Source: Isurus oxyrinchus
Taxonomy: Eukaryota
Assembly: GCA_026770705.1 (NCBI GenBank)
Contig: JANJGN010000027.1
Span: 34,472,001 to 34,536,000, forward strand
DNA: 64,000 bases
Reading direction: 5' to 3'
The translations under genes and the position numbers were made by a program. Position 1 is the first letter of the stretch; the number at the start of each line of letters is the position of its first letter. Below, piece after piece: positions 1 to 64,000 of this stretch. The notes beneath the pieces were generated by a model. It ran no database searches, had not been told where the DNA came from, and saw nothing but the letters and a program-made list of their open reading frames with translations.

Positions 1-111
1 CGAAACGTCAACTCTTTTCTTCTCCGCCGATGCTGCCAGACCTGCTGAGTTTTTCCAGGTAATTCTGTTTTTGTTTTGGATTTCCAGCATCCGCAGTTTT
101 CTTTGTTTTTA
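1..111 (+). mobile_element. 3' end of PLE terminal repeat (pLTR); window starts inside the hammerhead motif
   Basis: CGAAACGTCAACTCTTTTCTTCTCC...CCAGGTAATTCTG...CAGCATCCGCAGTTTT is nearly identical to 52220-52330, the 3' end of the RT/GIY-YIG element. Confidence 0.85.
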
Positions 112-1269
112 TCCATTTGTTTTATTGTTCGCTGTGTTTCCAATTGAAACTTTTTTTGGCGTAATTGTTGCTGCTGTTTCTATAGAAAACACATAGCAAG
201 TTCCCTTTGATACTTTCAGCAACATTAAACATGGTATCAGCTCCATGTAATCATACATTAGAAACCAGGAAGGTCTGCCTACCACTCCCTCACCAACCAC
301 CCCCCAACCACCCCTCCCAGCTCTGCGGCACAACCATTCAAACAGGGAATAAATGATTTCTTTTACCACTTTAATGAAAATCTTGTAAAGTTTGAGCTTG
401 GCAGTCACTGCTTGTTGGCGAGACAATTCAGAGTGAATGTGAATGTGTATGTTTCACAGGGGACATTCCCATTCTTATCTGGATTGGATGGAACCCATTA
501 CACAAGGTTAAAATATGACTTTTGCACACTAGGGATAAACAAATTCCAAGTTTATAATTGGCTGAGAGCAGGTACAGTTCCCCTGTCTGTGTTCATGTGT
601 CTGCTTACATGTGTGTCTATGTATGAGCGTGGGCCTGTTTGAGTGAGCATGCATGTGTGTATATTTGTGTGCACGCATATGTTTGTGTGCCGGTGTGCTT
701 GTGCATTTCTGTGCGTGTCTGCGTATGCGTGTGCTTGTGTGGAAGAATCATGGGGAGGATAGACTGTGTTTATATGGCAATGAAAGCTAATTGTTGATTA
801 TGTTTTTTCTGGGCTGTGTTGTACCACTGGTAGAAAACAGATGGCGTTCTGGAAAATCCGATGTTTCAGATTGAGGACTGGAAAGTTTTTTATGTCTGAA
901 GACAACTACCGCTGAATCAGTCTACCCTACATCTTCATGAAAATGAAGGAAGGTTTCATAAAAAGGGGGCCCATGCGACACGTGCTTGGCAGGAAACTTC
1001 TTTGTCATGAACAGTTTAGGTTTGGGTGGTTCGTTTAGCTTCTATGCTCAATAAGGCTTTGGATCAATCATGGACAACAGAGCTGAAATCCTAAGCTGAT
1101 CTGATAGTGGCTGCCTTCACGTCAAAGCAATATGTGATTGAGTTTTACATCAAGAGTCCAAGGAAAACTTGGATAATTAGGAATAAAGAGAATACACTCG
1201 CAGCAGATTGGCGTAAAAACTAGTACACGGGAATATGGTTGCGGTTGTTCGGGGTCATGCACTTCATTC

Positions 1270-4235
1270 CTAGGGCATCACTGCAGAAGCTCATTTGGGT
1301 AGTTCCCTCGGCCCAGCCATCATCCGCTTCTTCATCAATGGCCTTCCATTGAACGGAAGGTCGCAAGTGAGGATGTTCACTCATCATTGGACAATTCCCT
1401 GCACCATTCACAACTCCTCAGATACTCAAACTGTACATGTCTAAATGCAGGAAGTCCTAGACAATAGCCACTCGTGGGCTGACATGTGGCAATTAGCATT
1501 CGCACAGGCCAAGTGACAGTAAAATACCATTCCCCCATAAGACCAAAAGACCATCAAACAATAAGGCATAGGAGCAGAAATTAGGTCATTCGGCCCATCG
1601 AGTCTACTCCAAAATTCAATCATGGCTGATAGGTTTCTTAACCCCATTCTCCCGCCTTTTCCCCATAACCTTTGACCTCCTTACCAATCAAGAACATATA
1701 TATCTCAGTTTTAAATACACTCAATGTCCTCGCCTCCACAGCCTTCTTTGGTAATGAATTCCATAGATTCACAATTTTCTGGCTAAAGAATTTTCTCCTC
1801 ATCTCGGTTCTGAAAGGTCTTCCCTTTACTCTGAGGCTGTGCCCTCCGGTCCTAGTCTCTCCTACTAATGGAAGCATCTTCCCCACCTCCACTTTATCCA
1901 GCTCTTCCAGTATTCTGTAAGTTTCAATCAGAACCCCGCTCATCCTTCTAAACTCTATCGAGTATAGACCCAGAGTCCTCAAACGTTCCTCATATGTTAA
2001 GCCTTTCATTCCTAGGATCATTCTTGTGAACCTCCTGTGGATCCTCTCCAGGGCCAGCACATCCTTCCTGAGATAGGGGGGCCAAAATTGCTTACAATAT
2101 GTTGAATGTGTTCTGACCAGAGCTTTATAAAGCCTCAGCAGCACTTCCCTGCTTTTATATTCTAGTCCTCTCGAAATAAACTCCAACATTGCAATTGCCT
2201 TCCTAACTACCGTGTCAACCTGCAAGTTAACTTTAAGAGAATCCTGGACGAGGACTCCCAAGTCCAATTGCACTCCAGAATTCTGAATTATCTCCTCATT
2301 TAGAAAATAGTCTATTCCTCTATTCTTCCCACCAATGTTCATGACCTCACTCGTCCCCACATTGTATTCCATCTGCCACTTCTTTGCCCATTCTTCTAAC
2401 CTGTTCAAATCCTTCTGCAGCCTCCCCGACTCCTCAAAACTACCTATCCCTCCACCTATCATTGTATCATGTGCAAACTTAGCCAGGATTACCTCAGTTC
2501 ATTCACCTAGCTCACTAATGTATAAAGTGAAAAGTTGTGGTACCGACACAGACCCCTGCGGAACTCCGCTAGTCACCAGCCACCATCCTGAGAAGGACCC
2601 CCTTATCCTCTCTCTCTTCCTCCTGCCAGACAGCCAATCTTCTATCTATGCTAGTACCTTGCCTCTAACACCATGGGCTCTTAACTTACTGAGCAGCCTC
2701 CTGTGTGGCACCTTGTCAAAGGTCTTCTGTAAGTCCAAGTAGATAACATCCAATAGTTCCCCGTTGTCTAACCTACTCATTCCCTGCTCAAATAATTATA
2801 ACAGACCTGTCAGGCATGAAATCCCCTTGATGAAACCATAATGACTTTGCACGATTTTACCATGCAGCTCCAAGTATTCTGAAATCTCATCCTTAATAAT
2901 GGACGCTAAAATCTTACCAACGACCGAGGTCACGCTAATCAACCTGTAATTTCCCGTCTCTTGCCTCACTCCCTTCATAAACGGGTGGGGGGGGGGGGGG
3001 GCGGAGAGCGTTACATTTGCGATTTTCCAGTCCGCTGGGACTCTCCCTGTCTCCACTGATTCCTGAAAGATCACCACTAATGCCTCCACTATCACTTCAG
3101 CTATCTCCTTCAACACTCTGGGGTGATTTATACTCCTTTAGACTTTTTAGTTTTCTAAGCACTTTCTCCTTGGAAATGGCCACCATACTCACCTTTGACC
3201 CCCGACTCTCTCGAACTTTGGCTATGTCACTCGTGTCTTGCACTGTGAAGACTGACGCAAAGTTCCTATTCAGTTCCTCCCCCAAATTGTTTGTTCCCCA
3301 CTACTACTTCTCTAGTGTCAATTTCCAATGGCCTAATGTCAACATTTGCTTCTCTCTTACTCTTTATATGTATAAAATACTCTTGCAATATTATTTTATA
3401 TTACTGGCTAGTTTATCCTGATATTTAATCTTCTCCCTCCTTATTTCTTTGTTAGTTGTCCTCTGTTGGTCTTTGAAGGATTCCCAATCCCCTGATTCCC
3501 TATTCCTCCTCGCCACAATCTAACCAGCAATCTAACCAACACCCCATGACATTCAATGGAATAACCTCCTTTGAATCCACCACGATCAACGTCTTGAGCC
3601 AACCATTGTCCAGAATCTCAACTCAGCTCGCCATATAAAGATTGTGGCTATAAAAGCAAGTCAGAGCTTAGGAACCCGGTGGTAAGCAACTCACCCCTTT
3701 TCTCCCCAAAATCTGTCCATTATCGAAAATGCACTCTCAGGGATATGATTGAATCCTCTCTATTTGACTTGGCAAGTGCACCTCCAACAAAAAACAAGAA
3801 CCTTGTAAACCTACAGGGCTGCTTGATTGGCACCCCTTAAACAAATATTCACTCACTGCACTGTCGATGAACAGTTGCAGCTTGAATACCATCTACATGG
3901 TGCACTGCAGAATCTCACTAAATCCGCTTGGAAGGCACATTCTGAAGCAGCGCAACCACCAATCCAGAAGGACAAGGTTATCAATAAATGGGATCACCAC
4001 CACCTGGAATTTCCCTCAAAGCCACTCGCCTTTCAGGCATGGAAATGTATCGCCCTTCCTACTGTCATGCTGAATCAAAATTCTGGATATCTCTGCCAAT
4101 CAGTACTGTGCGAGTTTTTACACCAAAGCCACTGCATCACTTCTAGAAGTGAGTTTATGACCACATTCTCAGGAACATTGAGGACAGGCAAAAAACGCTG
4201 GCTGAGCCAATGACGGCCATACCACCAGATGAATA
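1270..4235 (+). mobile_element. Old CR1-group LINE RT/3' fragment, split by a younger antisense CR1 insertion (about 1536-3515)
   Basis: 1270-1535 and 3520-4235 are collinear with the uninterrupted copy at about 20600-21965 (e.g. GACATTCAA; similar 3' tail). Boundaries approximate. Confidence 0.6.
1536..3515 (-). mobile_element. CR1-like LINE, 5'-truncated ORF2 (RT) with frameshifts
   Basis: ORFs 2796-3116 (VPADWKIANVT, NYRLISVTSVVGKIL) and 1638-2462 (LQKDLNRLEEWAKKWQMEYN, LYKALVR, WNSLP) are typical CR1 ORF2 motifs; short-repeat tail at about 1536-1570. Confidence 0.9.
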
Positions 4236-4272
4236 AAATTATATTGTCTAACCACAATAGGAGCATATATCA

Positions 4273-4479
4273 TAAAACAGAAACAGAATTACCTGGAAAA
4301 ACTCAGCAGGTCTGGCAGCATCGGCGGAGAAGAAGAGAACAGAATTCTTTTGCAGGGTCATCAGAACTCTAAACGTCAAGTCTTTTCTTCTCTGCCAATG
4401 GTGCCAGACCTGCTGAGTTTTTTTTCCAGGTAATTCTGTTTTTGGTTTGGATTTCCAGCATCCGCAGTTTTTTGTTTTT
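4273..4479. mobile_element. Non-autonomous PLE pLTR insertion made of two inverted pLTR pieces, with 11-bp TSD
   Basis: 4273-4336 is a minus-strand pLTR piece and 4343-4479 a plus-strand piece with a decayed hammerhead; direct repeat AGCATATATCA at 4262-4272 and 4480-4490. Confidence 0.85.
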
Positions 4480-4699
4480 AGCATATATCAAGTCTTGCTT
4501 TGTGCCGGCGCCATTATGACTGAATGTTAAAGCAGATCTAATACATTAGTCACATGTGGGCAGGTGATTGAAGGAATTATCAGAAGTAATAATCTACTCG
4601 GAGCTCAATGGCAGGAGGAGGAGCAGTCGGGGTTCTCCCTGGAGGAGGACAATAAAACAATTTAGGAATGTCTTTAAAGCAGCCCTGGAAGTGATACAG

Positions 4700-4950
4700 T
4701 AACCACTTCACTTATCTTAAATCTATGGTTTGCAGCAACCCACCAAACCCATATCTGTAGAAACCAAGTCGAGACTCCAGATGGAGCGCAAAACCTTCCG
4801 AACAACCTTTCTTCTGGACCATTCAAGCAGCGCATGTCCCATTTGTGACAGAATCTGCAGATCATTGATTAGACTATTAACCATTTCTGAAACGATCTAA
4901 GTAGAGAGGAAGAAAGTCACCAACATTCGTGAACGACAGGCTGATAATGT
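4700..4950 (+). mobile_element. RTE-clade LINE 3' fragment
   Basis: About 4830-4890 translates as ACPICDRICRSLIRLLTI, resembling the C-terminal CxxC..GL.SH motif of RTE/BovB ORFs, followed by a short 3' UTR. Confidence 0.5.
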
Positions 4951-4969
4951 GAATAAAGCTCTATCTCTC

Positions 4970-5095
4970 CCAGAGTGCACAGATCAACGCCAGCACTCTC
5001 TGCTGTGGGGACATCATCATGACCGCGGCCCAGCAGCCAGTAGCCGCCCTGTGAATGAGTACCTACAGTCTCAGCATCGTCATAATCGCCCAGAG
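4970..5095 (-). CDS. Exon C of a scavenger-receptor-like (CD163/WC1/SCART-type) cytoplasmic tail; donor appears mutated
   Basis: Acceptor TTCTTTCTTCCTCCCAG, phase 1; (A)LGDYDDAETVGTHSQGGYWLLGRGHDDVPTAESAGVDLCTL; followed by G|GAGAGAT, one change from GTGAGAT; read-through stops at TGA 4919-4917. Confidence 0.55.
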
Positions 5096-5607
5096 CTGGG
5101 AGGAAGAAAGAATTTTCATTTAATTCAATAGCTATGATTGAACAGTTAGAATGATATTGATATGTGTCAATCTACGAAACGTTAGAGGACAGGACACTGA
5201 TCCTATGGCAGGTACAGGGGAAAGGAGCTTACAGCGTCGAAAATTATTGGGACAAGTTACTTCACAGTATTTTAAATTCTGATTTGAAGTCACGTGTCCC
5301 AAAGAATCAATGACAACACCAACATGAACGCACCCATCATATTTCTATGCCTAATGGGGATTTTGCTGAATCTAATGAACTGATGTCAATTTCATCCATT
5401 GATATGACTTGGTTATGTCGAATTACATTGTTTCAGCTTGAAAGAATTCGAGGGAATTTTGTAATTAAAATCATTCTGTGATACACGGCATCATTGGCTG
5501 TGCAATCAAATCTTGCATACGGTTTTATTCATGCTTCATCTTCTGTTGTTAATAACACTGAGTGTGAATGTTTAAAGCCAGATAGTAAGAAACAAAATTC
5601 TACCCAC

Positions 5608-5718
5608 CCTTAATACTGGAGCAGTCCCCTTCAGGCTTTTGCGATCCAGGACCTTTGTCAATCAGACTGTCACTTGTGTAACATTCGAAGTGATTGAGGG
5701 AGTCAATGGAAGCAGAAA
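5608..5718 (-). CDS. Exon B of the same cytoplasmic tail (111 nt, phase 1-1)
   Basis: Acceptor CCCCCTGTTTAACAG, donor G|GTGGGT; (V)SASIDSLNHFECYTSDSLIDKGPGSQKPEGDCSSIK; joins in frame to exons A and C. Confidence 0.6.
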
Positions 5719-7284
5719 CTGTTAAACAGGGGGTGGTATTTCGAGCAATTATTTCAGTCATTTTAGTATCATCACGGTGTTGAAGGGTGCAGCCCATCGG
5801 AGTAGAGATGACAATAATTAATGATTCACGGAGACTTGTCCGGGAACATGTTACCATACTCAGTAAGGTAACATTCATTTTGCCACGTGGACTGGAGTAT
5901 TTGAAGGGGAAGCTGCAGTATTAGCTTTTCAGTGCATCCAAAGATGGAAAATAAGTAATCCTGATGTTCTCACGAAAGCAGCACAATAGAAAATGGGCCA
6001 ATAGGCGTAGTTGTCTGATCCACAATTCATTCCCCTTCCCACAAATACAACCGTCCTTCATTTCCATAGACATTAAATCTGCCCCAAGTGACTGTGCAGA
6101 ATGGAATCCATAGGCAATGAACTCAAAGAGGGGTCAAAACATAATTTGATTTTTTTCCCAGCATTTTTGGATAATGTTCACTCCTAAACAAGGTTACCAT
6201 CTATATAAATTGCGTTGAGACGTAACCCCTGCCCCTATTTATGTTTAACAATATGCTGACCAGGACATTAAATGACACTACCAATGTGCTCAAACCTATG
6301 TCCTTTCGAGGTTCGCCATTACCATTTCACTAATTAAGTCCATCTTTCTAGAATTACCATGTTGTCCATAGTTCAGCTTTTGACAGCCTTATCATTCTGC
6401 ATCGATTTTAAATTAGTTTGTGATTATTTGATCTCCCTGAACGCTTGCGTTCCTCCCTTTTACTCATTCATTTCACTTCAGTGTTACAGTTGGCAAATTA
6501 AATTTGTATATTACATTTCAAATTGTAATTAATCAAAATTACTTAGGAGATGATATATTTTCCAAACGTATATCCATTCTGGAAAATTATTAATGTTTTT
6601 TTTAAATTCGCTTCCATACATGCCAGTCCACAATAATTTGCTCAATCATTAAGTTTTGAAAAAAAAATGTTTGATTTCAAAGTCCAAATCATTCTGGTAA
6701 ACTTTGAACAAACGTGATCCCAGCAAGGACGCATGTAGAAAGCCCATTCCCACTTGTGGATTAATACACCATTCCCGCTCTGTTTCCTCTCTTTCTCGGC
6801 AGCTGGCAACCCATTTTCCGTGGTTTCACTTGACTCCAGGTAAATGAAAAGAAAACGAGGATCCGGTATTTTTGATGACCACCAAGTGCCCAAACCTCCT
6901 TGCACCTCATGAATCACTCGTGTTCCATTGTAATGATGGATACACGGGAACCATGACAGGCAATTTCTTAACAACATTGTGACTAGGGGCAACCAACGCG
7001 TTTTGATCATTCACAGGCAATCTGATTTTGTGATTTTGCTCAAGGGATATATAATAAACAGTATACCAACGGCAACATTCAAGTATTCGTCAGCATCGTC
7101 AATGTGCATTTTATGTCCCCAGGAGACAGCAGGATGCTTAAACATCTTCTCTGAAGGACAACAATGCCAAGAGGGCATCACTCGATCAATTCTGCATCGG
7201 AGTGTCTGCCTTGATATTTCTTATTAAGTTCGGGTGTGGAACTCGATCCCTTTAGATATTGAGCCAGAGACAATTTTGAGGCCA

Positions 7285-7488
7285 TAAAAACAAAAAAAAC
7301 TGCGGATGCTGGAAATCCAAAACAAAAACAGAATTACCTGGAAAAACTCAGCAGCTCTGGCAGCATCGGTGGAGAAGAAAAGAGTTGACGTTTCGAGTCC
7401 TCATGACCCTTCGACAGAACTAGGTGAATCCCAGGAAGGGTTGAAATATAAGCTGGTTTAAGGTTGGGGGGGTGGGGGTGGTGGTGAG
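7285..7488 (-). mobile_element. Solo PLE pLTR insertion (about 204 bp) with intact hammerhead motif and 18-bp TSD
   Basis: Matches the reverse complement of about 52130-52330; perfect direct repeat GAGACAATTTTGAGGCCA at 7267-7284 and 7489-7506. Confidence 0.9.
7383..7421 (-). ncRNA. Minimal type I hammerhead ribozyme motif (PLE-associated, CUGUCGA core variant)
   Basis: AGUU-CUGUCGA-A-GGGUC-AUGAG-GACUC-GAAAC-GUC-AACU: stem I AGUU/AACU, stem II GGGUC/GACUC, palindromic ACGU stem III, GUC triplet. Confidence 0.7.
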
Positions 7489-8908
7489 GAGACAATTTTG
7501 AGGCCACCTGGGCAGGATATGAAAGTTATGCACTCGCCTTATGCTTGGATATATCAATTGGAAGTTTCCAAAAAATTTTGAGTATCTAGAAAATGTATGT
7601 TTTCGCTGCTAAACTTATGAACCCTATTATCTTTTTTCAAGATGTTGATGAGTTTCACTGCGTGAGATCCCATTATGAAGTCCTTACTGTTTGTAACTTA
7701 CGTTGTTTGAACCGTAGATGTTCTTGTTTCCTCCTTAGTGGTCATTATATTAGTTATTCTCCCACAAATCTTCATTTGTCTGAACATTCGTCCCGGGACA
7801 TTTCCCTTCTCATTGCTTAAACGTTGTTTAAATGTACGTTATCCACCAGGAGTCTGGCACTGCATCCTCTTGAATTGAATTGGTTAATGACTGAATTGGT
7901 GCCTCTGCTATCTTATTGCATTATTCTAATATCAATAAATGCACACTATTATTACCAGGCCTTCTGTCATTTGAGTTTGATGAGTTTTTTTGTTACTGTT
8001 CTTCTTATTATTTTAAATACAAATATATTACTCCTAACTGAATTTTCCAAAGTATATTTTGTATCTGGCAAATACTAAAGACATGTGATTGAGTAATATT
8101 TCTGCTATGTTATGGATGTTGACACTTAATTTACTGTATTCCTTATGGAAATATGGTCATGCTATTCTGACCTGCCTTATTTTGAGGCTGAAGAACATGG
8201 CACTATTTTTGTTAACGTTCCATGGTCATTTCATTTATTCGTGTTTATTATCTCCATGATTATAATTGTCACCGCTCTTCCTATTCTCCCTTGTCCTGCT
8301 TTGTCACCCTGCTACTTCACATCAATGTTTTTCAACCCCATACATATTGTTATTTTATTTTTCCAATTGCGGTTATTATCAATAGTTTGCCCCAGTTTTT
8401 AACATGTTCCTGTTATTTATTGAAATATATTTTCTTGGATTTGGTTCAAAATAGTTTGAATGCCACCTTTTACCATTAAAGATTTAGATCATGTTGTTGG
8501 ATAAATTATTCCCAAGTGTAATTTTCTGCCCCCAAGATCAAGCGCCATCTGGACTTTCACAACTAATGTTAGTGGATTATATTTTCTATTCGATCACCCG
8601 CTCTCTGGATAGCTAATTCAAATAGGAATCTAATGGAGTCGTTTTGCAGCGCTGTGTGAACTTAGAAACAGATATTTTCATTGTTTTTTTTCATCCAAAT
8701 GGCAAAAGAATCCTTTGAGCAACGCGGAACAGTGGATGCTTGGAAAAATTTATTCATCTTCTGACATAACAGACTGAGATTGGAACTTTAATTTGAGGAA
8801 AATGAGCGAAATGCCCTCCGTACCCATTGTTTTCTGTATGTTATAAAGAGAGCAAATGGAAATGGAATTTGCCCAGAATGGATTGGCTTTACAATGGAAA
8901 TTACAAAC

Positions 8909-9016
8909 CTGAGCCAGGAGTCATAGCGGAATCTTTGACAGGTGGAACATCCTCAATTTCTTCATAAGTTGCTTGATCCAATTCATTCAGTGAAACCAAA
9001 TGGCCAGTAAGGGAGC
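8909..9016 (-). CDS. Exon A of the scavenger-receptor-like cytoplasmic tail (108 nt, phase 1-1), YEEI motif
   Basis: Acceptor CCTTCCCTCCATCAG, donor G|GTTTGT; SLTGHLVSLNELDQATYEEIEDVPPVKDSAMTPGS. Confidence 0.6.
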
Positions 9017-9187
9017 CTGATGGAGGGAAGGCGCGGAGATTATTTTTTTTGGTTTTTATCCGAGTTAAACAGCAAACCATTAGTAAATAAAAACACAGCA
9101 CCAAAGGTGACAGTCAGTGGAGAAAACCGGTAAGCAAATGTTAAGGATTTTTTGCAAAGTTAAGGGATCTATATATTTCCTTGTCGT

Positions 9188-9494
9188 TGTGTGTGTGTGT
9201 NNNNNNNNNNNNNNNNNNNNNNNNNNNNNNNNNNNNNNNNNNNNNNNNNNNNNNNNNNNNNNNNNNNNNNNNNNNNNNNNNNNNNNNNNNNNNNNNNNNN
9301 NNNNNNNNNNNNNNNNNNNNNNNNNNNNNNNNNNNNNNNNNNNNNNNNNNNNNNNNNNGTACTTTGTGTCTGTGTGTGAATTGAGAAAGAGATAGAGAGA
9401 TAGGCGATGTGTGTTTTTGTGTGTCTGGGAATGCATTGAGAGAGAGAGAGAGAGAGAGATAGGGGTTGTGTGTATCTGTGTATCTCTGCGTCTC

Positions 9495-9525
<31 letters not shown>

Positions 9526-10640
9526 TAGAGAGAGACAGAGAGAGGTGGTGGGTGTTTCTCTGTGTCAGTCCATGTGTGTGTTCGAGACAGAGAGGAAGAG
9601 TGATAGGGTTTGTGTGTTTCTGTGCATCTGTGAATGCATTGAGAGAGAGAGAGATAGGGGGATTGTGTCTCTGTGTATCTCTGCGTCTGTGTGTGTGTAT
9701 GTTAGAGAGAGAGAGAGGCGGGGGGAGAGAGATTACGTGTACATGTATCTGTGTGTGTGTGTGATAGGGAGAGAGAGTGTGCGAGAGATAGATAGAGAGA
9801 GATATTTGTCTGTTTCTGTGTGTCTGTGTATGTGTGTGTGCGTGTGTGTGTTAGAGAGAAATAGAGAGAGATAGAATGTGTGGGTGTGTTTCTGTCTTTC
9901 TGTGTGTGTGTGTTTGTTTTCCAGAGAGAGAGAATGCGAGAGAGATAGAGAGATATGTTGTGCGTATTTACTCTATGTCTCTGCCTGTGTGTGTTAGAGA
10001 GAGAGGCGCTGTGTGTTAATCTGTGTCTGTTTTTGTGTATTAGAGAGATAGAGAGCGTGAGAGAGAAATAGGACTGGGTATTTCTCTGTGTCTGTGCATG
10101 TGTGTGTTAGAGACACAGAGAGAGAGAGATAGGGTGTGTGTTTCTGTGTGTCTGTTTGTGTGTTAGTGAGAGAGAGAGATAGTGGGGGGGTGTTTCTCTG
10201 TGTCTGTGTGAGTGTTAGAGAGATAAAGAGAGAGAGAGCGAGAGAGTGAAAGAGAGTGTATGTTTGTATTTCTGTGTGTCTGTGTGTGTGTGTTAGTGAG
10301 AGGGAGAGAGAGATAGGCCTGGTGTGTTTCTCTGTGTCTGTGTTTGTGTGTGTTATAGAGAGACTGAGAGAGAGATAGGGTGTGTGTGTTTCAGTGTGTC
10401 TGTGTGTGTGTTAGGGAGATAAAGAGAGAGAGAGAGATAGACGGATATTGCAGGTGTGTGTTTCTCTGTGTCTGTGTATGTGTGCGTGTGTCAGAAAGAG
10501 AGAGAGAGAGAGAGTGACCGAGAGAGAGAGATAGAGAGAGAGAGAGAGACGGTGGGTATTTCTCTGTGTCGGTGCATGTGTGTGTTCGAGACAGAGAGAT
10601 AGGGCGTGTGTGTTTCTGTGTGTGTGTGTGTTTGTGTCCT

Positions 10641-10671
<31 letters not shown>

Positions 10672-11460
10672 GGCATGGTGTGTTTCTCTGTGTATGTGTG
10701 TTTGTAAGAGAGAAAGAGAGATGGAGGGGGGTGTTTCTCTGTGTCGGTGGAAGTGTGTGTCTGTGCGTGTTAGAGAGAGAGAGAGTTAAAAATATGGTGT
10801 GGGTGTGTTTCTGTCTGTCTGCGTTTGTGTTTGAGAGAGAGATAGGGAGTCTGTGTTTCTGTGTGTCTGCGCATATGTGCGTGTGTGCGTGTTAGAGAGA
10901 GAGATAGAGAGAGGATGTGGGTGTGTTTCTGTCTTTCTGTGTCTCTGTTTGAGAGAGAGAGAGAGAGAGAGATGGGGGGTGTTTCTGTGTGCCTGTCTAT
11001 GCTTTGAGTGAGAGAGAGACAGATAGGGGGCTTGTGTTTCTGTGTGTCTGTTTGTGTGTATGATTGAGAGAGATTGAGATAGATAGATTGAGTGTGTGTG
11101 TTTCTGACTGTCTGTATATGCATTGAGAGAGAGAGAGAGATAGTGGATATTTGTTTCTGTGTGTCTGAGTACGCATCGCGAGTAAGAGAGAAAGAAATAG
11201 GCGAAACGTGTTTCTGTGTATCTGTGCATCTGTGTGTGTGTGCATGTGAGAGACAGAGAGAGAGAGAGAGAGAAGGGGTTTGTGTTTCTATGTGTGTGTG
11301 TGTGTTAGTGTGTTAGAGAGAGAGAGATAGTGGGTGTGTGTTTACTCTGTGCCTCTGTGTGTGTGTGTGCGTGTGTTTGTTTTAGAGAGAGAGAGAGATA
11401 GAGATAGAAATAGGGGCTGGGGGTGTATTTCTCTGTGTCTGTATTTGTGTGTTAGAGATA
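9188..11460. repeat. Compound (TG)n/(AG)n satellite with a unit of roughly 50-70 bp; includes gap 9201-9358
   Basis: Recurrent unit GTGTGTTTCTGTGTGTCTGTGTGTGTG-TTAGAGAGAGAGAG-ATAGGG. Confidence 0.9.
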
Positions 11461-11499
11461 GCGAGTTTGATTTTAGTGATCATTGTACAAGGATAGCCA

Positions 11500-13175
11500 G
11501 GTCCTTTTATCAAAATTCGCCAAACTGTCCACGTTTAAAGTTAACTCTGATATCCTGTTTTTTCCTACCAAAGTAGACACATTCACAATTAAGCACTACG
11601 TTATATTGCACCTGCCGTATTTTTGCCCATTCACTCAACTTATCTGAATTGTCATGACATCTTTAACCTCCTCCTGATCGCTTACATTTCCATCATTTCG
11701 TGTCGGCAGCAAAACAGGGAAATATTATATCTGGGTCACTCATTCAAATAATTGGCAATTATTGAGAGTTTTTGGGTCCCAAGCACTAAACCCAGCGGTA
11801 CACCTCTAGTCATCGCTCGCCAGTTGGTAAAATACCTGTTTATTTCTACTCTCCATTTCCTGCCTGCTAACAAATTCTTCATCCTTTCCAATCTATTACC
11901 CCGCAGCTCCAAATTTATTCAATTTTAACCCACAGACCTCTTATAATAGACTGTCAAGAAAACAACAAGCTGTAATATGTGTTTTTTGTTAAAACGCCTA
12001 TAATTCTTTCTGTGTACTGGAATTCAGGTAGTTGGGGATGGAAGTATCAGCATTGAAACAAGAGCTAGAGTTACTGTTGGAGTCTAAAACCAACATTAAG
12101 AACTGTTTTTTATATGTTTGTGAGGCAAGGGGAGCTTCAATCAGGATTTTGCATTAAAAAGTAAACAAAGTAATTTTGAATTAAGCTATTTTACTTCAAA
12201 GGGGAATGTATACAAGCTGGCAAAAGCATTTCAGGAAATAAGTTAAAAATAAAATAGAGTTACGATAAAAAAATGAAGAGCTCAGGAAAAAAATCTTCTA
12301 ATCAGGTATCGGAGGAAAACCCCACGAAAGAAACTAATTGATGTAGTGGAGAGATCAAAGGGAAGGAAGGCATTTAAGGAAGCACTGAAGCCTGTAAGCG
12401 AGAGTAATTGGTCAGAACTCCCAGAAACAGGGGGTAACTGATCAGATATGCCAGAAGACAGGAGGTGGCTGGTCAAATCCCAAAGAAGACAGAGAGTAGC
12501 TAGTCAGCTCTCCCAGAAGTCAGGGGGAAGCTTCTCAGATCTGAAGGAAACTGTGTGAAAAAGGCAAGACTGTAAGAATCATTTGCTCTCAGCGTCGGAT
12601 GACACAACAAGGGAAAATGCCCTGTGTGCTAAAATTATTTGAATACTATAGAGTTTAAATTGTGTAAGCATAGATGCTGAACTAAAATGGGTCGATTAGC
12701 TGCGAGGGAAGTAGAGTTAAGATCTTATGGAACTGTTATAAAGTATTGTTTACAATGTTAAGGAATTTTTAAGTTGAAGTACATTTGTGGTCTTTTCCAA
12801 TATACTTTTAATAAGCTTGTACTTTACAGTAAAGTATTCAAAAGTAGTTTGACATTTATTACAAGTTTCCCTCTAGGATTGGACGCTCAGCATTACCATC
12901 AGCCATGCGAGAACAGTGATTTGTTAAAATGCTTTCTGAACAGCCATATAAATGATATCTAATGGCTCTCCCTTAGCTATTCTGCTACTAACGTCCTCAA
13001 AGAATTGCAGTATGTTTATCAGACACTATTTCCCTTTCATTATCCACGTTGAGTTTGTCGAGTTCAGTTGATATGTTCTAAATATCCTGTTGTCAGATCC
13101 TTGAGAGTAGATTCCATTTATTTCCCTGCTACTGATGTTAGCATAACTGGTCTGCTATTTCCGGATTTCTCCCTT
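11500..13175 (-). mobile_element. Decayed CR1 RT fragment interrupted by an ~1-kb insertion (about 11952-12915)
   Basis: 11500-11950 and 12920-13175 resemble consecutive parts of the antisense CR1 at 2300-2960. Confidence 0.5.
11952..12914. mobile_element. Candidate solo LTR with internal ~30-bp tandem repeats
   Basis: Starts TGTCA and ends ...AGAACA, non-coding, sits inside a CR1; about 5 units like GCTGGTCAGATCTCCCAGAAGACAGGGGGTA at 12408-12555; no clear TSD. Confidence 0.4.
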
Positions 13176-16100
13176 TAAAACATATTTTTGTATTACATTT
13201 TCCATTCTCTAATATGTTCCCAGTTCTTCTTCGAGGTAGTGACATTGCATCTTCTAATTGAAGCATCGGTTACAATCAATCCAAAATACATCTTTTTCAG
13301 TGTCATGCATATCCTGTGAAGAAGTAGAGAGAAGAAAGGAATGAGTCCAATGAGTTTGTAATTCAATAAATGAAACCTGGTGTGCTGTGTGATCAGATGG
13401 AACATCATTCTCCACTAAACACATTGTCAACACAATCTGCCTCACCAGGAACTTGCGTTTGCTGGTCTGCTGTCACCTTTACGAGTAAACAAGTAACAAT
13501 TAATCTCTGACTCAAAAACTGCTGAATGTCCATGTTATAAAAGGGGCAACCGGCTCAACTGATTCTTTTGTCATAGAATCAGAGAATCAAACGCCCTGAA
13601 TGGAACCAATTTGGTCCATTGTGTCTGTGCTGTCATAGAAAGAGCGATTCTATATTTCCCTTTACCTGCTCTTTGTCCATAACTCTGCAAATTCACCCTG
13701 TCAGTATTTACCAAGTTCCGGTTTGAAACTTAAGACTGAATCAGTTTCTGCCATGTTGTAAGGCAATGTATTCATGAATCTAAAAACCCTGCATTAAAAA
13801 GCGCTATCTTTATTTCCCTTTGGGTTCCTTCATAAATTGATGTGAATCTGGTAACTGTTGTCACGACTTATTGCGAATATTTTGCTTTAATTTCGAGCCC
13901 AACTGGTCCCCGAGCCGAACAAGAACGAAATGTTTGACCAAACCAACAGATTGCCCGATTTCTTACTAACAGTTTAATTTAATTAAACTAAGTATGAGCA
14001 CCAGGTTTGTAAGCTTGATTAGTAAATAACTATTTAACTGGCAACATTGCCTTTAACTTGAGAAAAATAAAGATAAAATAACTACGAACTTATAACACTA
14101 TAAATTTAATTCTACCCCCTTCTTTAACCCCTACACACACGCACACACACACGACACATAACAAACTCGAAATATGGATTTTCAGTGCGGGGTAAAGCAG
14201 TTGACTAGCACCAGTACATAGTAAAGGATTCAAACAGCAGGTTTTGATCAATGTTTTCGAATGTCCTTTCAGTTTTTTTGTTTTTGACACGAGGTGGTCT
14301 TTCAACACTTTCAGTCTTCAGTTCACTGTTTGAGAACATGCTTTTCCATGTCTCAAACCTTGGTTTTCTTCTTTGCTGTTTTACAGAGCCTTCCTCAAAC
14401 CGAGAGAAGATTATAGATATATGAGGAAAATAGAATTTAGATGCTTTCTCTTTGGAGATCAGGAGTACTCTGCTGCACTGCTATCGCATACACCCCAGAA
14501 AGCTGATCAGGATCAAATCAAGTCCTTTGGTCTGACACCCAGCTTGGTTCTGGATGACTTTCTGGAATCATCCTGTCCATCATGGCACACGATGTTCCAG
14601 GACTGCACCACTGTATATCTCTCTTATTCTTTTCCAACAATCGTATCTTTCAAACTGCAGCCCTCGCAGTTTTAAATCCAGAGGCCAACAGAAATAGTTA
14701 AAAGTAAAAGAGTGTGTCCCATTTGCAATTGGAGAGAGTATCCCCAATTCCTCTATACCCCACATTAATTTGGACACCTCTATTCTATTCCCCTTTACCT
14801 TTTCTGACTTAATGAGTTGAATGGCTGCTTCCCTAGACTCCCCACTGGAAACGAAATCCCTCATCCCTGACAAAATTTCAGTAAATCTTCTCTGTATTCA
14901 GTCCTAAAAGGAGAATGGAGGCAGGGTGGGAACGCCACCACCTGAAGGTTTCGGTCCATGTCACTCATCATCGTGACTTGGAAAAATTCTGCTGTTCCTT
15001 CATTGCCACTGCTTCAAAATCCTGGAACTCCCTTTCTCACAACACTATGGGTGCACCTACAGCACATGGACTGCTGATGTTCAAGAAGGCAGCTTAGTAG
15101 TATCTTCTCAAGGGCAATTAGAGACGGGAAATAAATTCTGGCCTAGCCAGCGAAAACCACCCCCCACGAATTAACAAAAAAAAATGCATAGATTTTCTAA
15201 GATGTAGAGACCAGATTTACACACATTTCCTCAACTGATGACCGGATGTCTGGAACTTTAACACAACTAGTTGCTTTTGTACCGTCTGCCTTTATTTATA
15301 AACTCATATAAAGTCTGTGTATTTTAGCAAACTTAGAACCTTGCCCTTCCAGATATGAAGAAGTGTGCACATGTAACCACCCTGTTCCTGCAACCCGTTT
15401 AAAATTGTTTGATTTAACTATTCACTGTCCCTTCCCAAATGTATCCCTCACATGTCCCTGAATTAAATTTCTTTTCCCAATGCCTCTCCAGTTCGCCACC
15501 CTGTGAATATCCTCCTGAACCTCACTACTATCCTTCTCACTGTTTAAATTTCCGGATTCCTGTTACCATCAAATAGGAACATATGGCATAGAAGGAGAAG
15601 TAGGCCATTCGCCCTTCGAAACTGCCATGCTACACAAGAAGAAAATGGGTGATATGTTTGTGTTTGGAATTCTCAATTCCAATTTATCCCCAATAAACTT
15701 TTATTCCCATGCCAAACTAGAACCTAACTACCTCTGTCTTAACGTTCTTCTGTGGCACTGCCTCCACCGCCCCCTCAGACAGAGAGTTCAAAAGTCGCAT
15801 ATCCCTCTGAAAGGAAAAAAAGAACAGCTCATCAGCCGTGTCCCAAATGGGGTACTCATAATTTGAAAACTGAACCCTACTTCTTTAAATGATGTTCTTT
15901 ATTTGAATTCCTATTTTAATATATGTGCATCAAAAAGAACCGTGGTCCTAATATCGATACCTGGGGACTATCACTGTCTCCTCCACTCCAGTGTGAATAC
16001 ACATCAGTCACCACGTTTCAGTGCGTCCTATGTTTTAGCCACTGCCCTATCCACTTAATCCACGGGCCAGTTTCTATAACACCTCCATTATATGACAATT

Positions 16101-16786
16101 GAACATGCACTTTTTGAAACTCCAAATCTATAAGTTCAAACGCACTCTCCTCACCAATGCTCTCCATTACATCATCAAAGGATTCCATCACGTCCATCTG
16201 ATATGATTTGCTATTAACATATCTGTGCTGCTGGCCATTAATAAAAACATGGAGTTCCAAATTTCCTAATCATTTCCCCAGGTTATAAATTTTGTTAAAA
16301 GTTTCTCCAGTGTTTCACTGACATTATTCCGACAGCTTTTTAGAAATCCCGTTCATCCATCTCTTCTTTTAGAAATCGGGTGGAACATATACAAACCGAT
16401 AATCCTATGGAACCCATCCAATATCCAAGGAGGATTGACATATTATAATCTAAGACGCCGCTTTTTCCAATACCCCTTTCCTCAGTGACCCTCATACATT
16501 TGCAACAAGCGGCTAAATATTCTACTTTGTTGTGAAATAAATATTGTTGGATTGAAAGGGGTTTACTGATCCTGTTTGTCCCGTGACTGTAATTAACGTC
16601 AGCTTCCATGGATCATTATGTGTCACTGGTGGATTCCCCTCTCCTCTTAATAAGGCTCTCCTATCAATGTGTTATTCCATTCTGTCAGCGGGGGCATCAC
16701 CTCCGAAGCTAAACGGAAAGAGTGTCTGCTTAGAAAGAAAGAAGAGAGATCATAATCTGAGAAAAATCGATTGGAATCCTGCGACA

Positions 16787-16961
16787 ATGGATCAGAATCT
16801 GAGAACAGCAGATTGGAATGTTAGAACAATGGACAGGACTTTATCATTGGGTCTTCATATGCTTTTACTAGATGGGGTAACTTTAGTATGGCGGATCAAC
16901 TACGTGCTTCTGGTTATTCAAGCAGGTTACTATCCCATTCTGGCAATTGTTGGTGTCCTTG
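16787..16961 (+). pseudogene. GPR139/GPR142-like GPCR paralog 1, coding exon 1 (N-terminus and first half of TM1)
   Basis: MDQNLRTADWNVRTMDRT...INYVLLVIQAGYYPILAIVGVL followed by consensus donor G|GTAAGT (phase 1), matching the phase-1 acceptor at 29585. Confidence 0.8.
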
Positions 16962-19029
16962 GTAAGTTTTCCTATCCAGTTGTGAATTTGATTAAACATG
17001 TTTGCGTGTATTACTGCTCTTCGAATTCAAATATTTTAACTGCTGAAGCCATTCTCTTCATTCCAGTCACTAACTTAATTTACTTTCAACCGTCTCCACT
17101 CCACTCGCTAGCTGATATATGAGGTTTTTCACAGGCTCCGTGCTACAAATGACCCTGAGCTGATTTCTGACTCCATATTCTCTCCATCCCCAATCCTGCA
17201 CAATGCCAACAGCTCACCCATCAGTATTTCTGCCTCAGCCCAGTTGCTGCATTAACACTCATCTGTGTTTTTTTCAAATCCAGACTCAAATACTTAAAAA
17301 AAAATCACTGTCACACAGTTCGTGGTACAAACATTCCAAAACTTCAGCTCATCCAAAGCTCCGCTGTCCCTATTCTAACAGGAAACAAAACTCGTTCCTC
17401 CAACATCCCTGTGCTCACTGATCTACATTAGTTCCTGATCTGGCAGATTGTCCCTTTTAATATTCTGAATCTTGTGTTTGAATCACAACATTTACTCCAG
17501 GTATAATTATTATTCTCCAGTCGGCTTTCCATGACTCTGCAAGTTATCCCTGTTTCCCTATTTACTCGATTCTGTGACTGGAAAGTTAGTGGAGGTGTTG
17601 TGGATGATATTCTGGAAGTTGTGTTGTGAGCTGCTGCAAACATTCAGGGCAGACAGATGATCTGGTGATCGAAATCTCCGCCAACTATGGGCACCATAGT
17701 TACAGTGCATTGGTAACATAACCAAAAAGTTGAGCAGAGGCTGCAGAAAAGATATGACCTGTAGAAAGGAAGGAGGACGGGGTATGCCTTATCCACAGCC
17801 GGTTTTCCAAGAAATCTTTTCACCCTACACCTGAACAGAGAGCAGAGTGTGAGGTGACTCTGATTCAACAAGGCGGTGCTCACCTCCTTCAACACGAACT
17901 GTAGCCTCACACAAGTTTCAGGACAGCGCTGTCAGAGGTCGTTAGTGTCAGAGTTTCATTGAGCTTCTATGGATCCTGGGTTTTTCATATAGGAGCGGAT
18001 GACATATCCATAATCCCCCAGTATGCTGCCCATGGATGCATCCTCTTCAATGACAGAGGCCACCTGTGCCGTTTGAGGTGAAGGCATGATTTTCTCCCTC
18101 AGCACCAAAAAGCAGGATGATGGTCTATGTGGCTCAGCTGGGCACACATGTCATTGAGGCTGGTACAGGAACTGTAGGAACTCTCTGTGCAGGATTTTAA
18201 AAAATGATTCCTTTCACAGGCGTGGATGGCACTGGCTAGTTGCTCTTGAGATAGTGGTGCTGAGTGGGCATGACGTAAAGTTGATTTCTGACAATGCTCA
18301 GTAAATCACATTGTTGAATGTACACTAAATTCACAGGAGCCGTGATGCCCTCATTCTCTACTAGCCAACCATTCCCTCTATCTTCTGACCTCCAAGGAGA
18401 TGCAGGGGGTGGCTTCCCGGAAGGTAAGGCTGACCCTTCTATACATGGATAAAAAACTACCCAGTCATTCACCGCCCGCAGTTGCCAACCAAACATGTGA
18501 AAGTAACACATGTATGCAGAGAGCAATGTGCCCCCCAGTAATATTGTGGAGCTGACTATCAGTACACAATGGAGCAGGTTTTCAAGTTCATGCTGTACTC
18601 CTGCAGCCTTCGTATCATCAAAAATATTGAGGACACAGGCATTATCACCATGGATCGAGAGATATCAAAGGAGGATGAGAAGGCAGGTAATCTGTTCACT
18701 GTACTCCTTCGAGCCGGGAAAGCTGTCAGAGAGAGTGTCTAATAAAATCTGGTCCCCATTTGAAAGCTCCGATTTCCAACCATGGACCCCCTTTCTCCAC
18801 AGTATGATCCACCTGTATCGCCCCATCAATGATTCCCCTTTGCCATTATCCTGTATGAAGAAAACAGCAACAAAACAAAACTTTTTTTCATTAACATCTT
18901 TATCCAACAACACATCAACTTATACCAATATAACTGAACTATATGTCCTTTAGTGCCCGTCTTTTGGGTTCTTCAGAGAACCTAGATCTCCGACACAATC
19001 CTTCCCCAATTTCAAATGCACGTGCAAAC

Positions 19030-19900
19030 AATTAGCAGGGGTGGGTCATTCGACCCATCGATCCTGCTCTGCCATTTAAAATATTTATGGATGATCTGGT
19101 AGTGAACCTAAATCTACATCCAACCCATCCCCGATAAACTATCGCCCACGTGCTTCCCACGAAGTTATCCACCTTGAAAATATTCAAGAACACTGTTTGT
19201 ATAAAGAGTACAGGAAAAGAGTTTCAAGGACCAATGACTCCCGGAAAGAGAGAGAAAAATCGCCTTACCACCACATTAAATGGCCATTCCGTTTGTATTT
19301 TAACCATGACGCCTAGATCTAGATTCCCCCACACCAGCACACATCCCCTCCACATCCACCCTGTCAAGACCCCTTTCGGATCTCATGTTTTTCAGTCATG
19401 TCGCCCCTTATGTTTTCAATCTCCCGCTGATACAATAATAGCCTGCCCAACAATTCCTCATAAGCGAAACCGCATGTTCCAGTTGTTGTTATTCTGATGA
19501 AGTTATTATGACCTGCTCCCAAAGCATTTGCATCCAACCTTAAATAATATGGACAATACCATGCACACCACTCCAAAAGTGGCCTCACGAATGCTTTGTA
19601 TATCTGAAGCATAAAGTCACTTTTTTGTATTATCTCCCCTCACAATTATTGATAAGGTTCTATTCACTTTCCTAATTCTCTCTAGACCTGCATCTTAGCC
19701 TTTTCCACTTCATGCACGAAGGCACCGAGACCCAGCTGCATCTTGGAGCTCTGCACTCTCTCGCTATTTGGATAATATGTCAATCTTTTATCCTTCCTTT
19801 CAAAATGGACAATTTCACATTTTTCCATATTATACTCAATTTGCCTGCTCAATTAAGCTTTCTAAATCTTTCCACCCTTCTTTTGTTCTCTCCACAATTA
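19030..19900 (-). mobile_element. Decayed CR1-like LINE 3' fragment in the GPCR intron
   Basis: ORF 19364-19612 MLQIYKAFVRPLLEWCAWYCPYYLRLDANAL matches the CR1 ORF2 C-terminal motif. Confidence 0.7.
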
Positions 19901-20599
19901 CTTTCCTTCCTATTTTATTGCCGTGGGCAAAATTGGTTACCATATAACTATAGGGGACCTCCAGTGCACCTCAGAGGCATATCCTTTAAATGCATAGCCC
20001 CATTACACAAGTCACCAGCGTCTCAAAAGTGCACTCCACTGGTTCCTCATCTTGCTTTGCCTGTGTATCGAACCATCTCAAATTTCTGGAACTAAAATAA
20101 TAACCGGGTTTCCTTGGCTATTCCTCTGTGGACTGGCTGTAATCAGTGGACCCCTGGCTGAGGGAGGCGGTGATGTACTGTCATATTCGCTGCACTCGTG
20201 TGCAAAAGCCCAGGCTAATGTTTTGTGCAGACGGTCAAATCCAATAAAACCATTGTTAAATGCCATAAAATCCATTTCGTCCATGAATGACCTTGATGTA
20301 ATGAAATCTGCCGTTCCTATCTTGCCTGGGGTACATTTGACTCCAGACTAAGAACAATAATGTTGACTCTGTTGAAATTGTCTTAAATTGACAGTTATGA
20401 ATGGACACAGAAAGCATTACCAGTGAAACCCATTGCACGAATTTGGCGGGGGGGAAGCCGGAGTGGGGGGGGGGGGGGGGGGGGGGCGTGGGGGGAAATG
20501 GGGTGGGGGGGGGCGGGGAGAAAAGCTGATCCAGTGCATCTACAACACTGCCATCTACCAGTCAATGTGCAAAATTACCCAGCTATGCTCTGTGCACAG

Positions 20600-21965
20600 A
20601 AAAGCAAGATAAAACCAAACCGACCAATTAGTAGCCAGTATACACCCCATCATCAGATAATTGATGGAAGGAGTCATGAAAAGTGCTCCAACGTGACAGT
20701 ATCTTAACAATAACCTGCTTACTGACGCTCAGTTTGTGATTTGCTAGGGCCACTCAGCTCCTGACCTCATTACAGCCTTAGTTCAAACGTGGATAGATGA
20801 GTTGCGTAACCATGGTGAAGTGAAATTGTCTGCCCTTGATATCATGGCCACTCTTGAGCAAGTGTGGTATTAAAAACATCTAGCAAAACTGCAGGTACTA
20901 GGGAACAGGGGGAAAAACTCCCCGCTGGTTTGAGACATCAGCATCGCAAAGGAGGATTGTTAAGTTTGTTAGGGATCAATCGTCCCATCTCCAGGACATT
21001 ACTGCTGGTCTTCCTCAGTGCCAGGTCGCAAGCTCAACATCTTCAGTTGCTTCACCAATGTTATTTGTTCATCATACGGTCAGAAGCAGGGAGCATGGAT
21101 CAGTATTGCTTAATTTTACGCACCATTTGTGATTCCTCACGTACTGAGGAGGTCCACGTTCAAATTCAGTAAGATTTGGATAATATTCCGGCACTGACAG
21201 CATATGGCAAGAAGCATTCGTAACACACAAAGGCTAAGCAATGGCCATCTCCAACAAGGGAGAACCTAACTATCATTCGTTGACATTCAAAAACATTACC
21301 ATCGCTGAATGCTCCTCTATCAATAGCCTGGGGTTATCATTGACCAGAAACTGAATTGGGATAGTCATATAAGAACTGTTGCGACACGAGCAGGTCAGAG
21401 GCTTTGAAGTCTGTGGAGGACAAAACACCTCCTGTTTACTGAAATTCTGGGCACATTCCAGGAATATGTTGGAATGATCGCCACTCGCCTGGGTGAGTGC
21501 AGCTGCACAAAAAAAAATTAAGAAGCTAGACGCCATTTAGGAAAAAAAAAACAACTTGCTTTATTGTCACTGCACCCGCAAATATTAACTCCCTCCACCA
21601 AAAACACAAAGTGTCAGAAGATTGTACCCTCTGCAAGATTCACTCATGCAACTGTCCAAGTATGCTTAGAGAGCACCTTCCACAACTTTGGCTTCTGCAT
21701 CCTCGAAAGACAAGGGCAGCAGACACATAGGAGGACCACCACCAGAATGTTCTCTTGTAAGCCACTCCCCATCCTGGTTTGGAAATTTATTTCTTTTCCT
21801 TCACTGTTGCTCATTCAAAATCCACCACCCCGCCCACCCCACCAAAAGCACTGTTGGCCAAGGACTGCAACATCTCAACTAGCAAGTTCATAACTGCATT
21901 TCAAGCGCATGAAGTTATGGAGAAAATATGTTGGAGTGGATGCAGATGCCCACATCCTCTGAATG
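20600..21965 (+). mobile_element. Old CR1-group LINE RT/3' fragment (same family as 1270-4235 and 52480-52840)
   Basis: Decayed RT-like sequence (GCCCTTGATATCATGGCC, CCAGGACATTACTGCTGG) shared with 52480-52840. Confidence 0.6.
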
Positions 21966-22479
21966 AATTAAGCAAATCTCCAGCAATGGCATCCACTGGA
22001 ATGTGGTACTGAAGTGACCACTGGGCTGTCCACCAACCACTCAGTTAACGCAATATGCTTGACTTTAGGTAATGAACGCCCCACGGAGGTTTCAGTGGCC
22101 GGCAGGTAGTCCCTACCTTCGGGGATGCATTTCACATTAACAGTTAAGAAAAATTCCTCATCAGAAATTCCCAGCCCTTGAATTGTTTTTCACGCTGAAA
22201 ATGTACATGTCTGGTAGATAAATGATGGTGATTCTGCACAAGGTCCGCCGCTGTCGTGGTCACCTTGAAAAGGCCCAGGGTAAATCACATTTTCACCCCC
22301 CGGCCCAAGTATTTTAATCTTCTAGTGCATTACTCTGAAGGATTCTGAGAACCAACATCCTTCGTCGAATCAGGAACACTTCTACCAGTTCATAAAGTGT
22401 GGGGGAACTACAGGAGCATCACGATACATAAATGGGTCATTTTAGCCCCTCACACCTGCCCTGGCTTAAAATGTGTGGC

Positions 22480-22604
22480 TGATGGTGAGTGTGTGTCCCA
22501 GTGTCTGCACTTGATTTATTCTGTGTTAGTGTGTGGGATTGAATGTATGCCCCTGTATGCTTGTCTGTGCGAATAACTGTGTTTGTGTGTGTTTTGTGTG
22601 TGTG

Positions 22605-22651
<47 letters not shown>

Positions 22652-23783
22652 CTGAGCCAATCCATATTGTATTCTGTGTGGCGCACATGAGCGAATGTGT
22701 GCTTCTGTATTTGTGTGTCTGTTTGAATGACTGTTTGTCTGAGCGTGCATGTGTGTATGTGTGTGTGTGTGTGTACATGATCGCGTATGTTTGAGTGTGT
22801 GCATGCATGTGAGAGCGTGCATGTTTGTGCACCTGTGTCTTTGTGAGTGTGCCTGTATACATGTATGCATGTTTGTGCGAGTCTTTGTGCCTGTGTGTAC
22901 ATGTGTGTGTGTATTTATGTGCGCGCATTTGTATATGTCTGCACGTGTATGTGTGCGCGTGAATGTGCGCACACATGAGTGTGTGTGTGATTGTTTGTGT
23001 CTTTATGTGTGCGTATGTGTATGTGTTGTGTGCTTTTGTGTGAGTGTATCTGTGTATATGTAATTGTGTGTGTGTGCATGTGATGTGTGTCTGTGTAAGT
23101 GTATGTGTGTTTGAGTGTGCATGTGTCTGTCTATGCTCGCACACATCCATGTGTGTTTATGACTGTGGGTGTGTCTGTGTTTCTTTGTATGCATGTCAGT
23201 GCGTTTTTCTATGTGTGCCTGTGCATGTGTGTATATATGTTTGTCTATGCCTGCGTGTGCGTGTGTGTGTGTGTGTGTGTGACCTCCCATGTGCTATTCT
23301 GTGGTGTGTGTTAGTGTGAAAATGCGCTACTCTGTTTGTGTCCTAGTGAATAACGTGTGTGTCCATGTGTGTTTGTGCGTTTGTATGTGTGTGTGCATGT
23401 GTGTGTATATGTGTGTGTGTGTGCCTGTGTGTGTGGGGGGGCTTGTGTGTGTCATTCCATGAGTAAGTTTGAGAGAGAGAAACAGGGATGGAGTTAAAGG
23501 GAGAGAGACAGACAGAGAGAGAGAGAGATGTGTTTGGCAACTTGTTTTTGAATGTCAGTGTGTATGTTGGTATCAGCATCTGTGTGCCCATGTAAGCGAT
23601 ATTCAGAGAGGATGACAGAGTGCTTGAGTGTCTGTGTCTGTCTGTTGTGTGTGCATGTATGCATGCATATCCTGTGTTCCTGCATTGGTGAGAGTGTGCG
23701 TGAATGCACTTCTTTCAGTTTGACTGAGTTTTTGCATGTGTGCGCATGTGTGTCGGTGCATGGCTCAGTGTGTGTGTTCGTGC

Positions 23784-23814
<31 letters not shown>

Positions 23815-24240
23815 TGTGTGTGTGTGTGTGTGAGGGGGGGTGGTTGAAAATGTGCCTGTCCATTTTTGATAGTGCATCTCTGTGTACAAATGGGTTTCTG
23901 GTTGTCTGAATATGAGCTTCTGTACTTGNNNNNNNNNNNNNNNNNNNNNNNNNNNNNNNNNNNNNNNNNNNNNNNNNNNNNNNNNNNNNNNNNNNNNNNN
24001 NNNNNNNNNNNNNNNNNNNNNNNNNNNNNNNNNNNNNNNNNNNNNNNNNNNNNNNNNNNNNNNNNNNNNNNNNNNNNNNNNNNNNNNNNNNNNNNNNNNN
24101 NNNNNNNNNNNNNNNNNNNNNNNNNNNNNNNNNNNNNNNNNNNNNNNNNNNNNNNNNNNNNNNNNNNNNNNNNNNNNNNNNNNNNNTATTTGTCTATGTG
24201 TTCCTGTGTACGCTGTAGTTCTATTCTGTGTGAGAGTTAG
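22480..24240. repeat. Degenerate (TG)n low-complexity tract with gap 23929-24186
   Basis: TG/CA dinucleotide runs; ORFs here are HT/CV repeats. Confidence 0.9.
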
Positions 24241-24269
24241 GGAACACAGGGTTTAGTGTGAGGGATGAA

Positions 24270-25480
24270 GTGAAATAAATCAGTATTACAAAGCAAATGG
24301 TGTTTGGGAAATTGATGGGATTGTTAGCCGTTAAATACACAGGGCGTGATAACATACATCCGAGGCAACTTAAGAGAGTGGCCCTCGACATATTGGATGC
24401 ATTGGAGGTCTTTCACTGAGATTATAAATAGACTCTGGAAATGTTCGTACAGATTACAGGATAGCTAATGTAACCCAACAATTTAAAAATGGAGGTAGAG
24501 AGAAAGCAGAAATTTATAGACCAGTCAGCCTGGCGGCGGTAGTGCATTGATTTCCAGCTGATGACTTGGAAAACATTGGCAGAATTGGACAGAGTCAGCA
24601 TGGATTTACGAAAAGGAAATCATGCTTGACAAACCTACTGGAATTTTTCGAGGATGCAACTACTTTTGTTGATGAGGGGGAAGACAGTGAATGTGGTTTA
24701 TTTCGAATTTCAGAAGGCTTTTGACAAAGTCCACATAAGAGATTAGTGTATAAAATTAAAGCACATTGGATTGGGGGTAGTGTGGTGGGATGGATAGAAA
24801 ACTGGTTGGCAGACAGGAAAAAAAACATTAGGAATATATTGGTCTCTTTGTGAAAAACAGGCATTGACCAGTGGAGCACCGCAGGGTTTGGTGCTGGGAC
24901 CCCTGTTTTTACCATATACATTAATGATTTGGTGAGGGAACTAAATGTAATAGCTCCAAATTTGCAGATGACACAAAACTGGGTAGGAGGGTTAGTTGTG
25001 ACAAGGATGCAGAAATGCGTCAGTTGTGATTTGGGCAAGCTGATTGACTGGGCAAATGCATGGCTGCTGCAGTATAACTTGAATAAATGCCAGGTTGTCC
25101 ACTATAAATTGAGAGTGTGGAATCTGCAACAGGACTGGCTGTCCTCGTACACCAGCTGCTGAAGGTAAACTTGTTGGTGCAGCAGGCGGCAAAGAAGGCA
25201 AATGATATGTTGGCATTCATAGCGAGAGGATTCGAGTAATAGAGGGAGGATGTCTTGCTGCAATTGTACAGGTCCTTGGTGAGACCACACCTGGAAACTT
25301 GTGTGCAGTTTTGGTCTCATAATCTGAGCAAGTGTCTTCTCGCTATATAGGGTGTTTAACGAAGGCTTACCAGGCTGATTCCTGGGATGCTGGCACTGAC
25401 ATATGAGCAGACATTGAGTGGGTTAGCATAGCAATATATACACTGGAGTTCAAAAGAATGAGGGGTGAACTCCTATTTTC
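24270..25480 (+). mobile_element. CR1-like LINE ORF2 fragment
   Basis: QHGFTKRKSCLTNLLEFFE, FQKAFDKVH and LVRPHLE-like motifs with stops and frameshifts. Confidence 0.85.
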
Positions 25481-25499
25481 TTTATTTCAATGTTATTTT

Positions 25500-25569
25500 T
25501 TTGTGTGGGATGGAATGTGTGCTCCTGTTTGTGTATTTGTGAATGATTGTGTTTGTGTGTGTGTGTGTG

Positions 25570-25605
<36 letters not shown>

Positions 25606-26000
25606 CCTGTCTCTGTCCGTGTGCTTACTCTATGGGGTATGTGAGAGCGAATTTGAGCTTCCATGTGTATGTCTGTACGAATCACTGGGCTTATGTGAGT
25701 GTATGTTTGTGTGTGAGTGTATGTGTGTTTGAATTTGTGTTCATATTATGTGTGTGTGTGTGTGTGTATGTGTCGTGTATATGTTTGTATGAGTGGTTAT
25801 GTGTGTGTGCTTGTGCGTATGCTTGTGTCTGTGCATATGTTTGCGTGTGTGCACTGTGTGTGTGCGTGTGTGTGCGAGTGTGGTTGCATGCAAGTGAGAC
25901 TCTGTGTGTATGTGTGTGTGTTTGTGTTTGTCTGTTTATGCCTTTGTGCTATCCTGTGCATGTGAGACAGTCAATGTCTGCTTCTTTCTGGCTGTCTATC
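25500..26000. repeat. Degenerate (TG)n tract
   Basis: Visible dinucleotide composition. Confidence 0.9.
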
Positions 26001-26034
26001 TGAATGTTCAAAATTTTGAAACACATAGGAGAGC

Positions 26035-27904
26035 AAAGTGACTGTTAAAAGTAGGGAAAATCACAAAATATTCTATAAATATATCAATGGGGAGAGGATA
26101 ACTAGGGAAAGAGGAGGGCACATACGTGACCGGGGGCGGGGGGGAAATCTATGGGTGGAGCCAAATGATAACATTCGAGTGTTGAATGAATACTTCACAT
26201 TCGTCTTCTCCCAAGAGAATGAAGATGAAAGTCTTGAACTCGGGCAGAGAGATTGCACGTTTCTTAAGCAAATTGATAGAGTGCGTGACAAGGTATTGGA
26301 GATCTTGGCAGGTTTAAAAGTGGAGAAATCTCCAGGTCCGGATGATTTGTGTCCCAGACTTCTGGGGAAGGCAAGGGAGGAGATCACAGGGCTCTCACCA
26401 AAATGTTCAATTCCTATCTTGCCACGGCGGAGAAGCCAGAAGACTGGAGGCCAGCTATTGCGCTTCTGTTATTTAAGAAGGGTTGTAGAGGGTTGTAGTG
26501 TTAAGCCAGGATGCATAGGCATGTGAGTCTCATGTCGTTGGTTGGTAAACTGTCGGAGAATGTTCTGAAGGAGAGAATCTCTCTCCACTTGGAGAGGCAA
26601 TGTTTGATCAGGGATAGTTAGCATGGCTTTGTCAGAGGGACGTCATGACTAACATATTTAATTTAGTTTATTGAGGAGGTGATCAGGTGTGTAGATGAGG
26701 GTAGGGCAGTTGATATTGATTATACTGATTTCAGCAAAGCCTTTGACACATGGAAGATTTATAATGAGTCTAAATGCACATGTGATACAGGGTAACTTAA
26801 TAAGGTGTATTCAAAGTTGGCTTTGTTGCAGGAGACAGAGTGTGGCGACAAAAAGATGCTTCAGTGATTAGAAGCCAGTGTCCAGTGGCATACCACAGGA
26901 ATCTTTGCTTGCACTCCTATCTCTTGCTATTTAGATAAACAGCATCGATGACTATTGTGGGGGTATGATTAGAAAGCTTGTGGATGTCACATAGATTGGC
27001 CAGGTGGTTAAAAGTGAGGCTGAGTATCTTGGGCTACAGGCAGATATAGAAGGGATGGTCAAATGGGCAGATAATTTGCAGATAGAATTTAACGATGAAA
27101 AGTGTGATGTGATACACTTTGTAAGGAGAAAATTGACAAAGAAATATTGCATGAATGGCATGGCACTAGGAAGTTCTGAGGAACAAAGTGACATTGACGA
27201 GTAAGTTCATAGATCTCTGAAGGCAGAGGGACATGTTACTGGGGTGGTGATAAAGGCATATGAGACAATTGCATTTATCAATTGAGGCATTGATTACAAA
27301 AGTAGGGAGGTTATGTAGGAGATGCTTAGAACCTTGATGAGGCTACAGCTGGAGTATTGTTTGCAGTTCTGGCCGCCACCTAATAGGAAGGATGTGATTG
27401 CACTGGAAGGGGTGCAGAGGAGATTCACCAGGATGTTGCCTGGGGTGAAATATTTAAGTTATGAAGAGAGGTTGGGTAGATTTGGGTTGTTTTCATTGGA
27501 CTGAAGGGCGACCTTATCGAGTTGTACAATATTATGAGGGGCATGGATAGGGTGGATAGAAAGCAACTATTCCTCTTGGTTGAATGCTCAGTCACGAGGG
27601 GAAAAAAGTTAAAGGTGAGGGGCAGGAGGTTTAGGGCGGATGTGAGGAAAAACCTTTTTTTTACCCAAAGGCTGGTGATGGTCTGGACTACACTGCTGTG
27701 AGGGTGGTGGAGGCGGGTAGTCTCACATCCTTTATAAAATACCTGGATGGGCAGTTAGCATGTCATAACATTCAAGTCTATGGGCCAAGTGCTGGTAAAT
27801 GTGATTTAGCAGGTAAGTCAGGTGCTTCTCACATGTCGGTGCTGCCTCAATGGGCCGAAGGGCCTATTCTGCACTGTGTGCTTCTGTGATTCTGTGATTC
27901 TGTG
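26035..27904 (+). mobile_element. CR1-like LINE ORF2 fragment with intact 3' tail
   Basis: KSPGPDDLCPRLL, KWADNLQIEFNDEKCDVIHF, LEYCLQFW..RKDVIALEGVQRRFTRM; ends in (TTCTGTGA)n octamer tail at 27882-27904, typical of CR1. Confidence 0.9.
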
Positions 27905-29585
27905 GGTGTGTGTGAGTGTTGTGCTGTGTTTTTGTCCATCCGTTTGAGAGTCAATTTGTATTCCTATGTGTGTCTNNNNNNNNNNNNNNNNNNNNNNNNN
28001 NNNNNNNNNNNNNNNNNNNNNNNNNNNNNNNNNNNNNNNNNNNNNNNNNNNNNNNNNNNNNNNNNNNNNNNNNNNNNNNNNNNNNNNNNNNNNNNNNNNN
28101 NNNNNNNNNGAATGTGTGTGTCTGCATGCGAATGCATGTGTTTATTTGTGTGTAAATGTATGCGTTTCTCTGTGTCTCTTGGTGTATGTTAATCTGTTTG
28201 TGTATATGGGTGTGTGCACCTGTGTGTTTCTTTGGATAACATTGTGTGAGCGCCTCTGTGTGCCCATGTGTGCATGTTCATGTGTTTGAGTACCTGNNNN
28301 NNNNNNNNNNNNNNNNNNNNNNNNNNNNNNNNNNNNNNNNNNNNNNNNNNNNNNNNNNNNNNNNNNNNNNNNNNNNNNNNNNNNNNNNNNNNNNNNNNNN
28401 NNNNNNNNNNNNNNNNNNNNNNNNNNNNNNNNNNNNNNNNCATGTGTTTGTGTGAGTATCGGAGTGTGGGTGCTTGAGTGTGTGTCTGTGAGTGTAATGA
28501 AGTGTAAGTTTTGTGTATGAGGAAGAGAAAGTGCTTGAGAAGTGAATATATCACAGTTTCATTTTTATGGGATGTGAGCTCCAGTCGTGTTTGTTTGTCT
28601 GTGTGTGATTAACAGAAAGGTATCAGTGCTCTCTATGCTGAATTTCCTCTGGAAGGTGAGGCAGGTTTTGCCCGACTAAGTTATGGGGAGTTTGGAGGAG
28701 AAAGTCTGAGGTTGTTCATAACCGGAATGTTAATTGGGAATCCACCATCAAGTCACAGGGCAGGGAGACAGTTTTTGATTAAAACAATAATTGATAACTA
28801 GCATTTTATTGTGGACATTTAAGCCTCCTGTAACAGATAATATTTGTATTCAAGGCAGGAGGAGAGAATCCTTCAAGAGTGCAAAATTTTCAAAGGCCCC
28901 TTAATGACTTTAGAAAAAGTGATCGGCTTCTGTTCTAAACTACTAATAACCAAAGTGGCTTTTACATTTACAAGAATGTAGGTTTTACCATGCGTGTGTC
29001 AGTGTGTTAATGGTGAAATTGTTTGCTATTTTTGACTCTCTGTTTTTTTTTAATGAATAGCTTCTTATCCATTCATTAGAAGTTTAAAATTACTGCAAAG
29101 TATTTCTTTTCTGAATATTTAATAACAACTGCAGCACTGGAGGAGTTAAACCATCCCCCTAAGAAATATATATTGTTGCAGTCAGTGGAGAAGAGGAAAA
29201 ATGAGGAATTATTCCAAATCTCTCCCCATTCTGCAACAGATGCGTCACATCTGGTTTCACCCAGCCAACCTCGGTTCCCGTCACTAAAGACTTCTACCAC
29301 GTCACGCCTGACTGCTGCCGTTATCCTTTCACTGCAAGTCAGCTTTGGCTCTTCTAATCAGATGTGACTTCCCCGTCACTCCTCCCTCCCCATTTTCGTC
29401 CAAGCATTTAAGCTGTACTTCCTTCCAAATATCGAGAACCTTCCCGTCGTTCTTTCAGCTCAATTTAATTCAATACCTCAGTCGATGCATTCACACATTT
29501 GAAAATATCTAAAACTTCACACTCAAACTGGTAATATCATCGCTTGCTTGATGAGTAATTTAATTCTTCATCACCTCCCTTACAG

Positions 29586-30477
29586 TGAACTTAATCACAA
29601 TTGTGATTCTGATGTCCAACAACTGTGGTCTGACCAAATGTATGACATGTTACCTGGTGGCCATGGCAGCGAGAGATCTACTGGTCATTGTACTGGATCT
29701 GATATTGAGAAACATTCCGATTGTTTTTAGTGAAATGTTTACTTTCCTGGATTCCATCCCCCTGTGTAATATCCACACTGTCCTGCTTTATGCAGCCACT
29801 GACTGTTCTGTCTGGTTCACCGTCACTTTCACATTTGATCGATTTGCGGCCCAAAGCTGAAAAGTAAATATTGCAGCGAGTAAACTGCGGCTGTGGTTCT
29901 GGGAACAGTGACTGTGCTGATCTGTTTAAAGAACATTTTCTGGTATGTATTTTATGTTCAAAGGTCGGTATTTAATGATGAACTACCCCTGTTTTGTTAT
30001 GTCACACTGGATGTTTTGTCCTCTCCGGTCTGGGGAGCAATTGATTCCCTCCATCACATTCTAACCCCATGTGTCCCATTTGTCCTGATTCTGCTGCTCA
30101 ATGTTCTCACCGTCAGACACATTTTACTGAGCAGCAGAGTCCGCAGGAGACTCCAGGTTCACAGCAGTGGGGAGAGTCCCAGAGACCCAGAGATGGAGAG
30201 TCGAAGGAAATCCATCATTTTACTGTTTGTGATCTCGGCCAATTTCATCCTGTTATTTTCAACATTCATGCTGTTTTCCATATGGGCCCGGATGTGGGAT
30301 TTGGGATTTAATTCTGTATATGTACATGATTTTGTTCAGGAATTGGGCTTCATGCTGCAGCTCCTGAGCTGCTGCACTAACACTGCAATTTACGCCGTGC
30401 CACAGACTCTGTTTAGACAGCAGCTGAAGAATGTGCTGAAATATCCCTTTACTCCAATTCTTCAATTCATTCAATGA
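29586..30477 (+). pseudogene. GPR139/GPR142-like GPCR paralog 1, coding exon 2 (TM1-TM7); frameshift and nonsense codon after TM3
   Basis: Acceptor CCTCCCTTACAG; NLITIVIL, YLVAMAARDLLV, SVWFTVTFTFDRF, PCVPFVLILLLN, RRKSIILLF, LSCCTNTAIY. The frame shifts at about 29851 and there is an in-frame TAA at 29881-29883. Confidence 0.9.
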
Positions 30478-30949
30478 CGAGAAACAATGAATCACTTAGA
30501 GCGTTCAGTGGCTGGCTACATGTCCATCATGGGTATCCCTCACTGACTGATCAGAAAACACAAAACAAAAAGTCACTGTCCTCCCATTGGGCGGGCTGCC
30601 TGGCCTTTATCACTATCAGTTAATGATTGGACAGGAATCCGACATTGGCATATCTCCACACAATCATTGCCCGGACTGCCTGCTGGCCTTCGCGAATCCT
30701 CCAGCTAATTGGAGAGAAAACCCCACCTGCAAAGGGCTCTGCCGACCCGCCAGCTGCGCTGCCTTTCCATCATAATAATGTGACACACCAGACATTGGAC
30801 AAGAATGGTTCAATCGTAAAATTGATGTAATATTAATAACTTGCCAGTGGGAGGGAAGAGAAAATTAATCCATAAAGCAGAAGGGAGGTATCGCTCAGGG
30901 TTTAAAGGGGTAAGAGGCTAATTCAGGGTCAAAATTGGGGGCTCATTTG

Positions 30950-33900
30950 AAAGTGCAGAGAAAAAGAAAGAGGGTGAGAGAGAAAGAGAGAGAGCGAGAG
31001 CGAGTGAGAGAGAGTGCAGAGAGACAGTCACAGAAAGGGTGACAGAGACAGAGAGAGACAGAGTGGCCATAGGAAGATCCAGGTAAAGAGAAGGAGAGAC
31101 ACAGGGTGAGACAGAGAAGGATACAGAGAGAAAATGAGGGAGAGAGAGAGAGATTGAGCGAGAGACAGAGAAGAGACTGACAGTGTGAGTGAGAAAGAGG
31201 AAGATTCAGTGAGAGGGTGAGGAGAGACAAGCTGAGAGAGAGAGGTAGAGACATAGAGATAGAAAGAGAGACAGAGATAGGCAGGCAGAGAGAGAGAGAT
31301 TGACAGGCCAGAAAATACAGAGTGGGTGGAAAAGGGGAGGCACAGCGAGATTTGGGAGAAGCACAGGGGGATATAGAGGAGGAAGGATGGAGAGAGGGAG
31401 AGAGAGTGGCAAGAGGGAGACACAGAGTGCGAGGCAGAAAGCTAGAGAGAGTGAGTTGGGGAAGCAAGACAGAGAGAAAGAGGGAAAGGGATAGAGAGAG
31501 ACGGAGAGGTATAGACAGACAGAGAGGTAGGGCCTTAGAGATGGGGTCGGGAGTGGCAGTGTAAGAAAGCAATATGAAGAGAAACACAGATAAAGTGTGA
31601 GGGAGAGGCACAGTGAGAGAGATAATGACAGAAATAGGTAGAGACAGGACAGAACAAGAGAGAGAGAGACAGAGAGAAACAGAATGCAACCAGAAAAAAA
31701 AATAACTAGACAGTACGAGAGACAAATAGAGCCAGTGAGAGTCAGAGAGGGAGGGGGAGAGGGAGAGAGAGAGAGAGAAGAGAGCTAGAGAGAGCAAGAG
31801 CGAGAGCTGCAGAGAGCGAGCCAGAAAGGAAGGTACAGCAAGAGAGAAATAGCGAGAGACAGAATGAGGGAGAACAAAAGAGAGTAAATGAATGAGTGAG
31901 AGAGAGAGGCGGGGAAACAATGACAGAGAGAAAGAGGGAAAAGGAAAGAGAGAGACAGAGAGACATAGACAGAGAGAAAGGCAGGGACTGAGAGACAGAG
32001 TGGGGAGAGGCAGTGTGATAAAGAAAGAAGAAGAGACATCGAGAGAGTGAATCAGAGTGAGAACAACAACGAGAGAAAGAGGCAGAGACAGTGAGGGAGG
32101 GAGAGAGAGAGAGAGTTGGACAAAGAAAGAGAGAGAAACAGAAATACAGACAGGTCGAAAGACAGATGCACAGATAATCAGGCAGAGGAAGGCAGCTAGG
32201 ACGGGGCAGAGTGACTGAGAGAAAGGTAGAGAGAGTCAGTATGAGAAAGAAAGAGGAAGTTACAGCGAGAGAGAAAGCGGGAGAGAGGTAGAATGAGGGC
32301 AAAAAAGAGAGGTATTAGGTGAGAAAGGGAGAGAGGTGGAGGCAGAGAAAGAAATAAATGGGCAATGTGTGAGAGAGCGAGACAGAAAGAGAGAGTGAGA
32401 GAAAGAGAGAGAGAAAGAGAGAAAGAGAGAGAGGGGCTGGTGGAGAGTGAGAGAGAAAGGGAGATATGGTGTCCATCTGAGAAAGAAGGAGCAAGGAGAG
32501 ATGAGAGAGGAAGAGACACAGAATGAGGGATACAAACAGAGATAAATTGGGAGAGAGATGGAGGCCAAGAGAGGTAAATGAGCAAAGTGAGAGAAAGAGA
32601 GAGAGAGAGGGAGAGAGCGAAAGAGGGAGAGGAAGAGATGCAAAATGGAGCGAGAGAGAGAAAGCGAGGGAAAGACAAAGGGAGGGATATGGGTATTGAT
32701 TGATAAAGAGAGGGAGATAGAGAGAAAAAAAGAGTGACTGTCAGAGTGAAAGAAAGAGAGAGAGATAGATATATAGAGAGAGACTAACAGACTCGAAGAG
32801 ACAGAGGGATACAATGAGGAAGAGAGGAAGCAAGATATATGGACATAAAGAGAGAGAGAGAAAAAGTGACAGAGATAGGCAGAGAGGGAGAGAGTGTGAG
32901 AGAGGTAGAAACAGAAAGAGCACATGACGGCCTGGCAGAAAGATGAAAGATCGAGAGAGTGAGAGGCAGACAGAGCGAAAGACAGAAAGAGATGGAGGTT
33001 GAGATGCAAATACATAGAGACAGAGAGAGAGAACGAAAGTGACAGAGAGAGAGACTGACAGAGATTGATAGAATGAGATAAATGGAAAAGGAGAGAGTGA
33101 ATGATGGAATCGGTGAACATGAGGGAGATATAGCGGAAGAGAGGGAGAAACAAAGTTAAAGATATACAGAGAAACATGGAGAGACAGAGAGAGAGCAGGC
33201 AAGACGGTGAGCCAGAGGGCAAGTCAGGGTGAAAGAGACAGAGGCAGAGAGAGAGGAAGAGAGGGGAGAGGAAAGGTAAGACAAAGACAAAGAGTCAAAG
33301 AAAAACAGAGGCACAAAGAGAGAAAGACTGACACAGAGAAATAGGAAGAATGAGAGAGAGACAGTGTGAGAAAGAAAGAGGAAGAGGGAGTGAGAGAGTT
33401 TGAGGGGGATACGGAGAGGTGAGAGAAAGAGGGAGAGAAAGGAGAGAGATTCAGAGAGAGAGAGAGGGGCAGAAAGAGAGAGGGAGAGAGGCAGAAAGAG
33501 AGAAACAGAAATAGAGACAGGAGAGAGCGTGAGGGAGAGACAAAGGAGAGCGAAACAAAGAGAAAGGCAGGTGGGGAGTGTGACAGACACAGAGAAAGAA
33601 ATACAGAGAGGCAGAGAGACACAGAGAGTGACAGAGTGAAAAAAGATAGAGAGGGTGTAGAGAGAGAGAGAGAATGACGGGGAGGCAAGGGGAGATAAAG
33701 GGAGAGAAAGACAAAAGAGAAGAGGCAGGGAGAGAGGTAGAGAGAGAAAAAGAGAGACAGAGTCATAGAGATGGAGGNNNNNNNNNNNNNNNNNNNNNNN
33801 NNNNNNNNNNNNNNNNNNNNNNNNNNNNNNNNNNNNNNNNNNNNNNNNNNNNNNNNNNNNNNNNNNNNNNNNNNNNNNNNNNNNNNNNNNNNNNNNNNNN

Positions 33901-36900
33901 NNNNNNNNNNNNNNNNNNNNNNNNNNNNNNNNNNNNNNNNNNNNNNNNNNNNNNNNNNNNNNGCACAAGAGAGAAAGAGATTTAGACCAGAGAAACGTGA
34001 AGATCAGGCACAGAGTGAGTGAGAGAGAAAAGGAGAGAAAGAGAGAGAGGGAGAGAGAATGGCAGAGAGAAATAGAAAGACTTGGAGACAAAGAGAAAGA
34101 GATAGAGAGAAAGAGTTAAACTAAGAGTGACAGAGAGAGAGAGAGAGAGAGGGAGACTGAAAGAAAGAAAAACAAAGATAGGGTGTAATAGAGAGAGGGG
34201 GAAGGGAGAGAGAGAAACAGAGAGGAAGAGAGAGAGTTGGAGACAAGGACAAAGGGAAATAGTGAGAAAGAGGTAAACCAAGAGTGACAGAGAGAGACAG
34301 AGAGTGAGACAGAGAGAGAGAGAGAGAGAGAAAGAAAGTTAGAGTGGAAGAGACACAGAGAGAGAAACAGAGAGAGGGAGAGAGATAGAGAAAGGGAGAG
34401 AGATAGAGAAATAGAGAGAGAGGGAGAGAAAGAGAAACAGCGAGACAGAGAGAGACACACACAAAGGGAGAGACAATGACAGACTTGAGGGATGGACAGA
34501 GATAGAAAGAAATGGAGAGGAGCAAGAAAAGAGTTAGAGAGAGGGATAGGGAGAGAGAAGGACTTACAGCAAGATAAGGGGACAGAGAGAGAGACAGACA
34601 GACAATCAGAGAGAACAAAGACCAATAGATATATATATATAGAGAGAGAGAGACAGAGAGGGGCGTGGGTGCTGGGAAACAGAGAGACAGAGCGGCAGAG
34701 AGAAATAGTGATAGATGGAGACAAGGAGAAAGGGAGATGGAGAGAAAGAGATAAACCACGAGTGATATAGAGAGAGCTGGAGACATGGAGAACTTCAAAG
34801 ATAGAATGTAAGAGAGAGGGAAGGAGAGAGAAAAATGGAGAGAAAGCGAGAGAGAAAGACAGAAGGAGAGAGAGAGAGAAAGAGAGGGAGATGGAAAGAG
34901 AGATAGGAAGAGCCACAGAGTGAGAGAGACAGAGAGAAGCAGTGAGAGAATGGGACAGTGAGGGAGAAACAGAGACAGACAGGGAGAAACAAGTGGTGAC
35001 AGGGAGAGAGTGATACTAAGAGAGAGAGACTGAAAGGGAGTGGGAGGCACAGAGAAAGAGACAAAGAGTTTGAGAGACACAAACAATGACAATGGGAGAG
35101 AGTTAGTAAGACAAAGAGAGAGAGACAGAGACAGAGAGAGAGAGAATGATGCTTAGAGGGAGAGAGGCTTAGTGAGAGAGTATGGCTGACATGCAAGTAG
35201 AGAGAGAGAGATTCAAACAGACATGGAGAAAGAGAGACAGAGAGAGAAAGAGACAGAGAAAAAGACAGGCAGAGAGAGGACATGCAGAGAAAGAGAGAGA
35301 GTGACAGATAGGCTGAGATATATAGAGGAAAGAGAGGGAGAGAAACAGAGAGGTTGAAATAGAAAGATAGGCAGAGAGAGAGACAAAAGGTAAGAGAGAG
35401 AGCCGGAGGCAGAGAGAAAGAGAGAGAAAGAGAGAGAGACAAACAGACAGACAGAGAGAGGCAGAGAGAGAGAGAGAGTGAGTTAAATTGAAAGAGAGAG
35501 AGAGAGAGGGACAATGACAGTGTGACAGAATCAGATGGAGAGAGAAATAGTGAGAGACGGAAAAAGTAAGGGAGAAAGAGAGCAATACGGTCTGGGAGAG
35601 AGACAGATAATGGGAGAGAGAAATAGAGAGAGTGGGTTTCAGGGAGAAAGAAAGATAGCCATAAAGAGATATCACGAGAGCAACAGAGAATGTGAGGGAG
35701 AGAGCGAGAGAGAGAAAAAAAATACAAAGCAAGAGAGAAACAGAGAGATAGAGAGACAGATGGAGAAAGGAGAGTTAGACAGATAGAGTGAGCGAGACAG
35801 AGATAGCGAGAGGGAGAGTGAGCAATAGCAAGGGAGAGAAAGAGAGAGAGAGAAAGAGAGAAAAATACTGAGCATTGCAGGGGAAGAGAGATCGAGAGAG
35901 TGATAGAGGGAGAGGTAAGAGTGACAGATGTAGAGTGACAATCAGACAGACTGACAGAGGGATATAGAGTGAGGGAGGGATAGAGAGAGAAAGAGGCAGA
36001 GAGAGGAGACAGGCGGAGAGGAAGAGAGTGGGGAGAGGGAGACTTAGATATAGAGAAAGGCAGAGAGAGAAAGGGAGAGGGAGAGAAATAGAGAAAAGCA
36101 AGGCAAAGAGAAAAAGAGTCAGGGAAAGGGAGATGGAGAAAGGGAGAGACAGACAGAGATAGGAAGTTATGTTGGGACAGAGAGTGACAGACAGGGAGAG
36201 AAACAGGGAGAATCGAAGGAAAGTGACAATGACAGTTCCAAAGGGTGACGAACAGGGAGAACAAGACAGGCAGAGTACGAGGGTGGTAGAAATAGAGGGA
36301 GAGAGTGAGCGAAAGGCAGACAGTGAGATCGAGTGAGACAGAAAGCTGGAGGACGAGAGAGGGTGAGAGAGTGATAAGCAAAAGCAGGGAGAGGGAGAAA
36401 GAGATAGAGAGAGACGCGGGGTGGCAGAGTGAGGGAGACAATGACAGGCAGAAAGAGTAATATGGTCAGAGAGAGGAGTCAGACAGAGAGAGATTTAGAG
36501 TTTCCTACATGCAGAGAGCGAGAGAGAGAGAGAGAGAGCAGAGCTACAGTGAATGAGATTGGGAGAAATAAAGAAATGGAGATTGAGAGGGTGCAGAGAG
36601 AGAGAGAGAGAGAGAGAAAGAGGGAGAGAGATTGAAAGAAAAAGGGGATTGAGTGGGAGAGAGACAAAATGATTGAAAGAGAGAGAGACAGAGAGGTAAA
36701 ATAAACAAAGGCTGTGACACAGAAAGAGTTACTGTGAGAAATAGAGGGAAAGCGAGAGAGGGGGGACATAGAGAGAGACAGTGACAGAAAAAAAGGAAAT
36801 AAAGANNNNNNNNNNNNNNNNNNNNNNNNNNNNNNNNNNNNNNNNNNNNNNNNNNNNNNNNNNNNNNNNNNNNNNNNNNNNNNNNNNNNNNNNNNNNNNN

Positions 36901-39090
36901 NNNNNNNNNNNNNNNNNNNNNNNNNNNNNNNNNNNNNGAGAGACCGAGAGAGGGATAGAGGGAAAAGTGAGAGTGAAAGGCGAAAGGGACAGTCAGACAG
37001 CTGGATAGAGAGTGAGGGAGGGACACAGAGGGAAAGAGCCAGAGAGAGTGAGGTGGAGAGAGAGAGGGGGTGAGAGGGAGACAGAGAAAAGAGAAAGACA
37101 GAGAGACAAAGGGAGAGGGAATGAATGATTGGAAAGAAAGGGAGAGAGGGAAAGAAACAGGGAGACGGAGATTGAGAATGGGAGAGACAGACAGATATAG
37201 GAAGTTAGATAGAGGCAGAGAGCGACAGACAGGAAGAGACAGAGGGAGAAACGAAGGAGAGTTTGAATAACAGGCATGAAGGGTTACGGTCAGGGGGAAC
37301 AAGACAGGTAGGGAATTAGGGGGAGAGAAATAAAGGAGGAGAATGAGCGACAGGCAGAACGTGAGATCGAGTGAGACAGAAAGAGAGAAAGCGAGAGAGA
37401 GAGTGAGAGGGCAGGGAGACAGAGAGAGAGAGACAATTACAGTCAGAAAGAGTGAGAGGGTCAGAGAGAGTCAGGTGGACAGACAGAGAGATACAGACTT
37501 TCAGACATACAGTGAGAGAGAAGACAGATAGAGAGTGCAGAGAGACATGAGTGAGTGAGAATGAGAGAGACAAATTCATGCAGATAGAGAGGGAGCAGAG
37601 AGAGAAAGAAAGACAGTGAGAGATAGAGACAGAGAGAAAGAGGGAGAGAGAGATGGTGAGAAATAGGGGAAAGAGTGGGAGAGAGCCAAATAGTTAGAAA
37701 GAGAGAGATAGACAGAGAGGGTTAGAGATCGAGAGAGAGAGAGAAAGGAAAAGCAAGGAAGGCTAAGAGGGAGAGAGTGGGATCGAAAGAACGTGACAGA
37801 GTGATGGAAGGAGTGAGGGAGTGAGTGAGAGAGAGAGAGGGATATGGAGACGAAGAGAGAACGAGAGTCAGAACGGAATTGAGACGGGCAGACAGAAAGG
37901 AAGACAGAGAGATGCAGAGTGAGGGGAGAGAGAGGAAGAGACAGAGAGAGAGTGGGGGATAGAGACCAGGGGAGAGAGGGAAAGTTGGGAAAGTGACAGA
38001 GAGAGATAGAAAGACAGAGACACAGAAACAGAGAGAGAGAGAGAGAAAGAGAGAACGAGAGAGGGAAAGGGAGAGAGAGATGGAGAGAAATAGGGGAACG
38101 AGAGGGAGAGAAAAAGAGATAGAAAGAGAGATAGAGAGATAGACAGAGAGAGAGAGAGAAAAATATCAAAGGCTGAGAGACCGAGTGACTGCGAGAAAGA
38201 GAGGGAAAGTGAGAGAGAGAAGGGGGAACAGAGAGAGAGAATGAGACAGAAAGAGAGGCAGAGAAAGAGAGAGATAATGAGAGAGAGAGAGAGAGAGACA
38301 GCGAGACAGAGAGAGTGGGAGAGGGAGAGAGAGATAGAGAGAGAGAGGGTGAAGGAGGCTAAGTGAGAGAGGGGGCGGCACAACGTGGGAGGGGGACAGA
38401 GAGAGACAACAAGAGACTGAGGGAGAGCGGGGGATATTGAGTGTTAGAGAGAACCAGAGTGAGAAACGAAATAAGACAGACAGACAGGCCGGCAGACAGA
38501 TAGATAAAGAGTGAGGGCAGAGAGGGGAAGAGACAGAGAGAGAGCGAGGGATAGAGACAGGGAGGGAGAGATAAAAAATGGGTTTTAGAGAGAGAGAGAT
38601 AGAGAGGCATAGAGAGGAAGAGGCAGAAACAACCGGAGAGAAGGAGAGAGAGAGAAATAGAGAGAGGGAGAGAGAGTGGTCGGTGGGGGGGGGGGGGGGG
38701 GGGGGTGTGGTGGGGGGGGGGTGTGGGGGGTGGGGGGAAGGAGACAGAGAGAGAGAATGACTGAGAGAGAGAGGCAGAGAGTTAAATTGAAAGGGACAGA
38801 GAGAGCAAGGAATAAACAAAGGGAGAGAGAGGGAAAGGTGGGAAAGAGAGGGAGATACGGATGTAGAAACAAGGAGAGACAGAGAGATAGAAAGAGAGTG
38901 AGAAATATATATATATATATAGAGAGAGAGAGACAGAGAGAGAGTGAGAGAGAGAGAGAGGCTGATGGAGAGGTTTATTGAAAGAGACAGAGAGAGACAG
39001 AGAGACACACCGAGAGACACTGAGTTAAATTGAAAGAGACAGAGAGAGAGAGAAAGAGTGAGAGAGAAAGACCGAGGCAGACAGAGAGGT
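30950..39090 (+). repeat. ~8.1-kb purine-rich degenerate (GA)n tract with two gaps
   Basis: Plus strand is overwhelmingly A/G; the long Ser/Leu-rich minus-strand ORFs are compositional artefacts. Confidence 0.95.
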
Positions 39091-42000
39091 AAATCCCTGA
39101 CCTCGATATTTTCCACCCGATATATCGGACATGGAGACAACACGTGTGGTATTACTTGAAAAAAATATATATAAGCCCGAGAACCTTATCTCTTTGCTCT
39201 TTGGATTCGAACTGCAATGTTTCTGCCTGGACCAACCCTCTGAGCTGACACACAGTGGTGTTGCTTCGTATTTAGCCAAACTCTCTCAGTGTTCATTTTT
39301 AACGCATGAGGGCCACTACCCTTCTGAAATATGGCTCAAAATTTGCTAGGACCATAGATGACACACGAATCATTCCTGTTAGTCTCTGTGGGGACATTCC
39401 TATTCTCCCGGGTTTGTTTACTGATAATCCCAACAGTGTTTTCAAATTGGTCCAACACTTTTCCAGGAGGCTGTCAGATTCTCACCCTCTTTTATCTTGG
39501 AGGCCTGGTTGATCTTAACATTAATCAAAATTTCCTTCATTTCCCCTTTAAGGTTTTTCATTTCTAGCTCTAAAGAAACCAAATCTAAGCAATTCACTAA
39601 TGAATTGCAAACAGACTTGTAGTGTTGCTTCCAACCCAATATCCCTGTCTCTGAGCCGAGGACTTGATCCAACATGAAACCCAGCAGTCCCTCAAACAGA
39701 CTCCTCTTCTCACCACACTGACCCATTAATCCTATCCATGTCAGTTCAGCATCACTGCAACCACCTCACAGTGCACACCTTGATTCAATATTTTCCGTAA
39801 TGACGTAAATAATAAACCATCTGAAAGAACCAGCATGTATTTAGCAGGGTACACAGCCTGACACTCATTATGAACAGGAGGTGATTGCTTACGTCTGAGG
39901 GCTTGTGCCTTGGTCGTCGTCTTAGGCAATACCACCCTCATGCTCACTGGCTGCCTCCAGGTGACCTGTTTCTAGGAATGGACGTGTGTACACACTCTTC
40001 TCTTCCTCTGTTCGGAGCCAGCAGATGTTTCACCATTCTACACTCAATCAGACTTTCCCCCGAGTTCTCCATTCTCATGTTCCTGAACGAGAATCATACA
40101 TTTGACTTGGATGATACAGAACCGCTCCAGAAGTCCCACTTCAACACACCACATCCATGGATATCACTAAGCTACACTGTTCCTAAGTCATGAGGTTGAA
40201 TTCCAACATATGTGCAGGAATAATCCTAACATCTTGCCACTATCTACCTTTGATATTTCCTACGGTCCATTTTATTTCAGGTGCCCCTGCTGCTGCTGTT
40301 GCTTGTTTACCTGAATCTGACTTGCTTTGTGTACTCTGGCAAGTCACCTAACGGACCCCCCTTATATCCTTCAGTCTTTAACAACATTAAACCAAATGTG
40401 GTCTGTTTCGTTATGTGGCCTGATTTCAAACCATCTACCTCGTTTGCCTATTACTAGCATCAAGACACAATGGCGGTTAGGGCTTGTGTTATTACAACAC
40501 CACGATCCGACCACGAACCATGATCTTGAGGTCCCAGGTGGGAGTGGTTCTGATTCCCGATTCCAAAATAAAGTGAAAGACTCAGTACTGAGAATTGGTG
40601 AAAAACCTGCGTTCCCGTCCAAGTTCGTAAATTCTGGAAAAAAATTGCGTATGTTCCACAAAATAAAAAAAAACCTGAAGTTATTGCTCTTAAATCAAAC
40701 CTGTTCAAAGAGCAGGAATTGTGCAACCTGTCCCCATTGGTAAAATTATGAATTTTGGGAGGCACAGATTTAAAATGATTTTAAACTGATGGAAATGTGA
40801 CCTGAGAATAATATGTGTAAGGAACCAGTGTTTCGGACTTGTAATGCACGGCCTGAAAGATTGATGAAGGCAGCTTCAATCGGAACATTCAAGAGGGCAT
40901 TAGTTGATTATTTGAGTAGAAACAAATGTTTGCAGGGGGCTTGGTGGTGAAGGTGGAACAATGGCACTAAGTCATAATGCTCATTGAATAGCCTGTGATG
41001 ACATAATGGCCAAATTCCCTGTATCTGTGCTGTTTAAAGCTTTTGACGATATAAAGAATTTGACAGAGGACTAATGGTTTCAGAGGGATTTTGTATGTGT
41101 GATGGATTTCGGAAAAGTAAAAAATACAGAATTAGAAGAAGAGGATAATTCCTGGGTTGATGAGGATAATCCACCGCTACTGCATGGACTGCAGGACAGA
41201 CAACCGGAGGGTGGCCCCCTGCCAATGACCCCTATGAGACACAAAGGATTCTCCCTTCAGCTAATTAGCAGCAGGTCGGCGGGGAACTGGACCATGAGTT
41301 TGTGAGCCCATAGCTAGCTGAAGTTCTATGGAAAGTGGCAGCGGAGATCTCAAAGCTAGAAATAGGGAAATATTCACACAGCCACCATTTGGAAATTTGA
41401 TCAGACGGCAAGATTGCACGTTCCTGAAGGAGAAGGGTTAAAATAGGCTGTGCCTCATTATCTTGAGAGCTAACATCTTGGCAGCATTCCCAGCCGCAGG
41501 AATGATGAGGCAGGGGGACTGGGAAACAATGAAAGGGAGAGTGAAAACAACTCACAGCTGAGGAATTTCAAAACCATTTACCTAGCTGGACACAGTGAGA
41601 GAGGGAGTCTCTGAAATGCAGATCTTCTGCGCTGGGAGAGTGTGCTCAGCCTATAATGGGGCTGATGGAGGTCGGGAACAGATCCAAGACAAGCTCCTAG
41701 GAGCAATGTGAACCCGTGGGCTCGGAATGCTAATAGACCATTTGTTTGCGAGTTGGCAATCTGCCCCTGATGGCTTTGACCCAGCCACAGCAAACACTCC
41801 AGAAGCAGGAGTGTTGAGTAAAACAAGCCATCGGTTGGATGCAAGATAGGAGGACAAGTCTGCAAGCGGGCTTTATGAGTAAGCCCAACGGAGAAAGTGT
41901 CCGATATAAAGGTGACAGCAGCTAAGGCTGAGTAAAGGCCAAAGCGCAAGGAACTGTGGTAAATACCCACTGTGGAGGATACAGAGGCATTACAGGAAAG

Positions 42001-43099
42001 GGTGAAAAGCCTTTCATGGAGAAGGGAAGGGCTGGAGAGGCAGTACCAGCGCTCAGTGTCCCGAATACCTGATGGAAAGAGGACCTGACAAAGCGGGAAA
42101 AGGGATTTGAACTCTTCCAGTGGTGGTGGGGAGGTCTGAATGTAGACCTAGGGGAGGGCAGGTGTGGAAGGGGGGCTTTCGGGTCTCCTCCTGTGGGGAT
42201 TCAATGTTGACTGGGCCGCTACCAACACGAGTATCTGTGTACACTCAGCGGCCTTGAATGGGGTGTTGGCGGGAGAGAGGGTCAGGGTCAACCACATATG
42301 GATGTAGAGGTGGATGAGACAGAGCGGGAATATTGATTGGGTACGGGAGCGTGCTGTACTGTGTGCTATTATCCATCCCCTCAAACACTCATATGGTCCT
42401 GGCGGACCCCATTTGTGTTTGAGAGACTTACAGATCGATTGTGATCACATCTCCAAGCCCCAGTGACAAAGTACATTCCCAAAGGAAGCATAGAGGGGCT
42501 TAGAGACAGCTGTACAGCACCTGGTAGAACATAAACATCTGCCAACCATTGTCGCCCACATAAATTATCCCATCAAAGCTGGTAAAGGAAGCAGATGGAT
42601 CATGGAGAAGGAGCGTGTATTATGGGGTATGAAAGAAGAATAGACAGCCCTGTGTTCTGAACGTTAACTTCTGCTTGACACAAAAGGAGGGAGAGCAGGA
42701 TGTGAGCACATGTTTCTTGCACAGAAACAGGGCGCCTGGAGGAGGCGAGTGGTAGTAAAAGTGATACTGCCTGAAAAGCCTACCAAGTCACCAGCCCTCA
42801 GGCATAATTAACCACCTCGTTGTCATAATGACACTCAGGCAGTGGAGCGTCTTAAAAATATGACTGGTCCTTCGGATGGTATAGTCTTAATCATTGCTTT
42901 GAAAATTTTGCATCATGATGTGAACCATGAAGTGATAGCATTGATGGTACAGTTAACAGGGATAGGGTTTCAGGATTGATGTGGATAACTTTCCAGGGCT
43001 TCATCTCTATGATCTGACCCTTATCCAAGAGTGAAGTGAGCTGCTATGAGGAGACTGGAGTAAGACATTCAGTGATGCTATGTGCAGATCCAGAGAGTG

Positions 43100-43760
43100 T
43101 TCTTACTGCACATCGCCATCACCCTCCTGGAACCAAGTGATCAGTGTAGCCTTCCACTGCATCTCCATGTCAGGACCATTCTCGCAGAAGTTATGTGCGT
43201 TTGCATCAGCCAGACTAGAATCAACTGTCCACAGAGGCAATGTGAGGACCTGTGGCAGCACTTCACTGCTGTCATCCTCCTCCACAACTCTGACAGCTAC
43301 CAATGCCTCCCATGCGCAGCTGCCCCATTTGGCCAGTGTGTTGGCCTAACTGTCGTCATGCTCGCCTTCAAGGACCTCCGCACCCTTATCCCCGTTGCCG
43401 TCTTTGTCATCGGAGGAGACATCCAGCTCCTCCTTAGCTAGCTCCTCTGCCCAATGCTGTGCCGATATATATGTTCAAAGCAGGCGACGATGATATGTCA
43501 AATGATCTGAGGGATATATTGCAGGGGTCCACGAAATAGGCCCAGGTGCCGGTGACTCATTTTCAACACTCTGATTGATTGTTTAACCAAGTTGTGAGCT
43601 GCAGCATGATCATCCTTATATAGTTGACCAGCGGAAATCAAGCCTGCATACCGGCGTCTCCAGCCACCTGCTCTGTGGGTAGCCCTTCAATCTGAGGATA
43701 CATCCATGCAGCCTCTGAGGGATCAGAGCCGTCAGGCACGTTCTCAGGCATTCTGCTGAT
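43100..43760 (-). mobile_element. PIF/Harbinger transposase remnant (HARBI1-like DDE domain, C-terminal half)
   Basis: Minus-strand reading across frameshifts gives KGYPQSRWLETPV...HAAAHNLVKQSIRVLKM...GPLQYIP...HIIVAC, matching the GDxGYP..WLMTP / H...R..VE..IG.LK.RF / LQY.P....II.AC motifs. Confidence 0.65.
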
Positions 43761-43824
43761 GGAGCAAGGCACATACAAGGGTATACTGGTCAATAGATAA
43801 TCCAGGTTCCCTCCGTAGTCCTAG

Positions 43825-44046
43825 GAGGCAGCAGCACTCGGCTTCAAAGAGCACAGCCTGGACACGCTTCTAACAGAGGTAGACACAGATAGTGATGTCC
43901 TGATCCCTGAAGAATCCAGGCTCCCTCCAGCCACCATAAAAGAAGCTTGGCTGATAATATTGGATGTCATCAGCCAAACTACTGATCACCATTGTCTCTG
44001 GATAAAATGTCGAAAGTGCCTCAGTGACCTTCTGCATTCTGCCAAG
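43825..44046 (+). mobile_element. Harbinger-associated Myb/SANT-like DNA-binding domain exon
   Basis: Open frame AALGFKEHSLDTLLTEV...VLIP...IKEAWLIILDVIS...WIKCRKCLSDLLHSAK ending at donor AAG|GTGAGG; fits the F...L..LL..V / AW..I / QCRK..NDL pattern. Confidence 0.65.
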
Positions 44047-45294
44047 GTGAGGGAGATGTCCCTACTAGGCATGAAGACTGGAACCGCAGCATATAGTATG
44101 TCAGGCCTCGGTTCTGCACTGGCTATATGATGCTCAGATGGGCTACAGGAACCTCTGTCCAATGAAAAGGTGCAGCAAGACATATCAATGAAAATGGATG
44201 GTAATAAGTAGAATGAACATTAGATCCATTGGAAGAATCTCCAATCACTGTCACTCGATGAGACAATACATCAATCTTCCTCTCTAGTCCTTGCAAGTGA
44301 AGAGGACGTGAATTGCTCGGGAGCTGCAGAGGACAGCGGTGGGACCCCAAATCTCTACCCTTTTTGAACCATGGGGAAGAAGGGAATGCACATTGCCACA
44401 ATACCTTCCACAGGACGTGTGGTTCACAGCGAATCCACCCTCCCATGTTCACACGGCCCTCGTGCTGATGCAGATGTGCAGGGGCTGACGTGAGCTGTCT
44501 GGGGAACATCAGAGATGGAGTTGAGCAGTGGTTTGGTATTAGCAACTACTGTGAAAATGGTATTGTATACCTCCAAGGCCTCAGAGTTTTTAACCAAGGA
44601 GACAGTGAAAGGCAGCAACTGTGCACTGGGAGAACTTCGGAAAAAGATCAGTGATAGTGAGGGGGATGTTCTGTCTGACTAGTATCATTGATGCCTTGTG
44701 TTTCTTTCACAGATCCCGGAGCTGAGCTCCCACTACCCAGAGAAGAGACAGGATTCAGACACGAGGAGGAGGTAAACGTACCAATGAATCATGATCAGCA
44801 TCATCCACTCAGAAGGCGCCAGCCATAGAATCAATCTATAAATAGTGCAAGTTGGAATGGAGTGCTATGAACTGGTTGATAAGCACGACACCAGTGTGCA
44901 GGAGGAAGCAACTGCAGTAACGATTTCGATGTTCACAATTCAAATCGTCCGTTGGGATTGGAAATCTGCTATCTGTACCCTGTATGATCTATATGTTACT
45001 ATGTGGTTATCACTTTGCCCAACAGTCTGTGTGCAACATTCATTAAATCTTCCAGATATGTGACATGTCATTGGATACAGGATAGGTAAAATTCCATGTC
45101 CTGATGATCTTAATTCCCCCCTCTCCCTTCAAATTCTTGCTTCACACTCTTCATGCCATCATGTGGAGGGAAGCAGAATGAACCAGTGGCTGCGATGAAG
45201 TATTGCATGAGCTGCTGTGTCCTTCGTCGGGCCTGTCATGCATAGCGTCCCAAGTGAGCCTTCATCCTCACCATACACCTCTTCATCCGTTTGT

Positions 45295-46030
45295 TTTTAG
45301 AAACGTAGAAACGTTGAAAGTAAGAAAAGGAGTAGGCCATTCAGCACTTCGAGCATGCTACAGCTTTCAATATGAGCACGGCACATTATCTGTTTGAATG
45401 CTATATTCCCGCTTTCGCTCCATGTCCCTTGATGCCCTTAATGTACAAACGTCTATCTAATTATTTTGTTATTACTCAGGAGTCCAGCCTACACAGCCTT
45501 AATTGGCAGAGAAACCAACAAGTTGACCAACCTCTGAGTGATAGAATTGTTCCTCATCTCAGTCCAAAATGACCTGCCCCGCATCCTGGGACTGTGGACC
45601 TTGGTTCTGGACTCCTCAAACAGAGGAAACATCATGCGTGCATCCAATCGCCATAGCTCATGTTATACTTTTTAATCATATCCGATCTCATTTGTCAAAA
45701 CTCTAGTGAATGCAGGCCATTCCAGAACGATCTTCCCGCATTCAAAAAGGCTGCCAACCCCAGCATCTGGCCTAATGAACATTTGCTGCTCTCCCTCCTT
45801 GGCAAGTATATCCTTTCTTATTTGGGGAGACCAAAAATGCATGCAATACCTCAGGTGCGGTTCCACCAAGGCCTTGATAACAGAAATAAGAGAACCCTAC
45901 TTCTGAACACAAATCCTTCTGCAAGGAAGGGCAACATGACAGTCACCTTCTGAATTGCTTGCAGCACCTATTTACTGTCAATTACTGGTGTACAAGGACA
46001 CCCACATCCCTTTGTGCATCCACATATGCA
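45295..46030 (-). mobile_element. CR1-like LINE 3' fragment
   Basis: ORF 45672-45869 VEPHLRYCMHFWSPQIRKDILAKEGEQ; TAGAAACG-type tail at about 45298-45320. Confidence 0.8.
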
Positions 46031-46905
46031 ATTACATCACGACCTTCCAACCTCTTCCTCAATATCATCATCTTCATTTCATGATAGGCTGTTTTCCTCT
46101 CTCTCTCCTCCATCCTCAGTGGTAGAACCCTTTTCAAATACAAGTTATGGAGCATGAAACATGCTTTAATAGTACAGGATACCATAGAAATTTCCAACAG
46201 TAGAGATAACTACATCTCCACCCCGCGCACCCCTCCCTCCCGCCCCCTGCTTTGCTGAGGCATCTGAACAGCAACTGGAGACGATGATCAGTTCATTGAG
46301 ATCCCTTGTATGAAGGTGGTTTTCAGTGCACCTTCGCTGGGGGTCTGTCTGCGGCTGCCAAATGGCCTTGTAAGGTTGTCAGATTAGATTCAGTTTTTAA
46401 GATGTGGAGTTGGAGAAACCTGAACCTACTACAGCCTAATTATGAATAAATATCAAACAAAGTTATTGTTCGAGGCTTTAACCTTAACGGCTGGACCCTG
46501 AGACTTCCGGGAGTAAACTCAATATAAGTTTCTATTTAGAAAAATGCAATTATATAAAATATCTAATTTTGCTTATATTAACACGTCTTTGAGTACAATG
46601 TTAAAGGTACACACGGCTTTTTCTTCCAAGGTCTAAGCTACATAGATTCTAATTTTTCAACTGAATAAAGTGACAAATTATAAATTGTAAATTCTGAATA
46701 TGTTCAATTGTTGTTATTGTGCATGACTTACAAGCGAAATACTCTGCAGTCTTGAGTGAATCTCTGGAGTTATCAGTTCTCTAGTTTCACTGTATGTCCA
46801 ACGATATGTTGTTACATGGAATACGTCTATTCTCCTGACAACGCGTCTATGGAAATCATCTGGGCGGTGAAATATATTTAACCCCTTGCCGACAACAAAG
46901 TTATT

Positions 46906-49900
46906 TCCAAAACAAAAACAAAATTACCTGGAAAAATTCAGCAGGACTGGCAGCATCGGCTGAGAAGAAAAGAATTGACGTTTCTAGTCCTCATGACCCT
47001 TTGACAGAACTAAGTAGAAATAAGAAAGGAGTGAAGTATAAGCTGGTTTAAGGTATGTGTGTGTGTGTTTTGGGGGGGTGGGGGGGTTGGTGGGTTGGGT
47101 GGGGGAGAGAAGTGGAGGGGGTGGTGTGGTTGCAGCGACAAGCAAGCCGTGATAGAAGTAGATCATCGAAAGATGTCACAGACAACAGAACAAAAGAAGA
47201 CATATGTGTTGAAGTTGGTGATATTATCTAAACGAATGTGCTAATTAGGAATGGATGGTAGGGCACTCAAGGTATAGCTTTAGTGGGGGGGGAGCATAAA
47301 ATGTTTAAAAATATTGAGAAATAATGAAAATAGGTGGGAAAAAGAAAAATCTATATAATTTATTGGAAAAAAAGGAAGAAACAGAAAGGGGGTCGGGATG
47401 GAGGAGGGAGGTCAAGACATAAAGTTGTTGAATTCAATATTCAGTCCGGAAGGCTGTAAAGTGCCTAGTCGGAAGATGAGGTGCTACTCCTCCAGTTTGC
47501 ATTGGGCTTCAATGGAACAATGCAGCAAGCCAAGGAGAGACATGTGGGCAAGAGAGCAGGGTGGAGTGTTCAAATGACAAGCGACAGGGAGATTTGGGCC
47601 ATTCTTGCATACAGACCACAGGTGTTCTGCAAAGCGGACACCCAGTTTAGGTTTTGTCTCTCCAATGTAGTGGAGATCGCATTGGGAGCAACGAATGCAG
47701 TAGACTAAGTTTGGGGAAATGCAAGTGAGATGTTGCTTCACTTGAAAGGAGTGTTTGGGCCCTAGGACGGTGAGAGAGAGAGGAAGTGAAGGGGCAGGTG
47801 TTACATCTTTTGCGTGGACATTGGGTAGTGCCATAGGTGGGGGTTGAGGAGTAGGTGGTGATGGAGGAGTGGACCAGGGTGTCCCGGAGGGAATGATCCC
47901 TACGGAATGCTGATAAGGGGGGTGAAGGGAAGATGTGTTTGGTGGTGGCATCATGCTGGAGTTGGCAGAAATGGCGCAGGATGATCCTTTGAATGCGGAG
48001 GCTGGTGGGGTGATAAGTCAGAACAAGGGGAACCCTATCATGTTTCTGGGAGGGAGGAGAAGGCATGAGGGCGGATCTGCGGGAGATGGGCTGGACACGG
48101 TTGAGGGCCCTGTCAATGATCGTGGGTGGAAAACCTCGTACAAGGAAGAAGGAGGACATGTCAGACGAACTATTTTTGAAGGTAACATCATCGGAACAGA
48201 TGCGATGGAGGCGAAGGAACTGAGAGAATGGGATGGAGTCCTTACAGGAAACGGGGTGTGCGGAGCTGTAGTCGAGGTAGCTGTGGGAGTCGGTAGGTTT
48301 GTAATGGATATAGGTGGACAGTCTATCACCAGAGATTGAGACAGAGAGGTCAAAGAAGTAAAGGGAAGTGTCAGAGATGGACCATGTGAAAATGATGGAC
48401 GGGTGGAAATTGGAAGCAAAAATAATACATTTTTCCAAGTCCCGACGAGAGCATGAAGCGGCACCGAAGTAATCATCAATGTACCGGAGAAAGAGTTGTG
48501 GAAGGGGGCCGGAGTACGACTGGAACAAGGAATGTTCCACATACCCCATAAAGAGACAGGCATAGCTGGGGCCCATGCAGGTACCCATAGCCACACCTTT
48601 TATTTGGAGGAAGTGAGATGAGTTAAAGGAGAAATTGTTCAGTATCAGAACCAGTTCAGCCTGACGGAGGAGAGTAGTGTTGGATGGGGATTGTTCAGGC
48701 CTCTGTTCGAGGAAGAAGCTAAGGGCCCTCAGACCATCCTGGTGGGGGATGGAGGTGTAGGGGAATTGGACGTCCATGGTGAAGAGGAAGCGGTTGGCAC
48801 CAGGGAACTGGAAATTTTTGATGTGACGTAAGGTGTCAGAGGAATCACGGATGTAGTTGGGAAGGGACTGGACAAGGGGAGAGAGAAGGGAGTCAAGATA
48901 ATGAGAAATGAGTTCTGTGGGGCAGGAGCAAGCTGAGATGATCGGTCTACCGGGACAGTTCTGTTTGTGGATTTTGGTGAGGAGATAGAAGCGGGGCATC
49001 TGAGGTTGGGTGACTATCAGGTTGGAAGCTGTGGGAGGAAGATCCCCAGAGGAGATGAGTTCAGTGACCGTCCTGGAAACAATGGCTTGATGTTCAGTGG
49101 TGGGGTCATGGTCCAGGGAGAGGTAGGAGGAAGTGTCTGCGAGTTGATGCTCAGCCTCCGCGAGGTAGAGGTCAGTGTGCCAGACAACAACAGCACCACC
49201 CTTGTCAGCGGGTTTGATGACAATGTCAGGGTTGGACCTGAGAGAATGGAGTGCAGTAAGTTCAAAGAGAGAGAGAGATTAGAATGGGTGAGAGGAGTAG
49301 AGAAATTGAGACGACTAATGTCGCGCCGACAGTTCTCAATGAAAAGATCAGGAGAAGGTAAGAATCCAGAGGGAGGGGTCCAGGTGGAGGGACAATATTG
49401 GAGTTGGGTGAAAGGATCCGTTGAATGGGGAGAGGACTTCTGCCCAAAGATGTGAGCCCGGAGATGAAGACGGCAGAAGAAGAGTTCAGCATCATGCCGA
49501 GCCCGAAATTCATTGAGGTGAGGGCGTAGGGCTATGAAACTAACTCCTTTGCTGAGCACTGAATGTTCAGCATCGGAGACGGGAAGGTCAGGGGGTATAG
49601 TGAATACACGGCTGGGGCTGGGATTGGAAGATGGGGTGGGGACGGAGGGACAGGCAGGGGTGGAGGGTCCTAGATGCGTGTTGCTGTCGATGAGTTGTTG
49701 GTGCTTGCATTCCTTAGCACTTGAGAGAAAGAGAAAAAGTTTCTTGTTGAGGCGTCGGATGAGCCGAAGAATAAAATGAAACTGGAGGCACGCACAGCTT
49801 TGAAAAAGGGTACGGCAGTGCTGCTGGAGGAAGAGGTCTAGTGTGTTCATATGGCGGAGCATGGCAGTTAGTTTGGATTTCAGAATATGTCCGGAACAGC

Positions 49901-50144
49901 AGGGCGAGAAAAGTTTTATGTCCCGGAAATACCTGTAATCCTGGGTGGGATCGAAAAATGTGGGGTGGAATTTCAATTGAAATCCATGTGGGGTAAGTCG
50001 GAGACGGACACAGTCACTGAGAAAGGAGATATGGCTGTGAAAGCGGGTTTTAGTAAACAACTTGTCAAACACCAGGAGAGAAATGGAAAGCAATGAAGGT
50101 GAGCAAGGCAAAAGAGAGATACGGAAATCTTGTCGCAGAGATCT
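46906..50144 (-). mobile_element. Penelope-like retroelement, near full ORF (N-terminus, RT, GIY-YIG) with frameshifts, 3' UTR and pLTR
   Basis: ORF 47647-48999: FYLLTKIHK, GRPIIS, TMDV, GVAMGT.MGPSYA.LFM, FLRYIDD; ORF 47484-47954: NLVYCIRC..C..HYIGETK..L..RFAEH (GIY-YIG); N-terminal ORF 49017-50111. Confidence 0.95.
46973..47011 (-). ncRNA. Hammerhead motif copy with core substitution (CUGUCAA), probably inactive
   Basis: AGUU-CUGUCAA-A-GGGUC-AUGAG-GACUA-GAAAC-GUC-AAUU. Confidence 0.5.
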
Positions 50145-52331
50145 GTGGATCTTCCTCCCACAGCTTCCAATTTGATAGTCCCCCTACATCGGACGGCCCA
50201 CTTCTATTTCCTACCCAAAATCCACAATGAGAGGTGCCCCGGTAGACCGATCGTCTCAGTTTGCTCCTGCCCCACAGAACTCATTTCTCGTTATCTTGAC
50301 TCCCTTCTCTCTCCCCTTGTCCAGTCCCTTCCCACCTACATCCGTGATTCCTCTGACAACTTACGTCACATCAACAATTTCCAGTTCCCTGGCCCCAACC
50401 GCATCCTCTTCAACATGGATGTCCAATCCCTCTACACCTCCAACCCCCACCAGGATGGTCTGAGGGCCTTTAGCTTCTTCCTCGAACAGAGGCCCAAACA
50501 ATGCCCATCCACCACTACTCTCCTCTGTCTGGCTGAACTTGTTCTCACACTGAACAATTTCTCCTTCAACTCCTCTCACTTCCTCCAAATAAAAGGTGTG
50601 GCTTTGTGTACGCACTTGGGCCCCAGCTATGCCTGTCTCTTTATGGGGTATGTGGAACATTCCTTGTTCCAGTCGTACTCCGGCCCCCTTCCACAACTCT
50701 TTCTCCAGTACATCGATGATTACTTCGGTGCTGCTTCATGCTCTTATCAGGACTTGGAAAAATTTATTAATTTTGCTTCCAATCTCCACTCCTCCATCAT
50801 TTTCACAGTCCATCTGTGACACTTCCCTTCCATTCCTTGACCTCTCTGTCTCAATCTCTGGTGATAGACTGTCGACCAATAACCATTACAAACCTACCAA
50901 CTCCCACAGCTACGTTGACTTCAGATCCTCACACCCCGCTTCCTGTAGGGACTCCATCCCATTCTCTCAGTTCCTTCGTCTCTGTCACATCTGTTCTGAT
51001 GATGTTACCTTCTAAAACAGTTCCACTCACATGTGCTCCTTCTTCCTTAACCGAGGTTTTCCACCCATGGTCGTTGACAGGTCCCTCAACCGTGTCTGGC
51101 CCATCTCCCACGCATCCACCCTGATGCCTTCTCCTTCCTCTCAGAAACATGATAGGGTCCCCCTTGTCCTCAATTATCACCCCAGCAGCATCCACATTCA
51201 AAGGATCATCCTCCGCCATTTCCACCAACTCCAGCATGATGCCACCACCAAACACATCTTCCCTTCACGCCCCCCTGTCAGCATTCCGTAAGGATCATTC
51301 CCTCCGGGACACATGGTCCACTCCTCCATCACCGCCTACTCCTCAACCCCCTCCAATGGCACTACCCCATTCCCACGCAAAAGATGCAACACCAGCCGCT
51401 TCACTTCCTCTCTCCTCACCGTCCAAGGGCCCAAACACTCCTTTCAAGTGAAGCAAAATTTCACTTTCATTTCCCCCAACTTAGTCTACTGCATTCGTTG
51501 CTCCCAATGTGGTTTCCTCTACATTGGAGAGACCAAACATAAACTGGGCAACCGCTTTGCAGAACACCTGTGGTCTGTCTGCAAGAATGACCCAAACCTC
51601 CCTGTCGCTTTTCATTTTGACACTCCACCCTGCTCTCTTGCCCACATGTCTGTCCTTGGCTTGCTGCATTGTTCCAGTGAAGCCCAACGCAAACTGGAGG
51701 AACAACACCTCATCTTCCGACTAGGCACTTTACAGCCTTCTGCACTGAGTATTGAATTCAACAACTTTAGGTCTTGAGCTCCCTCCCCCATCCCACCCCC
51801 TTTCTGTTTCCCCCTTCCTTTTGTTTTTTTTTTCCAATAAATTATATAGATTTTTCTTTTCCCACCTATTTCCATTATTTTTAAATATTTTGAAATATTT
51901 TATGCTCCCCCCACCCCCACTAGAGCTATACCTTGAGTGCCCTACCATCCATTCTTAATTAGCACATTCGTTTAGATAATATTACCAACTTTAACACCTG
52001 TGTGTTCTTTTGTTCTGTTGTTTGTGACATCTTTTGATGATCTTCTATCACTGCTTGTTTGTCCCTAAAACCAGACCAAACCCCTCCACTTCTCTCTCTC
52101 TCTCTCTTTCCCCACCACTCCCCACCGCCCCCCCACCCCCTGCACACACCTTAATCCAGCTTATATTTGAACTCTTTCTTGGACTCGAAATAAAGTTCTG
52201 TCGAAGGGTCATGAGGACTCGAAACGTCAACTCTTTTCTTCTCCAACGATCCTGCCAGACCTGCTGAGTTTTTCCAGGTAATTCTGTTTTTGTTTTGGAT
52301 TTCCAGCATCCGCAGTTTTTTTTGTTTTTAT
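50142..52331 (+). mobile_element. Second Penelope-like copy, 5'-truncated at the start of RT, inverted relative to the first
   Basis: ORFs 50130-50819 (RT, YIDD) and 51313-51777 (GIY-YIG, VYCIRC..CGFLYIGETK); frameshifts and a TAA at 51013; ends in the pLTR. Confidence 0.95.
52194..52232 (+). ncRNA. Minimal type I hammerhead ribozyme motif (CUGUCGA core variant)
   Basis: Identical 39-mer to 7383-7421: AGTTCTGTCGAAGGGTCATGAGGACTCGAAACGTCAACT. Confidence 0.7.
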
Positions 52332-52844
52332 ATTTATACATTGCCAGTGGAGTTCTAGCACAGGATTAAGTAGACTCAACATCCCTCGCATTGACCCGAT
52401 CAAACATTTCCAGGGCAGGTGCAGCACAGCGTTACGTACAAAATAAATTCCCCTTGATGCCAAGTTTGGGTTACCGACAGGCTCACTTTGCCCGTGATCT
52501 CATTGACGCCTTGTTTATAACATGGGCAGAAGAGCTGAGCCATGGAGAAAAGGTGAGAGTGATTGGCCTTGAAATCAAGGCCGACTGTGTTTGGATTTGT
52601 CCTAGTTTGGTAGCAAATATCTGTAGCAAAATCGTAGTCAATGGGAATCAGGGAGAAAACTCTGCAAGTGTTAGCGTCATACCTAGCCCAACGGAAGATG
52701 GCTGCACTGGTCGGAGGTCAGTATCCCAGCTCCAGGACATCACTGCAGGAGTTTCTCTGACTATTGCCCTCGGCCGACGCACCTGCAGCTGCTTTATCAA
52801 TTACCTTCCTCCCTTCATTGAAGGCAAGGTAGAGGGCGTCTGAT

Positions 52845-53490
52845 TCTATATAAACTGTGCATTTTGAAGGCAAAACAGAGCATTCATGTACATTGCAATT
52901 TGAATAGAATATAAATGTAGGGAAGTTATAGTGCAGCCTTACAAGCCTTGGTACTTACGAGGGTCACTGGCGATCTGTGTGCAACTTTGGTATCCTTATG
53001 GAGAAAAATAAAGCCATACAATTTCTGCAGATGCCGTTCATGGAAGGTTGACTGGACTCATTCCTGAAATGAATGTTCATCTTTTGAAGAAGCATTGAAC
53101 AGTTTGTCCATATACCTATGGGATTTTCAGAGAATTATGAGCTGATCTTATGAAACATTTAAGACTCTGAGGGGTCCTGACAGAGTGGACTTTCAAAGCA
53201 TGTTGCCTCTTCTCGGGATTCTGAAACTAGCGGCCACATGTTTAGCAATACGAGGTCTCTTTTTTAGATAGAGACTTGGAGTTTTTTTTTCCTCCGGAAG
53301 TGTCGTTGATGTGTGGAGGTCTGTTCCCCAGGGAGCACTTGAGGCTTGATAATTGAATTTCTTCAAAGCAAAATGAGGCAGATTTTTGTCATTCAAACGA
53401 TTCCAGGGTTATGAGGGCAGAGAGAAATTAGAGATAAGATACCACCAGATCAGCCATGAGTTATTGGCAAAATAATGCTCCTTTCTTCCT
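52845..53490 (+). mobile_element. Highly decayed CR1 3' fragment
   Basis: ATAGAATATAAATGTAGGGAAGTTATAGTGCAGCCTTACAAG and downstream sequence resemble the CR1 copies at 27290-27800. Confidence 0.55.
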
Positions 53491-53739
53491 TTCTATCTAC
53501 GCCATGTTATAAATGGTACATGGCTGTCTGATTAGGCTGTTTGGATGGAGATTTATTCTTTACCAAACCCAAAGCTGTACGTAGGCTTTCACTTCTTGAT
53601 TAGACTGGGCAAAATATTCTTTAACCTGAAACATGCTTCAAGTTATAAATTATTTGGACATTTGATGTTTCAGTTTATAATGAAATGTAATGTTACCATA
53701 CTCATTGTAACAACTTTGGGAGATCAACTGTGTAGTTCA

Positions 53740-53995
53740 GAGGAAGCTTGAATCTGTATATAACCCTGTGGCTTAGCCTGCCCAGGGAGGGTGTTAACCG
53801 TGACTGTGTCGATGGAGCTTGAGCCAATATCCAATGCTGGGCTTTGCATGCAAAGGGAGCCTTTGATGGGGGCAGTATATCAGGGGATTTACTCTCTATC
53901 TAACACCGATCTGTGCCTGTCCTGTTAGTGCTTGATGGAAACTGCGTTGAGGGAGATTTACTCAGGGTCCAACCCTGTGCTGTAACTGTCCAGCC
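53740..53995 (+). repeat. Degenerate ~67-70-bp minisatellite (3-4 units); an inverse-orientation unit lies at about 52350-52455
   Basis: Recurring GGAGxTTTACTCTxTATCTAACCC.GTGCTGT.CCTGTCC.G.GAGTG.TTGATGG pattern. Confidence 0.55.
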
Positions 53996-56420
53996 TAGAT
54001 AAGTCATATGTTCCTTGTGCAGTGAATTTGGGGTTTATGTAACTCGAACCCGTCTGGGGGAGGGGGGGGGGGTTAACGCACAAAGGGGTAAATCCCTACA
54101 GGATGGAAACACCAGGTCAGTTGATTTGTATGTTTAATATTACTGAAAGAGTTTGTGCCATGGAGCTGGTGAAGACAATTATTAATTCAAATGATGTAGC
54201 ATTTGTAGAGGAGATGGAGTATTGTGTTACCACAAAGAGGAAATGGTATCAGTATCGGTAGAATTTGAAATGTCCCATAAGACCAATTATATCTTGGTTC
54301 GCTTCTGAGGGACCCGTATTGGATGAAAGGAGGGAGTTTATAAATTGATTTAGTCAAAACAGCACTGAGCTTGAAGTCAGGGACTCACCTAATGGGATGC
54401 TGCGGGATTATGTGGTGTTATTTTGTTATGAAATTCCCGCTGTAACTGACCATCTAGTCCAACTGCGAGAAGAGAGTCATCAATCCAAGGAAGATATTAA
54501 AGGTAACAGCAGGCAGATCATTAGATCCTCCTGAAATCCAGAACATTAATAAGTGGTCCTCCTTGGATATGTTAAGGGACTGGGGATTTAATGCTGAAGA
54601 CCACTTTTAGTTACAAATTACCTCACATGTGGTAGTTGATCTGCAGTCGATTATCGTCATATATCTATTGTATTACTAATGCCGACAACATATAAAACTG
54701 GAACAAGGAGCTCAAAGCTCACGTGCAGAACCAGAAGCATTGATGTAAGTGTTGTCATATTCTCAGGAATAAAAATTAGTGACATGTAATGTGGATGCTG
54801 TAGGGCAGTGGATCATTTTAATTGCATTGTATTAAGCGAACTTAATGATGTAACTGTGCTTTAACTTCTTTCACTGTAATGATTGCAAGTTGCTTATGAT
54901 GCAGTGCTGTGGTTAGGGTTTGCCTGATGGTGGTGAAACGTCGCAGCTATGTTGAAGAGCTTTTATCTGAAGACATCGCTGAGGTGCAAATTGTACTTTT
55001 CAAAATAGAGAGCTTCAACGAAACAGACGGACACAGACACAAAACTCATAGAAATACAAACACTAATTAACAATAACACAGGCACAAGCAGGCATTTCAG
55101 GCGAGGTCTCCAGTGTGTAGTCACCGTTCAGCTACAGGTAAGGCATTCCATGAACTGTGATTTGAGAAAAGAAAGTCCCGATTTGGCAAAATTAAAAAAA
55201 AAGTCCCAAAGAAATCAGTTTGTTCCCCCCAGTTTAAAGGCGGAGTTTAACCTTTTGTCAGGAGCTGGTATGGGTTGGTGGTGACCATAAGATCACAACA
55301 CACACAGAGTGGGGTATAAAGTTTTGCAACAGGCTTGCACGTACAGGAGGACAGCCTTCCCATCTCCTACTTGATTAGGAACTCATTGTGACATGTCGGA
55401 TCCTGTTGTGCTCTTTCCTTTCTTGTATCTGTATCTTCCGATATCTCTGTCTCTCTATCTGTCTCGGCTGTCTGTCTGTCTGTCTGTCTCTCTGTCTCTC
55501 TCTCTCTCCATCTCTGCCGAGATATTTGTTAGCATATTTAATCTTTTAGTACATGTAAAACATATGTAAAATGTGATTTGTCATTACTTTATTGGGGTGA
55601 TCGTGGTGGAGTGGGGGTGGCAAGGGGATGACGGATGGCAGGGGATGCGATAGGGTGCTGACGGAGTGGTCACATTTGCCACATGCCCCTACAAACCCAG
55701 TCTGTGAGGCTTTGGGGTTAGTTGTGTGTGGAGGGAATTGTGTGTTTCACTGGCCCCTGTCCTTGTTCTTGTCCCTGTCATTTCAGTGCAGGCTCTGTGA
55801 CTGAGGAATAACGAGTTACAATTATTCAAACTGCAGGATTTTTTGCTATCTGACATTGTGGACTAGATTTAGCCCTTCAATCTTAATTACTGGGACAGAT
55901 TTATCAGGAGATTAGTATCTTGCTCCTGGTGCAGTCCTGTGTGCACAAATTGACAACGGAAAGTTGGGATTGAAGGAGAATCACAAGAGAGAGGAAAACA
56001 GAGAGAGCAGTGATGGGAGCGATAGAGAGAGGGGTTACGGGCATGTTACTGTATGTCTCCAGGTATGTAGTAGCTGCCCAGACTCAGGACAAAATCCCCT
56101 CGCCCGCATTCTTCAAAAAAGTTTGAACAGTTATACGAATAACAGTCGGATATTGAGTGGATGAATCCTGGGATCCTCCTGCATTATTTCCTTTAAAAAA
56201 AAGTTTTCACCCTTTTCACCAGTCCTCACCTAAGGCATGTATATCTTGGAACTCTCACAGTGTGGTCTGCAGGATCTCACTATGCGCAAGTATCAACTGA
56301 ACTTCCTAAGTTAGATCAGACACCACACTTTAAGAAAGTGAATTCAAAAACTGTGAAGCACTCAGGTTTCAAATTAAATTTGTTAACGTGAAGGTTTTAG
56401 TATTTCCGAATAATGCTGCA

Positions 56421-56517
56421 ATGGATTCAGGTTTTAATGGAATTCCAGTTCAATTCATTATGGTTATGGTCTTGGTCATCCTTCTCTCTCACTTTCTGCA
56501 TGTGCACCCAATGGCAC
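56421..56517 (+). CDS. Candidate first exon encoding a signal peptide (orphan)
   Basis: MDSGFNGIPVQFIMVMVLVILLSHFLHVHPMA followed by C|GTAGGA (phase 1); no downstream exon recognised. Confidence 0.3.
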
Positions 56518-58179
56518 GTAGGAGGGAGAAGGAGAGAGAGAGAGAGGCTGTGTGGAAGAAGAGGGGAAGAGACAAAGATAGGAGAGGTAGAAAAGAGAGA
56601 GAATGACAGATAGAGGACAAATTGAATAAAACAGTGAGATCGAGAGAGAGGGAGAAAGCAGATTTTCAGGGAAGGATACGAGATACATGGACTGGGAGAG
56701 GCAGTGAGAGAATGAGAGAGCGAGAGAGAGCAGGACAGTGCGAGAAGTGAACATGGAGATACAGGAAAAAAAGGATATACAAAGAGCTATAGAGAGAGAG
56801 AGCAGAGTTTAGGGCAGGGATATGAGATAGAGCGAGAGAGAGGTTGAGAGAGAAACAGGAGGGAGGATGGATTGAGGGATCACAGAGAAGGAGAAGAGTT
56901 TGAATATATAGTGAGAGAGACAGAACGTGAGGGGTAGAGAAAGAGAAAAGGGGAGACAGGCAGATAAAAGTGGAGTAGAGAGATTGATGGAAACAGTGAG
57001 AGTAAAAGAGAGAGGGAGGAACACATGAAGGAGATAGGGTTAATGGAAAGTAAATGTATGGAGGGTGGAGGAGTGGGACCAGGGAAAAATGTTTTCAAAT
57101 TTACCAATGTCCCTGGTGTTACTGAGTTTGGCATTTTGCTGTGTAGAATTACCAGACGGCACAGATTGATGGTGATTAGTAGCAGAATCAGAGGAGACAT
57201 GAGGAAAAACATTTTCACGCAGAGGATGGCGGTGTCTGGAAATCACTGCCCGGATTTGTGGCAGTGGCAGAAACATTCAGCTCATGGATAAATTGCCGGG
57301 ATCAGCTCCACAAGTTCTGAAACCTGAAAGATTACGGACCGGGTGCAAGAACGTCGGATTAGAATGTACAACTACATTTCTTCAGCATTTGCAGGCACAA
57401 TGGACTGAATGGGTTCTTTCTGTGTCATAACACTTCTATGGTACCATATGAAGGGAGGGGAACTATGCTGGACTATGTGTGTACAGAGTTGGAGGCGTCA
57501 GGGAGTTGAGTGGTATGATCGGAGAGGGACAATCGTGCAATGAATTGATAAGAGGTGGTTGGAGATTGAATGGGAGAGTGACAGACATGGACTGGACGTA
57601 CATGTGGTTGTGCGTGTGGGGGTGGTGGTGCTGTGGCGGTTTTTGGGGAGTATGAAAGGCAGAGTGGCAGCCCTGGACAGAGAGGGTATGGGGAGGGTTG
57701 CAAGTGCGGGGATGGAAGAGGGATAGTCCTTGTCCGGTTGCCAATCTGGTGGTGGTGGGTGGTGGAGGTGAGGATGTGTGATGGACGTATGGGTGTGGTA
57801 ATTGTTGAGGGCTTTGTAATTGCAGGGGGACAATCCTGGAACGAGTGGAAATGAGATAGTCTTTGGTGGGGAAAGTAACGAATATCCAAGGCATAGATAA
57901 TTCATTATTGTGATTTTAGTATTACATTTCAATAGTCATGAAAATAAATTGAGGGGTGCACAAATCTAGACGTTTGCGTGTGGAAGTGTGTGTGGGGTGA
58001 AGGCTTCTCAGCTTTATGGGCACCGAAAACTAATTAATAGTGGCCTCCTGATAACAAGGAGAGGTGGGAATCACAACATTTGGGGAATGGCCGTACATTC
58101 AGCATCAGCCACTTAAAAAATCTCTATGTGAGTCGGAGAATGTTTGTTACCCCAATTTAGCTCCCGATCACAATGCCTC

Positions 58180-58817
58180 CTTTTCTACATCTCTGTCTCC
58201 AATCTCTTAACCTCTCGGTATGCCCCTCAACTCCCCCACTCCACCACCTACCACTCTGTCTCATGTCTCTGCCTCTGTCTCTTATGCTCGCTGTCTCTCC
58301 CAGTCTATACCTGTCGCTCTCCAACTCACTTTATCTCAGTCGATCTCCCTCTCTATCTGACTACCCCTTCACACATAATTCACACCTCTCTCTTTCTTTC
58401 TCTCTATCTCTATCTCTGGCAATGTCTCCCTCTCAAAATATATGTCTCTCTTTCTCTATACCCTTCAGTCTCACTCTCTCTGTCTCTCTTTCAGCGTCTC
58501 AGTCTCTCTCTGTCTCTCTCACTCTCTCTCTGTCACCGTACTTTCTGTCGCCCTCACTTTTTCTCTAGTTATCTTTCTCTCTGCCACTCTTTTATTCTCA
58601 AAGTATCTCTCTCTCTCTGTTTCTGTCTCTCGCTTTCTCTCACTTGCTTTCTCGCTCTCAACCAATCTGTCTCACTCTTCCTTTCTCTCTGTCTCTTTCT
58701 TTCAAAGTCTCTCTGTCTCTGAGTCTCTCTTTCTCTCTATGTCTACCTCTGTCTGTCTGTCTGTCCGTCCCTCTCTCTCTCTCTGCCTTACTCTGTCTCT
58801 CTCCCTATTTTTCTCTA

Positions 58818-58850
<33 letters not shown>

Positions 58851-58862
58851 GTCTCCCTCTCC
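58180..58862 (-). repeat. (CT)n-rich tract, i.e. GA-rich on the sense strand of GPCR paralog 2
   Basis: Visible pyrimidine composition. Confidence 0.9.
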
Positions 58863-59155
58863 ATCAGCGAGGAGCCTCAATGATGGACGGGCAGCCCGGC
58901 CAATAGAAAGGCAGAGGTGTTAAGGGGGATTTGTTCCTCCTGCCCAATCAGTGTGAAATATGCACGATGGACGGGCAGCCAGAGAATTGGAGGGCAGAGA
59001 ATTGTGGCTCCGTTTTTCACATAACAATCAGAGAGGGATAGATATGATGGACAGCCAGACCAGCCAGCTGGATGGCGCAGCTGTCTCGAAGTGTGCTTTC
59101 CTTTCCCAATCAGTGAGGGATTATATGATGCTAACTCTCAATGACTGAGTTGTTC

Positions 59156-60037
59156 TTATTGTTGAATTAATTGCAGAATTGGTGTAAAGGGATATTTCAG
59201 CACAGTATTCAACTGCTGTCTGAACAGCATCTGTGTCACAGTGTAAATCATTGTTAGTGCAGCAGCTCAAGAGCTGCAGCATGAAGCCCAATTCCATGAC
59301 AAATTCATCTAAAACAACAGAATCAGAACCCAAATTCCACGCCCACCACCATATAAAATGAATCATTGACACTGACGTCAACAGGATGAAAATAGCAGCA
59401 AAACAGCAAAATGATGGATTTCATTTGACTCTCCATCTCTGGGTCTCTGGGAATCTCCCCACTCCTGTGATTCCGGAGTCTCCTGCGGGCTCTGCTGCTC
59501 AGTAGAATGTGTCTGACAGTGAGAACATTAAGCAGCAGAATCAGGACAAATGGGACACAAGGGGTTAGAATGTGATGGAGGAACTCGATTGTTGTCCAGA
59601 CGGGAGAGATCTGATCATCGACTGTGGCACCATAAAACCAAGGGGCGTTCCCGAGCAAATACCAACCTATGAACATAAAATGCCTGATTTTTTTTAAACA
59701 GTTCAGCACAGTCACTGTCCCAAGGACCATAGCCCTGGTTTTCTTGCTGCATTATTTACCTTTCAACTTTGCCGCACAAATGGCCACACATCAGTCACGA
59801 GGTGAAATTGATGGTGAAACAGGCAGGACAGTCAGTGGCTGCATAAAGCAGAATGGCATGAATATTGCAAACGGTAATGGAAAAAAGAAACAAATCTGTT
59901 CCTCAAAAACAATCTCAATATGAGGTCCAGGGAAACAAGCAGCAGATCCCCCACTACCATGGCCACCAGGTAACAAGTGACACATTTGGCCACACCAATG
60001 TTTTTGCAATTCTGTGCCACAATTGTGATGAAGTTGA
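59156..60037 (-). pseudogene. GPR139/GPR142-like GPCR paralog 2, coding exon 2, multiple frameshifts
   Basis: Acceptor TTGCTTCCTTGCAG (phase 1); NFITIVA, KCVTCYLVAM..GDLL, VLGTVTVL, HHILTPCVPFVLILLLNVLTVRHILLSSR, ELGFMLQLLSCCTN, LKYPFTPILQLIQQ-TAA, spread over several frames; exon 1 not found in the window. Confidence 0.9.
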
Positions 60038-60831
60038 CTGCAAGGAAGCAAATAATCAATTAATATATTCATCAGGCAGGGGAAGATGTTAACAGTTTGA
60101 TTATGAAGTATTTGATACTATCAAACATGTGGCTGCAACACGTGATGCATTGAATTAAATGGACATGAAATAACATATGAAAAGGATCTTCACACTGTGC
60201 ATAGACGCAGAGATTAAATAACCAGCAAAGGCTGTAAGAAAGGAGGGGTGCGATAGGAAACGGTGAAGTCAATGATAATAGTGGACCTAATGGTGACATT
60301 GGGACAAAGGCATAATGGAAGGACTCAGGTCTGGGGGGTGGGGAGCGGGGGGGGGGGTCAGTCAAGATTGACGGGGGGCAGAGTGTGATGTATGAAACCA
60401 GAGGTGATGTGTGTGTTACAGATGGGGGATAGAATGACTTCTCATTTCCCTCTCTTCTCTACTCGCTGCAACAAGGTGGATTTCCAATGAGGAGCGTTTA
60501 ACCCCTCCAGTGGTATACTAAATTTTACTTATACCAATTCACAACATAGATTTTCTTGTCATTATAAAAATCGAAAAAATGGATAGAAGCTTATTTATTA
60601 CAAACGAGAGTAGGAAAATCATAGTAAAACTTTCTCTACAAACACACTTAAGACAATACTTTTCTTCTGGAAATGTAAGATGCACTTTTATGATTAGAAG
60701 TGAGAACAGAAACATGTCACTTTTCTACAGTCCATCCGCCGGTGGTTGAAAACTTGGCAGGCTTAAGGGTTCCACTCCTCGTTTCTTAAAGACAAATAAT
60801 GTCTATTACAGCATGTTTTTAAAAAGCCCGT

Positions 60832-61206
60832 AATGCAGACAGACCACAGGTGTTCTGCAAAGCGGTCGCCCAGTTTACGTTTGGTCTCTCCAATGTAGGG
60901 GAGACCGCATTGGGAGCAATGAATGCAGTAGACTAAGTTGGGGGAAATGCAAGTGAAATGTTGCTTCACTTGAAAGGAGTGTTTGGGCCCTTGGACAGTG
61001 AGGAGAGAGGAAGTGAAGGGGCAGGTGTTGCATCTTTATAACTCCCTCCCCCATTCCCACCCCCTTTCTGTTTCTTCCCCCTCCCTTTTGTTTTTTTTCC
61101 AATAATTTATATAGATTTTCCTTTTCCCACCTATTTCCATTATTCTTAAATCTATACCTTTTATGCCGTGATAGTCTTATTTCACCCCACCCCCACTAGA
61201 GCTATA
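60832..61206. mobile_element. PLE fragment with internal inversion (minus-strand GIY-YIG piece joined to a plus-strand 3' UTR piece)
   Basis: 60832-61037 matches 47605-47810 (NLVYCIHCSQCGLPYIGETKRKLGDRFAEH on minus); 61041-61206 matches 51778-51930 on plus. Confidence 0.85.
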
Positions 61207-61207
61207 T

Positions 61208-62400
61208 TTTGGTATGGCGGTAATTTTTGGGAGTGAGATTGAGTTTAAGATTCTTGTGGAGAGCAGAAGCATCCAGGAACGAGCCAGGGAACCTGGTTGT
61301 TTCCGGAATTCTGGAGCAATGTTGTCATATCCCGCTGCTTTGCCACATTTCAGGTCCTTTAATGCTGTTTCCAGTTCTGTGATCTTGAAGAATTGAGGGC
61401 TGCCATATTTTATATTCTGCTGGAGTTGTTTATTCAGTTAAATAGATGTAGTGAGTTTTGTTTTCTTATCCAGCGGTGTGCTCATTGTATTATACCAAGG
61501 GTGAGCAACTTGCTATGGAGCAAACAACAGGCAATTTTTGAACAGTTCCATGACAGTGAATCAGGCTGCAGCACTTCCGACTGTAACGAAGGGAATTGAG
61601 CAGTGAAGTTATTTCCTTCCATTTGGTGCGGCGAGCAGCATTGAGAGACTCGATGAGGTAGTCTGCCATGTCAGGGTCACCGGATGATTCATATTCCCTG
61701 AGGAGTGTTGTGCTCTCTGTTTTGAGCCATGGAGCACAGCTGGATCGGCAGCCACCAAAGATGACTAAGCAAGTGGCATTATGAATGTCACCACACTGGC
61801 ACTCACATTTATCTTCGACAGGTATGATATGGAAAAGTGTACTTGCAGTAATGCGGTCCCAGGTCTTGATGTATTTTTGACAGTTTACAGAAGTTGAATT
61901 ATATCTTCCCAGCTCTGCTGACGGCTGAAAGGCAAATTTTGGTGAGCGATGATTGTGTTGACAATGAACGAAATCATTCACAGCCAGTCAGGTTGAGGGT
62001 GGCCATCAAGGGCGCGTTGCCAGCACAGGTAAAGTGAATATTTCAGAACCATCCAGCTGATTTGAACTTTTCCTGCCCCTTGCGGTCGTGTATCAATGTG
62101 AGGTTATTTTCTGGAGGCTGACTCCAGGATCTGTTCACCTTGATTGTTTAGCCTGAATAACCCCAGTTAGTGTGGCGGATGTTGAATTCCTCCACGTAGA
62201 TGCTGGGTGAGGCAGAGCTGGCAGAATTTGTTCTTCCCAGCCGGCAATATGAGGCTTGGACGAGTTTGCAATATTGACGACCCAAATTGTGTTACAGAAT
62301 GATGGCGATGAAAAAGCAGGTCGGATCAGAAATGCGTGTAACGACCATCCTTAACATGATGGGAGAAGCCCAGTTGGTCGCAGTGTTAGATGTAATAGCG
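61208..62400 (-). mobile_element. Vingi/Ingi-like (I-group) LINE fragment: AP endonuclease to start of RT
   Basis: Minus strand: YVEEFNIRHTNWGY (GDFN.HH..WG motif, about 62155-62200); LLREYESSGDPDMADYLIESLNAARRTKWKE (ORF 61490-61981); ELETALKDLKCGKAAGYDNIAPEF (about 61300-61380). Clade assignment from recalled motifs; right boundary approximate. Confidence 0.65.
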
Positions 62401-64000
62401 ACCTGTTTCTTCAGTTCCGATATAGATCTCTTGTAGGCATGTGATGTTGATGGAGTGTTGGGTGGAAAGGCATAGAATAAGGTTTCACTCGAAAGCCAAT
62501 AGACCCTCAATATGAATTTGTAACATTTGGAGTACATGTCCTATTACCATAAATCCACATAGCTGCTCAATGGTGAGATGGCTGGCTGTGGATAATCTGG
62601 GATTCCACCAAGCAGCACATTCCAATGTTTTTAATGTTGTCTTGAATTTCAGGCAGCTCGTAGGATCTTTTAAATTCCCAGGAACATTTGTTTTGGAAAA
62701 CCATATCTTCTAATACAAACTTCAAATTCTTCACAACTCTCTTTGTTGTAATGTTTCACAAAGGAATCACTGCAAGAAACCTTGTGGATAGGGCGGTTAT
62801 TATCATTAGGTACTGATTTCCACATGTAGTCTTGGGGACGTTTTATGCACAAGTAATCATGACTCTCGTTAAATGTTCCACAAAGGCTTGCAATGGGATT
62901 AATTGTGCTGACCTAATCATGTTGTGTGGTTTCCCTATATTCCTAGGTAGTCCACCCATCCCCACCACGACCACCCCTCCCCTCCAACTTGTGAGCTATC
63001 CTCCAGATAACATTTCTATCCACAAATGGCATTACAATCGGAAGCACTTTGCTCAAACTTTCATTTGCTGGAGCATGACACAGCATCTCATTTCTCAGTA
63101 AAATATTACATTTCAGGTATTAACATTCCGGAGTACATTTTTCCTCTGTTTATGAGTAAGCTCTGTGATATTACTGTTTTATTTGCCAACATTTTTTCCT
63201 GTAATTCAAGCACCCGCGTTGAGCTAAACACATCCTCTGCATTCAGTTCTAAGATGTCGGCCTGAACAATTGCATCAACATTTTGTCAGCTAATAGTGCT
63301 TCAAGAACTTCTCCCAGTCATTTAACTTCATGTTCTTCCTGTCCCAACATGAGAGCCTGCGTACCTGTTATCACACATTCTGGAAGCTACCTAGGAAGCT
63401 AATTCTGCAGCCCATCTGTTGAAAACATATCTATAGGCTGCACAATGCAAACGGCATTAATTGCATCTGTAACCAAGCTATATCATTAAAAAAAACCTAT
63501 GGATAAACTGCAAAGACTAATTGTTCACGACTCCCACAGACATTTCAGCTGTTTTCCACTTATTCTTTAAATTTAGATTCCACCAGAGCATAGGTTTAGC
63601 TTCTCTATGAACCCTACGAATGATCAGCGTCCCTGCAGGGCTCACTCTGAACACCGAATTGCACTACCCCACAACATTAAGGATTGACTAGTGTCTCTTA
63701 ACATGTTAACACCATTACCTACTCCACACTGTACACATTATAGGATTCCCCATCAGATACAAAATATTTAAACATTTCCACAAGCATCCTCCAAAACTTC
63801 CTTGTTTAAATGATGAACACCTTCCAACTTCATTACTGATCAAAGATTGTTCCTTTTAACCTGTACACAACCTTTGCGTTTTCCTTTGCCTTAACCTTAA
63901 AACCTACAATGTTTTTCCTTCCAGAACTTTTCTGCACCATAATAATGCCAGCAGGTTGTCCCTGTAACTTTACACACACACTGACTTTGAGTTTTCAACT

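What the first reader, a model, noticed from the sequence alone, without database searches (positions are those of the whole stretch)
52194..52331. Hammerhead ribozyme with a family-wide non-canonical core (CUGUCGA) in a PLE terminal repeat
Seen: the same 39-nt fold occurs intact at 52194-52232 (+) and 7383-7421 (-), mutated at 46973-47011 and 4343-4381, and partially at 1-13. It has stem I AGUU/AACU, a 5-bp stem II, GAAAC, a palindromic ACGU and a GUC triplet. Established: PLE pLTRs carry minimal type I hammerheads whose short palindromic stem III is thought to allow dimeric cleavage, and the canonical core is CUGAnGA. Here core A6 is U in all three well-preserved copies, with an extra A before stem II, so it looks like a fixed family variant rather than decay. 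The downstream tail is also structured: GATGCTG (29-35) pairs with CAGCATC (85-91) around a donor-like CAG|GTAATT. Inference: either an active A6U variant or a family that keeps moving with a weakened ribozyme.
Basis: partly seen in the sequence, partly recalled or inferred. Interest (0 to 1): 0.75.

Follow-up and report, generated by a model that had tools for sequence, protein, structure and literature searches.

The report
Shark retrotransposon hammerhead with fixed A6U
A jumping gene in what is likely a shark genome swapped a normally fixed letter in the core of its small self-cutting RNA motif once and then made about 97,000 copies carrying the swap, which suggests the cutting is likely weak and not needed for jumping, although the motif's shape appears to have been kept.

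Summary
52194-52232 is the minimal hammerhead of a Penelope-like element (RT, zinc-finger linker, GIY-YIG). Core position 6 is U, not A. It is a lineage trait, not decay: 97,001 U6 versus 6,690 A6 genome matches. U6 arose once from canonical ancestors. Intact 918-aa elements carry it in both terminal repeats. The extra A is normal for PLE hammerheads. Published mutagenesis predicts low activity for changes in the CUGA turn. Copy 5' ends cluster just before the hammerhead, not at the cut site, in U6 and A6 families alike, so uncut RNA is probably the template. After A6U, changes fell on tolerated positions (4 of 7 versus 1 of 31), weak evidence that the fold is still kept; there is no two-sided covariation. 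The tail hairpin lacks covariation and the donor-like site showed no splice joint. Best reading: a near-silent, dispensable ribozyme; cleavage is untested. The scan already found this variant on other DNA of this genome (e1-9904347). New variant of a known kind; interest 0.45.

The parts
52194..52232 (+). Minimal type I hammerhead motif in the downstream pseudo-LTR; predicted cut after 52228
   Evidence: matches the PLE consensus of PMC4209133 suppl. Fig. S3 except position 6
52201..52201 (+). U at core position 6 (A in the canonical core)
   Evidence: 74 of 77 young copies spanning the core have U
52229..52331 (+). Element 5'-UTR 'tail' after the cut site; copies end in two clusters about 65 and 105 nt after the site; contains the complementary stretches 52248-54/52304-10 and the donor-like 52275-83
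   Evidence: (53 and 46 of 109 ends)
52164..52193 (+). Fast-evolving segment just upstream of stem I; formerly a pyrimidine tract ending in YAG, now holding a second copy of the motif's 3' half at 52181-52190
   Evidence: (11 of 28 columns changed B0 to B3)
51775..52163 (+). 3' UTR / pseudo-LTR of the element
   Evidence: 82% to the minus-strand copy over 400 nt
50103..51774 (+). 5'-truncated, frameshifted PLE ORF: RT pieces and C-terminal GIY-YIG endonuclease
   Evidence: GIY-YIG E 6e-4, below Pfam cut-off
46906..50183 (-). Near full-length, broken second copy in head-to-head orientation (arms 88% identical over 2,170 nt)
   Evidence: 91% identity over 501 aa to the intact L271 protein
46973..47011 (-). 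Hammerhead of the minus-strand copy, U6 kept, two CpG-type changes
7284..7491 (-). Short copy of the element end with an intact U6 hammerhead at 7383-7421
4274..4480 (.). Head-to-head stub of two element ends; decayed hammerhead at 4343-4381 (+)
1..112 (+). Element end cut by the window edge (3' part of the hammerhead plus tail)

Best explanation
This is the terminal-repeat hammerhead motif of a high-copy Penelope-like retrotransposon whose lineage fixed an A6U core change once and kept multiplying; the change likely leaves the ribozyme nearly silent, the element likely copies itself from uncut RNA, and the fold is probably still weakly maintained. Shown: PLE context, single origin of U6, intact U6 elements, copy numbers, where copies begin and end. 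Inferred: transcription starts about 10 nt before stem I in the upstream repeat; reverse transcription starts at two sites in the tail, reads through the uncut hammerhead to the RNA 5' end and then switches template, giving the head-to-head stubs; cleavage, if any, is a slow side reaction (dimer through the ACGU palindrome, perhaps protein-assisted) and not a step in transposition.
For: PLE: intact 918-aa ORFs with RT, a CxxxxCxxC linker and GIY-YIG lie between two U6 hammerheads about 3.3 kb apart. Fixed: 56,199 of 72,102 exact matches are UC at 6/7; A6 106, G6 68, and A6 copies are scattered over the tree (10 changes for 11 rows, shuffles 10.6). Derived once: 45 of 45 U6 rows plus 1 A6 row form one 100/99 clade, 20 A6 rows outside. 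Youngest copies are U6: 1.1% mismatch versus 4.3-8.8% for the other groups. Low activity expected: all single and double mutants of the CUGA turn except the C3-G8 swap had low activity (PMC9901934); A6C slowed a hammerhead to 3.55e-6 per min from 0.3 per min in 0.3 mM Mg (PMC7151607). Uncut template: of 46 truncated young copies 3 start at the cut site (3.7 expected) and 17 at -10..+2 (7.0 expected, p 2e-4); in an anole PLE, hammerhead-dead mutants inserted normally in vitro (PMC11167929). Fold kept: after A6U, 4 of 7 tolerated positions changed versus 1 of 31 others, and that one keeps the pair as G.U (Fisher p 0.002).
Against: No cleavage was measured; A6U itself was not seen as a separately reported value in any text I read. 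Conservation of the 15 core sites alone is not significant (P 0.16 at the lineage's four-fold-site rate of 19 of 164), nor is 1 of 31 (P 0.11); the whole motif changed at 5 of 39, the neutral rate, and the tail is as conserved (2 of 34). No two-sided covariation in 21 pairs over 23 copies. Predicted stem II probability is lower in the youngest copies (median 0.01-0.09) than in A6 groups (0.13-0.67), which argues for erosion. The end-mapping test does not separate active from inactive motifs, since the A6 group also shows 3 of 47 at the cut site. It is one lineage, so success cannot be attributed to U6.
Confidence: 0.55

Rival explanations
1. The ribozyme is dead. The 39 nt are kept only because they overlap other signals (internal promoter or start site, RNA or DNA site bound by the RT-EN protein), and the resemblance to a maintained fold is partly chance.
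For: Motif as a whole changed at the neutral rate (5 of 39 versus 19 of 164) and the tail is equally conserved; no covariation; predicted fold weakened in young copies; U6 can pair with A15.1 in a predicted collapsed fold (B0 copies); copy 5' ends cluster at the motif's front edge; Naiad PLEs spread without canonical hammerheads (PMC8557442).
Confidence: 0.28
2. U6 is a functional variant: it cleaves at a useful rate in vivo as a dimer, helped by the element's protein or by Mn2+, and acts as a throttle or switch.
For: Natural A6C hammerhead is slow in Mg but fast in Mn; the anole PLE hammerhead cleaves only with its protein; core and palindrome unchanged through at least four U6 subfamilies; tandem intact elements place two motifs on one transcript.
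Against: Published CUGA-turn mutants are low and not rescued by second changes; no compensatory core change here; no excess of copies starting at the cut site; canonical minimal PLE hammerheads are already slow.
Confidence: 0.15
3. U6 is ordinary decay or chance in a few dead copies.
For: None beyond the decayed window copies at 4343 and 46973.
Against: 97,001 matches, single origin, intact ORFs, 0 of 100 shuffles match.
Confidence: 0.01

Closest known systems
Minimal type I hammerheads of metazoan PLE pseudo-LTRs (Cervera & De la Pena 2014, PMC4209133)
   Same: Position in the pLTR, short stem I, extra nucleotide between 9 and 10.1, G10.1-C11.1 pair, stem III reduced to a palindrome, thousands of dispersed copies, inverted close pairs.
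   Different: All 56 representatives of suppl. Fig. S3 as read have A6 (consensus CUGANGAH); their descriptor required it. The one core variant named is the compensatory U3-A8. No cartilaginous fish is listed.
Natural A6C hammerhead of phage Bcep176 (Perreault 2011, PMC3088659; Naghdi 2020, PMC7151607)
   Same: Natural, uncompensated change at core position 6.
   Different: C not U; one phage sequence, not a lineage-fixed trait in about 1e5 retroelement copies; activity was measured there (slow in Mg, rescued by Mn).
PAc, Poseidon PLE of the green anole (Frangieh 2024, PMC11167929)
   Same: Hammerhead at the 5' end of the unit, two clustered 3' ends defining a tail, no sign of ends at the cut site.
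   Different: PAc has a cleaving, protein-assisted hammerhead overlapping the start codon; here the ORF starts about 140 nt after the cut site, the protein has a zinc-finger linker, and the core has U6.
Neptune/Nematis EN+ PLEs, and hammerhead-less Naiads (Craig 2021, PMC8557442)
   Same: RT then Zn-finger-like linker then GIY-YIG; partial tandems, inverted 5'-truncated copy, tail; high copy number without a canonical hammerhead (Naiads).
   Different: Naiads have an N-terminal endonuclease and lack the motif; here the motif is intact but for one core base and its canonical ancestors are still in the genome.

Membership tests
EN+ Penelope-like element | Single ORF with RT and C-terminal GIY-YIG endonuclease | tested here: met
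   918-aa ORFs in L271 and L273; RVT_1 E 7e-8 and 3e-6, GIY-YIG E 9e-4 and 2e-3 (the latter below Pfam's cut-off)
EN+ Penelope-like element | Tandem or partial tandem with pseudo-LTRs, inverted truncated copy, tail | tested here: met
   3.34-3.35 kb tandem; head-to-head arms in the window; two 3'-end clusters; 35 of 46 truncated young copies adjoin inverted element sequence
Neptune/Nematis clades | Cx2-5CxxC zinc-finger-like linker between RT and EN | tested here: met
   Cys-x4-Cys-x2-Cys read directly in the ORF; definition
Neptune/Nematis clades | Placement in an RT phylogeny with reference PLEs | not tested
   no named reference set was fetched
Minimal PLE hammerhead | Stems I and II, extra nucleotide after A9, G10.1-C11.1, GAAA, palindromic 15.2/16.2, NUH | tested here: met
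Minimal PLE hammerhead | Core CUGANGA (A at position 6) | tested here: not met
   U6 in 74 of 77 young copies; met only in the older subfamilies
Minimal PLE hammerhead | Covariation in stems | tested here: inconclusive
   0 two-sided changes in 23 copies; only A-U to G.U and a mismatch-to-pair change; too little divergence to expect many
Hammerhead ribozyme (functional) | Site-specific self-cleavage after H17 | not testable with these tools
   only contigs were available for RNA runs; genomic ends show no excess at the site in either U6 or A6 groups
Rfam hammerhead families | Covariance-model hit | tested here: not met
   no hammerhead among 9 hits at E up to 5
Non-LTR retrozyme | Non-coding short tandem units each with a hammerhead | tested here: not met
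   unit is 3.3 kb and encodes RT-EN; definition

The most novel reading that the evidence does not exclude
The lineage was selected to turn its own ribozyme down in steps (A6U first, then a weaker stem II and competing flanks), keeping the hammerhead fold for a non-catalytic job such as marking the RNA 5' end for the RT-EN protein; silencing cleavage is what let it outgrow its canonical-core sisters. That would be a natural test, with ancestors still in the genome, of the idea that hammerheads burden rather than serve Penelope elements.
Probability: 0.15. Interest if true: 0.75.

Novelty: new variant of a known kind. Interest (0 to 1): 0.45.

Why it matters
Why Penelope-like elements carry hammerheads is stated as unclear in PMC8557442, which even suggests they may be parasites of the element. 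This genome holds a dated series of one lineage before and after an uncompensated core change, with intact elements on the U6 side. A few short RNAs (A6 ancestor-type natural copies, early U6, young U6) would show directly whether cleavage was lost before the largest expansion. It also shows that searches requiring CUGANGA miss about 1e5 motifs in one genome.

Tried and rejected
Rfam scan: no hammerhead hit. Splicing at the donor-like site or at the YAG before stem I: 4 contig sets guessed to be RNA showed no joint there; contigs of a repeat are short, so this is weak. A shared exon-1 sequence before truncated copies: 1 of 100 flanks gave an 18-nt sense match to the element; the 6 pairs among the 47 non-element flanks looked like neighbouring copies or other subfamilies and were not followed. 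Upstream segment as a designed anti-hammerhead strand: predicted in young copies but not above shuffles (43-59 of 200 as many pairs), rejected as evidence. A second, permuted hammerhead using the upstream duplicate: would need a zero-loop stem III and a 1-nt loop I, and copy ends show no sharp peak there; rejected. Upstream ATG in the tail as the ORF start: it meets a stop in both U6 and A6 copies. Expanding A6 revertant lineage: not seen. Dating A6-to-U6 by synonymous sites: too few A6 loci reached the ORF. Cross-species test: three coded organisms show no other letter at 52201 above 3%, but divergent copies are clipped there and the organisms' relation is unknown. Sequence look-up in earlier findings was empty. 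A larger tail-ascertained sample for end mapping was not obtained, so the end counts rest on 190 copies.

Full report
OBSERVATION. The motif is as described. At 52194-52232 (+): stem I AGUU/AACU, core CUGUCGA with U at position 6 (52201), one extra A, a 5-bp stem II with one G.U, GAAAC, GUC. 7383-7421 (-) is identical; 46973-47011 is on the minus strand and keeps U6; 4343-4381 is decayed; 1-13 is cut by the edge. A loose pattern finds 3 window matches and none in 100 shuffles. Rfam found no hammerhead.

CONTEXT. Upstream on the same strand lie frameshifted RT pieces and a GIY-YIG domain (50103-51774), and a near full-length broken copy lies head-to-head at 46906-50183. Elsewhere in the genome, intact 918-aa ORFs (RT, Cys-x4-Cys-x2-Cys linker, GIY-YIG) sit between two U6 hammerheads about 3.3 kb apart (L271, L273). 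The ORF starts about 140 nt after the predicted cut site, so the motif lies in the 5' UTR of the downstream unit. The closest named homologue is a bamboo shark protein (69% identity over 65% of the query), so the host is probably a shark (inference). The linker points to the Neptune/Nematis clades as defined in PMC8557442; I built no RT tree.

FIXED, NOT DECAYED. A 33-nt pattern with positions 6 and 7 open has 72,102 exact matches in 4.98 Gb; 56,199 are UC, 106 have A6 and 68 have G6. A6 is thus as rare as another transversion, and the A6 copies I picked are scattered across the tree of young copies (10 changes for 11 rows; shuffled mean 10.6). With one looser pattern, U6 gives 97,001 matches and A6 gives 1,654 + 5,036 = 6,690. 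Exact matching favours young copies, so this overstates the ratio for all copies. In 1.66 Mb of fetched sequence (eight 200-kb blocks plus the window; the C1 block was chosen knowing it was dense), a tail-only search gave 193 copies, 190 after dropping 3 at block edges. Of the 77 young copies spanning the core, 74 have U6; the oldest group has A6 in 33 of 37.

ORIGIN. A tree of 66 natural copies with positions 6-7 masked (22 deliberately picked A6 revertant loci left out, copies lacking their own upstream repeat left out, young copies thinned; midpoint root) puts all 45 U6 rows and one A6 row in a 100/99 clade, with 20 A6 rows outside. The series reads CUGAAGA, CUGAUGA, CUGUUGA, CUGUCGA, with a ladder of U6 subfamilies. 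Tail mismatch to the group's commonest letter is 8.8% (A1), 4.3% (A2), 5.2% (early U6) and 1.1% (young U6) (groups were picked by exact patterns, so values are low-biased). Canonical and U6 sisters therefore coexisted, and in my sample only U6 left young copies. Contigs of three coded organisms show no other letter at 52201 above 3%, a weak sign that the variant is shared among them.

IS THE FOLD STILL KEPT? Between early and young U6 groups, four-fold sites in the ORF changed at 19 of 164 and the 3' UTR at 25 of 179; the 39-nt motif changed at 5 positions: N7, H17, two loop II bases and 10.2 (A-U to G.U). That is 4 of 7 tolerated sites versus 1 of 31 others (Fisher p 0.002). The motif letters of these groups were partly set by my search patterns, but the unselected sample shows the same columns. 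Against: 0 of 15 core changes has P 0.16 and 1 of 31 has P 0.11 at the neutral rate; the tail is as conserved (2 of 34); the contrast owes much to an excess at tolerated sites (P 0.005). No pair shows a two-sided change in 23 copies. Predicted stem II probability falls in the youngest copies. So the evidence for a maintained fold is real but modest.

DOES IT CUT? Not testable here. In PMC9901934 (passages) all single and double mutants of the CUGA turn other than the C3-G8 swap had low activity. PMC3088659 (section 8) and PMC7151607 (parts 1-2 of 4) show that natural A6C is slow in Mg and rescued by Mn. PMC4209133 (parts 1-2 of 4 and supplement parts 1-2 of 3) shows that even canonical minimal PLE hammerheads cut poorly, that the extra nucleotide is normal, and that all listed representatives have A6. 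If cut RNA were the template, copies should begin at 52229. They do not: of 46 truncated young copies, 3 begin within 3 nt of it (3.7 expected) and 17 at -10..+2 from C3 (7.0 expected, p 2e-4). The A6 group behaves alike (3 and 19 of 47) (inverted pairs are not fully independent, and the A1 bin includes more distant families). This says nothing on activity but indicates that uncut RNA is the template in both, matching PMC11167929 (parts 1-2 of 4), where hammerhead-dead mutants inserted normally and no reads ended at the site. Copy 3' ends fall in two clusters (53 and 46 of 109), like the two initiation sites in that paper.

THE TAIL. The 7-bp pairing is 95% paired but never covaries, and RNAalifold prefers another register. 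The donor-like GT arose with the A2 group, also completes a short inner hairpin, and no splice joint was seen there in four contig sets (weak).

MECHANISM. Shown: PLE anatomy, single origin, intact U6 elements, end positions. Inferred: start site near stem I, initiation in the tail, read-through of the uncut motif, template switch giving inverted stubs; U6 makes cleavage very slow at little cost. Odds: near-silent with fold weakly kept 0.55; dead relic 0.28; functional assisted variant 0.15.

NOVELTY. Nine searches showed no listing of an A6U PLE hammerhead or of shark PLE hammerheads; hits were judged from titles only. Lunse et al. 2017 on small PLE hammerhead variants was not held, so prior description there is not excluded; the value for A6U in PMC9901934 is in figures or data I could not see (one search listed supplements only), and bioRxiv supplements are closed. 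Also seen as passages only: PMC8557442, PMC6155905, PMC11014351, bioRxiv 10.64898/2026.07.22.740005; PMC6765202 as passages and section 11 part 2. The scan itself reported this variant before on other DNA of this genome (e1-9904347); that is not independent support. Verdict: new variant of a known kind, interest 0.45.

Noticed in passing
window 52164-52193; L002, L012, L025, L267: The 30 nt before stem I changed at 11 of 28 columns between early and young U6 groups, about three times the four-fold-site rate (P 2e-4), turning a pyrimidine tract with YAG into a stepwise-built second copy of the motif's 3' half. Suggests selection on a promoter or host-evasion site.
   Followed up: partly
L051-L080, L241-L270, just before stem I: Older subfamilies have a 3'-splice-site-like pyrimidine tract ending in YAG at the 5' edge of stem I, as reported for the D. 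virilis Penelope intron end; no spliced form was seen.
   Followed up: partly
L271:2210-8903 (G000:C1 near 462-469 kb): Three-unit tandem of nearly identical young elements, one with an intact ORF and two with single frameshifts.
   Followed up: partly
L048, centre: Direct tandem of two hammerhead-plus-tail units about 90 nt apart, one A6 and one U6.
   Followed up: no
window 29884-30474 (+) and 59326-59751 (-): Two inverted, about 71% identical stretches (28828-30474 with 59162-60811) whose translations look like fragments of seven-transmembrane receptor genes (resemblance recalled, not searched).
   Followed up: no
window 1641-2498 (-), 26029-26523 (+), 24598-25101 (-): Fragments that look like LINE (CR1/L2-type) reverse transcriptase (resemblance recalled, not searched).
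   Followed up: no
window 60834-61206: Further fragments of the same PLE (endonuclease region and 3' UTR), 83-95% identical to 51380-51930.
   Followed up: no
window 9360-11465, 22500-23900, 30900-39200: Long low-complexity GA- and GT-rich tracts.
   Followed up: no
window 46873-46880 and 52329-52336: Only an 8-nt AT-rich direct repeat flanks the head-to-head element; no clear target-site duplication.
   Followed up: yes
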